Assembly (NCBI GenBank): GCA_047495785.1 | Contig: JBLDXI010000048.1 | Coordinates: 620,001 to 684,000, forward strand | Direction of reading: 5' to 3' | Length of the DNA: 64,000 bases | DNA from: Lepidodermella squamata | Taxonomy: Eukaryota > Animalia > Gastrotricha | In this document: in pieces, positions 1-64,000 of the stretch | How the letters are laid out: every line of letters starts with the position of its first letter | Position numbering within the stretch: position 1 is the stretch's first letter | Position numbers and translations under genes: made by a program | Notes under the pieces: generated by a model | Told to the model about the DNA's origin: nothing | Database searches by the model: none | Seen by the model: only the letters and a program-made list of their open reading frames with translations

Positions 1-2270
1 CTGATTTGATTGACGCCAGCAATATAAATGCTGTAATCACTACGATTTCCACCCTCCAGAAGCTCGCCGCGTTGAGATGATTCCTCCACTGAAATCGACC
101 GACCAACTGGGACTTCCAATTGATACTCCAAGCAACTGGAATCCTTATCCATGGTGATCCAACGCGACTCGCACGGATTCGGACATACGGTGCCAACAAA
201 TCGAATAGAATGATAATTCTAAGACAAAAAATTCTTACACGAAGAAAAACAACTATTTTTAGCAACTTACGTCAGGAGGAATGAGATTATTTGACGGGTA
301 ATAGTCGATTGCCTTATCGAAGAAGTAGCAATTACCCATACCAACATCGGCTAGCAAAAGCAGAAGAGATTTCGGGGCACATTTGGCTGACCCAGCTTTT
401 TGAACGCACGGCATTGCCGAATCGTAAAATCGATCAACATGCGAATAATCATGCAGACCATGACGCAAAATCGCCGGAAAATCAGCCAGCGCAGCATGCT
501 CAAACCACAGCAATTTATGATTAGAAAAACTTGCGTGAACAAAGCGATGACCAAACGCCGCATCAGCTTCTCGATCGACGCGAAAAATCGATCGAATTTT
601 GATTGACCCATCGAAATCTCGAGTCGAATTTCGCAGATACGCATCAATTAACTCGATTTCATTGCCATCAATTTTGAACTCCAGCTCTTCAATTCTCGTG
701 TTTAAAGCTTCGTAAAGCTGACCAGCGTCTCGACCCATCTGATGAGTAATGTAAAGCCGATGGAGACGAGCCATTAGAGCCATTTTATCTCGAATAATTC
801 GCCTGTTGTCCAACGCTGTAGGCCGGTCAAGGCCGAAATTGTGCGGGATTAGCTCCTAGAATGCACTCGAAGCTTGTTCGACGAAGCGTATCTGCTTTTC
901 CTCGCCGATTTGATTGAGCAAATCTTTAAGAATATGATCGGCCTTTTCAAGAAGCCGTTGGCCGTCTCGCTGGTTCGCCAAAATTTGGGACATTTGATCG
1001 GCATCTAGGCCAAGATCCTCGCGAAGTTCTCGCTTCGCCTCTTCAGGGTCGAACATTTTGGCGACAAGGTCTCGAACTGCGGGTGAAGCTTTCTTATCGC
1101 CCAGCTCTTCATCGTCTCTATTTGATTGCATCAAAGTCGAAATATCGATAGGCTCATTTGACGGGTCGGCTAAAGGCACCGGTTGGTATTTGTAAGCCGT
1201 CACTTGCCCTGCTAAGGACAACTGACCTTTTCCCTTTTCCCATAAACGACCGGTTTTGTCGAAGAAAAACTGCTCAAATTTTCGCTCAGCCGATGTTGCA
1301 TTCGGGAATTTATCCACGGTGTAGCTGCCAATTTCGGTACCAATCCGACCCCAACTTCGCAAAACCCACCACGATTCTCTAAATGCTGAAATTTCAAAAT
1401 AGTCTAACGGAAAATTTAGTTCGTCACTTTTGATTAGATTCGAAAAGCTGAATCTTGTAGAACGAATTTCGACCCATGCTAATCGAAACTGAGTGAAGAA
1501 GGCACTGCCAACTTGTCCCATCAGCGTCCTTGTAGATATGAGCCTCTTTCTTTAATCCTGGAAAAAATTCGAAAAAAATTACCGAAAAACCCGAAATTCG
1601 GGATCCTACCTTCAAGCTCAGGATCCGAGGCTGGAAACTTTGTCCTCGCTCGCTTGTCATGCGTCGCTTCTTCCAGCTCGTCCTGAATCTCGACGAGTAA
1701 ATCGTGTTGGTCACGCATGGTTGAATTCGCATCGCTTGACAATCGCTTTCGATGCGGCGAGATCAAATTCAACGCGATTTCACGGTCTTCTGGCTTCAGC
1801 TGATTGTAGCCAGGAATTGACGTGATATCTGAAGCGTGACGTAGGTCGCTTTCTAAACACTTGGCGTGGTGCCAAACGACGCGTGACGACGCCGGTTCCA
1901 TTTTACCGACTCGAAATTCGCTCATCTGAATCGGCGAGTCGCAAATTTTACACTTTGACCGGTTGCTTTTCGAGTAGTCAAAAATTAGGCTATCATCGTG
2001 GCGAGGTTCGATTTTGAGGCGTAGCTCGATTTTTTGCTTATCAGCCGGTTCTAAATAACTGAAACCACTTATGTCGCGAGTTGATTCGAGACTCGAGAAG
2101 TTCGATTTGCGTTTCCAGAAACAGTCGAAATGGTGCCATTGAGGAATTTTGCCGTCGAAAAACATCGATTGAACCATGCGGCCGAGCCGCAGCTCGCCGA
2201 TATCGATCAAATCGCGGCAAACTCGACATCGCGATCGGCCGCTTTTAGCATATTCAGCGCAGTATTCCAT
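1..2270 (-). pseudogene. PARP1-like paralog C: ZnF-ZnF-WGR-regulatory-degenerate catalytic domain, with an in-frame TAG; runs off the window edge
   Basis: Exons 2270-1610, 1557-1428, 1378-271 and 218-<1 join in frame via GT-AG. Motifs present: PARP zinc fingers (EYAKSGRSRCRVC; DYSKSNRSKCKIC), WGR (RSWGRIG) and LIPHNFG. TAG at 856-858 replaces the Tyr of the conserved FYSLIPH. Catalytic motifs are altered: LLWFEH vs LLWHGS, and DYSIYI vs LYNEFI. Confidence 0.8.
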
Positions 2271-2960
2271 TATAAATTATTATCTTGGTAATTTCTAAGA
2301 AAAAAGGGAAAATTGAAAAGAGGAACAAAATTTTGCCAAAAATTAAGAAGTCGAAGATGAAGAAAAAATTCAAAAAATCTAAAATTGTCAATGCTGCTGT
2401 TTGCAAGGTAAATGATGAAAAAATCAATAGAAATAAAGGTACTTCTCGATAGAGCTTCAACAAATTCAAAATAATTTGTGCGAATTTTCCCGAATTTCAA
2501 AGTTTTAGCCAACTGATGAACTAATTCCGGAAATTAAAAAAAAATTCTGAATTTAAATTTTTTGAAAACTTCACAGTGAATAATTCGTTGAAGTGAAATG
2601 CCACTTTAGAAACAACGTTTTCTCCAAATTTGATATTCAATTTTCTTAATTTTAAATTGAAATTTTATGAAATTTCTCTTTCAAGCTCCATTCCTACTCG
2701 CAGTACTGTTGCCCAAAAAATGTTCTTGTGATCTATTAAATTTCAGCCATTTTTCAATTTAATTTGTAAAAATAAAAAAATAAAAAAGATCTTGCGATAA
2801 TAAAACAATTATTTTATTGTCTCCGCCTCTCGTTATCATCAATTATATTACAAAAGCTTATTAAGAAATAAGGTTAATTAAAAGAGTGAGAAATTCTAAG
2901 AAATTAAGTGATTAAAAAATGTTAGCTTTACGAAAATTCCAGCGCGTTGCCATATTAATT

Positions 2961-5900
2961 TCAGTCAACGGCCATTTTTTGCGGCTCGTCCGTCTGCGGC
3001 GTTTCGACGTCAGTCTCATCGATAGGGTAGTACCGACCAACGATGCGTTCAGCCGAAAATTGCCCCTTATTCCACTCAAGGCCGGTTTTATCCGTAAAAA
3101 CCTCTTCGAAATTGCGCTTAGCCGCGTCTTTCGAGTCGAAAACGTCGAGCTTGGTCGAGCCTATAGCGGTGGCAACGCGGCCCCACGACCGGTAGACCCA
3201 CCATACGGCGTTGTCGTTGGATTCGAACAGCTGGATTCGGTAGTAGAAATTCGATAGGCTCACCTCGGGAATTGAATGGAGTAAAACGCTCCAGACACAG
3301 CCGTCCTCTTCGAAGACGTGGGCTTCATCTTCCAAGCCTAAAAAATGTTCAAAAAGATTAATTATGTATGCATTTCTTGTGTTTGAAACCTAAATTCGAT
3401 TCAATTTTGAGAGATTTTCTTTTAATTAAAATGTTAATTTGTTTAAACTGATTTTTCAATTTATAATTACTTGATATTTGTTACCCACCAAGGTCATACC
3501 GATACTACAACATTATACGAATATTGCTGATTTTTATGTAGTTCTTGTTAAACTCTTTCTCATTTTCTCAAGTTGGCTTCTTCCTTTCTCAAATCAATCT
3601 CAGGGCCCATCGCAGTTGCGTATAGGGGCGAAAGACTAAACAAACTGCCTAATAGCCAGGTTATCGCAATCACGTCCTTTTCAATGGAGAATGGTGACCC
3701 GAATTCTCAAAATCAGGCTGATTAACATACATATCGATGATGAATTGAGTTGAACCAAACACTGAGCTAAGGTGCAAAATTACAACGCTCAATCGCTCAA
3801 ATCATCCCAATCACTGTAACTGCCAACAGCTAACTTCAAATTGAAAGGCTACGCAAAAGCTCTTCTTTGGACTTGTTTCTTGAAATTCACCGGCAATTTC
3901 TCAATTCTATCTTCCATCTCAGCTAGTCGCAAACGACTTGCAAACGGCAAGATACTATTTTCGTCCAGAATTTCCTCTGCTTTGTGTGGCCACAGCTGTC
4001 AACTTTTTTTAAGCCAACTGAATTTTTGAACAGAATTTAATTTTTTCTCGAAAGCGCTTGAAACTCTAGGGAATTTCCAGGAAACTTCAAGGTTCAGCAC
4101 GGAATATCTAATCAGTCCAAGTGAGCCAAAGTGTGTCATTATTGGAACCTTGGGTTCCAGCACTAAATTTCTCCAAATATGGTACCTAATCTTTTTTACC
4201 TATCTTAAATTTTTTCATGCCGATGTTGATTCCACGGGTCGGTTTTACAAATCAGTAATTTTTCCGATATTAAAGGTCATAGAGGCCTAAAATAAACATG
4301 TTTCTACCTAACTGGTACCGAGAAGCCAAGATAAACCCAGAGCCTCAGTATCAACAAAAGAAAATAAGCCAAAATAGCTATTCGGCGCTGGGAACTCGAC
4401 TTTATTGGTGAAAATTTTTATAGACTTATCTTTATTTTTGGAAAAAATCATAACAAGATTTTAATTGAGACTTGCCAGAAATAGGGAAATCAATCAAATT
4501 TCAAGTATGAATTATTTTCGAATTTTTAGAAGTACCTGATTCGGGATCAACCGTTCGCCGTGGTTCCACTTTCGGGCGTTTTTCCTCCACGCCTTCGCCT
4601 TTCTCGCCTTTTTTCGGCGACGACTCAATCGCCTCGGCCGTTGACTTGCCCAAGTGCCGGCCGCCGATTTCGTGGGACGCGGCTAAACAGCGGCGAATCC
4701 GGGCCGCCACGTCACTGCCGCAATTCGAAACCAGAGCGTGACGCTCGACCAACTCAGCCAACCATACCGAGCCGTTGTGTTTCGCCTCGTGGTACGAGGC
4801 GGGGTCAGCGACGAGGCGACCGGCTTGAGCGGCGGCAACACAGTCATCCACAAAATCCTAAAAAATAACAAAATTCATAAAATGAAAATGAAAATGAAAA
4901 ATGGTGATTTCATTTGAAATTTTTGAAAATGTTTGCAAGTTTTTTCCATTTTTTTAAATTGAAAAAATCGACAGAAATACAGCAAAATTTTGAAAAAAAG
5001 ATTACCTCGCCCACGACGTGAACATCGGCTTTAATAGCAGCTCGGACGTGGGTGCTGTGTGAGCCGATGCGAGCCTTGTAGTCGGAGACAACAGCCGCCA
5101 CGGTCGTGTCATCAGGTTCCGGTACAATAGTGGCGCCGAGGCGAACCAGGTCCTCGCGCACCTCGGCCAGCGAGCGGCGCTGCATGCGACCCGCAATGAA
5201 AAATCGAAGGTTATTCAACGGCCTTTCACCTAAAATAGTGAAATAGTAAAATTTAAAATGTTATCGTGAATTGGAAACATTTCCAAGTAATATTGTGGAT
5301 CCAAAAAAATTTCGAATTTTGAAAAATTTTAAAAAATTCAAAAAATTTTAAATTTTAATTTTCACCTATTATTCACTTTCAAATTCAATATCTGGTCTCA
5401 TTCCGTGAATTTATTAATTTACCTGATTCGAGCAAGGGCGGAGGTCGGAAGGCCGCTAAGTGGGGTGATTTTTGTTCCTTCACCTCGTCGCCCCCACTCC
5501 CCTGCTCCATCGGCTGCTCCTCCTGCTCGCGATTTTCCTTTTGCTGATGTTGTTGCTGCTGCTCATGTTCCATTTTTCTCGATTGGCGCCGAGCAATGAT
5601 CCGCCGAGCAGGGCCTTCAGACACCTCGCCTTCCTCGTACTCTTCCTCGCCTCCAGCCTCTTCCTCCCGTTCCCTCTCCCTCTCCGCCTCCTCCGGCTTC
5701 ATCGTCTTGATACCTTCACCCCGGAAATCAGCGGCGACATGCGGTTTGAAGGTCGTCGTAGTTTTTTGATGATGCTCCTCCTCATCGCCAAGACCAGAAT
5801 CTCGGCCAGGTCGGTTCTCTTGGTCACCACCCTTGGGGGTCTGCTTAGGTGGCATCTTACCACCCAGGGCTTCGACCAATCGCCGCTTGTCGTGGTCACG

Positions 5901-6709
5901 GAGCGTGTTGAATCCGGCGATTTGTTCGAGTTTCGCATTGGACGGAAAGTCCAGCTCGTGCCGATTCGCTACGAAGCATCTGATGTGGTGATACTGAATC
6001 CGGGGTCCGTACATCAATGCATGTTCGGTATCCACTAAAAATCAAAATTTCAAAATTGTCAAATTTTGAACTTCGAAAATGTCCGAAATTAGGTCAATAA
6101 ATACCGTCATGTTTTCCGATTCGAACATCGCCCATGTTGATGTTTTCATCGCAAGCCCGGCACCGGCTGCCACGTGACCTAGCATAGCCGATTTTAAAAG
6201 TTCGAAGACCGGCTCGATGGGCGCCAGCCTCGAGTGCCGCCTGCGCAGCTTCCGGCACCCTTTGCTTCTCAGTTCCAATTTCGCCAGCAAGTTCCGATGC
6301 TTCTTCTTCTTCCTCGGTCGTCTCACCCGCAGTATGCATACCTGAAAAATTTAAATTTTAGAATTTAAATAAATATTTCAAATTTTTGTAATTTGAAGAA
6401 TTTTTAAATTGAAAGGTTCAGCCAACCGTGAATAGCTTCTTCCATAGCTTGCTGGTCAGCGGTACGTAAATCACGCCAATTTTCGAATTCGTTCAAACTT
6501 TTGACGGTATGTTCGCGCCAGAAGCATGAAAAGTGAAAGTATTGCGGCGTTCGCGCGTCCGGAACCGTTGCCGCATCGGGCATTTCAGCCAAGCGTAACG
6601 ACCCGTCGGCAATCATGTTGTTACACCGGTGGCAGTGCGAACCGCCACTTTTCGCGTACTCAGCTTTGTAAGGCCGGTCGTGGCTGGATTTCGGCTCGGA
6701 TCGAGTCAT
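2961..6709 (-). CDS. PARP1-like paralog B, 684 aa: ZnF-ZnF-acidic/Q-rich linker-BRCT-WGR, no regulatory or catalytic domain
   Basis: Exons 6709-6427, 6341-6105, 6034-5423, 5229-5006, 4857-4536 and 3337-2961 total 2055 nt and all junctions are phase-compatible. Motifs [27 protein letters not shown] and RSWGRVAT; BRCT-like segment aligns to the neighbouring PARP1. TGA follows the WGR domain. Confidence 0.85.
3615..3795 (+). pseudogene. Degenerate 28S (LSU) rRNA-derived fragment in an intron
   Basis: TATAGGGGCGAAAGACTAA (3621-3639) matches a conserved LSU motif. It is followed in collinear order by ATTCTCAAA and TGAACCAAAC...TAAGGTGC...ACGCTCA, resembling later LSU segments, with deletions. Confidence 0.65.
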
Positions 6710-7774
6710 TATGTTCGAGTTGCGAGTTGACAAAAATTCTGAAAAAGGTCGTGCTAACAGCGATAAAAAATGACGTTGTGCGGCTGTGATTGTCTACGAA
6801 CCAATCGAACAATGTTCGGATTATGATTGCGTAACAAAGTTGAAATCTTATGCTTACATCTTTCCAGCAGTTGCGTAACTGTGACCCCATTTTTTCAAAA
6901 TTTCTCTCAAATTCCATGACGTTCAAAGTTAATTCAACTTTTATTATATAGATCGCCGTTAATTCTGGCTCAGTCAGATAAATATACCTTTACGCGGGGT
7001 TACCTATGAAACGATAGGAGTAACAGGTTCTTAACCTTTTTAGGTGTTTTATTCATATTTAGCATGGATAATGAAAGTGGGAATTTTTGTGTTCTCGAAA
7101 ACCAAATCAAAAGTCGATCCGAATTTAGGGCAGATCTATCAAAATTACCCACAACTTGAAATTTTTCAAGGTTAGGCAGACACGAGTTCTAAATTGCCAC
7201 GAAATCAAGCTTAAATATTGAAATAATTTGCGAAGGAAAACAGGAATTCCCATGTGGTTCACGTTTCTCGTGAATAACATCACGTTTTTCGCACAAGCTG
7301 CTCATCGTTACCCCTCGCTACCGGGTGGGTTTGCGATGAATCCCGATTCACTCACCGTGTTACTTCGATGAAAAACTCTGCAAGAATATTTTCAAATTTC
7401 CCTTTATTTCATACAAGATATTCGATACAATCAACCGGAATATAGGCTCACAAAATTATTAATATACTGAAAAATGGCATAACGAAACGAAAAATCAAGA
7501 GCAGGTAATGTTCGCAACAACCGTAAAACATTCATTATCACGAGCCCACTTCTTCAAACAACAGGCGTTGCAGCAATTTCAAACTAGTTTCAGCTCAAAT
7601 TTTTCCGTGGAAATTCGCTCAAGAAAAACGAATTTTTTATTACACGCGTAATTTTTACAATATTATTATAATATCACTGCGTAATGAGGTTATATAGAAA
7701 TGAAAAATGTTCATGGCATTGTCAATATGGTCTCTGATATTTTGTGCATAAAATGTCCGACTTGAATGTGTTAT

Positions 7775-10700
7775 TCAAACGCTGTATTTGAAGTCGAGTT
7801 TCAGCAGATAGCGCAGGCGGATTTGAGCCTCGTCGTACACGATGAATTCGTTGTAGAGCAGCGACGATCCAGCAGCGCCCGACTGTTTGGGCTTGCCACA
7901 GGGCACCGTGATTTCGTAACCGGCGTCAGCCACCGGCAACTGTGCGGCGCCATTCGGATCGGGACACGTCATGCCACAGCCTTTGACCGAATGAAATCCC
8001 TGAAAAAAAGCAAAAAATTACATTTCAAGTACGAAAATCGAAATTATGAGAAAATATTTTAGAGATGTGAAACTCGAAAACCCATATTTCAGGTGATTAT
8101 TCAAAAATTAAATTCGAAATTTCAAAAAACCTCAAATAAAATTGAAAAAGCCTCCTTAATTTGTTTTATTTGTTTCAAATTTTCGCTGAATTTTCGGACG
8201 TTTGTGTTTCGAAAAAATTGATAAATACCTGAGGCGCTTTGCTGAAGCTCTTCGCATGTAGAACCTCGTGAGGGTTTCCGAGAGCCACGTCTGATAGCAG
8301 CAACAGGCCCGTGTTGTTCATAGCTGAGGTGAAGCAGTAATTCGCCGATTTCGAGACCATATCGGCGAAATAAACGCCCTTTCCGAACATGTAACCAGTC
8401 GACGGCGCTTCAGGAGGCGCAATCCTCAGACCTAAAAATTATCAACATTCATTATAAGATGATCAGAAAAATTCCAGATGAGTTCAAAATTTTATTATTG
8501 AAAAGCTCGCCAAAATTGGCCATACGTTCGCAACCATTTGTAATTTTTGACATTTTTTTAGGAATATAAACAAATTAAGCCCACTGGGGAATCTTCTATC
8601 CTTTATCCACAATTTTACCGAAGAAATAAAAAATTTACCGGAGAAAACCCTGAAAACCCCGATGGTAACTGGTTCAGTAATTTTCGGTTTTTACCAGGTT
8701 GGATAAAATTTCTTCGGATTTTTTTTTCAACCCCATTAAAAAGAGAAATACTTGAATTTTGGAAATTTTGGATAAAACATGGTTTTGTCCAAAATTACCC
8801 CGCATGACGGCAGCTATTAATCTTTTTACGCATACCTTGACTGAGAATGCCGACAAAATTGGTGAGACGCGACCCGTGCCACAACAGCTGGTGGTTATGC
8901 AGTTTATGGAACGGCTCGAACCGACCCGCCTCGCCGCTGCGATCCACCCGAAACACGTCCTGGACAACCAGTTTGTACTGCGAATGCGTGGCCGCATGCG
9001 TGTTCTTGACATACCGCTCCAACAGCTTGAACTCATCACTCGCTTTGTCGACAGGGACGATTTCAGTTTTCAACTGCTTGTAGTGAACGTCCAAGGGGTC
9101 TTCGGCGCCGCTTTGCCCGGAATCGGACAGCATTCGATAAGCGAGTTCGATTTGCATCAGTTCGTCGAGCATGGTCGTTTTGTCTTGAATCGCCTTCAAA
9201 GAATCGATGAGAGGCGGGGCATTCATGCCGAAATCGTGCGGGATCAGCGAGTAGAAGCGGTTTGAAGCGTCGATGAAGACATACTGCTTGTTCGAGGCGC
9301 CATCGCTGGGTGGGTTTTCGATAGCTTTTTGCAGATCGGATAACACGGTATACGCCTAAGAAAATTTAGAAAAATTAAATTTAAATTTTCCCTATTGCTT
9401 TTAGGCGCCAGCCCTGTGGCTGGAATGCTGTCTAATTCGGTGCTAGTCGCACGAACCTACGCAATTTTTATTCGATTTATCGGCTCGTGCGCAATTTGGA
9501 AACCCAATATGGTTATGGGCCCCGGAAGCGAAGAATTCAAGGTTGTACTCAACGACACGACCAACCTGGCCGCTTGGCGGAACCAGATGTTTCATTCGAA
9601 AGGTGCGCTGGAAATCATGACGGGAACCGCTGAACCGCCGGCTGATGGTAAGAGCGAGCGTTGGTGGACGATCCTCAATGGCGAGATCCGCTACGCAATC
9701 GCGCGAACGATTGGTGAACACCTTACGTTCATCATCAATGATAACTATTCGGCCGTGAAGTGTTGGAATGACGTCAACGCCGCCCCCACGCTCGACCATC
9801 CACTCGGAGTCGTCCAGTCGCTGGTGGCTTACCGCGATTTACCTGTTTTTCGTTTAGGGACTTCGCCCGATGCCCACATCGCAATTTTTAGGAAGGTCCT
9901 TAACAAATTGAAGTCGCAGCAAGGCGGAGATTCTTTTTACAATCAAGAAATCCTGGCAAAATTGTTTTTCGCAACTCTGGCGATCCAAACGGAGGGCTGC
10001 AAGAACTTTGTTTCAAATTACCTAAAAGATAACGCAACTTTGATCTTGGTGAATATTTTTACTCGCTTTAGGTTGGAGTATGCCATCCAGATTGCTGCTC
10101 GCAACGAAGTTCTGCCTCCGAACGTGGCACTGGTCGTCGGGGATGCAGGTGAAGGCCTGGCATCGCCTGAGACTGCCCGTTGCGGACACGCCGCTAGTAG
10201 CTGCACTGTTTGTCGACGCACCGTAACTGCCTGTTACGGCTGCAATAAGATAGGTCATTATTTGGGAGAATGCATGAATCCAATTTTTGTTGACGGCTTC
10301 CCCAAGTTTTGCCTTATAAGCTTAGGTCTGGTTATCGCCCGCCAAAGTCGACGCGTCCGTCCGCGCCGCAGCACCATCCGAAGCGACTGAAAGGTGGTTT
10401 TCGTGGCATGGATCGATTTCCAGCCCACAATGCGTTTCTCCGACATCGACAAAGGGCAAATGTCGATTACGAGAACTATTGTTCAAGAGCCCGCAGTCAG
10501 CAACCGAGCTACCACCGTGACTTTCGCAACACCCTCGAATGTCAGTTTGTTATCCTCCATGCCGTTCGACACCGGCGTCTATTCGAATGAACCGTCTTTC
10601 AACACCACTCAAATGTCAGAGCCTCAGTATGGCCTCAATTCACGGTTCAACCGGCTGGTGATTCTCTTGCCGGTTTTTCCGTCGCGGTCTTCGGAAAACC

Positions 10701-13700
10701 CGTTCTGTGTCTAGAGTTTCAATCAATGTTTCTGGGCGCGAGGGTGATTCGGTCGGGCAAAAAAGGCAAGCGGGCTATTACAAAAATGCCAAGTTCAAGT
10801 CCTAGAAATAACTTCTTCGTGTCTGTTGCAGTAAGCCCAACGCGGGGTCTCGTGCACTATGAGATCAAAGAACTCGTGGTGACTACACGAAACGTTATCT
10901 ACCGAGCATTTCGGTCAGTTTTCTTATTGTTTAATGTTCAAGGCTGTCTTCAAGAGAAAAGCGAGCCGAGTTCGGGCTGATCCTTCAAAAGCTCGAGCGA
11001 CCGCGGGGATCCTCTATCGCTGCTCTTTTAAATCTTTTCCTTCGATGAAACAACTGATTATTCCCTTTCATGCTTTTGGACTTCAGCTGGGAGCAGAATA
11101 TTAAATAAAAAACTATACAAACACTATCTTTCCAGTCTTCTTGAACGCGCCATTAAGGATCTTAAAGGTTTTGATTGTTTTAGCACGCAAGGAATCACCC
11201 ATGCTAATAATTATCCTCTTATGTTCGGAAAGCTGACTAAACTGACCACGTCAATTTGAATCAAACCAGCCCCATTAAAAAATTGTAATACAAACCTGTT
11301 GAATTTGCGACTTGCTCAACCGACCAAGTGGCATTTTCTTCAAATCAATCTCCATCTCAGCCATGATTTTCTTCATCATTTTGACGTCGAAGATCAACCG
11401 GATCAACTCCTGAACCTCCTTCGGCAGCTTCGACGACCCGCCGGCCTTGTCCAGCGACAAACTGCTCGCCTGGTCATCAGGGTCGACCCCGAAATCAACA
11501 TCGACCGGGTAGAAACGGCCTGGGATTTTCTGGCGAGAAAACGCGCCCTTATTCCACGGATTGCCGGTTTTTTCGAGGAACACCTCTTCGAAATTGTCTT
11601 TAGCCTTGTCCTTACTCGAGTACCTCTCAAGTTTGTTACTGCCAATAGTTGTGCCAATTCGACCCCAGGCTCGGAAAACCCACCAAGTTTTCCTGAAAAA
11701 TGAGGAATAACTTATCAAAAATTAAGAAAAAATTCGAAAAATTACTTGGTATCACTTTCAATCAATTGAAGCCTGTAGTAGGAATTCATTTTGTTTTCGA
11801 TCGACACCAAATTGAGGACGCAATTCCAAATGCAAGAGCCTTCTTCCAGCACGTGAGCTTCGTCGTCCAAACCTTGAATGAAAAATTACGAGATAATGTC
11901 ATGTCCAACTGAAATCTGTCCCGTTCGGCCACGGTAACGACCGATCGACTTTGTAGTCAAGTTGGCTTTTCGAGCCGTGAAAAATTGATGTACGGACGCA
12001 AAGTGAGGCGACGATCGGCTATTCTGACCGCCGCCTGTATCGAATAGTCCGAAAATATGACGGAAAATAATACGCGAGATTGCTCGAAAAAGGCAGCAAA
12101 ATTGGGTAAAAAAACTACTTTTTGTTTCAGTTTCGTATTTACAATAAAATTAGTCAATTAAATGCAATTAATTTTTTGGCTTTTTTCAATTTCTGAACAA
12201 TTTTTGAATTGCAAAACAAATTATTTTCATTTTTCGATTTAGAAACTTTTCGTAAAATTTTCGAAAAATTTAACAATATTTGTAATTCATTTTAAACCAA
12301 TTTTAAACAATTTTAAACAAATTTTAAACAAAATACCAAATTCATTCTCCCGTGTAAAGATCGAGCCGCACAATTCCGACATATTTTTTTTTAATATTTT
12401 TTCAAAAAATGAACTAACCTGAGTCTGGATCAACAGCCGACCGGCCTTTGACCTTGAACTTTTTCGTTTCTGGGCCGCTCTTATAATCCGATTTCAGGCC
12501 CGATTTCAACGCAGCAGTTGATTTTGCAACAATACCCATCGACTTCGCCAAATTCAACCGAATCCTCGAATTTACATTACCACCGCAATTCGGCACAATT
12601 TGATGTTTCACAATTAAATCAGCCAGATTTGTGAACCCATCTGGAACTGGGTCCGCAGGTTGACCCGGCTCTTGAACGATAACCTTCAATTTCGAAGTTT
12701 TCGCCACTTCAAGGACTTCGGTGATAAATTCCTCGCCGACAACGTGGATATCGGCAGTTTCGGCTGATTGGATGATTTTCGATTTCGCAGAGCCTTTTTT
12801 CGCCTCGGCTGAGCTCGTAACCAGGGCGATGACCGTGCCGTCAACATCAGCGGCTATTGTAGCGCCCAAATTGCTCAAAGCCTGGCGTAATTCGTTGACA
12901 GGCCGCGTCATTCGACCACTGACAACAAATTTCAGCAGAGATAACGGTTTGGAATCGTCAGTTTTCGAAGTAGCCTCCTCCTTTTTCACAGGATTAACGC
13001 GATCTGGCGGAAAAATTCGCTCTCTCGCCTTGTATTTATACTTTTTGAAAATATCGACCGATTCTTTGAGGTCGTCCGGAAATACCATCTTTTTCCGTTT
13101 CGGGGTCTTGGTTTGATAGGCGCATTTCGCCCATTCAGTCATTTGACCAGTGCAACGATAGGCATTGCACGTATCTGAGTGGACTAAATGACCCTTTTTA
13201 CATTCAGGGCACAGGGCTAAAGCGCCGAATAACAGACAATCAGCGAGTCGCTCGATCAGTTTGCCGGCCTCCGGCACGTGCTGGTCGTTGAATTCGAGCA
13301 ATTCTTTCATATCTCGCGTGCTCAAATCTGAATTTTGTAATTTATCGCGAACTTCCCAGATTTCTTTGTTCTGTAGTTTTAGTTGCTCGGCGAGATCGTC
13401 CTTCGATTTTTTATTCTCGACAGCGGTCGATGTTGTTGAGATCGAATCTTCGTTATCCGGCTCGTCCTTGGCCTTGCGTTTTTTCGACGTTTTCTTGCCG
13501 TCCTCTTTGTCTTGATTTGTTACACTCTTCGGCCGCGATGACTCGCCCTTTCCGAGTAGGGTGACCAATCGCTGTTGGTCTTCCTTCTCGAGCTGCGCAA
13601 ATCCGGCGCACGTTTCGACATTCAGTTCCGTCGTGAAGCCGAGATCGACGCGTTTATCAACAAAACATTGAACGTGGTGCCACAGCGTCTGAAAAATCAG

Positions 13701-14574
13701 TCAAATTACGATTCAATAGAAAAGCCCAACAAGTAAATATTGATTGATTCTGAAGTATTCATATCGAAAAATTTTCGATCAAGTTTTTCGAAAAATTTGA
13801 CATTTTTTAGCATTTCCGAAATCAGAATGAGATTTGTGCGATTCAAATTTTTTGGAAAATTTTTATTATAAATATATTCTATGATAAAATCAACTAACTC
13901 GTATTATTATCATAATAAAAATACTATTTGATTTCAACTAAATTGACAACTGCAAGAATCGGTGTAATATGAGAGCATAGTTCGCCTTTATACCCTGTTG
14001 AGTTATTTCATAACTAAATTTTACAGATCCGCCATCGAAATTCGGCTATATTCAGTATTCTCACCTGAGGTCCGTACATCTTCGCCTGGTCAGACTCGTA
14101 GTCCATTTTCCCTAACCGAGCTTCATTTTTCGGAATTTTCTCCTCGCAAGCGCGGCATTTGGACCCGCCTGATTTCGCGTATTCCACCTTAAAATCTCGT
14201 GTCCCGGAATCATCAACTGCTGCTGCTGCCGCGGCGCCTTTTTTGCCCTTGCCTTTGCCTTTTCCGGACGAGGCAGCCGCATCTCCACCCGCGGCCCCAC
14301 CTCCTCCGATTTGCTTCTCAATTTTCTGCTGATCTTCCCACCGCAATGAGTGAAACCCGTGGATATCTTCTGTCTTCTGAACTCGAGCCTTCTTCCAAAA
14401 ACACGCGTAGTGGTACCAATTGGGCATTTTCCCGTCGAAATGCGGGCTCTGGATCATGACCGCGAGGCGTAGCGAGTCTTGAGAAATAGTTTCCTTGCAC
14501 CCGCGACACCCTGCCCGGCCACTTTTCGCGTATTCGGCCCGAAATGGCAAGTCTTTCGCGCCATCATCTGCCAT
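7775..14574 (-). CDS. PARP1: Poly(ADP-ribose) polymerase 1, full length (ZnF1-ZnF2-ZnF3/PADR1-BRCT-WGR-regulatory-catalytic)
   Basis: Exons 14574-14065, 13688-12419, 11872-11746, 11692-11296, 9355-8836, 8431-8229 and 7999-7775 are phase-compatible. Motifs [63 protein letters not shown] and LLYNEFIVY; the H-Y-E triad is intact. Confidence 0.97.
9509..10390 (+). mobile_element. Ty1/copia-type gag ORF with primer-binding site, antisense within PARP1 intron 4; no pol or paired LTRs seen
   Basis: GGTTATGGGCCC at 9511-9522 is the copia-type PBS (half initiator tRNA-Met). The N-terminus [15 protein letters not shown]...P is copia gag-like. The zinc knuckle [14 protein letters not shown] fits CX2CX4HX4C. 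Confidence 0.8.
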
Positions 14575-14776
14575 TTTCGTTTCTCTTCAATTCGTCTAAT
14601 TAAAATTATGAGCAAAAATTATGAATAAAACAAAATAAACGCAAATTAAAATGAAGTGATCAGTTTTATTAAAAAGAATCCACCATAATGAAATATCACA
14701 GGAAATTGAGTCAGAATTTTAGCACCATATTTGACAGGTCTGGAGGCGAATTACCTGAAATGGGAGAAATTGACAT

Positions 14777-14925
14777 TAATATCCGCGTCATATAACCTTT
14801 CGATTGAATGAAAATCTATCGAAAAAACGCCTTGAAGCGATGTCTATATCGCACCTGACGGGAGAGATGACGCTACGCTTTTCCGAGAAAAAGCAAACGG
14901 CAACTAATAATAGATAGGGTGCTCT
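14777..14925 (-). ncRNA. H/ACA snoRNA copy A (most diverged; H69 guide plus second LSU guide)
   Basis: Intronic. Hairpin GCACC...GGUGC with pocket CUCCCGUC. Second hairpin pocket AGGCGUU/GUUAUA. Terminal box is AUA rather than ACA and the H box is imperfect. Confidence 0.75.
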
Positions 14926-15033
14926 AAAACTACTACTAGTGGTAAATGAAAACCAAATTTACCTTTGATTGTGAAGAACTGCGGATAAAATTATCGCGAA
15001 AAATGCCGCTATCGAAAACTGAAATAAAAAATT

Positions 15034-15168
15034 GGTTGTTCAAAATCGAGAAGATCCAAAAATTATGGGGAATAATTTTGAGAAAAAATCTCGAAATCAG
15101 TTTGAATCTCGCACCTGGCGGGAGAATTGAATGTGGGGATTACACAAGCAACTACTAATAGGGTGCCC
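15034..15168 (-). ncRNA. H/ACA snoRNA copy B (LSU helix 69 guide)
   Basis: Intronic. GGGCACC-CUAUUAGU-AGUUG...CAAUU-CUCCCGCC-AGGUGC, variant hinge AGAUUC, second hairpin, then ACA at 15039-15037. Confidence 0.8.
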
Positions 15169-15269
15169 TGACTTGGAATAAAATAGTAATAATAACTTAC
15201 AAATCGCTTAATTTAGCCAGATCGCCGGATTTTTCTCGGAGCCAAAGCGCACCTGGAAAATAAGAAAAT

Positions 15270-15412
15270 TAATGTCCGAGTCATATAACCTTCCGATTGA
15301 ATTGAATTCTATCGAAAAAACGCCTTGACACAATTTTGGTATCGCACCTGGCGGGAGAATTGACGCTACGCCTACAAGAGACTAAGCGGCAACTACTAAT
15401 AGCAGGGTGCTC
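15270..15412 (-). ncRNA. H/ACA snoRNA copy C (dual guide: LSU H69 and UAUGAC-U-GAACGCCU site)
   Basis: Intronic. H box AUACCA lies 15 nt after the start of the CUCCCGCC pocket. Second pocket AGGCGUU/GUUAUA lies 14 nt before ACA (15275-15273). Confidence 0.9.
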
Positions 15413-15499
15413 TTCATGCCAATAAAAATATTTAATATTCTCACCTCAAAGTCATTCGAAGTCATTAGCTCCATTCGATCGAGAAGAATCTGAGATGAA

Positions 15500-15637
15500 A
15501 AATGTTCAAAATCAAGACAAATTTCGAATTGAGAAGCATTAATTCGAGTAACTAGTCCCGAAATCGAATGTTAGTCTCGCACCTGGCGGGAGAATTGAAT
15601 GTGGAATTAAGCACAAACAACTACTAATAGGGTGCCC
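15500..15637 (-). ncRNA. H/ACA snoRNA copy D (LSU helix 69 guide)
   Basis: Intronic. Same first hairpin, canonical H box AGACUA, and ACA at 15505-15503. Confidence 0.85.
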
Positions 15638-15762
15638 GAAAATTTCAATCAAATTTAGTCACTCACCTTGTTAATCGATCGAAAGTATATCAATCGACCT
15701 TCGCGGCTACTTTGTCCAAAGTTGTTGCTGATTCTCTGGAATAGAAAACATAAATTGTATGA

Positions 15763-15902
15763 AATTGTCTGAAACATTGATCGCGTTTCAAGCGAAAAAT
15801 GCAATCAACAGAAAATTCGATAGATCTCGCACCTGGCGGGAGAATCAACGCCTGATCCAAAGAAGAACTCTTCAGACGGCGTCAACTACTAATAGGGTGC
15901 CC
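15763..15902 (-). ncRNA. H/ACA snoRNA copy E (LSU helix 69 guide)
   Basis: Intronic. Same pocket with a different upper stem, hinge AGAUCU(A), second hairpin UUGAUUGC/GCGAUCAA, and ACA at 15768-15766. Confidence 0.8.
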
Positions 15903-16511
15903 TTTCGAAAACAAATAATAGTTGAACACTCACCTTGATCAATCGAACGGAGCAGCATCGCAATTGTTCGAAATATTCTGAAAAACAGGAAAATTTACGC
16001 AGTTGTTGCAACAATTTTTAACCAGCCGGAGCTCAATAAAAACTGTAAATAGTCTGCTAATAATTTAATCGCATTAAAAAATTGAAATTCGAAGTGGAAA
16101 ATTCAATTAAAATTAAATAAAAATGCGATTTTTCAAAAAATAATTGATAATTACAGTTCACTCACCATATTATTTCAGTATATCGGCATTCTCGTGAAAA
16201 TTCAAATAAAATCTAAACGAAATAAAACAAAATTAGCGAGTTAATTTATTCGGCAGTAAGAAAAATGCGCTGCTAAAAGGAGTTGAGAGCGATAATAATA
16301 AACAATAAAAATGCGTTGCTTCAGAGTAGCGATGGAAAAACTGGAAATATGTGACATTAGATGCCACACCGAATAATTGGTTGTACCAAACAGATAATAG
16401 CCGAGAAACAGTTTCATAAACCGGAATGCCAGTAATAATAATTGTTCGCGTGCAAGCGGGTTTGTTTTATAATAGCACAACCTCAGAACTGCCACCTTAT
16501 AAAATAACAAA

Positions 16512-18760
16512 TTAAGCGACCATGGCTTCTTCCAGCCACTGATCGAGACTGAGAACTAAACGACCATTGTGTTGCAGTTTCTTGAATGTAGACCCGGCCT
16601 GGTGAAGGCGGGCGGCCGTCGTGAGGAAAGAATCAAGGCTCAGACCCATTTTTTGATCACCGTGAAGCAGTAAAATCGCAGCTACAGCTCTGGAAGGTAA
16701 CTTGAACCCGATTGCTAATAAAGCCGGGCCTAATTGATGCGCTTCCAACGTTGCAGCTCGGTCGTTAGTTCGATTTTCAAACCAGGATCGGCGCCACTGG
16801 CCAACCAGGCGGAACAGAGCTGCGAATCCGTTGTAGTCCACAAAGCCAGTTCGGTCGGAATCGACAAGTAGAGACAAAGCTCGAGCTGTCGTTTGACTAA
16901 TTTCGAACTCGTTATTGAAAGCAGCCGCCAAAATTTGGGGTAGGTTTGAAACCTGGACTTTCATCTCCTCTCCGGCGCTTTCGTAGAACAGCCACCTTAA
17001 TCGTTCGTGGGCCTCCGGGGCCAGTGATTCACTCAGGGTCAGTGGCGGGCCGAGCAGTGAAGCTTGCGGGTTGACTAATTCGGCGTCGTTGTCCAGCAAC
17101 TGAGCCGTATTGCCAGGTTTCTCAAAGAAACAACGCACAGTGAAGGAAGCAGGAATGTTCGGCTCGTAGGTCGCTAAAACCAGCAGGTAATCTCCCGGGG
17201 CGAGTAGGAAACGGCGAGTGACCTGTCGGCTATTCGCGAAACAACCTGAGTGGACAATTATTTGGTGCGTGTCGAAAAACGCCCGATTTTGCGGCTCTTG
17301 AACAATCGCTGTGCCTTCGTCGTTGACCGGCGGTTCGCCACCAGGGGGTAGTTGGTAGATTGCAAAGCCGATATGGGCGTGATTTGGGGCGCGATACTTG
17401 ACACCACGTTCGTCTCGCTGCACCAATTCGACGATCAAAGAGCACAGCCCTTCTTCGTCATCATCCAGCTCTCGTAACCAAAGACGGACTTGAGGGTTGG
17501 TCCAGTGAGTTTCACGGCATTCTGGCCGGCCACCAGCATTAGCCCCACGGATCCAACGGCCGTTGAACAATCGACCAGACCAACGCCGTGGTGTTCGGAC
17601 GGGAGCATCAGGTGCTAGGTTACACAGGTCTAGCGTATCAAAATTAGCGAGGAAGTCGTGGAATTCCATCCAGAACTCGGCTTCTCCTCGAACAACGAGA
17701 CCCATTTCTCGGCGGTCTTCATCGGGAATCGACTGCCATTCTTCACTGCGCTCAGACCATGCGCCATTCCAGTCAACCCGGGATCCCCACGGGTTTCGGA
17801 GACGGACTAAAACGAACGGAATCTCGCCAGTTTGAGTGATAAGTCGAATTTCTCGCAGGTCAGTCACGCAGTAAGTATGACCTAATATCAGACCGTTAGG
17901 AAGACGCTGGCCTGGTTGGAACGACGCTCCTGCATTGCGATTGCCAGATTGAATGCTGCAGGAAATAATTGACTCGCGCTCGAGTGCTTTGAACATGACG
18001 TTGATAATATTTTTCGGCAGGTTAGCGCCAGAGCCGTGGAGCAGGTAAGACTCGGCTAATCCGCCAGTCAGATCGGTGAGGATATCACCCAACAACGCAC
18101 TCTTCATCGCCTCATACGAGCCATACAGCTTCGCCAGGGCTTTTTCGACTAAAGCAGGCCAAAACTCGGCGATGGATTGTGAATGAACAAAAACCAATTG
18201 GCCATTAATGGTGGGTAAACGGTCGTCGATGATCACATCTTCCCACTGCGAGAATCGCCAGAAGCGGAAGCGAAACATGCCAGTATACCAGTCTTCGCTG
18301 AAGCTTTGACCCCGAGGAACGACGCGAAACAGTAGCTCTTCATTCTCTGACATGCCAGCAAAAGCGGAAACCAGCCAGCAATCACCGTAATCGCCTTGGA
18401 CTACATCGAATCGCATTGTTGGGCTGCCCATTCTTATCAACTCTGGCTTCAGTTGATACTTGAAGCATATTTGCTAAATGAAACATAATTTTCAAGATAT
18501 CATCAACAAAATGTAACGAATCTTACATCTGGGCGAAGCCATTCAAACTTCTGACTTGGCTGGCTGCTGTAATAAATAGACTGATCGGAAGCAGGGAATT
18601 CTGTTGAAATAATGTGGTGTAAGGTATAAAGATGGAAAAGCTCAACACGAAATTACTCACCTGGATCTTCAAACTTCTGCCGTCGGCGTAAGCAGTCCTT
18701 TCTGATTTGTTCAAACTGTTCAGCCTTTCCAAAGGCAACTTGAGATGTTTTTGCTTGCAT
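16512..18760 (-). CDS. Classical-type calpain, 706 aa (CysPc, C2-like, degenerate penta-EF-hand)
   Basis: Exons 18760-18661, 18600-18527 and 18458-16512 join in frame. Motifs FEDPEFPA, WLRP, QGDYGDCW (Cys), GHTY (His), RNPWG (Asn), WTNPQ and EF-like DSDRTGFVDY. Confidence 0.95.
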
Positions 18761-21630
18761 ACTTTACGGTAAGTTCCCTAGCAAAAAGAAGATTATCGCT
18801 TGGTAACACTAGAGTTTTGAGAAGTACTACTCCACGCGATTAGGTCACATGCTTTACAGGGCCGAGATTTTATCGAAGTTGCAAAACTAATGCATACCGC
18901 GCCAACGCGGAGGCAGGGGTGGAATCGCAAATCGCAGGCAATAGGGATTTCGAAATATGATGATCCTTTTCCCCAGACCTGTACCATTTTGCGAGGCAGC
19001 TTCAGCAGTAAGCAGTAAGCAGTAAGCAACTGTACGAGGTACAAGAAGAGACAAGCCCGGCTCTTCTTGTAACTCGGCGTCATCAATTCGGATGACACTA
19101 CTTCGCGTTAGATCCAGAGCCGGTCAGCAAACAAACGCCTTTCAGCTGCCGGTCAGCTGCCGGTTTCATCGCAGAAGGGGAACGTGGTCGTTTTTTTCTC
19201 GCGCCTCATCTTCGAATCGCGGATCTTAATTCTAAAGGTTATTTATAATTTGCGTTAGTTTTCTTATAAGAACCTAATTATAAAATATAATAAACATTTT
19301 TTACCTATTGAATTAATTAATACCCGCCGCAGGTTTTTCAATTCTCGATTTTTTCAATTTTCGATTTTGTTCGAGAGGTTTTAGTTTCCGCAGGCTTACC
19401 TTAGTGCAGCTGCGCGGTTTGGCAGTGTCTGGTCTGTTGGTATGCTGGTCTGCTACTATCAAGTAAGATTAGTAAGATCAGAAAGTTCTCACAAAATTTT
19501 CGACGTTTTCAATTTTCAAAATGCCACCATCCGCTCAGGTTTCAACCGACTGAGGAGTCCTTTGATATATGTGGATTCGCCCAGATCCGATGGTTGAACT
19601 GATTTGTTGACCAGGTCTGATCATTATAGAGCAACTGGTATATCGTGTATGGAGTGTTTGGGGGTATGGGCACGTCGCTTTCTAAAGCTTGGACGGCTAA
19701 ATATGGCGACGTTTCACAACTTTAAAATTGTTTCTTGAGCCGCTGAATTGATGCATGCAAAAGGTTTCCGGCAGAACATAGTCACAAGTTCCACGTTCGC
19801 TAAGGGATTTTATATGCGATTTCCAGTGAATAGGAAAAATAACTGCACTTTCAACACACATTCCGTTGGAATTCTGCTATCAACTTCAGGTTTTACTGAG
19901 TAGGTTCTAGAGGCTTGGCCCGCGGGAAATATGTACTGTTTATTTTATTAGAGAAAGCTTCGAACATATTCCTGAAGAATTATAAACGGAATATCCTATG
20001 GACCTGTTACATACATTCCAAAGAACAGTTTTCCATCAAGAAATCCGAGGTGAAACATGTGGCTTTGTCAAATTTTTCTCAGATCTTCTCTAAATCCGAA
20101 AATTTCCAACTAATTGTCTCAACTTGCGAAGTCGCGCTGTTTCAAGGGTTGTATTTTAGTTTAAAGTTGGTTTTGAATTTGACAGTGATAAGTGGGGACT
20201 GTCGAAATTGTCCGTACGTTCTATCAAATTGGAAAAAGGGAGTTGACTGTAGAGGGTCTATTCCAATATTTCCCACTTCGTTCTCTATGGTTCCCACTCA
20301 GGCTTTTTTGAGGATTTGAAATTTCAAATTTCAGACCTCAAAAAAGAACGAAGTGTTGCCCAAAAGGCTTATCGATTCCGGTTGTGGTAGAGACTAGCTT
20401 TTGATTCCATCAACTTTTTTATTTCTAGCAAGATTCCTCACCTCAGATTACCCCAGAAAATGTCGACTGGCTTAAGAAAATAGCACAAGATTTTATTGTG
20501 TCCCGAAATACCTATTATTTGATGCCTTAAAAAATCTCAATTTTTTAATCGCACATTTTTGAAAAATAAGAATTTCATCCGTAAACTTTGAAGCTCATTT
20601 TCTTTGCAGCGGCCCTGTTGACTATCAGCGTATTCTTGATATCGTTCGACTCCTCTTTCAGTGATCCTGAGAATGGCATCAAAATCTCACGCTGTCAAAA
20701 ACCTCTTTCCCTTACGCGGTCATTCATATGTCCACGAGGTCATTTTAAAACTCATTCATAATGGAAAACGAAAGCCCAAATTACACTTGTTTTCTGTCCG
20801 AGATCCGAGATGAGACCGCGTGACAGTTAATCGTACATTATAGACCGACTTGCGTCATTTCTCGCGGCACAAATTATTTAGTTCATTCCAGTGTTTTTCG
20901 GACTCGCAAGTGATTTCGCACGTGATTTCGGCAGCGCGTGCCTGAACAAACGTGTTTTTGCAATGAAATTACCGGTAAACAACTCATCAGCGTCCGGGTA
21001 GTTCGTAATAAAAAATATAGCGAATTACGGAACATTTTTTTGTATCGTTTGAAAGATCTCATTCCAGTGAAAAAAGTTGTTCAATTCAATGACGAGGAAT
21101 AATTAAGCCGCACAAGTCTCATTAGCCGATGGCGATGATGATATTCCACAATTCTTTCAGCCACATTGGCCACTCTGAATAAAAAACGAATTTAAACTCA
21201 GAAAATAATTTTTTTATCAGTGCTGGTCGCAATTGTTTTTAAGCGGCTGTAGAAAGCGGAATTCCACTCGAACGGTCCAATAAATGCGGCGGATCTAACA
21301 GTAGAGCTTACGCATTTGCCTTTTATATGATATTTTTCATTACATTATACGGCTATCGAAAATATCCGTTCAGAACAAACTGGTTTTGCGCGATGAGCGT
21401 TGTGTCCACCCTGCTATACTTGTGTATTTTCCGGTCAAATATGCGTGTTGATGAGCGCGAAGGAGTAGATAATAATAATAATAGTACATTATTGGTGTCA
21501 TCAATTTTCTTGTTTATTCAACTGCTTGTTTTTGACACAGCGCGAGAGGCACGGCCTATATGCTAGCCAATATACAAAATCACTCGCGTTGTGATATATC
21601 GCAACAATAATAACACCTGTTTCGAAAAAT

Positions 21631-22344
21631 ATGCCGTCAGCAGATACGGACCGGTTTTTCAACCCGTTAACTAGGCACCCTAACGCCTATTACACCGCTA
21701 CTACAACATCGTCATGTTCGTGTTGTAGCTCGTGCAATTCATCATCGAACAAATCCGCGCCGGTTCCGCGGCGATTTCGCAAAAAATCAGCGTCAAATCA
21801 TCACCACCGGCAGCCGTTTTTAATCACCCCAGTTCAGCCGCAATTCGGCCCAGCTTTAGCTTTCCGGCCGTCTTACGCTGACTTCGCAATGGCAAACTAC
21901 CTTAACAACCAGGCGATGGGATTTTTCCGGCCGAAACAGGTCGAGAATCGATCGCCGGGCAATTTCGGGATGAAGCCGTCGATGAAAACCGGGCAAATTT
22001 ACGCGATCGAACTACCACCGGCTCATTTATCGTTACACAAGCCGGCGTTGCTATTCGATATTCTACCTGATAAGCGAACGCTTCAAATTGTTCGGGATCA
22101 AATCGCGGTTGAAAATTCGGGAATTTACGAAACGCTGCCCGATGAAGACTGCTGCCAGCATCAAATTGGTTCGAATTCCGTTACTAGCAGCAGCTGTAAT
22201 GAAAACAAGTCGAAATCAAAAATATCACACAAACAAATTACGTGCGCGTGTAACAGGATGCGCGATAATAACAAGAAAAAGCGCGCTAAAAAATGGCCGT
22301 TTTTACTGTATTGTTGTTTTGAAGCACGCGATCAACGTGAATAA
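21631..22344 (+). CDS. Hypothetical 237-aa low-complexity protein
   Basis: ATG-initiated ORF richer in GC than its flanks, with AATAAA at the stop. Ser/Cys/His runs and a basic C-terminus with a CC pair. No recognisable domain. Confidence 0.45.
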   Translation: MPSADTDRFFNPLTRHPNAYYTATTTSSCSCCSSCNSSSNKSAPVPRRFRKKSASNHHHRQPFLITPVQPQFGPALAFRPSYADFAMANYLNNQAMGFFRPKQVENRSPGNFGMKPSMKTGQIYAIELPPAHLSLHKPALLFDILPDKRTLQIVRDQIAVENSGIYETLPDEDCCQHQIGSNSVTSSSCNENKSKSKISHKQITCACNRMRDNNKKKRAKKWPFLLYCCFEARDQRE

Positions 22345-22911
22345 AATAATGAATAAAACGATTGATTTTTTCATTGGCTCGGTTTCACTTTTTTGCGAAA
22401 ACATACACGTGCCCGATCGAACTTTCGTTTCAATATGGTTTTTTTATTATTCAATAAACATCTTTTCCATTCTTTGACAACACCTTCTGAACTGATTTGC
22501 GGTAGAGAAATATCGGCATCGGGTAATTTCGGGAATTTATTGCTACATTATTAGGCTTTTAATTATGGGCAGTCACGCATTACTGAATTTCATCTAAATT
22601 TGGGTGATTTCATTTTAAAGGTATAATTTTCCTTGGCACACCTTATATGTAAGGTCTAGAAACTCCCAATGTCCCCAAAATACGAATTTCACGGTTTTGG
22701 CATTTTCCATCTCAGCAATTATCAAAAACCCCGATTTTCATTTTGTTGCGGCCGGCGAAGGTCTGCATATTTCTTGCGGCTGCGCGACGCTTTCTAAGGC
22801 AATAATTAAGAATTTTAGCTCGATTTCCAACAAAATTGGGCTCATCTCAATGACAGTTTACATAAATTTTCCGTAAATTTGTGCACTTCGCTCGCGCAAA
22901 TTTTTCAGCTT

Positions 22912-23158
22912 CACCAGAAAGAAAATTACCCTAATTTGGGTGATAACAAATCTGACTTTTAGCTTGTGAAATCCCCTCAATTAGGGCCCTGTGAGTATCC
23001 TAATTCACGGATTTTCAACATTTATCTGAATTCATGCCCAAAATCACCCTAATTCATGTACATAAATGCAGATATTTATGTACTGAAAGCATGAATTCAG
23101 ATACCGAAACTAAATTCATGCTTTCGGTAGATGAATTAGGGTGATATTTTTTCTGGTG
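22912..23158. mobile_element. MITE-like non-autonomous DNA element
   Basis: Imperfect ~25-bp TIRs: CACCAGAAAGAAAATTACCCTAATT and AATTAGGGTGATATTTTTTCTGGTG. Internal inverted repeats are also present. Confidence 0.55.
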
Positions 23159-25059
23159 TGGAGTTCGGCAATATCACATAAAACTGGTTGCTAGTTTTCA
23201 ACTTTCGATTTCAAGGTCTATTAAACTAGAATACGTATTTCCCACCGACATTTTTTCATAGTTGATGGAAACTTTGTCACACCGACATTTATATCACACC
23301 GGTTCATCAACCGGTTTTTTGGCGTCATTATCAGTTTGCACCTTATGGGCTTTGAGGCGCGCGCGCATTTATATAAAACGGAAATTTCGACTTATTCTCT
23401 ATTGTATTGAATTTTGTCCAAACCAGCGCGAAATTCACTTTCACTTCCGAGCAAAACATCAAAAAATCGTATGTTACAACCAACGCTGGAAAACTAAATT
23501 TGTTTATCAAGGGGGATGGTCCTATTTTTCTATTGCAAGCGATCGGTTCAGGTTTCAAGTGCCAATGCGGCTGGAAAGGGTTCCAGCCGGCCGCGATTTT
23601 TTACCTAAGCAGAGCGTAATTGCTTGAGAATTAGATTTTATTTCATCCGCCTGTCATCACCAATAGATAAAATTTGGTAGAGCTATATCGAAAAATCGCT
23701 GATTTTTTAAAATCGATTACTGAATCGATATCAAGGTGGAAAATAACTTTTTAGCCAATATGCGCGGAATAATAAGATCTGCTTGTTACGCAAAATGAAA
23801 CAAATTAGAGCCTTGAAAAAATAGTATTCTTTGAAAAATCCGCTGACCTATTGATAATCCATCTATTTTCAAGATTTTTTTCAAAAGTTGATTTTTCTTT
23901 CGTAAATACCTGCATTATGAATGGAAACTGCCCTTACGCAAGCGCGTGCGGAATTTTGTTTTGGAAAAAAACAATGATATGAATTTGCTCATTTCACAGC
24001 AAAAAATACAGATTGGTTTCAATGTTTTCATTTTAACCTCCAAAACTTTCCAGCATCTTTACAAAACGCAATCATGACCCAGTTTAACCTTATTAACTTC
24101 GCACAACCGCGCTTTTTAACGGAAAATCGTGCCGCTTCGCCTTATCTCTACTGCTTTTCCCCCGATTCTTCGGAAATATCCCGAAAAATGCTCTATAGGG
24201 CTCCCGCTTCCCGCTGAGTCCCGCTGAATCACGTTATATTTTCGAAATAAAATCTCCAAAATAGCAATATTTATATATTTTTAATATTATCCAAGCTGAA
24301 TTAATATTGACGATGAGGTCGAAATTTTCGCAGCAATTTATCGTAATTAATTCTTGATAGCCGGGATTATATTTTATGCGATAAATTTTCCTCTCAAGCC
24401 AATATTGCCGGCTTGACTCTTGCTTCTTTTAAAATAAAATAGGATATTGTTACCGTGTAAGATTTCAACCACCAACGATAGGGTAAAAAGAGGGAGGTGA
24501 AATATAATGACCCGCTCGAGACTTTGATTAGACTTGATAATGAACCAGACTAAGACACCGGATGCTACCTTGTTTTCCTGTTACCATCTTGGGCGCGTGC
24601 CACCCGGAAATCGTCATGTATTATGAAAGTAAATACGAATTTTTAAATTTTCCAATCAATATAAATGGGAAAAAATTTCAAAAAATTTAGGAAAAAATAT
24701 ATTGCCGATAAATCCGCTTTTTAAGAATTACCAATTATTCATGTATTTTTTTACTCATTTTTCGAATAATTTTTTCTTCGTGTCCTGTTTTCGGAAAAAC
24801 TTTGTAAACAAGTGCTACTAAGTGTTTTTTTCAAGTAATCGCGTGTGGCACGCGTCTCGATCGGCCCCGGTGCGCAACAATTGCGTTTTTCACGGAATAG
24901 CCGAAACGCGTGCCGTCACGTTATCAACCTAACAAATTTCATTCACACCAATCAGTTTTATTTTTTATCATTTTAAATAATTTCGTTTTAGTAGATATAG
25001 CTCTATTTTAACCATAAAACCCAAAGCAGCATATACTCAGTTTGTTTTTGCGTTACACA

Positions 25060-28000
25060 ATGGCAATTTCACCCGGGGAGTTGCCAATGATATTGGTATT
25101 GTTACTCGCCGGTTTCCTCGCCAGTGCCAAGGCAGCATCAGCCCGTGCCGAAGCATTAGGCGATATGGGAGATGATATCGACTTGCTGCCGACGTTCTCG
25201 CATCAGCTGCATCGAGAACGGCGAGCTATCTCAAACTTTGCCGGCTTTTTCTCTCAAACGACATCGTTCAGTACGACCGGAACAAGCGCATGCACTGGCA
25301 ATCAAGGAGGCGGGTACCACAATTCCTACATGAGCAGCTTCATGTGTCCGCCTGATACGAGGAGATCGCTGTCCTCGACCTCCTTGTGGCCGTACTCCCG
25401 CTTCGCTTCCTCAACCCAATACTGTATGAGCAGCATGGCTGGGTGCTGGCGTGCGCAAGGTGATCCGAATTTCGGCTCTGCGGTATTCTTCACGGTGTTG
25501 AACAATGGCCGAAATACAACTGTCAATTGCTTCAATACCAACGTCACGGACTGTGGGCCGAATTACGTATCAACAACTTTCCCGATGCTGTGTCGCTATA
25601 GCGACGCTGTCAACTCAGCCCCGCTGCAAACTTGTTACTTCAGGGTCTGCTACAATTATTCTGGCCCGCAAGATGAGTTCGGTGGTGTTTTCTCAACCTG
25701 TGATTCGTGTGCTGGTCTAGCACCGGGTCACCCCTGCCAACCAATTGGGAATGCTGCCGCTAACAACGAAGCGCGCTGTCCGCTGGGCTTTATTGCTGAG
25801 CCGGTAACTGACTTTTTGTCTACGACTATGGACTGCTTAACAAAGGACAACGTCAAAACTTACTGCCAATACACGATGTGGTACTGCCGCAACAACATTG
25901 GTGGCGAGAAGGGTGGAAAGGGTGACAAAGGAAACGACGGAAGACCCGGTGTTGACGGTAAGCATCTGAAAATAGTATCCTAATCATCTTTCCCCTGCTA
26001 ATGAAATATCAGGCTGTAACAAAAAAAATTAAATTAAAACGTTCAACCTAAGAGGTCAAGCCAAAACCGCTCAACCTGCAACACGGGTTATCTTTTTTTC
26101 TTCAAAAATGCTGCGGACATTTGTTATCATAAAAAACTAAAAATGTAATATACAAATTATTTAATTTATTAATGTCATAAAAAGTTGTAATTAAAAAATT
26201 TTCACCTTGAAACCAAATATGCGCGCTAAATTTCAAAATTGTCAGTTGCCAAGATCGACGTTTACTCGGTAGTGTCAGAGATTGACTTCCTCTAACTTGA
26301 ATGATGAGCTAGTGGTGTTCATGCCTAAGTCTAGCTGAATTGACGCTCTAATACGTTTAGTGCTTGAAATTATCGATGCTGTCTCTCGTGTACTTACCAA
26401 TATTACTTACCATACTAACCATAATCCTCTACAATATTGATTATTGATTTGCCAGCAATTGAATGTCTATTTTTCGTCTCTTTTTCTCTCAGGTTACAAA
26501 GGCAATGAAGGTAAGTTGAAGTAAACATGTACCTGTTAACAATTTCTACGCAACATTTTCGAACAGGTTGCCCTGGTCCTTCAGGTCCAAAAGGTACACA
26601 TTTTGCTTGTCATTGATGATTTGGTGTGATTATTTTATTCTTCTTTAGGTTCCAAGGGTGATGCCGGTGTGAACGGAACCAAGGGTATCGATGGTATGTG
26701 GTTTTACCAAGAAAAAGGCTCTGTTTAATGTATTATCAATTTCAAAGGCTACAAGGGCGTTGACGGCAGACCCGGTACACCCGGCGGTCCTGGTTTGTTA
26801 CACTGCGCCAAAATACAGCGTTTATTCACTTTGGTTTTACCTTGATAGGTCCAAAGGGAGAACCTGGTTGCGATGGAAAAAACGGCACACCTGGTTTTAA
26901 CGGTACTGATGGCACCCCCGGTAGTGCCGGCACCCAGGGTTCCAAGGGTGACAAAGGAGATCAAGGAACGCCTGGTGAAGGAGGTAATTTTCATCACTGC
27001 CGTGTAATGATTTTGGCTGAACTGCTTATTTTTGTGCGCAGGTGTTAAGGGTCAAGAAGGTACGGTTGTTTCCGCCTGAAATGGGCTAATCACCTGCTTG
27101 ATTTGGTTCGTAGGTTGCCCTGGCGCTCCTGGTCATAAGGGTGCGAAAGGTGACGCTGGTATCGATGGTAAGTTAACATGATAATCTGAATAAATTGTCT
27201 ATTGAATGCATCCTTTCCGTATTAAACAGGATCGAAAGGTAACTTGAAATTCACCGATGAGGTATTCGATTCAATATATTTCTGGCGTCGTCAGGCGAAG
27301 CTGGTCTGAACGGAAAGAACGGTTGTCCTGGTTTGTTTAAATTTTATTATTTTAATTTTTTCGAACCTGCATGCTGATTTTTTTACCAGGCACGAAGGGA
27401 GATCGCGGCTTCGAAGGTCCTATTGGTGAGTGATTTTTTCTATTATAAAATAGCTTTCGTCATAAAAAAAATGATTCTACTTAGGTCCTGAGGGTCCGTG
27501 GGGATCGAAAGGTGGCCGAGGCGATATTGGCTCCAAGGGTGACATGGGTTTGTTTTATAATGATTTATTTCCGCGTTCTACATCATCTTCGTTTTAAAGG
27601 CTCCCAGGGCAGCAAAGGCCTAAAGGGTGATCAAGGATCTAAAGGCGTACAAGGAAGCCAAGGATCTAAAGGCGCCCAGGGCAGTCAAGGCAGCAAGGGT
27701 GCCCAAGGTATGAAATATCTATTATTTTCTCTAAATTTCTAGCAATTATTATCTATTTTCACAGGCTCTCAGGGCAGCAAAGGTGCCCAGGGAAGCCAAG
27801 GCTCGAAAGGCGCACAAGGAAGCCAAGGATCCAAGGGTGCTCAAGGTAGGCGCATCTCAATAATGCGCTTTTTGATTACTCAAATTGCTTTATTTCTATC
27901 CAGGCTCCCAAGGATCGAAGGGCCACCAGGGAGACCAAGGTTCCAAGGGCAACAAAGGTATGTGTCTGAATAAACTATTTCACTTTGCTCATTCCTTTAA

Positions 28001-31000
28001 TTTACCAGGTAACCAAGGAAGCCAGGGTTCGAAAGGTCAGAAAGGTGAGATTAAAGCAATCTCTTGCAAATGCCTTTTACTAATATTTGTGTTCAACAGG
28101 CCACGACGGTGATATTGGTTCGATCGGCCCAATTGGTCCCATGGGTGAGTGGATTTGTTTTAGTGAACTGAATGGAGCTAATTTTTTGCTGCTTTTTTTT
28201 TAGGCCCACAGGGTTCCAAAGGACAAAAAGGAGACCAAGGCTCGAAGGGTGCCCAAGGCTCCCAGGGTTCCAAAGGTGCCCAGGGCTCTCAAGGTTCCAA
28301 GGGTGCTCAGGGCTCGCAGGGATCCAAAGGTGAACAAGGCTCGCAAGGCTCTAAAGGAGCTCAGGGTAGCCAGGGCTCCAAAGGTGCCCAAGGCTCTCAA
28401 GGATCTAAGGGTGCGCAAGGTTCTCAGGGCTCTAAAGGCGCTCAAGGTAAGATTTTCTACGCTTGATAGTTTGTGATCCTAAAATGTGTTTTATTACAGG
28501 ATCGCAAGGATCCAAAGGTGCTCAAGGTAGCCAGGGATCTAAGGGCGTTAAAGGTAAGAAATCAATTACCTACTGATGCTGTGTTAATTTTACGAATGAT
28601 TAACTTAACAGGTGACCAAGGCAGCCAGGGTAGCAAAGGAACCAAAGGAGATCAAGGGTCTCAAGGATCGAAAGGTCTTATGGGCTCGAAAGGTGAGATA
28701 CAATGGTTATGAAAATCTGTTTTTAAATTGTACATTTGCAAACAGGTAACCAAGGATCCAAGGGCGCTCAAGGTTCTCAGGGCTCTAAAGGTCAAAAAGG
28801 TGACCAAGGTAGCCAGGGTTCGAAGGGTGCACAAGGTTCGCAAGGATCGAAGGGCGACAAAGGCGACAAGGGCAACCAAGGTTCGCAAGGATCGATCGGT
28901 CCAATTGGTCCTATGGGCCCGCAGGGTTCAAAGGGTGCTCAGGGTAGCCAAGGCTCTAAGGGAGCCCAAGGCTCTCAAGGCTCTAAAGGTGCCCAAGGCT
29001 CACAGGGTTCCAAAGGGGCTCAGGGTAGCCAGGGTTCGAAGGGTGCTCAGGGATCGCAAGGTTCAAAGGGCGCTCAGGGAAGCCAGGGTTCAAAGGGCGC
29101 ACAAGGCAGCCAAGGCAGCAAGGGTGCTCAAGGTTCTCAGGGATCGAAGGGCCAACAAGGTAGCCAAGGTTCCAAGGGCGAACAAGGCTCACAGGGCTCC
29201 AAGGGTGCTCAAGGTAGCCAGGGCTCTAAAGGCGCTCAGGGCAGTCAAGGATCGAAGGGTGCGCAAGGCAGTCAGGGATCCAAGGGCGCTCAGGGAAGCC
29301 AGGGCTCAAAGGGTGACAAGGGCAACAAGGGAGACATCGGTCCGCAGGGTTCCATCGGTTCTATTGGACCTATTGGTCCCATGGGTCCACAAGGCTCTAA
29401 AGGTCAGTCATTTGCATAACTTCCTGTTTCTCTTCTAAATATTTCATTTCAGGAACAAAGGGCGACAAAGGCGATCAAGGATCCAAGGGAAATCAAGGTA
29501 TGAATTGCTTGGTTTTGAAAACTCCGAGATAATGAATTTCACCAAACAGGCTCTCAGGGATCCAAGGGCGCTCAAGGTAGCCAAGGTTCTAAAGGTGCCC
29601 AAGGCTCTCAAGGTTCTAAGGGTGAGCAAGGCTCTCAAGGCTCCAAGGGCGCTCAAGGTAGCCAAGGCTCCAAAGGCGCTCAAGGTATGTGCATAATTTA
29701 TGCTCTTAGAATTTCATAACGATGATTTTCAACATTTAACAGGATCTCAGGGATCGAAAGGTGCTCAGGGTTCCCAGGGATCTAAGGGAGCCCAAGGCTC
29801 TCAAGGTTCCAAAGGCGAACAGGGCAGCCAAGGGAGCAAGGGTGCTCAAGGAAGTCAAGGCTCTAAAGGTGACAAAGGAGACCAGGGAAGTCAAGGTTCC
29901 AAAGGTGCCCAAGGATCGAAGGGTGAGATATTTGGATTGATAATTACATCCGAATTATTATGTTGTATAAATTTCTGATTCCAGGTGTCCAAGGATCTAA
30001 AGGTAAGATAAGAATATAATCAACATACTATGTTCACTTTCAACTTGAATTTTAGGTGACCATGGTTCGCAAGGTTCGAAGGGTGAAAAGGGTGATCATG
30101 GCTCTCAAGGCTCTAAAGGCTATAAAGGCGACCAAGGCTCTAAAGGAGCGCAAGGTTGGTTCAATTTTAACAATGAGTGTTTCTTCTAATATACTCGCGT
30201 TTTTGTTAGGATTGATGGGATCTAAAGGTCTAATCGGTATGTTTTTATTGGCTCACCAATTACCAATTCCCTAATTTATATTTATTTTCTAGGTTCACGT
30301 GGTCCCATCGGTCCAATGGGCCCGCAAGGTTCAGAGGGTCCTCAGGGTGTTCAAGGCTCCAAGGGCGCGCAGGGTAGGTTTCACAATTACAAGTAATGCT
30401 GGAATATATCTTTTTTGCCCCGCAGGTTCACAAGGATCCAAGGGTGCCCAAGGCACTCAAGGTTCGAAAGGTGCCCAGGGCTCGCAAGGGTCTAAGGGTG
30501 AACAGGGTTCTCAAGGATCTAAAGGTGCCCAAGGCTCACAGGGATCAAAGGGTGCACAGGGTTCTCAGGGGTCCAAAGGCGCTCAAGGCTCCCAAGGGTC
30601 GAAGGGAGCACAAGGATCGCAGGGCTCCAAAGGTGCTCAGGGTAGCCAAGGCAGCAAGGGCGATCAAGGTTCGCAAGGTTCTAAGGGTGCTCAGGGTAGC
30701 CAAGGCAGCAAGGGCGCTCAAGGTTCGCAAGGTTCTAAGGGTGCTCAGGGTAGCCAAGGCTCCAAGGGGGCTCAGGGTTCGCAAGGATCCAAGGGCGCTC
30801 AAGGTTCACAAGGATCCAAGGGCGCACAGGGATCCCAAGGATCTAAGGGCTCGAAAGGGGACAAGGGAGAAGTCGGTTCTCAAGGCTCTATTGGTTCAAT
30901 TGGCCCGATTGGCCCCATGGGTCCTCAGGGTTCCAAAGGTACGTTTAAACATGTTTTCTTGCTCTTTCTGCATGTCTTGTTTTCCAGGACAAAAGGGTGA

Positions 31001-34000
31001 TCAAGGCAGCCAGGGGTCGAAAGGAAGCCAAGGTGAGGTTTCCGACTTGTAACTGTTAGCGAAGAAATGAATTCTATATTTTTGATTTCAGGCTCCCAAG
31101 GTTCGAAAGGCGCACAAGGATCGCAAGGCTCGAAAGGCGCTCAAGGCTCTCAGGGATCGAAGGGGGAGCAGGGTAGCCAAGGTAGCAAGGGTGCTCAAGG
31201 GTCGCAAGGTTCCAAGGGCCAGCAAGGTTCGCAAGGCTCGAAAGGCACTCAGGGTTCTCAAGGATCTAAAGGCGCCCAAGGTTCTCAAGGTTCAAAGGGT
31301 GAACAGGGATCGCAAGGATCTAAAGGGGCTCAAGGCTCACAAGGTTCAAAGGGTGCCCAAGGCTCCCAGGGCTCGAAGGGTGCTCAGGGTAGCCAAGGTT
31401 CTAAGGGCGAGCAAGGTTCCCAAGGCTCGAAGGGTGCTCAAGGGTCGCAGGGCTCCAAGGGAGCACAAGGTAGCCAAGGTTCTAAAGGTGCCCAAGGATC
31501 TCAAGGTTCGAAGGGAGCCCAGGGATCGCAAGGTTCTAAAGGTGCTCAGGGATCTCAGGGTTCAAAGGGTGCTCAGGGTAGCCAAGGGTCTAAGGGCGCA
31601 CAAGGTTCTCAGGGTTCGAAGGGACAAAAAGGAGACCAAGGCAGCCAAGGCTCAATCGGTATGTACCTAATGTAATCGAATATAAGTCTGATAACAGCTT
31701 TAATTTTTCTACGTTAGGTCCTATCGGTCCAATGGGTCCTCAGGGCTCTAAAGGTAATGCACGATATAGTCTTTAAACCGTTCCCTCAAAATGTATCGCA
31801 TTCAATTTTCCAGGTCAAAAGGGCGATCAGGGTTCGCAAGGATCGAAAGGCAGCCAAGGATCTCAAGGCTCTAAGGGAGCACAAGGTGTGTTTTGCATTG
31901 CATTTGTATAAGTGTATCTTATTGCGCTGAAATTCTAACCCTGGCTAGTACGAATTTGAGGTCCACCTATCGTGTGGCTGTATTGTAAGAACGTCACGAT
32001 TTCACGCGATTTTTCCTTTCGATATCGCGTCTCTTCATTGGTTTGCCAAAACATGTGTTATTTCATTGGGCACCGTGAACCTGGAGAATCATTATTTCCC
32101 ATAACTTGCAGGATTAATTTTGGCTAGATATTGTTTGGATGGCTCGCAGTTCCTCAATTATAGGCAATTATATTAGAAACGTATGCAAGTCGATTGAGCT
32201 GTTTCCCCTATTATTCATTATTTGTGATGGAAATTATTTTCGAATTTGATTGAACATTTTATTTTGCAGGATCTCAGGGCAGCAAAGGCGCTCAGGGCTC
32301 GCAAGGCTCCAAGGGTGAACAAGGCTCCCAAGGTTCGAAAGGCGCCCAAGGATCGCAAGGCTCTAAAGGCGCCCAAGGCTCTCAAGGCTCAAAGGGCGCC
32401 CAGGGCAGTCAAGGCTCGAAGGGTGCCCAAGGAAGCCAAGGCTCAAAGGGCGAAAAAGGTACGCTAATTTGATTTCGATGGCTTGAAGTTTTTCAACTTT
32501 TTTATTCACAGGCGCTTTCGGAAGCAAGGGTGATCAAGGCTCTAAGGGCAACCAAGGCTCGAAGGGTGATCAGGGTTCTCAGGGCTCCAAGGGTTTGTTT
32601 TTTCAAGACCTGGCCACTAATCCTTAACTGTTTTCTTCTCCAACCACTACAGGTAGCCAAGGATCACAAGGTTTGTCACAATCTTGCTTAAGAGCTGCCA
32701 TTTATTATGCTGATTCAATTTTAAGGATCAAAGGGCGCCCAAGGTTCCAAGGGCGAGAAAGGCGATCACGGAAGCCAAGGCTCGAAGGGTGATCAGGGCA
32801 GTCAAGGATCGAAGGGAGCTCAAGGTCTGTTTATAATTATTTTGTCATTTCTGCATATCTCTAATTATTCAATTTGATTGTAGGCTCTCAAGGATCGAAG
32901 GGCGCCCAAGGTAGCCAGGGCAGCAAGGGTGCTCAAGGTTCTCAAGGATCTAAAGGATTGATGGGATCGCGAGGCTCGCAAGGCTCTGCCGGTATGACTT
33001 GAGATGAATTTCGTAAAAATAAGTTTATGCCCGCTTTTTGCAGGTCCAATTGGTCCAATGGGTCCTCAAGGTTCAAAGGGTGAGTTGTTTCCTCGCGTTT
33101 GCATTTATAAATTTTATCATTGAATTCCTACAGGCCAAAAGGGAGACCAAGGCAGCCAAGGCAGCAAGGGAGCCCAAGGGTCACAAGGTTCGAAGGGCGC
33201 TCAAGGAAGCCAAGGATCAAAGGGAGCACAAGGTAACTTTGCCTGGAAGAAATGTCTTTCTTGAAATTTAATCTACTTTGTATTTACAGGTTCACAGGGT
33301 AGTAAAGGTGAACAGGGTAGCCAAGGCTCGAAGGGTGCCCAGGGATCTCAAGGGTCGAAGGGTGCTCAAGGTTCTCAAGGCTCAAAGGGTGAACAAGGAT
33401 CGCAAGGATCCAAGGGTGCCCAAGGCTCCCAAGGTTCGAAGGGTGCGCAAGGATCTCAGGGCTCTAAGGGTGCTCAAGGCAGTCAGGGTTCGAAGGGTGA
33501 ACAGGGCTCGCAAGGCTCTAAGGGCGCTCAAGGCTCACAGGGCTCCAAGGGTGCTCAAGGCAGTCAAGGATCAAAGGGCGCTCAAGGTTCTCAAGGTTCT
33601 AAGGGTTCTCAAGGCTCACAGGGTTCGAAGGGTGCTCAGGGTTCCCAAGGCTCAAAGGGTGCACAAGGCAGTCAAGGCTCGAAGGGCGAGAAAGGTGATC
33701 ATGGTTCGCAAGGATCTATCGGTAGGATTAAACGTGTATTCCATAATTGATTCTTCATGACATTGTTATTTAGGTCCGATCGGTCCAATGGGTCCTCAAG
33801 GTTCAAAGGGTCCGTTTTCTTAACTTCATTTAATTTCTTGAGCTAATTTTTCAATTCTTTATAGGCCAAAAGGGAGACCAAGGCAGCCAAGGAAGCAAAG
33901 GTTCTCAAGGATCTCAGGGTTCCAAAGGTGCCCAAGGATCACAAGGATCGAAAGGAGAGCAGGGCAGTCAGGGATCTAAAGGTGCGCAAGGTTCTCAAGG

Positions 34001-37000
34001 TTCCAAGGGTGCTCAGGGCTCTCAGGGCTCAAAGGGTGCTCAGGGAAGCCAAGGTTCCAAAGGTGAGAAAGGTGATCATGGCTCGCAAGGATCGAAGGGT
34101 TCTAAGGGCGATCAAGGTTTGTCAAATGAAGTGATCTGAAACTCTTAATGATATTTTTTGTTCTGGGCAGGCTCCCAAGGTTCTAAGGGTGCTCAAGGCT
34201 CGAAGGGTACGTTTCATTTTCTTTTGATTTTATCGATTTGACCATTTCTTTGTTATGCGCAGGAGACAAAGGAGACCAAGGAAGCCAGGGCTCGAAGGGT
34301 CAACAAGGTATGTTTCTACCCTAACATTTTCGATTATTTTTCATTTTATCAATGCAGGCTCTCAGGGCTCGAAAGGTGCTCAAGGCAGTCAAGGGTCTAA
34401 GGGCAGCCAAGGTTTGTGCTATTTTACCATGTTTTTACAGATGCATGATTTTACTGCATATTTTCAACAGGTTCCCAGGGCTCAAAGGGCGACCAAGGTT
34501 CTCAAGGCTCGAAAGGCGCACAAGGCTCGCAGGGCTCGAAAGGCGCACAAGGTTCACAAGGATCTAAAGGCGAGAAAGGCAGCCAGGGCAGCCAAGGTTC
34601 GATCGGACCTATTGGACCAATGGGTAGGGAATTCACTATAATTCCGTGGCAAATTTTCTTATGTCTAATGAAATTTTCTAGGCCCGACTGGTCCACAAGG
34701 CAGTCAAGGTTCTCAAGGCTCTAAAGGCGACAAGGGACAGAAAGGTGATCAAGGCTCTAAGGGTGCCCAAGGTTCACAAGGCTCGAAGGGCGAACAAGGT
34801 ATGTTTTTCATTTCAAACCTTCAATTCATGCGTACATTTGTTATCTGTTGCAGGCTCCCAGGGTAGCAAAGGTGCCCAAGGCTCTCAGGGCTCTAAAGGT
34901 GCTCAAGGATCGCAAGGATCTAAGGGTGCTCAGGGTTCTCAAGGATCGAAGGGTGCTCAAGGCAGTCAAGGCTCGAAAGGAGAACAAGGCAGCCAAGGAT
35001 CGAAGGGTGCTCAGGGCTCGCAAGGCTCCAAGGGTGCCCAAGGATCCCAGGGTTCGAAGGGTCAGCAAGGTAGCCAAGGCTCCAAGGGTGCTCAAGGCAG
35101 TCAGGGTTCGAAGGGCGCACAGGGCTCGCAAGGCTCCAAAGGTGCCCAAGGTTCACAGGGCTCCAAGGGTGCGCAAGGTAGCCAAGGCTCCAAGGGCGCT
35201 CAGGGATCGCAAGGATCTAAAGGTCAACAAGGCAGCCAAGGCTCCAAGGGCCAGAAAGGGGATCTCGGTTCGCAAGGTTCTCAAGGCCCGCAAGGATCAA
35301 TCGGTATGATAACAATGTCCATAATCGATATTTGACTTGATATGTCTTCTTTTTTCATAGGACCCATCGGACCTATGGGACCACAAGGATCCAAGGGTGA
35401 GTTTTCGAACATTGGCTGTTTTGCGTTTTGATTTATTTAATTTTTATCCAGGTGACAAGGGCGACAAAGGCGATCAAGGTTCTCAAGGATCCAAGGGCGC
35501 ACAAGGCCCGCAGGGATCAAAGGGTGCTCAGGGATCTCAAGGCTCGAAGGGTGCTCAGGGCAGCCAAGGCTCAAAGGGCGCTCAGGGCTCTCAAGGCTCA
35601 AAGGGTTCTCAGGGATCTCAAGGTTCTAAGGGAGCTCAGGGTTCACAAGGATCTAAGGGCGAGCAAGGCTCGCAGGGCTCTAAGGGAGCGCAAGGTAGCC
35701 AAGGATCAAAGGGTGAACAAGGATCACAAGGATCTAAAGGCGCCCAAGGTAGTCAAGGCTCAAAGGGTGCTCAGGGTTCTCAAGGTTCGAAGGGGCAACA
35801 AGGCAGCCAGGGCTCGAAGGGCGAACAAGGTTCGCAGGGCTCGAAGGGCGCTCAGGGAAGCCAAGGTTCAAAGGGTGAGCAGGGCAGCCAAGGATCTAAG
35901 GGCTCTCAAGGATCTCAAGGCTCGAAGGGTGAACAAGGTAGCCAAGGATCGAGAGGTCTTATGGGCAGCCGTGGCTCGAAGGGCAATGCTGGACCTATCG
36001 GTCCGCGAGGTTTGTTTCACTCTCTTACTTTTCCTTTCTATCTATCGGCAGCCTCTCATGATTCCGCCCGAATTCTATCTACATTCTCATACAATTTTCT
36101 TGGGAATTAAAATTAGTCTTTATTTTCTACGAAATTGACCGAAGTAACAGCGGTCATGTATGCTTATGCCGTGGCATATTAACTTTCTCATACAAATTCC
36201 TAATCTCTGTTGTTCATTTTGCCGTGGTTCGTCCCATTCTTCAAAACTTTGCAGGGTTAAAAGTTTTTAGTTTCGGATAAATAACACAATTTGTTATTTC
36301 AGGGTAAGAAGTGACTTGCTTATCATGAACGTTGAAATTACACAAGTTAGAGTACTAGTGCTCGTCCTAGCTCTGATCAAAACTTGACTTCGAACTGATT
36401 AATTATTTGGATCATTTCATCTTCATGCTCATGCTTTTACAGGTCCGCAAGGCATCCAAGGCGGCGAGGGACCCAAGGGTGCGCAAGGCTCGAAGGGAGA
36501 CCAGGGATCTCAAGGCTCTAAAGGTGCCCAAGGCAGTCAAGGATCTAAAGGCGCTCAGGGTAAGACTTGAAATAACTTCCTACAGCCTCAGTATATTTTT
36601 TTCCATCCCACTGTAGGCTCGCAAGGATCCAAGGGCGATCAGGGTAGCCAAGGTTCGAAGGGTGCCCAAGGCTCCCAAGGATCTAAAGGCGCCCAAGGCT
36701 CGCAGGGCTCGAAGGGTGAGCAAGGTAGCCAGGGCTCCAAGGGTGCCCAGGGTAGCCAAGGCTCTAAAGGACAACAAGGTATGTTTTCCGACTATTTTGC
36801 TTGCTACCTGCAATGTATTCCATATCACAGGCTCGCAGGGATCTAAAGGCGCCCAAGGCTCTCAAGGTTCAAAGGGTGCCCAAGGTAAACTTCAATCGGC
36901 ATGACAGCGTCAGGATTTCCATTACATAAATTTGTGTACTACAGGATCACAAGGTTCTAAAGGTGCCCAAGGAAGCCAAGGTTCAAAGGGCCAGAAGGGT

Positions 37001-40000
37001 GACATTGGTTCAACTGGACCGCAAGGATCGATAGGCTCAATCGGTACGGCTATTAATAACGCCAAATTGCAACAACATATTTTATTTCTTTTTTATTGCT
37101 ACAGGACCTATTGGCCCTATGGGACCTCAGGGTTCGAAGGGTGACAAGGGCGACAAAGGCGATCAAGGCTCGAAGGGCGCTCAAGGTTTGCTGGACAAAA
37201 ACGTTTTTAACGCTTTCTACCCATTTTGTTTCGAAACAGGATCACAAGGTTCTAAAGGAGCCCAGGGAAGCCAGGGTTCTAAGGGAGCTCAAGGTGGGTA
37301 CAACCCTGCACTTATACCGCCAGTCTTAAAATCTTTGTCATTGTTTATCAGGATCTCAGGGCAGCAAAGGAGAACAAGGTAGCCAGGGTTCCAAGGGAGC
37401 TCAAGGCAGCCAAGGATCGAAGGGTGCTCAGGGTTTGTTTAGCACTACGCTCCATATCTGTACTTTCTTAACTCCTTTTCCATTGCAGGTTCGCAAGGAT
37501 CTAAGGGAGAGCAGGGCTCCCAGGGCTCAAAGGGTGCTCAAGGCTCACAAGGTTCAAAGGGCGAACAGGGTTCTCAGGGCTCCAAGGGCGCTCAGGGATC
37601 GCAAGGATCTAAAGGTCAACAAGGCAGCCAGGGCTCGAAGGGCGCTCAAGGTTCACAGGGCTCGAAGGGAGAACAAGGTAGCCAAGGTTCGAAGGGTGCA
37701 CAAGGATCGCAGGGTTCCAAAGGAGCACAAGGCAGCCAAGGCTCTAAGGGCGACAAAGGTTTGTTTTTGCATAATTCCTGCATTGAAATGGTGACCATGT
37801 GTCTATTTTCATTTTCTAGGTGACCAAGGCTCTAAGGGACAGCAAGGCAGCCAAGGTTCTAAAGGCGATCAAGGTTTGAATTTCTCACCTCTCACCTTCT
37901 CCAATCAATCATCAAATGTTCTTTTTCTTCAGGTTCACAAGGCTCCAAGGGCCACCAAGGCGACAAAGGCTCGCAGGGATCTGTCGGATCTATCGGCCCA
38001 ATCGGTCCTATGGGCCCACAGGGTTCGAAGGGTGCTCAGGGTTCCCAGGGTTCGAAGGGCTCGCAAGGCTCTCAGGGCTCCAAGGGTGCTCAAGGCAGTC
38101 AGGGTTCGAAGGGCGCGCAGGGCTCGCAAGGCTCCAAGGGTGAACAAGGCTCGCAGGGCTCGAAGGGTGAACAAGGTAGCCAGGGCTCCAAGGGCGCACA
38201 AGGATCGCAAGGAAGCAAGGGTGCTCAAGGCTCTCAAGGCTCGAAGGGTGAACAAGGTTCGCAGGGCTCCAAGGGTGCTCAAGGCAGCCAAGGCTCCAAG
38301 GGCGAGCAAGGATCACAAGGATCGAAAGGTGCCCAAGGCTCTCAAGGTTCAAAGGGCGCTCAAGGTTTGTCATGTTTATGCTTTCCTTACAATATTTTCG
38401 ATGGCCTCGAATCGCTAAATTGATTTTGAGAATTGAACCTTAAGCGAAATACGTTTTTTGGTTCACGCTTATTTTTCATCGCCTTGATGGCAATATTCCA
38501 ATTGATGTCCTGAATCCTCTTTTATGCTTAGTCTGGATTTTAAAATTTTCCGGCTGTACTGTTTGGAATAGTTTAAATACTTAAAATTTTGTCAAACTTA
38601 TATTAATTGATATATTTATTGTTTGATTGATAAATATGTTGACCCTTTCGTTATTCAGGTTCGCAGGGTTCGAAGGGAGCCCAAGGCAGCCAAGGATCCA
38701 AGGGCGATCAGGGTAAGACACTTTGACTCCTACGCGAGTGAAATTGTCTATACTGATGTTTTTCTGTAGGCTCTCAGGGTTCTAAGGGTGCCCAAGGCAG
38801 CCAAGGATCGAAAGGCGAGAAAGGTGGCAAAGGAGACCAAGGCTCACAAGGCTCAATTGGTAAGAAACGCTGAAAGCTATTGGACCTGCTTTGTGAATAA
38901 TCCTTTTCTTTCAGGTCCTATCGGCCCAATGGGTCCTCAAGGTTCGAAGGGTCAGCAAGGTGACCAAGGTTCCAAGGGACAACAAGGTTTGACAACAAGC
39001 GCTCTTCAGCTTCCAAAATGGCTAATAATTGTTTCTCATTCCAGGATCTCAGGGCTCTAAAGGTTCTCAAGGTTCACAGGGCTCTAAGGGCGAGCAAGGC
39101 AGTCAGGGTTCGAAGGGAGCTCAGGGCAGCCAAGGCTCTAAAGGGCAACAGGGATCACAAGGTTCTAAGGGTGCCCAAGGTAGCCAGGGCTCTAAAGGTG
39201 AACAGGGCTCGCAAGGTTCCAAGGGTGCTCAGGGATCACAGGGATCTAAAGGCGAACAAGGCTCTCAAGGTTCTAAGGGCGCACAAGGATCTCAAGGCTC
39301 CAAGGGTGAACAAGGATCTCAAGGTTCCAAGGGTGCTCAGGGCTCGCAGGGATCCAAAGGTGAACAAGGCTCGCAGGGCTCTAAAGGTGCTCAGGGTAGC
39401 CAAGGCTCCAAAGGTGAGCAGGGATCTCAGGGTTCTAAGGGCTCACAGGGATCTCAAGGATCGAAGGGCGAACAAGGCTCGCAAGGTTCTAAGGGAGCCC
39501 AAGGTCGGTTTCTCTCTTACTCTGTTTAAATGATATATCAATTTCATGTTTGCCACAGGTTCTCAGGGCTCAAAGGGAGCACAGGGCAGCCAAGGTTCTA
39601 AAGGCGAACAGGGTAGCCAAGGTTCGAAGGGTGCTCAAGGCAGCCAAGGATCCAAGGGTCAACAAGGTATGTTATGTGTACTTTTCTGTAAACTAGCTAA
39701 TTTCTGTTAAAACAGGCTCCCAGGGATCGAAGGGTGCGCAAGGCAGCCAGGGATCTAAAGGTCACCAAGGTGCGTCGATATTTTTAACTTTTTTCTATTT
39801 TGGTTTAATATGCTTCTTATATTCACGCATCAGGAGATCAAGGAAGCAAGGGCAGCCAAGGAAGTCAAGGATCCAAAGGAGAACATGGCTCGACGGGACC
39901 TCAAGGTTCTCAGGGATCAATCGGTAATTTTCTTTTCTAAATATGTTTTTCTCTCACGCTTGTGATATACTCTTTGACAGGTCCAATCGGTCCTATGGGC

Positions 40001-43000
40001 CCTCAGGGATCTAAAGGTTAGTTGTTTGTCTTAACCATGAAATTCTTAATGGTTGTTTTTCTTCTCAGGTGATAAGGGCCAGAAAGGTGACCAGGGCTCT
40101 AAAGGCAGCCAAGGATCGCAAGGCTCAAAGGGCGCTCAAGGCAGTCAAGGCTCGAAGGGTGCTCAGGGTAGCCAGGGCTCGAAGGGTGCTCAAGGTTCAC
40201 AAGGGTCTAAGGGCGATCAAGGCAGTCAAGGCTCCAAGGGTGCTCAGGGCAGTCAAGGCTCTAAAGGTGAACAAGGCTCTCAAGGCTCTAAAGGTGCTCA
40301 AGGTAGCCAGGGTTCGAAGGGTGACCAAGGTTCCCAGGGATCGAAGGGCGCACAAGGATCTCAGGGCTCGAAGGGCGAACAAGGATCTCAAGGATCGAAG
40401 GGCGCTCAAGGTTCGCAGGGCTCTAAAGGCGCACAAGGAAGTCAGGGATCCAAGGGCGAGCGAGGTATGTTTGCTTTTCTCCCAATATGTTGTGTATGTT
40501 GTGAATCATATTCTTCTCAGGATTGATGGGTTCAAAGGGTCTAATCGGTATGTTTCTGTTACTAATTTGTTACGCTGTTTGACTTAATTTCAATTATTAA
40601 GGCTCGGCCGGTCCAATTGGTCCGATGGGTCCGCAAGGCTCAATGGGCTCTCAAGGATCTCAGGGCTCAAAGGGCGCTCAAGGTAAGCTTTTTCATGGTT
40701 CGCGTTTCTTTTAAGCTATGTTCTTATGATTTCCAGGTTCCCAGGGATCCAAAGGCGATCAAGGCAGTCAAGGCTCCAAAGGGGCTCAGGGTTCTCAAGG
40801 CTCAAAGGGTGCTCAGGGCTCGCAGGGCTCTAAAGGTGAACAAGGCTCCCAGGGTTCGAAGGGAGCACAGGGCTCTCAGGGCTCAAAGGGCGAACAGGGC
40901 AGCCAAGGCTCTAAGGGCGCACAGGGCTCTCAAGGCTCTAAAGGTCAACAAGGTAGCCAGGGCAGCAAGGGCGAACAGGGCTCACAAGGCTCAAAGGGTG
41001 CTCAAGGCTCTCAAGGTTCGAAGGGTGCTCAAGGCTCGCAGGGCTCGAAGGGTGCTCAAGGTAACGTTTCCTACTTTATTCCCATTGTTCCAGCACGTAA
41101 TGTATCTTGTTAAACAATAGGTTCTCAGGGAAGCAAGGGCAGCCAAGGAAGTCAAGGTTCAAAGGGCCAGAAGGGAGATCAGGGATCGCAAGGTTCTATT
41201 GGATCGATCGGTAATTACTTCTTTCTTTCGAATATTCTCTCCTTCATTATTGCTGTTTTTAGGTCCTATCGGCCCCATGGGACCGCAAGGTTCTAAAGGT
41301 TGGTTCAATATAGATTTTTTCACGGGGATGCATATTTAATATTACATATTTTTAAAGGTGACAAGGGCGACAAAGGCGATCAAGGCTCCAAGGGAGCTCA
41401 AGGATCCCAGGGAAGCAAGGGTGCCCAAGGCTCTCAAGGCTCCAAGGGTGAACAGGGTTCACAGGGCTCCAAAGGTGCCCAAGGCTCTCAAGGTTCGAAG
41501 GGTACTCAGGGCTCTCAGGGCTCAAAGGGTGAACAAGGCAGCCAAGGCTCTAAAGGCCAACAAGGTGTGTTATCCTTTTAAATGAAATTATGTCAATTTT
41601 GATATATTTATATTGCAGGTTCTCAGGGCAGTAAGGGCGCTCAAGGCAGTCAAGGCTCGAAAGGAGAACAGGGCAGCCAAGGATCGAAGGGTGCTCAAGG
41701 TTCTCAAGGTTCCAAAGGCGAGCAAGGTAGCCAGGGCTCGAAGGGTGCTCAGGGCAGCCAAGGATCGAAGGGTGCGCAAGGCTCTCAAGGTTCCAAGGGC
41801 GATCAGGGCTCGCAGGGATCAAAGGGCGCTCAGGGTAGCCAGGGCTCCAAGGGCGAACAGGGTTCACAGGGCTCCAAAGGTGCCCAAGGTAGCCAAGGGT
41901 CTAAGGGAGAACAAGGCTCTCAGGGTTCTAAGGGCGCCCAAGGATCTCAAGGCAGCAAGGGTGCTCAAGGCTCTCAAGGCTCGAAGGGCGACAAAGGAGA
42001 TCAGGGATCAAAGGGCAGCCAAGGCTCACAGGGCTCAAAGGGTGATCAAGGATCTCAGGGTTCAAAGGGTGCTCAGGGTAGCCAGGGCTCTGAGGGTGAG
42101 CAGGGCTCTCAAGGCTCCAAAGGGGCACAAGGATCCCAAGGAAGCAAGGGTGCCCAAGGCTCTCGAGGCTCCAAGGGTGAACAAGGATCCCAAGGATCAA
42201 AGGGTGCTCAGGGATCTCAAGGTTCGAAGGGTGCTCAAGGTAGCCAAGGCTCTAAAGGCGCACAGGGCAGTCAAGGATCTAAGGGAGAGAAGGGCGACAT
42301 TGGATCACAAGGGTCGCAAGGCTCGATAGGTATGTGATGTTCTTTCCCGTAATACAGTCCTTTTATAGAATCAATTCTTCTCTCTAGGTCCTATCGGCCC
42401 CATGGGTCCTCAAGGCTCTAAAGGCAACCAAGGTTCTCAGGGATCTAAGGGCCAAAAAGGTTTGTGTTGACTGTTGTAAGACTAAGTCGCTGTATAAATT
42501 ATCATTTGATCAGGTGACCAAGGATCCAAGGGTCAACAAGGCAGTCAGGGATCTAAGGGCGATCAAGGTATGAAAATACTACATCTATTTTACTCTCTAT
42601 ATTCTCTTATTTCTTTTACAGGTTCACAGGGATCTAAGGGTGCTCAAGGGTCGCAAGGCTCTAAGGGAGCTCAGGGAAGCCAAGGTTCTAAAGGAGAACA
42701 AGGTTTGTTCTTATGCAGTTGAATATGTTTATGTTAATGTCGCTCTATTAACAGGTTCGCAGGGCAGCAAGGGTGCTCAAGGCTCACAAGGCTCGAAGGG
42801 TGATCAGGGCAGTCAAGGCTCGAAGGGTGCCCAAGGAAGCCAAGGATCGAAGGGTGAACAGGGTTCCCAGGGCTCGAAGGGTGCTCAAGGATCGCAGGGC
42901 TCTAAGGGTGAACAGGGTTCTCAAGGCTCTAAGGGTGCCCAAGGCTCTCAAGGATCGAAGGGTGAACAAGGTAGCCAAGGCTCCAAGGGCGCTCAAGGTA

Positions 43001-45847
43001 CGTTCTTTATATTTCTCGTCCTCTTTTTAATGATGTTCTTTTTTAGGTTCCCAGGGCAGCAAGGGTGAACAAGGTAGCCAGGGTTCTAAAGGCGCCCAAG
43101 GATCACAAGGGTCTAAGGGTGCACAAGGCAGCCAAGGATCCAAGGGTGAACAAGGTAAACTTAACATTTATGAGTTTATGAATTTTCAAACCTGTCCGCC
43201 TTCATTTTAGGTTCTCAGGGATCGAAGGGTGCTCAGGGCAGCCAAGGATCGAAGGGCGAACAAGGTATAATAATTGTCTTACGTTAAAATACAGCTTTCT
43301 CATCCGATTATATTCCATTGCAGGTTCACAAGGGTCTAAGGGTGCACAAGGCAGCCAAGGATCCAAGGGCGAGAAGGGCGACAATGGCACTCCTGGCTCT
43401 CAAGGATCTATCGGTAATATATATATTCTCTCATTGTTTGCTTGACTATGTTTGCGTTTTTATCAGGTCCGATCGGCCCAATGGGACCTCAAGGCTCGAA
43501 GGGTCAAAAGGGAGATCAGGGCTCTAAGGGTGCTCAAGGTTTGCAATCGTAAATGCCGACAAGCAGCTTGAAACTGTTTTGCCTTTCAACAGGATCTCAG
43601 GGTTCGAAGGGTTCCCAGGGTTCGCAAGGATCTAAGGGATCTCAAGGTAATTGATATTTGTATTTATTCTATCAGTTTTCATTTAATTCTTCTTGCTCTG
43701 TTCTAGGCTCACAAGGCTCTAAAGGTGCTCAGGGATCCCAGGGTTCGAAGGGTGACCAAGGCAGCCAAGGATCCAAGGGCGCTCAAGGTATGAATCCTCC
43801 TTCCATGTGACAAATTTTGCAATATTTATTGTCTTCTGTTACAGGATCTCAGGGTTCAAAGGGTGCTCAAGGTAGCCAAGGTAGCAAGGGTGACCATGGC
43901 AGCCAAGGCTCGAAGGGTGCTCAAGGATCACAAGGCTCCAAGGGCGATCAAGGTTTAAAGTTTTTTATTTTAATTGATCTATTTCTCTAATGATTGTTTC
44001 TTGCAGGCTCTCAGGGTTCCAAGGGTAACCAGGGTAGCCAAGGATCAAAGGGTGAACAAGGTTAGTATGCCTATGATTGGCATTCGATCTATTGTAACTT
44101 GACTCTTGTTATTAGGCCCCTATGGATCGAAGGGCGACAAGGGCATTGATGGATCAACTGGTCCTACTGGTCCTACCGGCCCTCAAGGTAATTTGCTCTC
44201 TTTTGTGGTAGATTGTTGAGATTTCATCGCAATTTCATAGGCTCTAAGGGTGCGGATGGTGCGACTGGTCCTAAGGGTGAACCTGGCGCAATGCCTCCTA
44301 ACAACCCCGGCATTCCTGGTGGAGATGGCGCGAAAGGTTTGTATTAAACTTGAAAAAGCGGTGTCTCGTCAATTTTTACCATCAATGCTCAGGTGACAAG
44401 GGCGAACGTGGACCCATTGGTAATAGCTATCCGCCAAATCATTTGATTTTTTGATGAGTTCTGTTACCCTATAGGTCCTATCGGCAACACCGGTCCCATC
44501 GGTCCTCGCGGTTATCAAGGCTCGCAGGGTTCCCAGGGTAGCCAAGGTGAGTTTGTTTTTGGCCTTCCTGAAAATTGATTAAATTCACTTATTTTCACAG
44601 GTTCTCAAGGCTCCAAGGGTCAAAGGGGTGACATGGGCTCCAAGGGTGATCAAGGAAGCCAAGGTTCAAAGGGCGCACAAGGATCTCAAGGCTCTAAGGG
44701 TGAACAAGGTTCTCAGGGATCAAAGGGTCATCAAGGATCGCAGGGATCTAAGGGCGAACAGGGTTCTCAAGGCTCCAAGGGTGCCCAAGGTTCTCAAGGA
44801 TCGAAGGGTGATCAAGGCAGCCAAGGCTCGAAGGGCGCGCAGGGTTCTCAAGGATCTAAAGGCCAACAAGGCAGCCAAGGTTCCAAGGGAGAACAGGGCT
44901 CACAGGGCTCTAAGGGCCACCAAGGTTCGCAAGGATCTAAGGGCGAGCAGGGATCGCAGGGTTCGAAGGGCCATCAAGGCTCACAGGGCTCTAAAGGTGC
45001 TCAAGGTTCACAAGGCTCTAAAGGTGAACAGGGCTCGCAAGGTTCCAAGGGCCACCAAGGTAAGAAACGCCTTTAATTTCTTACATTCCTGAGTCTCATT
45101 ATTCGTCCTCGACAGGTTCACAAGGCTCTAAGGGAGACAAGGGCGATCAAGGTTCCAAGGGTGCTCAAGGTATGTTTCAATTGCTCGTTTCTTGAATTTA
45201 GGTTCAATTTGACAATGTTTCTAGGTCCCCAAGGTCCGCAAGGTCCTCAAGGCCCACAGGGTCCGCAAGGTCCCCAGGGTCCACAAGGCCCGCAAGGCCC
45301 GCAAGGCCCGCAAGGTCCTCAAGGTCCGCAAGGTCCACAGGGTCCTCAGGGCCCGCAGGGTCCGCAAGGTCCTCAAGGCCCGCAGGGTCCCCAAGGCCCA
45401 CAAGGTCCTAGAGGTACGTTATCTTTTTCTCTGCTTGAGGAATCTATGCTACCTCATTTTTCAAATCACAGGCTTCCAAGGTAGCAAGGGAGCTTCAGGC
45501 ACTCAAGGCCCCAAGGGTGATCACGGCGGTCCCGGCTCCCGTGGTCCGACCGGTCCTCAAGGCTCAAAGGGTGATCGAGGTAAGTCATTCGATTTTCCCG
45601 CTTTCACCTGATCTAATTTTTCCAATCCCCCAAAGGTTGCCCTGGCGTTGGAAAACGAGGTCGCAGGGGTCACACTGGCCCTTGTGGTCCTCCTGGCCCA
45701 CCTGGCCCACCATCGGCGTGCGACGACCCGAGGAAGCTCCGCAAATTGGTCGCTGATCTCTTGAACGAACTTCTTGCCAATGTTTTCGACGATTCCGACG
45801 AAGTGCGGCCACCCAACTACAACGGCGGCAGCAGGTTGAAAATTTGA
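25060..45847 (+). CDS. Giant secreted collagen-like protein: signal peptide, furin site, 16-Cys domain, very long Gly-X-Y region, short C-terminal helix
   Basis: Hydrophobic leader and RERR in Cys-rich exon 1 (to 25957). Many phase-1 exons then encode Gly-X-Y. The last exon (45636-45847) reads GCPGVGKRG...[34 protein letters not shown]...LKI*. Confidence 0.93.
27600..45170 (+). repeat. Coding 27-nt repeat (GSQ-GSK-G[A/E/Q/D/H]Q) interrupted by short introns
   Basis: Directly visible. The peptide is conserved while synonymous positions vary widely. Confidence 0.97.
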
Positions 45848-46875
45848 AATCGGCGAGTGACCTGAAAAGGGACATTTCAAAAAACTTTTATTACAAATTT
45901 ATTTGAACAAATAATTATTTCTTTCTCCCCGTATTGAAAACGCTGCGAAAAATCGATGAGTTATGTCTTCGAAAAAACTATCTACGTCTTCAAATGTAAA
46001 TACAAACGTTTATTTTAATCTTGAGAAAACATATATATAATGATATATATACAAATTATTTATTGAATGAACATTGTGCTGTGGTTGTCTATATCAACTT
46101 TGCTCAACATCGCCATAGCTTTGTGTGATGAGGCTGAAAATGCGTCGACAGATTATTTATTTGTGTTATATTTTGATCGTTATCCCGGTCGAATTTTTCT
46201 CTTTAACAGACGCATTTTTCGGCTTTTTTTATACAAAAGCTCATCTTTTGAATCAACTCAATGATGTGTGAGATTTCGAAAAACGAACCACGCCAATAAA
46301 ACACGAGTAAATTGTAATTTTCAGTATCGCGTTTTTTCATCGGCCTTTTCGAGTTCTTGAAAAACTTGGGAATAGAAAAATTCGATTTTTTTAAATTTTT
46401 TTTAAATTTTTTTTTTGATAATTGAAGTAATTTGAAAATTAGAAATTCAGTTCAAAATTTGAGAATTTAATTCAAAAAAGTTGAAGGCTTGAGGAAAATT
46501 TTCAAATTTTGAATTGAATTTTCAAAAAAGTGTCGTAAGTTTTGAAATTTATAAAAATTCTATTTTACGCTCTGTTAAATATATTTTTTCATCCTGTATT
46601 TTGAATCACGATCTAAAATTATTTCGCTATGGGCCATGTGAGAAATAATTTTTATTAGGTCACGCAAGGTGAGCAGTAAAATTGAACTATATTATTAGGT
46701 ACCTATAAAAAACGAAGAAAAAACAGCACCTTTGGGATCACGCGCGTGGCCTATACGGTTTCTAGCCAGGGCATTAGTCAAACATACAGCTTATTTCTGC
46801 CCGATATTTACTCAAAATTTAGCCTCTCCTCACTTTTTGTTATTGATATTATGTGCAGCTGCTGGTCGTCGATAA

Positions 46876-49325
46876 ATGCTGCCAATTTCGAGCATTTTTA
46901 ACCCTGCGCTTATGTTTCGGCAAATTTTAGCTACCGATATCTTGCTCGCCGTAGCTATTACGGCGGCGCTTATATACGCCACAATACGGCCAGCTGTTGA
47001 AATCGTTCAAGTCGAACACACCCATCGCGATAATGAGACCCGTCAGACCGTGACGAATCACGACCGAATCGATGTCGGAATTTTCACGGCCTGTTTATCC
47101 CGTCAGAATAATTCGAAAATCACTCAACCGGAACGGCATCGAATATCGAATTGTTCTGAATCGAATATCGATTTTTCACAGCTCAATCACGTGGAAAATT
47201 TTACCGAAATCACTCAACCGGAACGGGATTTTGTTCAGGTCGCGTGCTGGCCGCTGAAGGAATTTTTGATAAATTACCTGGATTATATCGAAACTTTCGA
47301 AGAGCCGCTGCCAAATGACACGGCCAAAATCGATCGGCCTTTGTTCATGCAGTCTTGTGATCCTAAATTAGCGCCTTACGTCTCCGGCGCGACCTATATC
47401 CATGGGACGGAATACGGCACGGTTCATTTGTTTTACACCTGTGCTGATGGTTACTATCCGATTGATAAATATGGCGTGGACGTTTATTGCCAGTGTAACG
47501 AAACGATTTGCTGGTGGACAACGCCGCCTGATTGCGTTCCTAATGGTAAGGTGATGACGCTTTTTTACGAAAATTTGCCTATAAGGTATGAGCTGTCTAC
47601 GCCGAACTGAAAAAAATGGCAATTTCAAATTTTATTAAATTTTGAAATATTCCAAATTAGTTCGGAATTTTTAAAAGAATTACAGACGTTTTCTAAAATT
47701 CTTGAAAATTTTGAAATTCGAATTTAAATTGAGCAAAATTAAAAAAACTTGAAAACTTGAAAATTGAAATTTCATTTGAAATTAAAATTGAATTTTTTCA
47801 ATAAAATTTAAAAAAACCTTAAATGTTGCAGATACGTGTCTACCTGGTGGAACGGATGAATATGACATCTGTTCGTTTGGCGACGATGAATTTGCGTATG
47901 AGCAAGCACTTCGTGTGGCTAATCCAATTCTTTTCGCCGAAAATTCATCGTCCAATATCACAAATTTAACAAACCTGCTTAATGCAACCGGCATTTACCT
48001 GTTTCCATCCGTCACGGTTGAATGCTCCGGATTTGTCCGGCAATGGGACGTTGTCGCTCAACGACCCGGTTCGATGAACATCGACATATGGCGACAAAAT
48101 CAGCGAAATCCTGATAAAATCACACTGATCGGCACGAATCACCTGGACGTTTCAAAAATCGGCTTACAGGGTTTTATTATTCAAAAATCAGACCAAATCC
48201 AGGTTATTCAAGGCGATTTTATTGGCCTGCACTACGACTCGCTAGATGCGGATAACAATGCAGTGTTTTTCATGGCAATTAATGCCGAAAATTCGACATA
48301 TTTTGCATTTAATTCATCAGCGGCGATGGGAGGGACTGATTTCGGGTCGAGTGCCAATCTGGTGCCGGGTTCCAGCTTGAAATTATCGGCAATATCGAAA
48401 TTGGCCAACTTTACGGCGAACGGGTATCCGGCTATTATTGGTCGCGTGACCGTTGGCGGAATGGTAATTTAAAATCCAATTTTCAGATTTCTAAAAATTT
48501 CGAAATAATTTTAATTTTTTTTAATTTCATTTAATTGAAATTTTCAAATGAAGTAGAATTATAAAAAATAATAATGCTTAATGTTTATTAAGGAGATTTT
48601 TTTCAAAATTTAAGGTCCCTCCGAAGCCGGTTGTTGTTCAAAGCGTTGCAGTCAGCTGTATCGTCAGCATAACCCTAGCCATTTTGAGCCTAGTCTTAAT
48701 CTGCATTCAAATGCGACATTTCGGCCAGGAACAAGCTAGAAAACGGGTCAGTGCTGCGAATACGGCCTTTCTGCAATGCTCAAAGCTCTTCACAATCGCC
48801 ATGGCCTTTGCAGCCTACACCGGGGTCGCTTCAATCGAGCTATTCGCCCTATTTTTCACTGATTACAACTGCAATCAGGCCTATCAATGGAAGGTTGGTG
48901 TTAGTGGTTGGATAATTCTGGTATCTGGTATAGCTTCCTTAGTCTTAATCGGCTTGATTGGCTGGGCAGAACATGCTTTCAATCAATCCGTCACGCCTGG
49001 GTTGAATTTCAATTACTTTGCCGACTTGGAACGGCATAAACATCGAGATTCTTCACATTTCAAAGGTATTGCGGATATAAATGTTAGGCTTCAAGCTCGA
49101 AAACGGCAGAAACCTCCAGTTGTGGATGATTCGAATGAGGAAAATGGTCAGGCTCAGTCGAGCACGTCGAAGCGTGGCAATGGCGAGCATATCGAACTGC
49201 AATGTGTGAGCATCAGGATTCCGATGTTTGCGCAGGGCCTGTTTGATAGGCGCCCAGCTCGGCCGAAGACATCGATGTTGGCGAGAAGACTTGAAAATCG
49301 AAGAACTATTGCTAGAATAAATTGA
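46876..49325 (+). CDS. Claudin/PMP22-like four-TM protein with Sushi-like and beta-rich domains in extracellular loop 1
   Basis: Exons 46876-47545, 47832-48463 and 48615-49325 join in frame. TM1 is followed by GIFTAC. A CCP-like C...YTCADGY...C...W..PPDC follows. Three further hydrophobic helices lie in the last exon. Confidence 0.65.
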
Positions 49326-49562
49326 TCATTTATTTATACGAGACATTGATCTTTCAGCGGAATTAAATTTCAAAATTAGGCACGAACGAAGAATATCTTC
49401 AAATCAGGACTTTCATGTTAAGCGATTGAAGATGTTAAGATGGAAGTTGCAATTATAATTCAAGCCGATTCCGTGCCAATCATTAACTTTGAAAAGCGAA
49501 TAACAGCATATAACAGACAGTGAAGTTGATTGGAATCGATGTAAAGATGAGGTGGTCACACC

Positions 49563-52500
49563 TCAATCTTCCTCGTTTACTGCATCCAATGTCTTCAGCC
49601 TTTGATGGTGTTCTTCCAAAAATCTACGGTAATAGGATGCAAAATAATAGATAATTGGCTGAAAGTGCTCACCTCGCAGTTTCCTCTTGCCCAATTCTTC
49701 TCAACGCCTCAAGAAAACCTTTCCATTCGGCAGAATCGGGATCGGCAGAAACGTATTTGTAAAGCGTTTGGAGGCGCTCCGAATGGGTAGGCTGAAATAA
49801 AAATCATACTTTGAAACAGACTGTTTGATTCTCAGAGATAATACCATGTTCGTGATGACACGATTTTCTTCACAACTTATAACTCCATTTTCTATTAAGT
49901 GATGTTGCAACGTTTGGAAATCGATTGATTCAATCAGTCGTTTGAAAGATTCAGAAATCTTGCCACTAACAGCTTCTATCTTCTTTCGTACATCTTCTGC
50001 TAATATAGTGTCGCATCGCTTTTCGAACTCCTCCGAAAGGATTCTGTAACAAAGATTCAAATATCACTTCCTGGAATTTCTTGCAAAGACCTTAGCAATG
50101 ATTTAGCGTAGACTTTCAAAGCCCAGCAAAACTCTTTCCACGTTTTAACGCTTTTGCTGACGTATGCACCAAACAGCTCGTCCATTTTGTCTTCATCTTC
50201 GACCTGGATAAAAAAATGTAGGACTAACGTGCATAGCATTTTCTATCACCTTAGCATCAATGGTAGCCAATTCATCTTCTTTTAAAACTCCCAGAGCTTT
50301 TAGTACATTTCGAAAGGGTTGCATTTCAAGTTTGCTTTTGAACGTTTCCTTAACCCCTTTGAGAGTAGCAGATATCGCACGAAGTTGCTTGAAAGATAAA
50401 GATGAGTACGAAGACGTTATTCATAAAAATACCAACCTTTTTTTCGTCATCAATCTGTTCGTTCCACCAGTTTTCGGATAATGAATAATATTCACTCTCT
50501 GAGGAGCCAGAGAGTGAATGAAGTGTCTGATGACTTGACCAGCTGCTAATTGATTGCCTTGGTTAATCAAACGCTTGCGATAGTTATGAAACACAAGATT
50601 GCTGATATATACTTACGAGATATTTTTAGACAAGGAAATGCCACCCACAGCGCTCTCATTGACGGGCTTGGCACTGAATTTTTTCATCAGCATTTCCTCT
50701 ACCTCTTTATGGCCAGTTGCGTGAGCGTAATCAACTGCTGTTCTGCCGTCCTTGTCGGGCGTGTTGACGTCTACATCGCAGTCCTCAGCAAGGAACCGAA
50801 CGAGCTCAATATGACCACCCAATGCGGCAAGATGTATTGGCGTTCGACCATACTTATCTGCAACTGTTACATCCATCTTCAGTTCGCTAACGAAACGCCG
50901 AGCTAAATCCAAGTAACCATTCGATGAAGCGAAATGCATTGGCCCCCAACCGAAGTTATTTACTGCTCCAGAATTAACATTGAATTTTTCGACGAGCGTA
51001 AAACACATTGCGGCGTCGCCACGCCTAGCAGCCTCTAGCAGGGGTGTCATACCTTCGTTGTCACTGTGATCAACTTTGGCTCCATACTCACTGATCAACA
51101 ACTTGACCAATTTATCGTTGCCACAATGAACAGCGTGATGTAATGGCGTCCAGCCATTACTATCGGCGGAATTGACATTCGCTTTAAACCTGATCAGCAG
51201 CTTTGTTACTTCAGTTTGATTATTTCTGACAGCTTCGTGCAGTGGCGTCTGTCCACCAAAGCCTACAGATTTAACATCACTTTCATACTTATCGATTAGA
51301 ATATTGACGACTTCTATAAGACCATTGAAGGCGGCATAGTGCAATAGGGTTCGCCCATCGTTGTCCTTGACGTTAACACCTATGTTATCGATTAGATTTA
51401 CCAATTCCTCATTATTACCAGAAGCTGCGGCAGTAAGTAGGCGGGACTCAGCTGAATCAGAGTTCGAATTTACGTCGATGTTTCCCGTTGGATCGTCAGT
51501 CTTAGCATCTGATTCAGCATTTGCCATCTGGGTGTTATTTAAGGGTCCCCCAAAGGAAGGAATCTCATTTTCTTTCTGGCTTCTCAGATGATGAGCGATG
51601 TTTTTCACGATCGCATCATGGCCGAATTCAGCAGCGCAGCGCAATGGCGTCCATCCCTTGTAGTTTAATAACTCACAATCAGCCCCATACTGCTCGATCA
51701 ACAATTTGACAACTTCAATGTGACCTTGAGTTGAGCGGTAATGTGAAGCAGCGAGGTGAAGTGGCGTCAAACCCTTCTCAGCTGCTGCGTTGACTTCCGC
51801 TCCGAGCTCATCGATCAGAAACTTGACGACTTCAGTGTGGCCTTCACGAGCAGCATAATGTAACGGTGTCAAGCCATCCTTATCCATCGAGTTGAAAATA
51901 CTTTTGCAAGTGGCAGCATTAGTTCTTGCTTGGATTTTGCCAACAAGAAAGCGTAAAATGTCCATATTACCCTTTTCTGCAGCGCCGTGTAACAGTGTAA
52001 CGCCTCGCCAGTCAGCAGTATTAACATCAGCCTTGAAAACCTCGACAAGCAGCTGCGTCGCGGCGAGTTTTTCATTTCTCACAGCAGTGTTCAACGGAGT
52101 ACAGCCAGCCTTATCCTTGCTGTCAACGTCTAATTTGAAGCAGTCAACTAGTAATCGCATCAATTCCACATTCCCAAGACATGATGCGTGGTGTAAAGCT
52201 GTCCAACCTCTGCGATTAAACGCTTTGACATTAGCATTGTAATCTCTCGCAAGAACCTGCACCATTTCTACCTTGCCAGCACGAGCTGCAACAAGCAGTG
52301 GAGTATTACCTACATAATTCCTTGCATCAATATTTGCACCCCGACTTGCCAATAGTCCCACAATGTCGGCGTGACCTTTCCGTGCAGCACAGTATAAGGC
52401 AGTCTGTTCGTGATCATCCGCCGCATCCATGTCAACATCCGTCTCCGTTACCAGGAAGCGAACTATTTCTGAATTACCTTCCTCTGCAGCCAGGTGCAAA

Positions 52501-54791
52501 GGGGTGACGTCTCTATCAGTTTTTGCGTTAACATCAGTCCAGTATTTTTGGATGAGAAGGCGGGCAACTTCAACGCTGCCATGTTTTGCCGCTAGATGGA
52601 GCAGGGTAGTCCCATCGGAGTCTTCGATTTCTGCGTCAAGGTTTAGATTGGGATCAGACAGAAGCTCTTCTACCTTCCCGGCCTCGTTCTTTCTAACAAA
52701 ATTGAGCATTTCCTATAGGCATAAATAATTATATCAGTGAAAAAGTGTTTAGAAGTATAACATCCTCTTGAAATCACCTGCTCTGCTGGTGATAATGACA
52801 ACCGAACACAGCCATTCTTCGCTGCCATATGGAGCAGGGCAGTCCCATCGGAGTCTTCGATTTCTGCGTCAAGGTTTAGATTGAGATAAGACAGAAGCTT
52901 TTCTGGCTTCCAGGCCTTGTTCTTTCTAACAAAATTGAGCATTTCCTATGTAGGCATAAATAATTATATTATCAGTAATAGTGTTTCAAAATATGACATC
53001 CTCTTGAAATCACCTGCTTTGCTGGTGATAAAGACCACCGATCACAGCCTTTCTTCACTGCCACATGGAGCGGGGTCCGATTGGAGTTTCTTCTGCGAGT
53101 TTCTGCGAGTTTCTGCGGGTTTTGCTCCAGCCCACCATGAATGATATCATCAGTTTTACCAACGCAGCGTTCATCATGGCCGAAAGATTCGGAAACTGCT
53201 TTAAATTGATTTCTAGATGCGGAATCGCAAGACCTGAGCCACAAAACAGTTTTGCGCGATAAATATTCGGCGAAGAGTGGTTCGACTATCCTAGCTATTT
53301 CATAAACTGCTAAAACACTGGCAGCATCTCGCGACTGCAGCCATGCACAGCAAAACCTGTCAACGGCTTCTCTCTTACACTTGGCCAGCGACACTAATTC
53401 GAAGAACTTATCCGGAAAACAGGATGAGAATCGGTGGTTAGAAATAATTTTAAGGCACCGAACAATTTCAAACGCATCAAATGAGCGGCCGAGGCACATT
53501 ATGATCACAGCATCAAAGCCCTCAAAATTGGGACCTCCGCTAATAGAAACTGCTGGGCGATCCAAAAATCTGCAAATGCGGCATTTCTAGGTAAAACACA
53601 TAAAACTAGAAAGGCATCAAATTTTCTTGTTTCACCCTTTTCGCTTGTTTAGGATGTAAGACTGGTACTTGTGCTTCTGGTTGGGCAATTCTGTGGTGAA
53701 AAAGAGATATTGGATCCATCAAATCCAACAACGTGTTATTTTAACGAGTACCTTTTAAGAAATTCGTCGGATGGGCAACGAGCCTTGATGCCAAATTTAT
53801 AAACAGCAGCGCAGAATTTGTCTACTTCCTTATGGTCCAATGAGCGAAGTAGCATGACCATGTTTCGAGTTAGATATATTGCGAATACGGGTTCGAATCC
53901 AGCTGCGATTTCCAAAACCGCTAGCAAAGAATCGTACGTGTTCAATTCCTCCCATTTCTCGCAAAATATGAGAAGAGCAGCGCCACGTGATGTAGTCGAC
54001 GCTACACGATCGAAACATTCGTCTGGGAAACTTGAAAGTATCTTTTCATTGCCGGAATTCTTCATACGGCGTGACATTCCACGAGCATCAAAAGAAAAAT
54101 CGCGGCACTTCCGAATAACCCACGAGATGCTTAATGAAGTGTTGTTGGAGCTAACATTTGATTTATAACTATCAAGATAATCGCATAACAGACATTTTAC
54201 ATCCCGTGATTCACTAAGCAAATCTTTCGTGGGCGATCTTATTGTGACGGTATTCACGTAAGACTTCTGAAAGGAAAATCCATCCATCATGTTAGGAGGC
54301 AAAGTTACGTCACTTGATAAATCAGAAGGCAGTTTAGATGGCTCGATTTTGTTTTTAGAGGATGAATCCATTTTATCCGATGTGGAATCAATTCTTGAAT
54401 CGAAGCATTTGCAAACAGGGCACGTTCCACACTTCTGATAGTGGCCAAAATTTTCGATAATTAGGTGGAATTGTTTCTTCTTCTCATCATCCAGGTTAGT
54501 AATAACGCTTGCCATATCATGTGATAGATGATAAAAAAACCCGAAGTCGAAAGTTTGGACGACTTCAAGAACTGATAACATCGTTTCATTCTTCGGCTGT
54601 TCCATCCATTGCATGCAGAAAACGTATACAGAGGCTCCTGGACTTGTCGTAGCAGTCACCTGCTCACAGAAACCAGTCGAGAAGATGTTACTGGTATCCT
54701 TTGACCTTTTCAACCGTCTGGCAATGCCAAGAGCGTCAAACCGATAATTAAGGCATCCATAAATCAAAGTCTTGAATTCCGGCCAAACCAT
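49563..54791 (-). CDS. 1556-aa protein: three copies of an unrecognised helical domain, ~18 ankyrin repeats, two CARD-like domains
   Basis: Exons 54791-53752, 53690-53636, 53586-53014, 52945-52778, 52712-50617, 50545-50437, 50387-50250, 50203-50091, 50043-49845, 49791-49673 and 49623-49563 total 4671 nt in frame. TPLHxAA ankyrin motifs. CARD-like patterns LKALGVLKEDE..I...K..ELF...WKEFCWAL and LIESID...HLIENGVISCEE..I...W.GFLEAL..IGQ. Confidence 0.8.
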
Positions 54792-54883
54792 CGCTTATGA
54801 TAAAATCCTAAAACGAGTTAAAGAAACCAGAAATTAAAATTAAAATGCACTTTGATTAAATTGTACATGTTCAGAGGTCGGAA

Positions 54884-57800
54884 TCATTTCAAACTTAGCA
54901 ACATATCAAGCGAGTTCTGTGCGAGTTCTCTTTGCGATTTGTCTTCGCGGAATATCAGATTGTTCAGGATCAGTGTTGTGCGCCGTTTTCTTTTGTTAGT
55001 AGATACGGCTAAGCTTTGCATTCCATAGAGGGCCAGAATAGCATCGTCCAATACATCTATATTGGCTCCTAATGATTCAGATTTGGCGCTCTCCATGGCA
55101 TTCAACAGCGCTTCTGATCTATCCACTAATTTACGACTTTTTAGAAGTTCGCTTTCATCAGTGCCCAGCTGAGATATACGAATCGATAGGCATTTGACGA
55201 CATCGGCATTTTTCGGCGTCGATGCTGCCTTTTCAAGAGCCTCTCGCAAATGGTCGATTTTGTCAAATCTCTCGCACAAGTACAAAATATACCCAGTCAA
55301 AAGTCCTTGGGCCCATGGTAGGCCTTGGGGCCCACTATAGGCCCAAGGCAGGAAGTCAATGGGCCCATGGTAGGCCCACGCTAGTTGCTAGGCCCGTTAT
55401 AGGCCCAAAATTTGTTAGGCCCATTATTGGCCCAAAGTTTGTTAGGCCCATTGTAGGCCCAAGTGCCGATGTCTAAATGCCGATTCTTGATCGGGCCCAA
55501 AATAGGCCCAATCGAATGCTTAATTAGGCTGATGAATTGTGTGCATATGCAAATTAGTTAGCTGGAATACAAGCTGAGCTCTCGCGAGGGGGGTCAAACG
55601 TCAAATTCCAGCTGAATTATCAAGATCTGCCAAACGTTGATGTACTGAATACATCACAAGCTCCTCCTGTATAGTCCCTTATCTCTTTCTCACCATGATT
55701 CGTCCCTGTATCCCCTCTCTTCTATGATTGTATCTCTATTTTACCTGGCGGTGAGTTTAGACCTATGTGACCAAGGTAGCAGGTTTTCTATTCCATCCCA
55801 TGCTATGTAATGAAGCATATGCGGTGAACCTTTTAATGCAATTTGATTAATTAAAAAAGATAAAAGAACACACCCGATGTGTTATTTAATTAGGATGCCA
55901 ATAATGGGCCCAAAATAGGCCCAGAACAGGCCCAAAATCCAAGCTTGGGCCCAGGAAAACGGACATACTCGGGCCCAACAAGGGCCCAGCCGGGGCTAAC
56001 ATGGGCCCATCTTAGGCCCAAGGGACAAGGCCTACCATGGGCCTACCATGGGCCCACCGGCTTTTGACTGGGTAAGAAAGTTTGCTTTCCTCTGCCGCTG
56101 CTACGAGGCATTTCGAATAATTCTCGAAAAGCTCCTTCTCACACTCGATGGTTTTTTTCTCCGAGTCACTTGTTTCCTGTAGGCGCATGTTTCCAACGAG
56201 CAGGTCCACCATATACTTCAACGCTTCGACGTCGAACCCTAGTAGATCGTAAGGATCATTGATAGGAATAAGACTTTCAAAGCTCGTATTTGTTCCGACT
56301 AAAGTTTTTAGTGTGCGTAGGTTGAAATTTTGCAACGCGAAGCATACAGCTCGGCTTTTGCACTGCACATCGAGCGCATTTATGTCGAAATTGGTCATAT
56401 GCAGAAGTTTGTCGAAAACGCGCATATCTTTGTTTTTAGCCGCTTCGACGATGAGATCAGCGACTTGCCTTACGATGAATGTTGATGTATCTTCGTCAAG
56501 GAGTTCATTGAGAATTTCGAGACTGAAAAATGACATGCCGAGCCAGATAATTTTATATCTATTTTGTTTACGCCATTCCAAATTTTCCCATGCCTCACTG
56601 ATAACATCAATGTCATCGGAGTAAATTATGTCGACAGGAAGTGGGTCGGCCGGTAGTGAGTCTCGTATATCTCTTCGAAAATCGCTGTTTTTTCCAGTTA
56701 TAAAAGCCTGTTCGAAATCGATTTTTGATAGCTCCGTTGGAAAAGCAATGATGGCGTTAATAATATCCAAGCTCCTTCTGACGGCAACTGCATAGGTCAA
56801 TAGCGTCCAGTCTTCACCCGTGTTATATCTGCGCTGCCTAATCGACTGGATTTCACCAAGAGTGGCAACAACTGCTCTTGTTGGCTGAAGGGAAATTTTT
56901 GCGTTCCGCATATAATCAAATATCGAAATAATTCTTTGTCGCCTCATTGGGATTTTTTTCAGATCGCTGAACATTTTCGTTAAAAGCTTGCCATAATTTA
57001 AAGCGTCGCACTCTTTCAGTTTCTCTAGGATATTCAGATAACATCTGTCATGCAATCCATTATACAGAAGTTCCATTAAAGTTTCCCCATTTGCAACAGG
57101 AGGCTCCGTACACAAGTCCTTCAAGATGTGCGGACAGAGATGTATAAGAGCTTGCTCAAAAAAGTTATCGGCCAGCAGCATCTCCTCTTCCTGGTTAGCG
57201 CTCTCCTTTGTACATGTGCAGTACGCAGATTTCGTAACCAAATAATAAAGGATGCTTCGGATATTTGGCAATCTTTTATCATCGTCAGAAATGAAACGGG
57301 ACAGGACATGCACCCAAATGTTTCCCAGCGTTTTAAACTTCAGCATGGCGATTTTCATACAGGCTGAATGCATGTATGACGCTATGCAGTAACCGGAGCC
57401 GGCTTTTCGCAAAATACACATTTCGTACAGCCGTTCACAAAGAACCTCGATGTCTTGAGAATATTTTAGCCACACAACTCCGAGAATTTCCAGCGGAAGA
57501 CGCTGCTTCGGTGCAAACAATGCCAAAGTTGCGCAAACATCTTGAAGCTTGAAATTTGTTCCAGTGATTTCCAGCGAGAGCTGCTCCTCACTGAATTGAC
57601 GTTCAATAACGCGGTCGACTATAGATTTCTTCTCGGCAGTTAATAGCTTTTCTACAGGGCCCTCGACAATCGCTTTGAAGTTGACATGATCAATCTGGTT
57701 GACTAACGAACGAATTAATAGCGGTAGCGCACAGCTGCGGTGGGCAGCACTGATCAAGTCCACACTGTCGTCGCGATGTTGCCTTAAATAATGATTCTGT

Positions 57801-59404
57801 TTAAGCGACTTCATTACATCGTCCGAAGAGCAGATAGGCCACGAGAAGTATTCGATGAAATTACTCCAAGCGGATGAAGTTGGTAGTCTCAATTTATACC
57901 TCGAGATAATGACGATTGCAAAGTCATCTCGGCGTAGAATGTCAATGTCTACTGATTCACTGAGATTGTAAATAAGAAGCAATTGGCGATTATTACTATT
58001 GGATGAGCATTTGTCTCTATTCGATACCAATGTACTGTTCGTCGGTTGCTCAAGCGAAGATGGCGGACCAGAAATGTTGTACTTTACCCAATATTTCGCC
58101 AAGCGAACAAAGACATCAGGGCTGTTCTCATCTATTAGCGTTCGTATCGCTGTTCTTTTCCCCGAGCCGCATTCACCCCATAAATTGAGAATTTCTGAAG
58201 GTAAAGAGATTTAACAGTTTCAGCAAATTTTGGTTTAGCATAATTGTGCAAATTGGGTTTTGAGCCTGCTAAGAGAAGTTTTACACGTGACTAAGATCCC
58301 GAGCGCGTTCTCCTAAAATCTAACATAATGACAGTAATCTCACAAACTTTTTTCTTTGATAGCTTTTTCCAAACATTTCTCCAGGTTCTCGACTGAATTT
58401 TTTTGATCGATCACCAGGTTGACAGGATGATTGGAGGGGGGCGATTTGAACATCCATGCACAGCCCAAATGAAACTTCGATTTTTCTGCTACGCTGTAAA
58501 ACGCACTTCGGTCGGTTTTAAGTTTGTATACAACGTCGCAAAGCAAGAAGCAACCACCGTTCCACCGTCGATCTGCATCAGTATTTTGCAGAAAATCAAG
58601 CCACTGTATCAGAACGAGTTGCCAAATTTCGGAAGTCTGTTTTAAAAGTGTTTGCAAATCTGGTTCACTGACATTAAGAATGGCGTTCCAAAGCAGCTGT
58701 TCAACTGTATTCACCAGATTCAGCCAAATTTTCCTATTATTGCATTGTCGTGTCATTGCCGATAAAACAGGCACTATTAACAGTGCTCTCAAAACTGAGC
58801 CATCACAGTTTTTGATTACATCGTCAAACTTAGTAATTCGCTCATTTTCATTACAATCGATTGCCTTTTTTGCCCAACCGTCCATTTCATTGAGTAATTC
58901 AACATAATTCAATTGTTCATAAGCTTTTTTCTTCAGCTCAACTCGAAACGATTCCCAAAACGTGAAGGCCATCGAATATTTGCATAACGCACAATTTTGC
59001 CTCAGGCCGCATTTTTTAGCGTGATGCTTAAATAAGTCGAATTTGTTGGATTCCATTTCAGACTTTTCAAGAGCTGCGACCAGTCTATTTGCCAGCTCCT
59101 CTGCTAAATTTCGGAGGCTCTTCGATTTCGAACTGATGTCCAAAACAGCGAACAAGCTTTTGTCATTTAAAGCGGTCCAAAATGCTATATCTTGGAGTTC
59201 ATCTTTTTCAACGGACTTTACACAGAATTTGCCTCGAGGATCTCTTTCAACATTCCTGAACTGAACATGAAAATCATTCGTAAATGCAGCTCGCACATTT
59301 ACATCCGCTCGATCCAATTTTTTCAAAAAGCAATGACTTCGGAAATCCGATCGCATCCAAATGTCAGCGCCAATGACAGAATTAAATATTTCCGATATAG
59401 GCAT
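54884..59404 (-). pseudogene. NLR/Apaf-1-like STAND gene (N-terminal helical domain, NB-ARC-like, degenerate ankyrins), disrupted
   Basis: Walker A GECGSGKR (~58177-58154) is in frame with ORF 58102-56012. Also present: degenerate Walker B LLLIYN, sensor IVIISR, ALPL motif and winged-helix LALFA...LP..IL..VW. A MITE interrupts it at 55292-56072. No in-frame splice was found across 58344-58200. Confidence 0.7.
55292..56072. mobile_element. 781-bp MITE with CCCAG termini and TA duplication (EnSpm/CMC-like)
   Basis: Perfect 12-bp TIR CCCAGTCAAAAG/CTTTTGACTGGG, extending imperfectly to ~33 bp. TA on both sides. Subterminal GGCCCA/TGGGCC arrays. Confidence 0.9.
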
Positions 59405-60066
59405 CTAAACGATACGAATTTGAAATATAAAATCTGCGAATGAGTTGCAACCATCTTATAGAATTCGTTGAAAACACGCTATAAAGCTGGTCTTGACATG
59501 CATTGCTGCGTTTTTTGTGGCCTTATTTGGGTGTATTTCTTTATACGATTTCTAGTCCAACTCCACCGAAAAAGTGTGGTTCTTAAAACGGTAAAAATAG
59601 TCAGTGGTATCTATCAAAATTTAAAAACTTATTGCACTTTTAATCCATGTTATAGACGATTGACGATTATTCGACGACAGAACAGTTATACAACATCAGC
59701 GATTGTCGTTTCTACCTCGTCTTACGATCATACCAATTAACTCGAAACTGGCTTCCCCTAGGGCTCTATATTAATACATATTCTTTGCTATTCTGTAATT
59801 GAAACTGAGATAACTAAAATCCTGGGATACTAATTGTTTCTGAACTCGAAAAATAGTGGGAAAAATCGGGCTATTATTCGAGGGGGCTTTTAATCAAGGC
59901 AGGCTATTATTTATCCTAGAACCTCACATCATCACTTTACTATTCGATAAAATACGGTAATTACCGAAACCTCCCGCGAGATAATTCCGAAAGCGTTCAA
60001 ATTTTGATCTTTCTTACAATTTCGATGACTCCGCAGTTAAGCAGGTGGGATCGAAATGATTAAAAT

Positions 60067-61204
60067 CAGCGGTTCCCAAACTTTTTGTCTGGTAGGACAC
60101 AGTAGTGTCATATGAGAATGACTCGTAGGACACCTTGCTAAAATGAATGAAATTTGGTTTTGAATGGGTACAATTTTTTTTAGCTACAAAGTGATTGCTT
60201 GTTTAAATTGGTTTTTGATGGCAACCGAGCTCGAAATAGATAAAATCCCGGATAAAATTCATAACGAAATGCGAGCGAAGCGAGAAAATTTTTAGAGATC
60301 GACACTGAAAAACGACGTATAACATCTTGAAATTGAGGCTATGCCTCGGGGTTTTCCCAGAAATTCACTCATCAATTATGAAATTTCAATTAATCATGTT
60401 GTAAGGTGCAATCTGTAACGCAGTGCTTTGGATTTGATTTGATTTTATTTTATTTTATTTTATTTAGACCCTATTTTCACTGATTTAGATTTAAAATGAT
60501 TGATTTACGCGGGGGAGCATTTTGATTTGATTGATTTTGATTTAGCCATGGTGATGCAATCGAAAAACTTGATACCGCGAACCCAAGGGATCTCCTCCTT
60601 TTTGATGAAATTTTGCTATTGAAAGGAACCGTTACTTCAAATTCGCGTTATTTCAATCATTTCTTGAAACTTCCAAGCCCCTAGCTTCTTGAAAATCCCG
60701 ATATTCCGCGATTTATTGTGATTTATGGTTGTCGATGATTTGATTTGATTGATTTAGTCCTAGAAAAGTGGGACAATGATTGATTTTGATTGATTGAAGG
60801 AGGTCCGTGATTTAAGCCGTAAATCAAATCAAATCAAATCCAAAGCTCTGCTGTAACGTGCTTAAATAACAAGGGATATTGGTCAGTTTCAAAAATTGAT
60901 TTTATCATTCATGGTCTCAGAGATTCAGCCAAACCACGCGGAAAGTACCGGTTCCCGTCCGATCGGAGGTTTTCATAGAATATTTCATAAATAGGCAACT
61001 CGCGAGCGAAGCGAGCTCTAGCTGACGGATTTTTCCCGATTTTGAGTCTGAAAATGGTCCAAAAATGGCTTGTTTATTAGTGTGGATCTACCTATTTATG
61101 TCCTTCTGTCATTTTGAGGCCCATGGGACACCAGTGTCCTACAGGACACTTGAAAGTTGGCTTAGTACACGAGTGTCCTATAGGACACGGTTTGGGAAAC
61201 GCTG
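60067..61204. mobile_element. Non-autonomous hAT element
   Basis: TIRs CAGCGGTTCCCAAAC and GTTTGGGAAACGCTG. 8-bp TSD ATTAAAAT/ATTAAAAA (7 of 8). Subterminal AGGACAC repeats. Confidence 0.85.
60421..60850. mobile_element. Nested 430-bp hAT MITE
   Basis: TIRs CAGTGCTTTGGATTTGATTTGATTT and AAATCAAATCAAATCCAAAGCTCTG. Perfect 8-bp TSD CTGTAACG at 60413-60420 and 60851-60858. Confidence 0.92.
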
Positions 61205-61448
61205 ATTAAAAACTGTCATGTTTGGGCTGCCTTTTATGCCGGCTATCCAACGGTACCCCACTAAAGGGGTATCAGCCTGGGTACCTTCGACATTTGCTAT
61301 GCTCAAGTCGCCCCATTTTGGCATGTCCAAGTCGCCCCACCAGCTAAAGTCACCCCAGTTGACGGTAATAAACGATCACAAGACTTGCCATCAGAAACAC
61401 TTATTAGAGAGTTGAGAACCGATATATAAATTAATAGACCTAATACGT

Positions 61449-61557
61449 CCCGGATTAATATGTACGTCAATCTCTTAGGTAATTAATATCTTATGTCAAT
61501 CTATTAGGACGTACCATACCTAATTACCTAAGAGATTGACGTACATATTAATCCGGG
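61449..61557. repeat. Perfect 37-bp inverted repeat with 35-nt spacer
   Basis: CCCGGATTAATATGTACGTCAATCTCTTAGGTAATTA and its exact reverse complement. Confidence 0.9.
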
Positions 61558-62149
61558 CCTTATAATATTGCACTGGGTCGATTGCAATAACAAGCGATAT
61601 TGCAACGACATATTTCAGAATGGAAAACAAAATATAAAAGATCCAACCTAACATAAAACATTAAATAAGAGCATAGAGAACAGAGGAACAAGAGAGGAAA
61701 CTCCCGCTAGAAACTTGAAACCATAGAAACCATAGAAAATTAAGCAATCTTGGATCTTGGATGGTACGAAATACAGAAACACTTTTCCTGTACTAATGAC
61801 CGTATGAATCGAGGTTCCGAAGGATTCAACCAATAAGAACACGAGTAAGATCTGGCGCATGAGCACGCCAAGGCCATGGCAGCCGAACATGACTTCAGTG
61901 GCTGGTGCTCTAGTAAGGTCACAGTCCTAAAGGTGGAGCGACCAAACTTCAGCGTCATTGCCCGCTGGGTTCCCGAGGCGGCGGTGGCGCTGGCCAGACG
62001 TGTTTTGCCGAAAGCTACTACCACATACACCCCGAGAAGAATGCGGCCTATGCGCGCAATTTTCTTTGAATTAACTCGAAATTATTTTGGCTTTGATTTG
62101 AATAATGTCGAATTCATAATTATTCCCCGTAGGTCTCTCATGCGGCAAG

Positions 62150-63120
62150 GCACAATTGCAGCGTTGTTCGCCGATGGCACAATGATGGTGGCCCGTGGGA
62201 ATACGCCTGAAGAAGTCAAGGCGAAGCTAGAGGCGGATCTTCGCAGTATCGGCGATTGGTTAAACGCCAACCGTCTTAAAGTGATTCCGGATAAATCCAT
62301 TATATGTTTTTGTCGAATAAACAGGCTTCTGCCCCAGCGATCCAATTCGGTACAGTCGATCTACCGCCACCTGACCACGTGAAGATCCTTGGAGTCTATC
62401 CGGACACAAAGCTCACCATGGAAAAGCACGTCGATCATCTGATCAAAGCCGCTAGAAGTGGTACCTACGCACTACGTTAAGCGGCTCGGCACACCGATCT
62501 GAAGACTCGAACAATGATGTACGACGGAATAATTGGGTCGCAATTCAACTACTGCGATGCCATCATCGATCAAGGCTGCAAGACCCAGCTGGATCGACAT
62601 CAACACGCGCAAAACAAAGCCGTTCATGCCGTTCTCGACGTCAGTCCTGACGTGCCCGCCGATTAAGTTCTCGTGCGATTGCGATGGGTGAATTTGCAAG
62701 GCAAACGACTGGTCCACCTGGCCACAACCGTGTGGAAATGCAGCAGGAATCCTGAGACCCCCGAGGCACTCTCGTCGCTAGTCAAGCCGATGAACCAACA
62801 GCATGACCACAACACTCGAGGCGCTGCCACCTGGAAGTTTGGTCAAGCCACCGTGCAAGCTCGCCACAGGCCAGCGCTCGTTTCCAACCAAGGCCATCCA
62901 GTGGTGGAACCAGCTACCAGCGAAGATCAGGCTATCTGCTTCTTCAAAGGCGTGCCGGCAAGCCACGCTCGACTTCCTACGCGAACGAGCCAAACACGAC
63001 GCCATCATCAAGGCGAAGGGCGAGCGAAAGAAGAAAGAGCTCAATGCCTCTCTTCAGCCGCAGGTCGCGTACAATCCGTACTCCAAAGCCGCCTTCGACT
63101 ACAACTACGCGCCGAGCTAA
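62150..63120 (+). mobile_element. 5'-truncated, decayed non-LTR retrotransposon (CR1/L2-group RT C-terminus)
   Basis: LFADGT, W...NRLKVIPDKS, VKILGV..D.KL, HDHNTR and RSF...AI.WWNQLP are spread over frameshifts and stops. Confidence 0.85.
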
Positions 63121-64000
63121 ATGAGTTTTCCTTAAATTCTATTTTCACAAGCCTATATTCGACCAAATGTAATATATTTTATTTCATTTTATAGTTCCGG
63201 CATTAAATTATCCTATATTTTGTCTCCGTGGAATCACCTCTTGCAAATTATCTCTACTCTTGTAAATCATTCTCCAAACTAGTCTTTTGGTAGCTTTCTT
63301 GCTACGACTGCGTTTGTAGGCTTCGCTGAGTGAGTGGAAAAGCCGCCTGGGCCCTGGAGAAACAGTCAGCAATAGCTGGGGTACCATGGGTAGGGACATC
63401 ATTAAACCAGATCAAACTTTCCTAGAGCGTAAGCTCGCGGTTTTCTCACTAGCACCGCCTTATGGCTAAAGCTTGAGTACGTCCGGGCGAGTAGAAATCG
63501 TAATTCCTGACCCTGATCTTCTCCAACATCCTTCCGTCATCTTGCCGACCAAGAATCGCCGACCCGGGCTTGCTAGCTGGTCCTCGCCCACGAGCGCAGC
63601 GGTCACCTACAAAAACAACACGCCGCAACAAACTGCCCTGCTACTATGTGTTGCTAGGTTGCTACTAATGTGTCGCTGCCATGTATCGCGCTTCGCGTAC
63701 AGCCCCGGGGTGCGTTTTTAGTCCGGTCTGAAAGAAGTTCAGTTGGTTCGACTCTTTTTTGAACGGTCTAATAGCATCATTTGCTGCACGTGCCGTGAAA
63801 AATTTAAGACCAAGAAGGCCGTGTTGCCAACATATCAACCTACGTGCTCCTTTGAATGAAGTTGTGGTAATTTTTGGTTATTTCTGAGATGAATTTATTT
63901 TAATTTTCCCCCTTTCACTTGATATTATTGGGTCATTCCAGGTCAATTCGACAAGCGACCGTACCAAGGTTCTCAGAATAGCCCGGAACTATTTTTATCG

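Follow-up and report, generated by a model that had tools for sequence, protein, structure and literature searches.

A tandem trio of PARP1-derived genes in the gastrotrich Lepidodermella squamata: one complete PARP1 and two paralogues with lost or degenerate catalytic regions

Three PARP1-derived genes in tandem

The window, that is, the whole stretch of 64,000 nt that was analysed, harbors three PARP1-derived genes, A, B and C, which lie head-to-tail on the minus strand (Table 1). This tandem, same-strand arrangement, claimed in an earlier sequence-only reading of the DNA, is borne out by Pfam domains and exon models for the three genes. The same holds, from Pfam, exon models and alignments, for its description of A as complete, of B as ending after the WGR domain and of C as having the His and Glu of the catalytic triad replaced. 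Amino-acid identity among A, B and C is 28-52% per domain, and the spacer between the stop of B and the ATG of C has 690 nt and 26% GC. A weak tblastn match to the catalytic region of A at 24916-25331 (plus strand) was dropped, as it had no Pfam support.

Table 1. Genes and features of the PARP1-derived trio
Feature	Position	Strand	Basis
Gene A, complete PARP1, 1083 aa, 7 exons	7775-14574	-	Pfam, spliced model with GT..AG introns
Exons of A	14574-14065, 13688-12419, 11872-11746, 11692-11296, 9355-8836, 8431-8229, 7999-7775 (including stop)	-	exon model
LLWHGS, bearing the catalytic His of A	8870-8887	-	alignment
GKGVYFAD, Tyr motif of A	~8361-8384	-	alignment
LLYNEFIVY, Glu motif of A	7835-7861	-	alignment
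AATAAA, 135 nt downstream of A stop	7636-7641	-	
Gene B, 684 aa, 6 exons, ATG at 6709, stop at 2961-2963	2961-6709	-	Pfam, exon model
Exons of B	6709-6427, 6341-6105, 6034-5423, 5229-5006, 4857-4536, 3337-2961	-	exon model
Disordered acidic/Gln-rich linker of B, ~149 aa, replacing the NLS and Zn3 (PADR1) segment of A	5423-5870 (approximate, exon 3)	-	alignments
AATAAA, 145 nt downstream of B stop, inside the B-C spacer	2813-2818	-	
Gene C, at least 688 aa, 5 exons, ATG at 2270, 3' end beyond the window at base 1	1-2270	-	Pfam, exon model
Exons of C	2270-1610, 1557-1428, 1378-867, 815-271, 218-1	-	model with four introns of 49-52 nt
LLWFEH of C (A: LLWHGS), triad His to Phe, adjoining Gly to Glu, one residue inserted	496-513	-	alignment
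NAD+ donor-site remnant of C, 11-residue loop deletion, Tyr896, Lys903, Ser904 and Tyr907 positions replaced	406-459	-	alignment
RSDYSIY of C, triad Glu to Asp (NEFIVY to SDYSIY), after a 4-residue insertion	24-44	-	alignment

The product of A contains, all above the Pfam cut-offs, two zf-PARP domains, PADR1 (Zn3), BRCT, WGR, PARP_reg (HD) and PARP, and its alignment with 16 named PARP1s reveals a complete H-Y-E triad. Its pI is 8.6 and, as judged from its sequence, A is a full member of canonical animal PARP1 (Clade 1B).

B is organized as Zn1, Zn2, the acidic/Gln-rich linker, BRCT and WGR, with a stop ~25 codons past the latter, and tblastn detected no relic of HD or CAT downstream of this stop or in the introns. 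Pfam recognizes its zinc fingers (Zn1, E = 2.4e-13; Zn2, split across two exons, E = 1e-4 and 5e-4) and its WGR domain (E = 6.5e-15). The alignment shows all eight Zn1 and Zn2 ligands (CxxC...HxxC) and the W-G-R motif, together with 20 of the 30 near-invariant positions of Zn1 and 15 of the 18 of Zn2. Zn3 (PADR1), on the other hand, has no Pfam match in B, which keeps 3 of its 21 near-invariant positions. The linker holds 36 D+E and 14 Q in its 149 aa, the pI of the protein is 5.5 and one KS motif remains. The base-stacking loop of Zn1 is altered, the equivalent of Phe44 being Val and one residue being inserted.

C consists of Zn1, Zn2, a short linker, WGR and a degenerate HD plus catalytic-like region, and has a pI of 6.0, calculated on the at least 688 aa available. 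Its zf-PARP (two stretches, E = 1.4e-36) and WGR (E = 2e-10) domains are found by Pfam, and the eight Zn1 and Zn2 ligands and the W-G-R motif are all present in the alignment, as are 25 of the 30 near-invariant Zn1 positions. The Zn2 loop is 7 residues shorter, and only a 45-aa linker separates Zn2 from WGR, with neither Zn3 nor BRCT; the automodification region is absent. Homology of the catalytic-like region to the CAT of A is clear, with 28% identity over 389 aa of the WGR-HD-CAT portion of A in tblastn. The Pfam PARP match is below the cut-off (15.8 bits vs 26.7; E = 0.0099), and the HD and the last exon are missed by Pfam; phmmer matches C to PARP1 catalytic domains in the PDB (E = 0.006), and its protein-language-model features place it nearest to clusters that all belong to PARP catalytic families. 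Among the near-invariant positions of CAT, only 26 of 91 are still present. The triad Tyr region is not conserved and the change of Glu to Asp is a conservative one, while structural motifs of the ART fold (LLW, AIL..GL, LLLLxDVxxG, PxP and YxIY) persist.

The claim that both derivatives retain the break-sensing zinc fingers and WGR holds for Zn1, Zn2 and WGR, but Zn3 is gone from both proteins and BRCT is also gone from C. As the DNA-contact loops are remodelled in the Zn1 of B and the Zn2 of C, break binding may be altered.

Origin of the paralogues and selection on them

In the PARP phylogeny, A, a PARP1 from a related metagenome contig, B and C form one clade (100/100), which holds when B or C is omitted, and the nearest named PARP1s are those of molluscs, a nemertean and an annelid. 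A shares 55-73% identity with the metagenome PARP1 (contig L001) and has a short branch (0.17), the end branches of B and C being 13-40 times longer. Branches of this length could also mean that B and C have acquired a function outside the regulation of PARP1. The VDPxSG|L intron junction is common to the three genes and two more junctions are common to A and C; such sharing of intron positions and phases with A implies duplication at the DNA level. An old tandem duplication, of the PARP1 native to this spiralian lineage, would have given rise to B and C. As to whether the duplication preceded the split from the metagenome relative, B and C branch closer to A than the relative does (support 84-89), but a clade of A with the relative is not rejected by the AU test (p = 0.095). 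The metagenome contig, which is the sole related one, carries a calpain gene and then PARP1, and its syntenic site is devoid of B and C, which counts against the explanation preferred below.

Searches for relatives of the catalytic-like exon of C (a word search, phmmer against 1.84 billion representatives and JGI metagenomes) returned none, C itself also being absent from the libraries, and no relative of the WGR exon of B was found in metagenomes; since these libraries do not include this species' own proteins, the absence of relatives of B and C elsewhere is weak evidence. P0053, a protein of 634 aa extending from the zinc fingers to WGR, was considered as a natural B-like protein and rejected, because the next ORF of its contig carries HD and CAT, which makes it a normal PARP1 interrupted by a frame error.

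Synonymous sites among A, B and C are saturated, which makes dN/dS between them uninformative. B and C nevertheless constitute two frames of ~690 codons, with 11 exons in all, every one of them open, and their GT..AG introns and zinc ligands are intact. The contigs of one DNA run, the only sequencing run listed for the stretch, cover positions 1-6000 as two haplotypes, and 40 of the 87 differences between these were listed. The haplotype differences in C comprise 22 synonymous and 13 non-synonymous changes (pN/pS ~0.2, P <= 4e-5); neutral evolution is rejected for this gene, which is under purifying selection. Exons 4-6 of B, represented by single collapsed contigs, show none of the differences listed, whereas 4 SNPs and 8 indels among them fall in intron 5. 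An in-frame 3-nt indel in the linker, at 5548, is the only exonic indel of B in this set, in which all frame-breaking indels are non-coding. With open frames despite saturated dS, invariant exons next to a variable intron and an exonic indel that respects the frame, neutral evolution is very unlikely for B, which has probably been retained by selection.

Candidate roles of B and C

The sequence-only reading was right in its structural part, an active enzyme accompanied by two differently disarmed paralogues, and its interpretation as a whole is partly supported. The explanation that we prefer, with moderate confidence and from the anatomy of the genes, is that A is the working enzyme and that B and C are selected non-enzymes which would bind breaks and compete with A. 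According to this model, A would be a DNA-break-activated poly(ADP-ribose) polymerase, and B and C keep the three modules that contact DNA breaks, namely Zn1, Zn2 and WGR; in the alignment, both have kept the phosphate-grip residues of the Arg34/Arg138 type as well as the zinc ligands. Zn3 relays break binding to the catalytic domain of PARP1. Catalysis itself would be gone, in B by termination after WGR and in C by destruction of the NAD+ pocket of its degenerate HD/ART-like region. B and C are predicted to bind nicks and ends with no use of NAD+ or production of PAR; by shielding breaks, or by competing for them with A, they would tune the PAR output per damage load. The acidic shift (pI 5.5 in B and 6.0 in C vs 8.6 in A) may keep both proteins exchangeable rather than toxically trapped, and the acidic linker of B may likewise aid exchange at breaks. 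A third feature that may have this effect is that B, with its BRCT and a single KS motif, could remain a substrate for trans ADP-ribosylation by A. That B and C bind breaks, have no activity and compete with A is deduced from sequence, and the proposal that B and C serve as competitors, adaptors or decoys is plausible and compatible with their anatomy.

As a tentative extension, which we consider possible although it is rather to be doubted, the trio could be a rheostat of PAR signaling, in which two genetically encoded break binders, both non-catalytic and complementary in the domains that they have lost, cap DNA breaks or compete for them, allowing massive breakage to occur with no collapse of NAD+ and no cell death. 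If so, the loss of Zn3 and the acidity would be what allows a dead PARP1 to be released and to do no harm, and the trio would be the natural equivalent of PARP trapping and inhibition.

A less probable reading, yet the strongest of the alternatives, gives B and C a function acquired by neofunctionalisation. They would be chromatin proteins or sensors of nucleic acids or DNA ends, and their task would have nothing to do with the tuning of PARP1. They could, for instance, recognise the DNA ends of transposons or viruses, or act only in the germline or at a particular stage; conflict or a new target would then explain why they evolve fast. The end branches of B and C, 13-40 times that of A, the remodelled loops of the Zn1 of B and the Zn2 of C and the acidic shift in both proteins all speak for it, as does the precedent of ZAP, an inactive and fast-evolving PARP12 paralogue that keeps nucleic-acid-binding zinc fingers (PMC8102003). 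However, what has been retained is exactly the set of modules by which PARP1 contacts breaks, including the ligand and grip residues, what has been lost is needed only for catalysis, and nothing links B or C to foreign DNA.

It is improbable that C has remained enzymatic, with an unusual Phe/x/Asp active site that would make it a mono-ADP-ribosyltransferase or NAD+ binder. The conservative Asp at the Glu position, the persisting ART-fold motifs and the protein-language-model features that lead to PARP catalytic families favour this idea, but the equivalents of His862, Gly863, the donor loop and Tyr896/Ser904/Tyr907 are all lost, and C is devoid of Zn3, which is required for the DNA-dependent activation of PARP1. 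Equally hard to sustain is the view that B, C or both are unexpressed, decaying duplicates whose frames are open by accident. The catalytic region of C is indeed very degenerate, its HD and last exon escaping Pfam, and no relatives of B or C were found in libraries devoid of this species' proteins; against this, two frames of ~690 codons in 11 exons, with intact GT..AG sites and eight zinc ligands, are not expected by chance at saturated divergence, C has a pN/pS of ~0.2, and the variation of B is, among the differences listed, confined to introns but for one exonic indel, which is in frame. An assembly artefact, or a single long gene misread as three, has negligible probability and nothing found in its favour, given that artefactual duplication would yield near-identical copies and not the identities of 28-52% per domain (at most about 50%) seen here, that independent contigs of both haplotypes from the DNA run tile positions 1-6000, and that each gene has its own ATG and its own Zn1, with stops followed by AATAAA in A and B and AT-rich spacers.

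Comparison with known systems

The statement that no such animal system has been described agrees with a literature search, in which none was found, but functional analogues do exist, in the form of dead mouse PARP1 and of the pair of ZAP and PARP12. Compared with canonical animal PARP1 (Clade 1B, Citarelli et al. 2010, PMC2964712), B and C share Zn1, Zn2 and WGR; B differs in having no Zn3, HD or CAT, and C in having no Zn3, BRCT, intact H-Y-E triad or NAD+ pocket.

The catalytically dead mouse allele Parp1 E988A is dominant-negative at breaks and embryonic lethal when heterozygous (PMC10401025). Like it, B and C would be break-binding PARP1s unable to make PAR beside an active enzyme, and C is altered at the same Glu; in contrast to that engineered, full-length and harmful allele, they are natural, selected, acidic and devoid of Zn3. 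The loss of Zn3 and the acidity may blunt their trapping. PARP-inhibitor drugs have PARP1 as their main target, and the toxicity of these drugs is attributed to inactive PARP1 that stays on DNA lesions. Two dead PARP1 paralogues with break-sensing modules, selected beside an active gene, suggest that an animal can tolerate such proteins and benefit from them, and they offer features that possibly separate harmless competition from toxic trapping, namely the loss of Zn3, the acidic linker, the low pI, the single KS motif of B and the missing automodification region of C.

The 24-kDa fragment of PARP1 generated by caspases, like the over-expressed DNA-binding domain, has been reported to inhibit PARP1 and repair in a trans-dominant manner. 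It places Zn1-Zn2 at breaks with no catalysis, and B resembles a genetically encoded version of it; however, the fragment is a proteolytic or artificial product of dying cells, and B is a separate gene that has BRCT and WGR too. In Drosophila, the PARP-e isoform is reportedly a PARP1 product with no enzymatic activity that occurs alongside the full enzyme; this is an isoform of a single Parp gene, unlike B and C, which are separate, diverged paralogues.

ZAP (PARP13) occurs in forms with and without a dead PARP domain, which echo C and B, respectively. It belongs, however, to another PARP clade, with CCCH RNA-binding fingers and an antiviral RNA target, and is neither PARP1-derived nor break-sensing, having arisen as an inactive, fast-evolving duplicate of PARP12 that kept its nucleic-acid-binding zinc fingers (PMC8102003). 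Within the PARP1 clade, the land-plant Clade 1D PARPs (AtPARP3-type) have a WGR-PRD-CAT organization with His and Tyr replaced (PMC2964712); unlike B and C, these plant proteins retain the Glu and lack PARP-type zinc fingers. Land plants were the only lineage in which a family-wide survey recorded loss of the catalytic triad within the PARP1 clade (PMC2964712), and to these the trio adds an animal case.

Organization of the three PARP1-derived genes

Domain order was established from six-frame ORFs and Pfam scans of exon-sized ORFs, and exon models were obtained by enumerating frame-preserving GT..AG introns, which were then compared with the paralogues. Within the window's first 14.6 kb lie three minus-strand genes, A, B and C, all of which start with an ATG of their own and a zinc finger of the PARP type. 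The sequence-only reading had proposed a tandem, same-strand PARP1-derived trio with a complete A and an intact B that ends after WGR, and these Pfam domains and exon models bear it out. Gene A encodes every PARP1 domain (Zn1, Zn2, Zn3/PADR1, BRCT, WGR, the regulatory helical domain, HD, and the catalytic domain, CAT), with the catalytic His, Tyr and Glu in place. Gene B is open throughout and comprises Zn1, Zn2, a 149-aa acidic/Gln-rich linker in the position of the NLS and Zn3 of A, BRCT, the BRCT–WGR linker and WGR, with its stop codon about 25 codons further on. Gene C, whose introns measure 49–52 nt, contains Zn1, Zn2, a 45-aa linker and WGR, followed by about 390 residues that resemble the WGR–HD–CAT of A (28% identity, tblastn); its last exon leaves the window at base 1, so that perhaps 10–20 codons and the stop lie beyond. 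AATAAA occurs 135 nt past the stop of A and 145 nt past that of B, and the spacers between the genes are AT-rich. In the window, tblastn found neither an HD or CAT relic downstream of B nor any PARP1-like sequence besides A, B and C.

Coordinates of the genes and neighbouring features (window positions unless contigs are named)
Feature	Position	Strand	Detail
Gene A	14574-7775	minus	7 exons, 1083 aa
Gene B	ATG 6709, stop 2961	minus	6 exons, 684 aa
Gene C	ATG 2270, past window base 1	minus	5 exons, at least 688 aa
Strong acceptor-like site TTTTTCAG	6745-6752	minus	35 nt upstream of B ATG
Strong acceptor-like site TTTTTTCTTAG	2298-2308	minus	27 nt upstream of C ATG
A intron 4	11295-9356	minus	1.9 kb
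331-aa ORF	9395-10390	plus	antisense to A, inside A intron 4
B intron 3 segment	5303-5417	minus	115 nt of a 193-nt intron
B intron 5 high-depth segment	4201-4400		several loose contig ends at 4153-4270
Relative's calpain-PARP1 region	L001/L002 6462-13683		calpain then PARP1, same order as window

The acceptor-like sites ahead of B and C have no comparable counterpart ahead of the ATG of A; they would be compatible with introns in the 5' UTR, or with trans-splicing of a spliced leader in a gene chain on one strand (calpain, a snoRNA host, A, B and C). The antisense ORF accounts for the unusual length of A intron 4. It contains a zinc-knuckle-like motif of the CCHC type (CxxC...HxxxxC), has no match in Pfam up to E = 5, and may be a Gag-like retroelement remnant.

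The catalytic-like region of C

The catalytic site of C was read from phmmer comparisons with solved structures, a MAFFT alignment of 20 sequences (16 of them named animal PARP1s) and the PARP1 of a relative. The triad His and Glu are replaced, as had been noticed earlier, and Phe and Asp stand in their places: LLWHGS has become LLWFEH, with Gly also changed to Glu and one residue inserted, and the Asp at the Glu of NEFIVY lies behind a 4-residue insertion. An 11-residue loop is deleted, and the positions of Tyr896, Lys903, Ser904 and Tyr907 are all substituted. Near-invariant columns survive at 26 of 91 catalytic and 9 of 28 HD positions. The Pfam score of the catalytic domain is sub-threshold (15.8 bits, cut-off 26.7), and Pfam did not detect the HD or the last exon. 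The clusters nearest to C in protein-language-model features are all PARP catalytic families, which is a weak lead. The term that best describes C is pseudo-PARP.

Origin and maintenance of B and C

All three genes share a phase 1 intron at VDPxSG|L, and A and C have two further junctions in common, ESxxK| (phase 2) and a phase 0 junction ahead of the last exon, which indicates duplication at the DNA level and not retrocopies. For local alignments and trees the exons of each gene were joined; database searches with these genes used single exons. PARP1 derivation of B and C was confirmed by phylogeny (IQ-TREE, LG+C20), in which A, the relative's PARP1, B and C form one clade at 100/100, likewise when B or C is omitted. 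The end branches measure 0.17 for A, 2.2–2.6 for B and 5.5–7 for C. Duplications earlier or later than the split from the relative would both fit (AU test, p = 0.095).

The 423-aa exon of A matched a single protein (P0001, 52% identity), the relative's PARP1, encoded on the ENA metagenome contigs L001/L002. Fewer introns interrupt that gene, and the next one is of the Tho1/MOS11 type, in place of B and C, neither of which tblastn found in the 6 kb downstream. P0001 as query returned full-length PARP1s; molluscs, a nemertean and an annelid supplied the closest named sequences, at ~40% identity. A word search, a search of 1.84 billion representatives and one of JGI metagenomes yielded no relatives of the catalytic-like exon of C or the WGR exon of B, which is weak evidence of absence because the species itself is missing from those libraries. 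P0053, a seemingly catalytic-less protein of 634 aa on L003 (JGI 3300019020 contig, 57-3133), was rejected as a B-like protein: HD and CAT lie in the next ORF there, and a frame error has split what is an ordinary PARP1, a warning when truncated PARP1s are mined from such libraries.

An assembly artefact is excluded, since synonymous sites among the paralogues are saturated (pS 0.6–0.9) and amino-acid identity per domain is only 28–52%, so that the duplications are old. Despite this divergence, B and C retain open frames and canonical splice sites in eleven exons. Neutral evolution of C was weighed against a DNA sequencing run, X1, with two haplotypes of ~50x each, the second of which may be a second assembled copy of the stretch. 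Among the 40 listed of 87 differences, the exons of C hold at least 35, 22 synonymous and 13 non-synonymous, where neutrality would predict ~71–78% non-synonymous; pN/pS is thus ~0.16–0.25 (P <= 4e-5), which speaks against neutrality. Also among the differences listed, indels that are not multiples of three are all intronic or intergenic, and the sole exonic indel, at 5548, shortens the Gln-rich linker of B by 3 nt. Exons 4, 5 and 6 of B lie in single collapsed contigs with zero haplotype differences, and intron 5 among them (1.2 kb) has 4 SNPs and 8 indels.

Divergence between haplotypes is very uneven, from at least 35 differences in ~2 kb of C exons (1-2270) to none in B exons 4–6 (2961-5239). 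Candidate reasons are a sweep, gene conversion, tighter constraint on B, and a block of divergent haplotype that covers C. The tabulated segment of B intron 3 is missing from one haplotype, a presence/absence polymorphism within the intron only. In X1, summed contig depth within B intron 5 jumps to ~6500 against ~100 elsewhere, marking a repeat of high copy number or a piece of a transposon.

Break-contacting modules and proposed role

The earlier view that both derivatives retain the zinc fingers and WGR stands for Zn1, Zn2 and WGR, whereas Zn3 is gone from both. Structural work on human PARP1 has established that Zn3 is required to pass the signal allosterically on to the catalytic domain and not for DNA binding. 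Every CxxC...HxxC ligand of Zn1 and Zn2 is present in B and in C, as are W-G-R and the conserved Arg in each of the two fingers; of the near-invariant columns, C retains 25 of 30 in Zn1 and B 15 of 18 in Zn2. The oddities are complementary: the base-stacking loop of Zn1 is remodelled in B (Val at the Phe44 equivalent, one inserted residue), and the Zn2 loop of C is shorter by 7 residues. The predicted pI is basic for A (8.6) and acidic for B (5.5) and C (6.0), and the BRCT–WGR linker, missing in C, has five KS motifs in A and one in B.

The sequence evidence indicates that selection has maintained B and C, old and lineage-specific derivatives of PARP1 which are non-catalytic and have retained their break-contacting modules. 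Our literature search returned no paper on non-catalytic PARP1 paralogues in any animal. The most likely function of B and C would be to compete for, or shield, DNA breaks, and PAR signalling would be modulated in this way. In mouse embryos, one allele of a dead PARP1 (E988A) is dominantly lethal (PMC10401025).

Follow-up and report, generated by a model that had tools for sequence, protein, structure and literature searches.

The window, by which is meant the whole 64-kb stretch of DNA analysed, contains on its minus strand a short gene, spliced and non-coding, flanked by a calpain gene (stop at 16512) on one side and by PARP1 (ATG at 14574) on the other. The introns of this host gene are short, 177-208 nt, and each of five consecutive ones is nearly filled by one member of a box H/ACA family. 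The best named matches of the calpain, at about 45%, come from Lingula, a nemertean and an annelid. In a related species, whose calpain is 71% identical, calpain, host and PARP1 lie on the same strand and in the same order, with three intronic copies of the family (r1-r3); the comparison of synteny suggested in the initial annotation thus found the arrangement kept in one relative.

A spliced non-coding host gene

Splicing was read from assembled contigs of two public RNA-type runs (X2 and X3), which cover exons and not introns. Four of the five introns, those holding copies c2 to c5, are spliced exactly in contigs of both runs, GT..AG on the minus strand, with indirect support for the fifth. 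Intron 2 (15490..15666, holding c2) and intron 4 (15019..15200, holding c4) are skipped exactly. Intron 3 (15253..15444, holding c3) and intron 5 (14755..14962, holding c5) are likewise skipped in both runs; the contigs give their junctions as 15249/15442 and 14750/14959, cut 3 and 4 places further right, respectively, and their GT/AG ends were checked. For intron 1 (15736..15933, holding c1), GT..AG was read from the sequence, and the support is indirect: the X2 contig reaches 15737 and then continues in letters that resemble the exon 15934-15977, with substitutions.

The exons present in the X3 contig are 15667-15735, 15445-15489, 15201-15252, 14963-15018 and 14718-14754 (span 14718..15735, minus strand). 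The 5' part of the host, 15934..16218 on the same strand, is predicted from splice signals and from a 13-mer shared with the relative. It would comprise this conserved acceptor-like 13-mer, GTTTAG/ATTTTAT (16218-16206), and, from splice signals in the sequence, a candidate 5' exon (16166-16212), a candidate intron (15978-16165) and a further putative exon (15934-15977). Folding of this candidate intron gives a pair of hairpins (z = -2.28), with no ACA box on the 3' side.

A coding host was considered and rejected. The 69-aa ORF is an artefact of a wrong exon boundary, the longest ATG-initiated ORF in the spliced host model with correct junctions is 24 aa, and no peptide similarity was found between the host exons of the window and those of the relative. 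Paralogous host exons are about 40-45% identical, compared with 74-80% for the snoRNA paralogues. As the exons are neither coding nor conserved, the host is a UHG-type non-coding snoRNA host gene that has grown by tandem duplication. The original description of a non-coding spliced gene directly upstream of PARP1 is therefore borne out by the short ORF and the used junctions.

Structure and conservation of the intronic elements

Box H/ACA snoRNAs consist of hairpin, hinge, hairpin and tail, the hinge containing the H box (ANANNA) and the ACA box being placed 3 nt before the 3' end. The five elements are paralogous and 135-148 nt long; each occupies a GT-AG intron of its own on the minus strand, and a repeat scan recovers them as five copies with a spacing of 233-260 nt. 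The common layout, read on the minus strand, is GCACC-CUAUUAGU-(upper stem)-CUCCCGCCA-GGUGC, followed by the hinge, another hairpin and ACA. Between 14851 and 15842 the minus-strand 14-mer CTCCCGCCAGGTGC is found four times exactly and once with one mismatch; at up to two mismatches there are six matches in the window, one of them an unrelated site, against 0.25 expected from shuffles. The repeat scan and the X2/X3 junctions together confirm what had first been noticed, a five-fold clustered motif with one copy in each of consecutive GT-AG introns.

Copy c1 (15763..15902, 140 nt) has the pocket strands CUAUUAGU and CUCCCGCCA, the hinge AGAUCU, a 3' hairpin and ACA; its fold is canonical (z = -2.17), it scores 69.4 bits with CM R1, and it matches a target in helix 69 (H69) of the large-subunit (LSU) rRNA with 8+4 bp, 15 nt from the hinge box. 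The H69 target is shared by c2 (15500..15637, 138 nt; H box AGACUA, ACA box, z = -2.55, CM R1 78.9 bits), whose closest paralogue is c4 (74% identity), and by c3 (15270..15412, 143 nt; H box AUACCA, ACA box, z = -2.10, CM R1 65 bits), whose closest paralogue is c5 (80% identity). Copy c4 (15034..15168, 135 nt) has z = -2.07 and 74.7 bits, and in another haplotype, seen in run X1, an 18-nt deletion at about 15113-15131 takes out its 3' pocket strand. The degenerate c5 (14777..14924, 148 nt) has the lowest CM R1 score, 53.1 bits, and carries AUA for ACA, UAUU for the pocket UAGU and CCCGUC instead of CCCGCC, and its upper stem has a U-U mismatch at the base. Its whole-length MFE fold is not canonical (z = -1.17) and the rDNA scans gave no qualifying pocket or target for it; c5 is probably a decaying copy.

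Seven of the eight whole-length MFE folds, four from the window and three from the relative, have the order hairpin-hinge-hairpin-ACA, with c5 as the exception, and the z-scores of the eight family members are modest (-0.6 to -2.6). ACA follows the 3' hairpin in seven of the eight copies and is replaced by AUA in c5, the mature 3' ends being those predicted from the sequence. The H box is a perfect ANANNA in c2, c3, r1 and r3; in the other four, which deviate at position 6, A is retained solely at positions 1 and 3. The initial annotation had claimed that each copy folds in this way and that the pocket is nearly invariant: the first claim holds for c1-c4 and fails for c5, and the second stands overall, apart from the UAUU of c5.

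Alignment of the 5' hairpins was done with CM guidance, as MAFFT misaligned c3 and c5. Of the upper-stem cells, 92% are paired, compared with 79.6% in shuffles, and none of 500 shuffles reaches this value; seven pairs have changed on both sides, and slid controls are 23-39% paired. This upholds the observation that the upper stems differ between copies and still pair. Apart from one acceptor-like 13-mer and two 11-mers of low complexity, exact matches of at least 11 nt between the two species across the whole intergenic region fall only in the pocket and the lower stem; pocket strands and lower stem are almost the sole sequence kept.

It could be argued that the elements are not snoRNAs but a local tandem repeat, a transposon remnant or intronic elements for splicing or structure, with a fortuitous match to rRNA. 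The modest z-scores, the imperfect H boxes and the lack of reads from intronic RNAs among RNA-type contigs that cover exons would all fit such a reading, and so would the outcome of the proposed comparison with Rfam, which gave no family match: there is none in the 64-kb window at gathering thresholds, no meaningful H/ACA family at E ≤ 10 for the window, for a 2.2-kb region or for c2 alone, and no relevant H/ACA family at E ≤ 1 on the relative's locus. Against it speak the compensatory changes that maintain the upper stem, the retention of guide strands and lower stem between species whose surroundings are saturated, and the one-per-intron placement, which is also found in the relative. The match to a known pseudouridylation site (8+4/5 bp at 15-nt spacing in seven of the eight copies) is moreover kept through a change from UAGU to UGGU. 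A dispersed transposon repeat, an origin that the initial annotation had allowed for, is rejected, because CM R1 with filters off finds only these eight loci in 85.6 kb (the window plus the relative's locus). Altogether, it is very improbable that these are anything other than snoRNAs.

The predicted rRNA target

In the pocket of an H/ACA snoRNA the target U-N stays unpaired, with the H or ACA box 14-16 nt downstream of it. An all-register pocket scan was run on three metagenome eukaryotic rDNA units with Rfam-verified LSU rRNA, used in place of the host species' own 28S, and returned one site common to all, the U of GGCGGGAG-U-A-ACUA in H69. It is the sole match common to the three rDNAs and seven of the eight copies, with 12-13 bp and a distance of 15 nt from the H box, and the pocket variants UAGU and UGGU both keep the pairing. 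The H69 33-mer has more than 120 exact metagenome matches; for the 28S of this species the predicted target context is GGCGGGAGUAACUA, with the U in GGCGGGAG-U-AACUAUGAC. This U, the equivalent of E. coli 1911 and of human 28S-3737 (guided by SNORA23), is the one to which the array had been assigned from the outset, at the same spacing from the H box. E. coli 1911 and the corresponding position of the human H69 loop are known pseudouridines (PMC2875026), and SNORA23 guides 28S-3737 in the numbering in which U19 (SNORA74A) guides 3741/3743 (PMC6466398).

A bipartite match of 12 bp with G-U pairs allowed is not rare, the null for one pocket being 0.5-5 matches per rDNA set. The case for the target therefore rests on all-Watson-Crick pairing, the right spacing and conservation across copies and species. 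The target scan gave no pairing of the family pocket to the equivalents of Ec1915 and Ec1917. For the 3' hairpins there is no robust target, as the matches of the all-register scan are no better than the shuffled background; sites recurring in all three rDNAs are those of c2 with UGAGACAGGU-UA-GUU and of r3 with CUGGGUU-UA-GAC, both at distance 17, the c2 pairing being G-U-rich.

Following established H/ACA biology, each intron would be spliced, debranched and then trimmed to an RNA protected by dyskerin, Nop10, Nhp2 and Gar1. The pocket of the 5' hairpin would pair with 28S rRNA through its 3' strand, CUCCCGCC to GGCGGGAG, and through its 5' strand, UAGU (AUGGU in two of the relative's copies) to ACUA(U). 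The U of ...GAG-U-A-ACUA... would then be left free at the foot of the upper stem, with the H box 15 nt away, and be turned into pseudouridine.

Structure, covariation, conservation across species, one rRNA target and used splice junctions support the core snoRNA reading. In all likelihood the locus is an intronic box H/ACA array aimed at the U1911-equivalent of LSU H69 and carried by a UHG-type non-coding host, with its adjacency to PARP1 being plain synteny. The array arose by tandem duplication of intron-exon units, in which duplication of a two-unit block produced the pairs c2/c4 and c3/c5, and it is turning over at present, with c5 decaying and c4 deleted in another haplotype. It offers a small, clean case of birth-and-death evolution in intronic snoRNA arrays, combining block duplication, a decaying copy and a haplotype deletion. 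A snoRNA family and its host gene are hereby annotated for a spiralian animal without snoRNA annotation and without an Rfam match, and RNA-guided pseudouridylation of the Ec1911-equivalent uridine of H69 is predicted outside vertebrates. In bacteria, the three ancient pseudouridines of H69 are made by the protein enzyme RluD; the array bears on their handover from RluD to guide RNAs.

The neighbourhood of PARP1 and known systems

The closeness of host and PARP1 raises the question of whether both form one transcription unit that couples the production of the H69 guide with that of PARP1. In that case the host would either act as an upstream operon cistron or an outron, separated from PARP1 by spliced-leader trans-splicing at an AG 21 nt before the ATG, or supply 5'-UTR exons of PARP1. 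An unpaired acceptor-like sequence, TTAATTAG/ACGAATTG, does lie at 14572..14603 on the minus strand; its AG (14597-14596) precedes the PARP1 ATG (14574-14572) by 21 nt, and the relative has a similar AG/ACGTAATTA 9 nt upstream of its own ATG, so that AG followed by ACG(A/T)AAT stands just 5' of PARP1 in both species. The strand and order of calpain, host and PARP1 are the same in the two species, the last snoRNA intron is 180 nt from the PARP1 ATG in the window and 90 nt in the relative, and both have the 13-mer that resembles an acceptor where the host starts. Between calpain and PARP1 the minus strand has just two AATAAA hexamers, each about 30-70 nt upstream of an unpaired acceptor; one of them, at 14665..14670, lies 3' of the last host exon junction. 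There is also a precedent in mfl/dUhg6, where exons once taken for a non-coding host proved to belong to the UTR of the adjacent coding gene (PMC1821038).

By contrast, no RNA contig of X2 or X3 joins the host to PARP1, both host contigs ending at 14718, and the depth of X2 is 0 over 14523-14669, although a depth hole proves nothing. No spliced leader was seen at the locus. A search for PARP1 N-termini of this organism among transcript-derived proteins, by which its 5' UTR could have been read, returned only distant homologues. A retained PARP1 5' UTR is disfavoured because the host exons hold many upstream ATGs. The adjacency is furthermore not specific to the snoRNA-PARP1 pair, since ankyrin genes, calpain and PARP1 are all collinear across both species. 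One transcription unit is thus unlikely, and it is somewhat more doubtful still that the host belongs to the PARP1 primary transcript, as upstream cistron/outron or alternative 5' exons, in such a way that guide output is coupled to PARP1 in this lineage. The position beside PARP1 most probably reflects no more than synteny in a genome that is compact and operon-like, and would matter only if co-transcription were demonstrated; in that case, the coupling would echo the mammalian axis of snoRNAs, PARP-1 and ribosome biogenesis, in which the H69 guide SNORA74A activates PARP-1.

A further proposal, put forward initially as a co-transcribed PARP1/snoRNA module, is that the snoRNAs might bind and activate the product of the neighbouring gene. 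In mammals, SNORA73A, SNORA73B and SNORA74A, all of them H/ACA snoRNAs, bind PARP-1 and activate it (Kim et al. 2019, in the summary of PMC7200641), SNORA74A itself guides H69 at 28S-3741/3743 (PMC6466398), and the adjacency is kept in one relative. Sequence, however, says nothing on protein binding, and an RNA-protein interaction in trans needs no gene linkage. SNORA73A/B and SNORA74A do not guide the rRNA position predicted here; the functional counterpart of the array is SNORA23. Within 10 kb upstream of PARP1 in the snail Candidula, the rotifer Brachionus and one further eukaryote, no family member and no H69-type pocket was found, and a lone CTCCCGCC match in this test is not pocket-like. 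With these absences and no bridging RNA contig, the module finds no support beyond adjacency, and a PARP1-regulating role of the array is extremely improbable; the array is an ordinary tandemly duplicated snoRNA host gene.

Human SNORA23 (ACA23) is a single-copy snoRNA hosted by the protein-coding gene IPO7, with 28S-4331 as another target. Like the array it is an intronic box H/ACA guide, and the two share a predicted target, namely the first U in the H69 loop, 4 nt 5' of the U19/SNORA74A sites 3741/3743 (PMC6466398, PMC2875026). Rfam models detect no similarity in sequence or structure between the two at E ≤ 10, and they are compared here as functional counterparts. Where SNORA23 is single, has a coding host and two targets, the arrays here have three to five tandem copies, a non-coding host and 3' hairpins without a robust target. 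Yeast snR191 and human U19 (SNORA74A) are likewise H/ACA guides on helix 69, but they target the equivalents of Ec1915 and Ec1917, whereas the array is aimed at that of Ec1911. SNORA74A is among the snoRNAs that passages in PMC7200641 and bioRxiv 10.1101/2024.02.02.578723 report to bind PARP-1.

For the arrangement of the copies, the comparison lies with Drosophila mfl/dUhg6, which holds four DmSnR60 isoforms (a-d) and two snm60 copies (a-b), one per intron (PMC1821038). Tandem isoforms of this kind are well described, and the initial view that a five-fold amplification of one guide is unusual is not supported; of the five copies here, one is decaying and one is deleted in a second haplotype. 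Both loci have tandem isoforms, one per intron, between exons without coding function, and both point to repeated duplication of an intron-exon unit (PMC1821038). The Drosophila snoRNAs are box C/D and lie in the 3' UTR of a coding gene, while those described here, from a spiralian animal, are box H/ACA and precede a coding gene.

Five intronic copies and their host transcript

Between a calpain gene and PARP1, the minus strand of the window carries five paralogous copies of a predicted box H/ACA snoRNA, c1 (15763-15902), c2 (15500-15637), c3 (15270-15412), c4 (15034-15168) and c5 (14777-14924), the cores of which were found 233-260 nt apart in a repeat scan of the window. Within the array the 14-mer CTCCCGCCAGGTGC has four exact occurrences and a fifth with one mismatch; at up to two mismatches the 64-kb window holds six matches, one of them unrelated, against 0.25 expected from shuffles. 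Read on the minus strand, the element runs from GCACC through a 5' pocket strand with terminal UAGU to the upper stem, and from there through the 3' pocket strand CUCCCGCCA and GGUGC to the hinge, a second hairpin and ACA. The ANANNA H box departs at its last position in four of the eight copies known from the window and from a related species (r1-r3). Each copy occupies its own GT-AG intron of a minus-strand gene, at 15736-15933 (c1), 15490-15666 (c2), 15253-15444 (c3), 15019-15200 (c4) and 14755-14962 (c5), starting 29-38 nt past the 5' end of the intron and ending 10-27 nt short of its 3' end. Repeat scan, 14-mer counts and intron positions all agree with the initial annotation, which had described a five-fold motif with one copy per consecutive intron.

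Four of the five introns are precisely spliced out in contigs of two public RNA-type runs (X2 and X3), and an X2 contig runs to 15737 and continues with letters like those of the next upstream exon, with a few substitutions. On this evidence, which is indirect for the fifth, all five junctions appear to be used. The host exons measure 45-69 nt and, with correct junctions, their longest ATG-initiated ORF is 24 aa, which bears out the claim of a spliced, non-coding transcript. Identity between paralogous exons is about 40-45%, against 74% for the snoRNA pair c2/c4 and 80% for c3/c5. Unconstrained exons around conserved introns are typical of non-coding snoRNA hosts of the UHG type, and the gene is probably such a host.

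The spliced host contigs of X2 and X3, runs labelled as different organisms, both terminate at exactly base 14718, which falls in an AAAA run; the base is 36 nt inside the last exon, and an AATAAA follows it at 48 nt. Neither poly(A) nor a junction is reported in them at this base. A candidate extra upstream host intron lies at 15978-16165 on the minus strand, with two hairpins, the hinge AAAUUA and a z-score of -2.28. Its pockets are AU-only and no ACA box follows the second hairpin; it could hold a sixth small RNA, different or degenerate.

Fold and predicted ribosomal RNA target

Every copy had been proposed to fold as hairpin-hinge-hairpin-ACA. Whole-length folds (z-scores -0.6 to -2.6) give hairpin-hinge-hairpin-tail in seven of the eight copies of window and relative, and the proposal fails for c5. 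A covariance model trained on the eight 5' hairpins (five from the window, three from the relative) was searched with filters off against the window and the relative's locus (85.6 kb) and recovered exactly the eight loci at 53-79 bits, with next-best matches of at most 10.5 bits. A dispersed transposon repeat is therefore rejected at this 85.6-kb scale. In the model-guided alignment 92% of cells are paired, compared with 79.6% in shuffles (0 of 500 as high) and 23-39% in slid controls. In seven of nine upper-stem pairs both partners change, as from U-A to C-G, in keeping with the observation that the upper stems differ between copies and still pair, and the five lower-stem pairs do not vary at all.

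Metagenome contigs match GGCGGGAGTAACTATGACTCTCTTAAGGTAGCC exactly more than 120 times, and in three full rDNA units the sequence lies within Rfam-verified eukaryotic LSU rRNA. The target scan covered SSU, 5.8S and LSU of these three eukaryotic metagenome rDNA units in all admissible pocket registers, meaning 4 or more stacked bp in the upper stem and 13-17 nt to the box. One site alone, GGCGGGAG-UA-ACUA(U), is common to all three rDNAs and to seven of the eight copies; it forms 8+4 or 8+5 bp and puts the target U at a distance of 15 nt from the hinge box. Copy c5 does not pass the scan, and two of the relative's copies have AUGGU in place of UAGU and keep the pairing via G-U. This U is the first of the helix 69 loop. 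Human G3734 corresponds to E. coli A1918 in the alignment of PMC2875026, by which the predicted target is the equivalent of E. coli 1911; with a unique shared site at a distance of 15 nt, the initial assignment is correct. In the numbering in which U19/SNORA74A guides 28S-3741/3743, the predicted target is human 28S-3737, the guide of which is SNORA23 (PMC6466398). A search of Rfam, SNORA23 included, gave no family match at E<=10, which places the copies outside the curated H/ACA families.

For the 3' hairpins no robust target was found in the three rDNA units. The 3' hairpin of c2 (15500-15570) pairs with UGAGACAGGU-UA-GUU (10+3 bp, G-U-rich) and that of r3 (12775-12837 of the relative's locus, L001) with CUGGGUU-UA-GAC (7+3 bp); these weak second candidates occur in all three rDNAs, in LSU domain V/VI and 17 nt from the ACA box, and are no better than shuffled background.

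The related species and the PARP1 neighbourhood

Among named sequences, the calpain exon beside the array is most similar to those of Lingula, a nemertean, an annelid and molluscs (about 45% identity), which makes the organism a spiralian; one protein from an ENA metagenome is 71% identical. Synteny, which the initial annotation had proposed to check, holds in one relative, as the contigs encoding this metagenome protein have the same order as the window (ankyrin-repeat genes, calpain, a 1.3-kb gap and PARP1), with the three intronic copies r1-r3 in the gap. An unbiased search for exact matches between the two intergenic regions found GGGCACCCTATTAGTAGT, (ATT)CTCCCGCCAGGTGC, the acceptor-like GTTTAGATTTTAT at the host start and two low-complexity 11-mers, and nothing else. 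Selection thus acts on the guide strands and the lower stem. The intron between r2 and r3 (L001 12442-12606) contains a box C/D-like RNA (UGAUGA ... CUGA) with no counterpart in the window and no Rfam family at E<=1, and at L001 12942-16624 the relative has only one PARP1, with a Tho1/MOS11-domain gene after it.

From the 3' end of the last snoRNA intron to the PARP1 ATG (14574) there are 180 nt, and 90 nt in the relative. The layout of calpain, host and PARP1 looks operon-like: the minus strand between calpain and PARP1 has only two AATAAA, at 16250-16245 and 14670-14665, each with an unpaired acceptor-like AG about 30-70 nt downstream. These are GTTTAG/ATTTTAT (16206-16218, minus strand) at the host start and TTAATTAG/ACGAATTG (14588-14603, minus strand) 21 nt before the PARP1 ATG, with counterparts at L001 11920-11932 and about 12925-12941. 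This arrangement would be compatible with co-transcription of host and PARP1, as an operon, through an outron or with 5'-UTR exons, and the supposed non-coding host of mfl/dUhg6 did turn out to be part of the neighbouring coding gene (PMC1821038). Co-transcription is nevertheless unlikely, as X2 and X3 contain no contig joining host and PARP1 (both host contigs end at 14718), no spliced leader was seen, and the many upstream ATGs in the host exons speak against a retained 5' UTR. X2 coverage is zero over 14523-14669.

The co-transcribed PARP1/snoRNA module of the initial annotation loses further ground since the entire neighbourhood is collinear in both species, and in a snail, a monogonont rotifer and one further eukaryote the 10 kb preceding PARP1 contain neither a family member nor an H69-type pocket. 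Its premise is sound, as SNORA73A, SNORA73B and SNORA74A bind and activate mammalian PARP-1 (PMC7200641), and SNORA74A is itself a helix 69 guide. The helix 69 sites of SNORA74A are different ones, however, and gene linkage is not to be expected from an interaction in trans. A functional module is very improbable.

Duplication history and known snoRNA arrays

By identity the snoRNAs form the pairs c2/c4 and c3/c5, which shows that two neighbouring units, about 470-490 bp in all, were duplicated in tandem as one block. The DNA-type run X1 contains the unspliced locus as another haplotype or strain, with 16 substitutions and, at about 15113-15131, a deletion of 18 nt. Through this deletion c4 loses its 3' pocket strand and some of its lower stem, so that the locus is polymorphic in how many copies are intact.

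Five-fold amplification of one guide had been considered unusual, but tandem isoform sets with one snoRNA per intron are well documented as products of intron-exon unit duplication, as in DmSnR60 a-d and snm60 a-b of Drosophila mfl/dUhg6 (PMC1821038). Annotation of the array as a snoRNA family that is new but of a known kind is correct and well supported, and the array is not a new mechanism. The array resembles mfl/dUhg6 in having tandem isoforms of a single snoRNA, one per intron, and its relation to SNORA23 is one of function, through the predicted target 28S-3737, and not of family membership in Rfam.

Follow-up and report, generated by a model that had tools for sequence, protein, structure and literature searches.

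The stretch of contig JBLDXI010000048.1 of the gastrotrich Lepidodermella squamata analysed here (64,000 bp; the window) contains, on the + strand at 25060–45847, what is probably a functional gene, present in single copy, that encodes a secreted, giant and seemingly homotrimeric collagen of a hitherto undescribed type. The predicted gene model has 97 exons and a 4,646 aa product. Read from the translation, the start codon and signal peptide (aa 1–25) are at 25060–25134 and the TGA stop codon is at 45845–45847; the Gly-X-Y coding array extends from 25903 to 45712. All 96 introns are GT..AG and in phase 1, with a median length of 56 nt, and each splits a Gly codon after its first base. Exons are 18 to 711 nt in multiples of 9 nt, a rule kept by 94 of the 95 internal exons. 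The exons of fibrillar collagens are 54 nt, or multiples of this, and start with an intact Gly codon. A fibrillar-type exon structure was rejected, as Gly codons are split at every intron and the exons are multiples of 9 nt.

The reading frame is intact, with 13.9 kb of spliced sequence uninterrupted across the 97 exons and no internal stop. Contigs from the RNA-like run X1, a single run of low depth that is presumed to be RNA, start in the 25011–25121 bin at the signal-peptide exon, cover exon 1, lack the 535 nt intron 1 and skip exactly the predicted introns at 26793–26848 and 27331–27389. This support spans the first 3 kb only and confirms two of the 96 introns. On the presumption that run X1 is RNA, the gene is transcribed and correctly spliced at its 5′ end. 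Compared with a related strain, the exons differ at 10 synonymous sites and one non-synonymous site and the introns at 29 sites, and all four differences in the N-terminal domain were synonymous; on this sequence evidence the gene is under purifying selection. For the 191 identical GSQGSKGAQ units the gene uses 184 different 27-mers, with third-position identity of 41% and Ser codons of both the TCN and AGY types. It was also considered whether the locus could be a non-coding satellite, a pseudogene in decay or an artefact of assembly, as the sequence is repetitive and the assembly holds a 14 kb block of the gene twice. This was tested and rejected, and its probability is negligible, given the open frame, the perfect splice sites, the spliced RNA-like contigs and the 10:1 synonymous excess. 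As the repeat units are only ~76% identical in DNA, collapse or expansion errors are unlikely. Apart from the duplicated block, the N-terminal domain is single-copy in the genome, as is the C-terminal tail. The neighbouring genes are of animal type (calpain, PARP1 and ankyrin), and the best named relatives of the calpain are from lophotrochozoans. In a relative's contig that retains the calpain and PARP1 neighbours, no collagen was found within 10 kb, and conservation is therefore claimed for close strains only.

The collagen domain comprises 4,321 residues, ~1,440 triplets in all, rather than the roughly 3000 residues estimated in the first-pass annotation. The first 1,326 triplets are perfect, and two small breaks follow. 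The first interruption, AMPPNNP (44288–44308), lies in a 96 nt exon at 44241–44336. At 0.286 nm per residue, the predicted rod length is ~1.24 micrometres. Most of it is a Ser/Gln/Lys core (27600–45169, ~80 exons) built from GSQ-GSK-G[A/E/D]Q nonapeptides. Position X is Ser in 58.7% of triplets and Pro in 5.7%, while position Y is Gln in 55.3%, Lys in 33.7% and Pro in just 1.1% (14/1,326). Overall, the helix contains 3.0% Pro, 19% Gln and 11% Lys, or one Lys per nine residues, and GSQGSKG.Q occurs 294 times. The first-pass description of a giant, proline-poor, secreted collagen dominated by GSQGSKGAQ, with Ser at X and one Lys per nine residues, was thus borne out. With 475 Lys and 20 Arg against 193 Asp and Glu, the pI is ~10 and the net charge ~+300 per chain. 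There are 447 Lys in the X-Lys-Gly context, which is the one that lysyl hydroxylases use. A further motif, GPIGPMGPQ, is present in 17 copies spaced 156–381 aa apart, mostly following GSIG; an exon of this type, 36 nt long and encoding a 12-residue peptide, is at 31718–31753. In the hydrophobic autocorrelation, a weak peak lies at 183–189 residues.

4-Hydroxyproline is generally regarded as indispensable to animal collagens. As Pro is almost absent from position Y, the rod would not depend on it, and the protein reads as a hydroxyproline-independent, polycationic structural collagen. Ser at X is a middling helix former in host–guest peptide data, and for this reason the stability of the core is unproven. 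Of the 160 acidic residues at X, 151 directly follow a Y-position Lys, where 54 ± 5.7 were expected and the maximum in 2,000 shuffles was 75. This phasing points to a built-in salt-bridge lattice formed by pairing within the helix, and strongly backs the KGE/KGD salt bridges that had been proposed from the sequence. Such pairs serve as kinetic clamps, and longer helices contain more of them (PMC11923368). The same phasing argues against the rod being mainly a substrate for Gln–Lys (transglutaminase) or Lys-derived (lysyl oxidase) cross-links. The Gln and Lys content and four Transglut_core matches of uncertain type in the genome are consistent with cross-linking, but a six-frame genome search, which does not prove absence, returned no match to Transglut_N, Transglut_C or Lysyl_oxidase. 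The case for the transglutaminase cross-links suggested earlier is weakened accordingly, and we regard a mainly cross-linking role as quite improbable.

Searching the genome also returned two to three GT_PLOD matches, four to GT25 (collagen galactosyltransferase-type) and several to P4Ha_N, and stabilisation of the rod by glycans appears feasible from these gene matches. It is possible, if doubtful, that the protein is a cuticle collagen of the annelid kind that forms crossed fibres, in which sugars on hydroxylated Y-position Lys (Gal or Glc-Gal) or O-glycans on X-position Ser contribute more to stability than ion pairs do. The many Lys in the X-Lys-Gly context, the PLOD-type and GT25 genes and the lophotrochozoan affinity of the neighbouring calpain are in keeping with this, as is the predicted length, because micrometre lengths are typical of annelid cuticle collagens, which reach 8,859 aa (PMC12403961). 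The giant collagens of alvinellids and Eisenia (7,700–8,900 aa predictions; PMC12403961) are likewise spiralian, micrometre-scale, nearly uninterrupted in Gly-X-Y and probably glycosylated, and the comparison does not need COLFI or C4 ends. However, they are Pro-rich at both positions, with 33–40% G-P-Y and 21–33% G-X-P (PMC12403961), and membership by the high Pro/Hyp content that, with glycosylated Thr/Ser, marks annelid cuticle collagens was rejected for the collagen studied here, which has 5.7% and 1.1%, respectively, and a Ser/Gln/Lys nonapeptide that is fixed. The searches with the terminal domains found no homologue of any kind, and a relationship between the termini could not be shown. 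The comparison with annelid cuticles made in the first-pass annotation therefore holds for size and fails for composition. An annelid-like role for glycans is nonetheless compatible with a rod stabilised by ion pairs, rather than exclusive of it.

At the N-terminus, a short n-region is followed by a 12-residue hydrophobic core starting at aa 10 and by A-K-A before the likely cut, which indicates a signal peptide and not a MACIT-type membrane anchor. Next is a short acidic propeptide (25135–25224) that ends in RERR (aa 52–55), a furin/PCSK-type RxxR site at which cleavage is presumed. Processing at an N-terminal RxxR has precedent in nematode cuticle and MACIT (transmembrane) collagens (PMC10538796). 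Beyond this site, as had been noted from the sequence, lies a 226 aa domain with 16 Cys, located between aa 78 and 276, and three N-glycosylation sequons (25225–25902). This N-domain is an orphan. It matched no Pfam family at E ≤ 1, nothing in a word search, in the ESM Atlas or among PDB sequences, and no relative of any length was found among 1.84 billion representative proteins. An AlphaFold2 model built without an alignment reached a pLDDT of 32 and, as the model could not fold the domain, a role in cross-linking is a guess from its Cys content. The helix then opens with an 'ordinary' collagen segment (25903–27547; aa 282 to ~455, exons 1–11) that is non-repetitive and contains Pro, one RGD and four Cys, each in position X (aa 307, 352, 397 and 424).

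Near the C-terminal end of the helix, an exon at 45225–45413 encodes a (GPQ) run of ~21 repeats, and further downstream a one-residue imperfection, GCPGV-GKR, is immediately followed by RGRR (aa 4584–4587; 45656–45667), a second, putatively used furin-type site. The helix ends in GPC-(GPP)3-SAC (45677–45721), which includes the only (GPP) run and two Cys (aa 4593 and 4605) and is a candidate nucleation site and disulfide knot. The remaining 44 aa are a non-collagen tail, in which the short amphipathic helix reported by the first-pass annotation was recovered as 20 residues (45728–45787) in a homotrimer model. The tail has no relative in Pfam or among PDB sequences, so that, as first described, neither terminus is a recognised collagen end domain, and for the C-terminal 69 aa the ESM Atlas gave, as a lead only, look-alike fragments of collagens IX and XVI with low shared features. 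When this 69 aa query was folded as a homotrimer, the ipSAE was 0.43, while the best control gave 0.02; contact agreement between runs was at least 78% and the partner pLDDT was 59. The model, folded without an alignment, has one-residue-staggered contacts at GPC-(GPP)3-SAC and tail-helix contacts at L34, L37/V38, L41/L42 and L45, a heptad pattern. In a calibration on two copies, not three, 21 of 30 proteins solved as one-chain pairs attained this ipSAE mark and none of 23 solved as single chains did, and the score of the collagen part of the model may reflect memorisation. The C-terminal module is thus predicted, on the basis of modelling, to trimerise.

This genome encodes several further giant collagens that have Ser at X and Gln or Lys at Y, and the chain could in principle form a heterotrimer with one of them. 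However, their repeats are at most 58% identical, none has the same nonapeptide, the N-domain or the register-setting C-terminal tail, and the tail was modelled as a homotrimer. A heterotrimer is therefore very unlikely, and a homotrimer is favoured because no paralogue shares the repeat or either terminus.

Membership of the collagen superfamily is clear from the long (Gly-X-Y)n tract and from a match to PF01391 with an E value of 1.2e-42 on one exon. This was the only Pfam family returned, which agrees with the earlier statement that COLFI, C4 and C1q domains are lacking. Specifically, Pfam gave no COLFI domain as in fibrillar collagens, the C-terminal 65 aa stretch matching Collagen alone and weakly, no C4 (NC1, PF01413) as in collagen IV and spongin short-chain collagens, and no PF00386 as in the C1q-domain collagens (VIII, X, C1q and otolin). 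A nematode cuticle collagen was rejected, as the N-domain has no Pfam family, the helix is 4,321 aa and only the RxxR is common to both. The FACIT and MACIT classes were also rejected, since no TSPN, vWA or FN3 modules were found in the Pfam search and the hydrophobic segment reads as a signal peptide. Finally, 96 spliceosomal introns and the calpain, PARP1 and ankyrin neighbours rule against a prokaryotic or viral collagen-like gene.

Assembly might proceed as follows. The signal peptide would direct the chain into the ER, where three chains would be set in register at their C-termini by the amphipathic helix, as a three-stranded coiled coil, together with the two flanking Cys and the (GPP)3/(GPQ)n segments. 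The triple helix would then zip towards the N-terminus over ~1,440 triplets. The rod would be stabilised by Gln at Y, by ion pairs between Y-position Lys and Glu or Asp at the next X (151 per chain) and by periodic GP(I/M/Q) clamps, with sugars linked to hydroxylysine as a possible further stabiliser. A furin-type protease would remove the 30-residue propeptide, and disulfides formed by the Cys-rich N-domain and by the four Cys within the first 145 residues of the helix could link rods into a network or fibre. Carrying ~+300 per chain, the strongly cationic rod could bind an anionic matrix. Most probably the protein is a structural part of an extracellular layer, whether a surface coat or cuticle, a basal matrix, an egg envelope or an adhesive. 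The cuticle, tube, adhesive or egg case put forward in the first-pass annotation is likewise a guess. The extreme positive charge would also suit a polycationic thread or glue secreted by glands with anionic partners, comparable to sawfly silk or the preCols of the mussel byssus, and animal collagens that are free of hydroxyproline and function outside the body exist (PMC3790195). However, the silk-like, elastin-like or His-rich flanking domains of preCols are not present here, and an N-terminal Cys segment with C-terminal nucleation fits any secreted collagen, so we consider such an extracorporeal fibre unlikely.

Returning to the structural rod, we tentatively propose, at somewhat less than even confidence, that it is micrometre-long, hydroxyproline-independent, polycationic and homotrimeric, that its stability is encoded by a near-crystalline nonapeptide, which sets a Lys–acid pair at a fixed phase, and that two lineage-specific end modules, a mini coiled-coil nucleator and the orphan N-domain with its 16 Cys, frame a principle hitherto linked to bacterial collagens and here evolved within an animal. 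The best database matches of a repeat exon are bacterial and phage collagen-like proteins with GAQ, GSQ and GEQ triplets. These proteins (Scl2-type and GxQ-rich tail fibres) also form hydroxyproline-free helices on polar or charged residues, but they are intronless, with ~80–100 triplets and a globular trimerisation domain, whereas the gene studied here has 96 introns and encodes 1,440 triplets, furin-type sites and a signal peptide of eukaryotic type. The likeness is one of composition rather than of demonstrated ancestry.

If the protein folds as predicted, it would be an animal helix four times the length of type I collagen that is nearly free of imino acids and relies on Gln and phased Lys–Glu/Asp pairs, and the salt-bridge 'folding code' recently proposed for collagens could be tested on it in a natural setting. 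The protein could also be a template for recombinant collagen materials from hosts that lack prolyl hydroxylase, and the C-terminal module, if it truly trimerises and nucleates, would provide a new and compact tag for registration. The orphan N-domain would mark an uncharted mode of collagen-network assembly and, together with the other giant Ser/Gln/Lys-leaning collagens in the genome, the gene points to a lineage with a re-engineered extracellular matrix.

Individual features have parallels elsewhere. Collagen IV has a Cys-bearing N-terminal helix, the 7S region, with end-overlap cross-links, and collagen III has a C-terminal Cys knot; the N-terminal Cys helix, which could mediate such cross-links, and the Cys beside the terminal GPP run resemble these, but C4/NC1 and COLFI are absent and there are two helix interruptions rather than the more than 20 of collagen IV. 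Absence of hydroxyproline from an animal collagen has precedent in sawfly silk (PMC3790195), which also functions outside the usual connective tissue but is made of three small chains with 10% Pro and unrelated termini, as against one 4,646 aa chain with 3% Pro. Nematode cuticle and MACIT collagens (PMC10538796) share an N-terminal furin/PCSK-type RxxR shortly downstream of the signal or anchor, as well as Cys both inside the helix and next to it for disulfide cross-linking; however, the former are ~300 aa with an interrupted helix, conserved Cys clusters and a Col_cuticle_N domain, to which there was no match here, and the latter are type II membrane proteins. The RGRR site, the four Cys of the N-terminal helix, the (GPQ) run with (GPP)3, the 17 copies of GPIGPMGPQ and the net charge are additions to the first-pass annotation.

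When all six frames of the window were scanned for Gly-X-Y runs, the + strand gave approximately 95 of them from 25.9 to 45.7 kb, spaced 40–60 nt apart and switching between its three frames, and the minus strand gave a single chance run. Each of the + strand runs is preceded by AG, and its final in-frame Gly codon reads G|GT. The gene model built from them, in which six run ends were adjusted by hand, is a collagen gene of 97 exons at positions 25060–45847 (+), with a 13,941 nt coding sequence that specifies 4646 aa and includes no internal stops. All 96 introns are GT..AG and phase 1, splitting a Gly codon after its first base. Their median length is 56 nt, and introns in this 121 Mb assembly (151 contigs) are generally approximately 56 nt. 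Five are longer (127–535 nt), and these contain no further Gly-X-Y frame and, in Rfam and tRNA scans of 20–50 kb, no match. Fibrillar collagen genes have a 54-nt phase-0 exon design, whereas the exons here are phase 1 and, in 94/95 internal cases, multiples of 9 nt.

The predicted protein begins with a signal peptide (aa 1–25) and an acidic propeptide that ends in RERR (aa 26–55), followed by an N-domain containing 16 Cys plus three sequons for N-glycosylation (aa 56–281), a collagen domain of 4321 residues (aa 282–4602) and a 44-residue C-terminal tail (aa 4603–4646) that contains an amphipathic stretch of 20 residues. Downstream of RERR the chain is 427 kDa with a pI of approximately 10. The first-pass annotation had estimated a helix of approximately 3000 residues; the giant size stands, but the helix is approximately 45% longer than that figure, or approximately 1.24 micrometres. 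In all other respects its description of a giant proline-poor Ser/Gln/Lys collagen agrees with the exon model and the residue counts. The helix is 33.5% G, 19.2% Q, 19.0% S, 11.0% K, 5.2% A and 3.0% P, with Ser (58.7%), Ala (15.8%) and Pro (5.7%) at X, and Gln (55.3%), Lys (33.7%) and Pro (1.1%) at Y.

The collagen domain is unbroken over its initial 1326 triplets (3978 residues). Two small breaks come after these: AMPPNNP, near aa 4260, and GCPGV-GKR, where the register slips by one residue at aa 4583. The initial approximately 175 residues are ordinary Pro-containing collagen and include four Cys at X (aa 307, 352, 397 and 424). The core repeat, GSQ-GSK-GxQ where x is Ala, Glu, Asp or another residue, occurs 294 times and is broken into 17 times, at a spacing of 156–381 residues, by GPIGPMGPQ, which is often alone on one 36-nt exon. 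At the C-terminal end of the helix are approximately 21 GPQ triplets, then RGRR, which by its motif is a second furin-type site and adjoins the slip, then GPC-(GPP)3-SAC.

When one public sequencing run, which we guess to be RNA, was compared with positions 24900–28200, contigs of at least 99% identity were obtained at low depth. They span exon 1, while the 535-nt intron 1 has none, and two contig joints omit exactly the predicted introns 26793–26848 and 27331–27389, confirming 2 of the 96. This pattern, joints included, is what RNA gives and partly demonstrates expression of the gene. Against DNA reads of a related strain, 40 differences were listed, 29 of them intronic and 11 exonic. All but one of the exonic differences (10/11) are synonymous, the exception being N538D, and the gene is under purifying selection between strains. 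At the DNA level, the 191 units that read exactly GSQGSKGAQ comprise 184 different 27-mers; their mean identity is 76%, their third-position identity is 41%, and both TCN and AGY codons are used for their Ser. From this diversity behind an identical peptide, the repeat is old and has been kept by selection at the protein level.

Though the product belongs to the collagens (PF01391), it lacks the end domains that define fibrillar, type IV and C1q-type collagens, those of nematode cuticle, and the FACIT/MACIT families. Database searches were run exon by exon, with the joined 4646-aa protein used for script counts only, so that long full-length relatives could escape them. A repeat exon returned only generic collagen-like proteins with identities of at most 63%, and the best were bacterial or phage. 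These are the nearest in composition and share a Hyp-free mode of working, predicted here, but with 96 introns and an animal context the gene cannot be placed in their class. A horizontal origin from bacterial collagen-like genes, for which composition is the sole evidence, was rejected. The giant collagens of annelids, which reach 8859 aa (PMC12403961), are comparable in size but have abundant Pro at X as well as at Y. Sawfly silk collagens establish that Hyp-free animal collagens exist (PMC3790195) but are small and unrelated to this one. A literature search found a 16-residue motif of the protein and GPIGPMGPQ in no paper.

The terminal domains, which the first-pass annotation had called unrecognised, remain so. 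The N-domain matched no Pfam family at E ≤ 1, nothing in a word-index search confined to proteins of 165–523 aa, nothing in an exhaustive phmmer search of 1.84e9 representative proteins of any length (E ≤ 0.001), and neither PDB sequences nor ESM Atlas features. Its AlphaFold2 model, made without an alignment, has a pLDDT of 32 and is unusable for fold comparison, as matching at such low confidence is meaningless. The C-terminal tail has no Pfam relative and no meaningful match among PDB sequences, and in the Atlas it resembles only generic pieces of collagen (IX and XVI), which is at best a weak lead. The calpain gene at 16512–18440 (–) has its best named relatives in Lingula (a brachiopod), nemerteans, Owenia (an annelid) and molluscs (41–45% identity), with no rotifer protein in the top 120 matches. 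Its closest relative, 71% identical, is found in four ENA metagenome assemblies (loci L007–L010), where the synteny of calpain and PARP1 is kept and ankyrin genes occupy the expected place of the collagen. No collagen was found there within 10 kb, and tblastn with either terminus gave no match. As neither terminus has a recognised relative and neither was matched in the contig of the metagenome relative, both ends of the collagen are lineage-specific as far as these searches reach.

Elsewhere in the L. squamata genome the N-domain matches a single place, with 100% identity, where contig C31 begins. There, a 14.2 kb block (C31:1045–15280, loci L003–L004) is inverted and 99.5% identical to positions 37528–23314 of the window. 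It includes the promoter region and the 5′ half to two-thirds of the collagen gene, and the 3′ remainder is absent. All of the substitutions lie upstream of the gene and none inside it; we take the block to be either a partial duplication that happened very recently or an overlap in the assembly. With zero substitutions within the gene, this copy was useless as a test of selection. The C-terminal tail occurs once in the genome, and exons with the same nonapeptide (77–96% identity) were found only in the collagen gene and the C31 block; other collagen loci reach no more than 58% identity.

Several other giant collagen loci were found, at C31:1668236–1686524 (L012), C34:322845–325583 (L013), C11:1428450–1433641 (L014) and C1:348612–363403 (L015). 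One of them is a 4503-aa intronless open frame with a repeat period of 432 nt. The C31 and C34 collagens have little Pro at Y and favour Ser at X (33% and 38%, respectively) and Gln or Lys at Y (Gln 37% and Lys 18% in the former, Lys 32% in the latter). This bias suggests that collagen design has changed across the whole lineage; the gene in the window is the most regular and extreme example of the trend rather than an isolated oddity.

Pro at Y is the substrate of prolyl 4-hydroxylase. P4H genes are present in the genome, and Pro is near absent from Y in the rod (14/1326 triplets). Acidic residues at X directly follow a Lys at Y in 151/160 cases, versus 54 ± 5.7 (maximum 75) in shuffled sequences. 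This placement gives precisely the K-G-E/D arrangement from which salt bridges between chains form, and strengthens the earlier suggestion that KGE/KGD bridges may stabilize the rod. Such bridges make unfolding kinetically harder and are commoner in longer helices (PMC11923368). A collagen specialist would be surprised to see 1326 triplets in an unbroken row that combine phased ion pairs with 3% Pro. In the host-guest peptides of Persikov and Brodsky, Gln, Ile and Met are reportedly among the best non-imino residues at Y, and Ser at X is said to be merely average. If that ranking holds, GPIGPMGPQ would act as a local clamp.

Lys is found in the X-Lys-Gly context 447 times. The genome includes two to three GT_PLOD genes (two in tandem) and four genes of the GT25 (collagen galactosyltransferase) type, of which two are likewise in tandem, located at C12:360066–365633, C1:4995204, C31:267706–274647 and C28:1087635, making hydroxylysine glycosylation of the rod possible. 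The helix contains 475 K and 20 R versus 105 D and 88 E, and the net charge, approximately +900 for each trimer, favours a rod that binds anionic matrix or anionic surfaces. The proposal of Gln-Lys transglutaminase cross-links was weakened, as a six-frame, exon-by-exon search of the genome, which does not prove absence, returned four Transglut_core matches and none to Transglut_N, Transglut_C or Lysyl_oxidase. Given these missing matches, predicted disulfides via the N-domain and the Cys of the N-terminal helix look like the chief cross-link route.

Collagens nucleate at the C-terminus and zip toward the N-terminus (PMC11923368). Here, the sole (GPP)n run, a pair of Cys and a helix with a heptad pattern are all at the C-terminal end. 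Modelled in three copies, the last 69 residues scored 0.43, versus 0.02 for the best control, with contact agreement between runs of at least 78% and a partner pLDDT of 59; in calibration, which used two copies and not three, the mark was reached by 21/30 one-chain pairs and 0/23 single-chain proteins. The contacts in this model follow a one-residue stagger across the Gly-X-Y part and involve L34, L37/V38, L41/L42 and L45 in the tail, though the predictor may be reproducing collagen helices that it has already learnt. The model supports, but does not prove, a C-terminal mini coiled-coil registration module, which would nucleate the chains and allow the triple helix to zip N-ward. RxxR sites matter for the secretion of nematode cuticle collagens (PMC10538796), and RERR fits a processing site of this type. 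Cleavage at RGRR, if used, would, we speculate, cut off the nucleation module.

On the 5′ side of the collagen gene, a Ser/Cys-rich, basic 237-aa open frame at 21631–22344 (+) lacks both a Pfam match and a counterpart in the contig of the metagenome relative. Directly 3′ of the gene, at 46876–49325 (+), are three long open frames, none with a Pfam match. The N-terminal segment of one is hydrophobic and its end rich in Cys and Trp, another carries many N-glycosylation sequons, and the remaining frame includes several hydrophobic segments; probably they represent exons from one or two genes for membrane glycoproteins.

Follow-up and report, generated by a model that had tools for sequence, protein, structure and literature searches.

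Death-fold heads in described systems and predicted ones at the present locus

In Apaf-1, CED-4 and Dark an N-terminal CARD lies directly before the NB-ARC domain. The adaptor ASC bridges PYD to CARD, CARD-only and PYD-only proteins are known as well, and NLR partners with a degenerate switch exist in other systems. Architectures with a death-fold head, NACHT or NB-ARC and a repeat tail were described in Acropora (PMC4083563), and in placozoans hard-to-detect 'death-like domains' are present on expanded Apaf-1 paralogues (PMC6321704). In the fungal NWD2/HET-S system a STAND protein and the product of an adjacent gene have a common short N-terminal signalling module (PMC3321046).

Here we analyzed a window of 64,000 nucleotides from the gastrotrich Lepidodermella squamata (contig JBLDXI010000048.1, positions 620,001 to 684,000; coordinates below are those of the window unless marked C48). 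Two adjacent genes in this window are concerned: gene 2, with three copies of a helical domain that we call X, and the upstream gene 1, with a fourth X-like copy at its N-terminus. The reading that we favour, and consider rather probable, is that X is a death-fold family nearest to CARDs, which heads NB-ARC-ankyrin STAND proteins and acts homotypically, with gene 2 apparently intact and gene 1 worn.

How does X compare with the systems described? Like a CARD, the predicted X bundle superposes on the CARDs of caspase-9, Apaf-1 and CED-4, and in several paralogues it stands directly before an NB-ARC NTPase, as does the CARD of Apaf-1, CED-4 and Dark. Unlike a CARD, it has no detectable sequence similarity to this family, it includes an additional seventh helix, some of its members carry an H-x3-C...C-x2-C tail as well, its best model is without a kink in helix 1, and its relatives number just four in 1.84 billion proteins. 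With the NACHT/NB-ARC proteins of corals, Hydra and placozoans, whose tails consist of ANK, TPR or WD40 repeats, the X-headed genes share the series of death-fold head, STAND NTPase and repeat array including ankyrin, as well as lineage-specific expansion, with at least 48 NB-ARC loci above the Pfam cut-off in this genome. However, their head is a distinct family invisible to Pfam, which is also found alone and, tripled, in a protein without an NTPase.

The X-only genes code for small proteins with a single predicted death fold, and in this they resemble CARD-only and PYD-only proteins. Like ASC, gene 2 combines two kinds of module, the predicted death fold X and a small helical cassette unlike it, but its second module is CARD-like by eye only, X is present three times, about 20 ankyrin repeats lie between the modules and a caspase link was not found at the two caspase loci examined. 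Several predicted death folds in one chain recall the tandem CARDs of RIG-I and MDA5, and one of the structures that X matches best is RIG-I CARD2; in contrast to these proteins, gene 2 has three copies, long linkers and no helicase. The concept of neighbouring STAND and effector genes with the same module, as in NWD2/HET-S, would also apply to a 'paired' reading of genes 1 and 2, yet what the fungal genes share is an amyloid motif and not a death fold, and the STAND partner here looks inactivated.

Gene 2 and the X family

The initial annotation had claimed a three-fold repeat in the ankyrin gene, and this repeat is real. Domain X is about 125 amino acids long, and its three copies all lie within the single multi-exon gene 2 on the minus strand, which is also the strand of the other features of genes 1 and 2 given below. 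Copy 1 (54423..54791) begins at the initiator ATG 54791 and has CGTCPVCKC as its last motif. Copy 2 (53763..54140; 142 bits) follows in the same exon after a Ser-rich linker of about 90 amino acids, and copy 3 (53149..53529) lies in exon 53014-53569, downstream of a 182-nt phase-2 intron. By blastp, residues 1-134 of exon A are 36% identical to residues 206-339 of exon B (E 4e-18), and residues 17-134 of exon A are 29% identical to residues 6-121 of exon B (E 1e-12). When the whole genome, small at 121 Mb, was searched in six frames, a one-copy query recovered the other copies with E 4e-14 and 3e-8, while the X profile gave the gene 2 copies at about 1e-50. Pairwise identity among the three copies is only 28-38%, with all core residues of the family kept. 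The motif first read from them (C..sFDA..., F...V, FC..W, L.V.E) coincides with the conserved columns of family alignments A1 and A2. The CxxC-type ends described together with it are present in copy 1, in the first reading frame of gene 1 (ORF E) and in the nearby X-only gene at C48:690.6 kb, but the other two gene 2 copies have one Cys left each.

In gene 2 the three X domains are followed by about 20 ankyrin repeats and then by a small helical cassette in tandem; this model, like all gene models here, was built from GT-AG sites read in the sequence. An optional exon of 56 codons (52778..52945), in frame if included or skipped, duplicates in tandem the start of the ankyrin exon together with the end of the exon before it. 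The ankyrin exon itself (50617..52712), in which an apparent stop falls within the GTAAGT donor, carries the repeats, which Pfam Ank_2 assigns to the ankyrin family in 13 stretches (E 2e-151). Six short 3′ exons with frame-consistent GT-AG sites occupy 49563..50542: a linker exon (50437-50542), two helical cassettes (50250-50387 with 50091-50203, and 49845-50043 with 49673-49791), each split by an intron after helix 3, and a last exon (49563-49623). The cassette occurs only four times genome-wide, always either in gene 2 or in the nearby gene at C48:689.5-690.2 kb. Pfam was silent on the cassette exons searched singly, and a half-cassette profile found no CARD in PDB; the likeness of the cassettes to CARDs is by eye only. 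All exons of gene 2 are open, its splice sites are frame-consistent, and the gene looks intact.

X was detected at 13 loci of the genome. At locus L021 it is N-terminal and followed by a weak NB-ARC and ankyrin repeats in one frame of 1068 codons; at L024 it lies just upstream of an NB-ARC domain recognized by Pfam (E 1e-13), an Apaf-1-like WHD and ankyrin repeats; at L022 and L023 the X head precedes a P-loop plus ankyrin repeats. Genes coding for X only, with products of about 125-160 amino acids, were found on C9 (two), C34 and C2 and at C48:690.6 kb. X and the tandem cassette, fused in gene 2, belong to adjoining genes 290 nt apart at C48:689-691 kb, and the fused and split versions are separated by 20 kb. 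The protein search proposed in the initial annotation returned only four matches among 1.84 billion proteins. These relatives from other species (P0001-P0004) are diverged yet retain the motifs, which argues for selection. A protein search by word index, with the family alignment as query, gave nothing among proteins 0.55-1.75 times the query length, and an X-only protein had no match in the ESM Atlas. By its sequence, X is a family missed by standard databases, a lineage-restricted variant.

If X is private to a lineage, then we can ask: could its bearers form a signalling system of their own? X would in this case be a fifth, lineage-private death-fold subfamily with a zinc-knuckle tail, and its members would make up a closed network orthogonal to ordinary CARDs, in which X-headed proteins serve as sensors, X-only proteins as regulators and the triple-X ankyrin protein as a pre-clustered seed. 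We regard this as possible but doubtful.

Gene 1, its X-like head and the question of pairing

The initial annotation placed the two genes less than 100 bp apart, and the distance from the stop of the upstream reading frame (54884) to ATG 54791 is indeed a gap of 92 nt. Joining of the genes by read-through was ruled out, as their frames differ, and joining by splicing likewise, as the sole acceptor before the ATG leads to stops in all three frames. As the sequence reads, genes 1 and 2 are separate genes on the minus strand.

Exon 1 of gene 1 (ORF E, 58348..59404) ends at the donor GAAAAA/GTTTGTGAG in phase 1, with splice sites read from the sequence. Its first 146 residues, from ATG 59404 (58967..59404), make up the fourth, highly diverged X-like domain. 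Residues 151-354 have no domain recognisable to Pfam or the Atlas, and a second X copy in this region was ruled out (hhalign probability 0.3%). The terminal WNGGCFLLC of ORF E was considered as a decayed P-loop and rejected; the real P-loop, LWGECGSGKRT (58151-58177), opens the next exon. Exon 2 starts with a degenerate NB-ARC and winged-helix region (57320..58194), in which the Walker B equivalent is LLLIYNLS (57959-57982). The remainder of exon 2 up to a MITE (56075..57319) is helical, with ankyrin-like stretches seen by eye only in the translation of ORF D and with Pfam silent.

The upstream gene had been taken for an NB-ARC gene. Pfam NB-ARC does not match it, though the relationship was confirmed by a profile built on 23 NB-ARC paralogues of the genome itself, which gives gene 1 37.6 bits (E 7e-14, one target) in an alignment running from the P-loop through RNBS-B and GLPL to the winged helix; hhalign finds the winged-helix domain at 80% probability. 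Walker A reads GKR in gene 1 versus GK[ST] in all 23 paralogues, and Walker B reads LLLIYN versus hhhhDD or hhhhDN, its acidic residues gone. At the MHD position an Ala stands in place of the His seen in nearly all 23, and ALPL replaces GLPL. By profile gene 1 belongs to the NB-ARC STAND NTPases, but its catalytic and switch residues depart from theirs.

The MITE lies in the coding exon (55292..56072, no strand assigned). It is 781 bp long, with 35-nt terminal inverted repeats and a TA target-site duplication, is 96-99% identical to copies on three other contigs and has no GT-AG ends. The reading frame entering it from gene 1 meets a stop at 56012 and is cut 134 codons early. The displaced 3′ part of the last exon (ORF C, 54884..55291, stop 54884) comes into frame with ORF D after removal of the MITE and one TA. 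The insertion is evidently recent. Because it interrupts the last exon and the Walker A, Walker B and MHD residues are lost, gene 1 is a poor candidate for a working sensor.

Is the head of gene 1 an X domain at all? A weaker fourth copy opening the NB-ARC gene had been claimed, and it failed genome-wide thresholds while passing every targeted test run. By blastp it is not significant (E 1.6), and it is missing among genome-wide matches of the X profile at E≤1. Against this profile it scores 12.3 bits, a value reached by none of 2000 shuffles (maximum 11.2) and none of 310 natural control windows of 150 amino acids (maximum 5.4); hhalign gives P 7e-4 across 100 columns. MAFFT aligns it along the full domain with both invariant F residues and the near-invariant FC retained, its W being placed after an insertion of 12 residues. 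The tail H-x3-C-x6-C-x2-C-x-Y is common to it and two other X members. An AF2 model has pLDDT 78 and the caspase-9 CARD as its top fold match (Z 8.0), a result biased by the family alignment used. In the tree the fourth copy clusters with the gene 2 copies (87/94 support), its branch being 4.0 substitutions per site long. It is probably a real X domain.

The initial annotation had joined both genes in a paired sensor-adaptor system. Several of its components are supported, namely a predicted death fold, the NB-ARC relationship and a probable fourth copy, but with a gene 1 switch that is degenerate and a MITE in its frame the paired reading is only partly supported. As a working pair, the X'-NB-ARC product of gene 1 would sense or scaffold without ATP hydrolysis. 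Its X-like head would dock onto the three X domains of gene 2, and the cassettes at the tail of the gene 2 product would relay the signal, both genes being co-transcribed as one short-spacer unit. The shared strand, the short gap, an acceptor-like ttttag 16 nt before the gene 2 ATG, the targeted tests and the tree position of the fourth copy are consistent with such a pair, as are the degenerate-switch NLR partners of other systems. The case of NWD2/HET-S shows that a STAND protein and a neighbouring effector can have a common signalling motif (PMC3321046). We nevertheless think the working pair unlikely, with neither the Ser/Thr of Walker A nor the acidic residues of Walker B nor the MHD histidine left in gene 1, the frame cut short by a recent element that has no splice-like ends, and the X head on so long a branch; moreover, X-NB-ARC-ankyrin genes are intact elsewhere, and no adjoining adaptor was identified in their own reading frames examined.

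Predicted fold and possible role of X

The AF2 model of X copy 1 (pLDDT 90.7, pTM 0.83) has six CARD-like helices plus a seventh. The initial annotation suggested a divergent death fold and a comparison by AlphaFold and Foldseek; in this comparison the model matched CARDs almost exclusively, and no unrelated known domain matched. With VIA-align the top 13 matches are all CARDs, and PYD, DED and DD come after them. The best match is the caspase-9 CARD 5wvc_D (Z 10.9, 96 residues at 2.1 Å), followed by the CARDs of Apaf-1 (Z 10.0), CED-4 (Z 9.5) and RIG-I (Z 9.5), with 89-96 residues at 2.0-3.1 Å for the first three proteins; by the program's own caution, helical models may score Z 13-14 by chance, and Z of about 10 is within the chance range. 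Nearly all of the top 50 are death folds, aligned as whole domains over 83-96 residues at about 2-3 Å. Foldseek gives RIG-I CARD2 and the Apaf-1 CARD at probability 0.99-1.0 and target-normalised TM 0.76, with E-values of merely 0.2-1. The case for a CARD fold is built on the homogeneous hit list and the position of the domain.

In CARDs helix 1 is kinked or split into the segments H1a and H1b, a hallmark of the family. DSSP finds helix 1 unbroken in the best X model (residues 4-15), and the lower-confidence model of the fourth copy has helices at 3-10 and 13-16. On the sequence level, the Pfam CARD profile (PF00619) had zero matches to 12 X members at E≤10 and none above cut-off in six frames of the whole genome. 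Two sub-threshold matches to it were rejected, the better one being a dynein-like frame. Pfam run against all reading frames and all 12 domain copies returned ankyrin only, and a PDB sequence-profile search had no relevant match; neither by the CARD profile nor by the PDB profile search was a sequence link of X to any CARD detectable. The predicted six-helix bundle, superposable on solved death folds, would place X in the death-fold superfamily, and the PF00619 sequence profile does not include it.

This absence of a CARD signal in sequence would also fit an X that merely shares a generic helical-bundle shape with CARDs and is a different module, for example a zinc-stabilised regulatory or ligand-binding one without homotypic assembly. 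Helix 7, the chance range of Z and the Cys residues conserved in helices 1 and 4 of the family alignment, together with a His/Cys tail in several members, agree with such a module. On the other hand, the Cys tail is missing from about half of the members, the death folds that fill the top 50, with CARDs leading, are matched over 83-96 residues each, and X is placed before NB-ARC exactly as is the CARD in Apaf-1, CED-4 and Dark. We consider a generic bundle quite unlikely. That the triple X is a functionless leftover of local tandem duplication within a decaying gene cluster is very improbable, despite the duplication debris around it (the pseudo-exon 52778-52945, the MITE-hit neighbour and the duplicate cassette gene 20 kb away), as every gene 2 exon is open with frame-consistent splice sites and such diverged copies with intact cores are unlike neutral decay.

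X as a CARD-nearest death fold thus remains the reading that we prefer. X would belong to the death-fold superfamily as a fast-evolving family restricted to a lineage, and it would take the effector-head position in several NB-ARC-ankyrin STAND proteins. Gene 1 would be a diverged local paralogue of this X-NB-ARC class, whose X head is worn, whose nucleotide switch looks dead and whose last exon has recently taken up a MITE. We infer that X domains, like CARDs, bind one another homotypically; an X-headed STAND protein, once oligomerised, would then recruit X-bearing partners: the product of gene 2 and, from the neighbourhood, those of the X-only gene and of the tandem-cassette gene beside it. 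The X-only proteins might serve as decoys or bridges. The direction of signalling, and any caspase output, would likewise follow from this scheme. Against it stands that none of the five Peptidase_C14 exon matches in the genome is close to an X locus and that around the two of these caspase loci examined no X or cassette similarity was seen up to about 5 kb away, so that no output was identified.

Death-fold heads set how NLR- and Apaf-1-like proteins relay signals. In non-model animals many such heads are unseen by domain databases, and therefore whole receptor classes are annotated as headless. X is a well-defined new family of this kind, with 13 loci and four stray relatives, a confident model and clear motifs, and a profile made from it could help to re-annotate NB-ARC repertoires that have expanded. 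As a compact example, the locus also lends itself to studying how new homotypic signalling modules and adaptors originate through duplication and fusion. Nothing is overturned by it, since death-fold NB-ARC-repeat architectures are known from corals and placozoans. If a private X network did exist, the logic of PYD and ASC would have been invented independently in an animal lineage that is early-branching or little studied.

Gene order and structure of gene 2

Both genes lie in the window C48:620001-684000 of a 121 Mb genome (151 contigs) of an intron-bearing animal, and all their features form a chain of open frames on the minus strand. The upstream gene 1, of NB-ARC type, covers frames E (58340-59404), D (56012-58102) and C (54884-55300). 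Gene 2 covers frames B (53736-54791) and A (52972-53565), the short duplicate frame G (52670-52942) and the 698-codon ankyrin frame F (50613-52709). The old stop of gene 1 (54884) is separated from the ATG of gene 2 by 92 nt (54792-54883), in agreement with the short spacer of the initial annotation. The genes are separate cistrons, because their reading frames differ and the only acceptor upstream of the gene 2 ATG is followed by a stop in every frame.

The exon model of gene 2 is a prediction, with splice sites read from the sequence alone. Exon B runs from the ATG at 54791 to 53752 and ends in a phase 2 donor (AAAAG/GTACTC), and exon A (53569-53014) is joined to it in frame over a 182-nt intron. 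The ankyrin exon (52712-50617, phase 0) can be reached from exon A directly or via a 168-nt duplicate exon (52945-52778), also entered at a phase 0 junction. This duplicate combines tandem copies of the ankyrin-exon start and of the last part of the exon before it, donor included; the 65-68-nt introns flanking it are near-identical, and the frame is kept whether it is used or skipped. The apparent stop of the ankyrin frame falls within a perfect GTAAGT donor, and the frame continues through six short exons as far as a stop at 49563. These exons code for a linker and for two small helical cassettes, with an intron interrupting each cassette after helix 3.

The cassettes follow the pattern L..L...GVL..eE...I and then W..F..AL, which by eye appears CARD-like; exon-by-exon Pfam searches and a half-domain PDB profile gave no match. 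Only four cassettes were detected in the genome, two in gene 2 and two in a gene at C48:689.5-690.2 kb. The latter gene lies 290 nt downstream of a gene encoding only domain X, the repeated helical domain of about 125 residues; the frame of this X-only gene has 160 codons and an H/C-rich tail, and the gene has a stop of its own as well as an AATAAA signal. This pair (G000:C48:689061-692444, loci L004/L013) is situated 5-7 kb past the window end. In gene 2 the cassette shares a protein with X, and 20 kb away the two are encoded by separate, adjoining genes, which is indirect evidence that they act together. The triple-X, ankyrin and tandem-cassette architecture of gene 2 is unusual.

Gene 2 and the tandem-cassette gene (L004:1128-1413) both have an acceptor-like (t)ttt(a)ag within 20 nt of the start, and the previous same-strand gene ends 92 nt and about 290 nt ahead of them, respectively. 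This close spacing and these starts may mean that this animal has polycistronic units or uses trans-splicing. On the plus strand of the window, a long stretch (about 28000-46000) with GC of about 0.50 and strong positive GC skew encodes Gly-X-Y collagen-like repeats, for example in frame 45435-45611.

Domain X, its relatives and its predicted fold

The three copies of X in gene 2 are real and beyond chance, as follows from their mutual matches, their recovery genome-wide and their conserved columns. In blastp, residues 1-134 of exon A match residues 206-339 of exon B (36% identity, E 4e-18), and residues 17-134 match residues 6-121 (29% identity, E 1e-12). A single copy used as query against the six-frame translation of the whole genome recovered both remaining copies (E 4e-14 and 3e-8) together with four further loci. 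The conserved columns, namely a Cys in helix 1, F-D-A, an F about 20 residues later, FC..W and N-E-(S/T)-I-L-x-V, are those listed in the initial annotation.

None of the 12 members searched matched a Pfam family at E<=10; a PDB sequence search gave no relevant match, and word-index protein and Atlas searches gave nothing. A profile search with the copies had also been proposed in the initial annotation, and a full HMMER search of 1.84 billion representative proteins returned four at E<=1e-3, all singletons from Logan or ENA assemblies. One of these, P0003 (252 aa), is encoded on two ENA metagenome contigs, L029/L030 (ERZ27333047, ERZ23486787), among eukaryote-type neighbours (CD36, protein kinase and TPR proteins), and it resembles the C2 copy of this genome. 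The contigs, although deposited as metagenome, probably stem from the genome of a host related to this animal. From this context and resemblance it follows that at least one related species besides this animal carries the family, which has been retained under divergence.

An AF2 model of X built on a 12-sequence alignment (pLDDT 90.7, pTM 0.83) has seven helices. In an exhaustive comparison with 48,161 PDB representatives, places 1-13 were all occupied by CARDs, followed by pyrin, DED and death domains. The best match was the caspase-9 CARD (5wvc_D; 96 residues, 2.1 A) with Z 10.9, followed by the Apaf-1 CARD (Z 10.0), CED-4 (Z 9.5) and RIG-I CARD2 (Z 9.5); by the tool's own caveat, helical bundles can attain such Z values by chance. 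Foldseek placed the same structures at the top with probability 0.99-1.0 and E-values of just 0.2-0.3. Given that the matches are homogeneous and cover the whole domain, and given the genomic context, the best reading of the model is a death fold closest to CARD, and the divergent death fold suggested initially is thus upheld. However, X differs from a textbook CARD in having no CARD sequence signal, an unbroken helix 1 in the model, a seventh helix and, in some members, a His/Cys tail. No Pfam CARD exceeded the cut-off anywhere in the six-frame translation of the whole genome; death folds of this genome generally seem too diverged or intron-split for standard profiles.

X-headed receptors and the probable decay of gene 1

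The X profile identifies 13 loci in the genome. Five are stand-alone genes of about 125-160 codons with the domain at the start; C9 carries two of them, and the others are on C34, on C2 and at C48:690.6 kb. At four others X heads STAND proteins. In L021 (C54:3988 kb) a single frame of 1068 codons encodes X, a weak NB-ARC and ankyrin repeats; L022 and L023 (C19:2904 kb and 2931 kb) combine X, a P-loop and ankyrin; and in L024 an exon encoding X immediately precedes NB-ARC (Pfam E 1e-13), a winged helix like that of Apaf-1, and ankyrin repeats. Because X heads these NB-ARC-ankyrin proteins, it holds the position of the CARD in Apaf-1, CED-4 and Dark. Corals have death-fold/NB-ARC architectures with ankyrin, TPR or WD40 repeats (PMC4083563), and the X-headed genes resemble them in having a death-fold-type head, NB-ARC and ankyrin. 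They also resemble the expanded Apaf-1 paralogues of placozoans, which bear hard-to-detect "death-like domains" (PMC6321704). NB-ARC itself is expanded here, with 64 six-frame matches, at least 48 of them above the Pfam cut-off. Walker B reads VLDN in three of the four X-headed paralogues (L021, L022, L023) and VLDD in most other aligned paralogues; an altered nucleotide cycle may be common to the X-headed subgroup.

Gene 1 begins with the putative, weaker fourth copy proposed initially, at the start of ORF E. Blastp did not link it to X (E 1.6), and it is absent from the genome-wide profile listing at E<=1. As a pre-specified target, however, it scored 12.3 bits against the 12-sequence profile, a value above the maxima of 2000 shuffles (11.2) and of 310 natural 150-residue windows taken from these genes and the window (5.4). 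In hhalign 100 columns were aligned with P 7e-4, though at a probability of only 27%. The MAFFT alignment spans the full domain; the copy retains both invariant Phe residues (F21, F41) as well as the near-invariant FC, and its W is placed after a 12-residue insertion. The C48:690.6 kb copy and P0002, another outside relative, have tails that match its HHAKKC-x6-C-x2-C-K-Y. An AF2 model on the family alignment (pLDDT 78, insertion disordered) best matches the caspase-9 CARD (Z 8.0), which, as the model leans on that alignment, indicates compatibility only. The copy has a branch length of 4.0 in the tree, and is probably a genuine but very diverged X. Residues 151-354 of ORF E contain no further copy.

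By sites again read from sequence, a 153-nt intron separates exon E (59404-58348, phase 1 donor) from exon D, which continues the frame from 58194 and begins with the P-loop LWGECGSGKRT. Pfam NB-ARC gave no match to gene 1. The NB-ARC label is nevertheless right, since a profile of 23 own-genome paralogues matches from P-loop through winged helix (37.6 bits, E 7e-14 for one target) and hhalign supports the winged helix at 80%. The motif columns themselves are decayed: Walker A has GKR against GK[ST] in all 23 paralogues, Walker B has LLLIYN against hhhhDD or hhhhDN, ALPL stands in place of GLPL, and the MHD-type His, kept in nearly all paralogues, is Ala.

A 781-bp MITE (55292-56072) interrupts the last exon; it has inverted ends of 35 nt and a TA duplication, and its subterminal repeats, many of them, contain GGGCC. 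The 96-99% identity of the copies on C12, C7 and C15 shows that the family has recently been active, and 73 nt from within the element also match further loci at 81-84%. Removing the MITE and one TA restores the frame (…LSY/ILYL…). As present, the frame stops 22 codons inside the element, which lacks GT-AG ends, and 134 codons are lost.

The initial annotation read the two genes as a working sensor-adaptor pair. Its death fold and NB-ARC parts stand, but the pair requires a functional gene 1 and is unlikely, because the nucleotide switch looks dead and the MITE interrupts the last exon. It is more likely that gene 1 is a local paralogue, either in decay or disabled not long ago, and that the partners of gene 2 are intact X-headed genes elsewhere.

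Possible role of domain X

X is a repeated, conserved, CARD-like module that heads NB-ARC-ankyrin proteins, occurs alone and is present in triplicate in gene 2. By analogy with the behaviour of death folds, X would bind X, and STAND proteins with an X head would, once oligomerised, assemble partners that bear X. Proteins consisting of X alone could then bridge or block. The triple X of gene 2 might raise avidity or act as a seed, and signal transmission would fall to its ankyrin array and tail cassettes. We found no route from X to a caspase. Both the kind of module and the receptor class are known, and X is a new, lineage-restricted variant.
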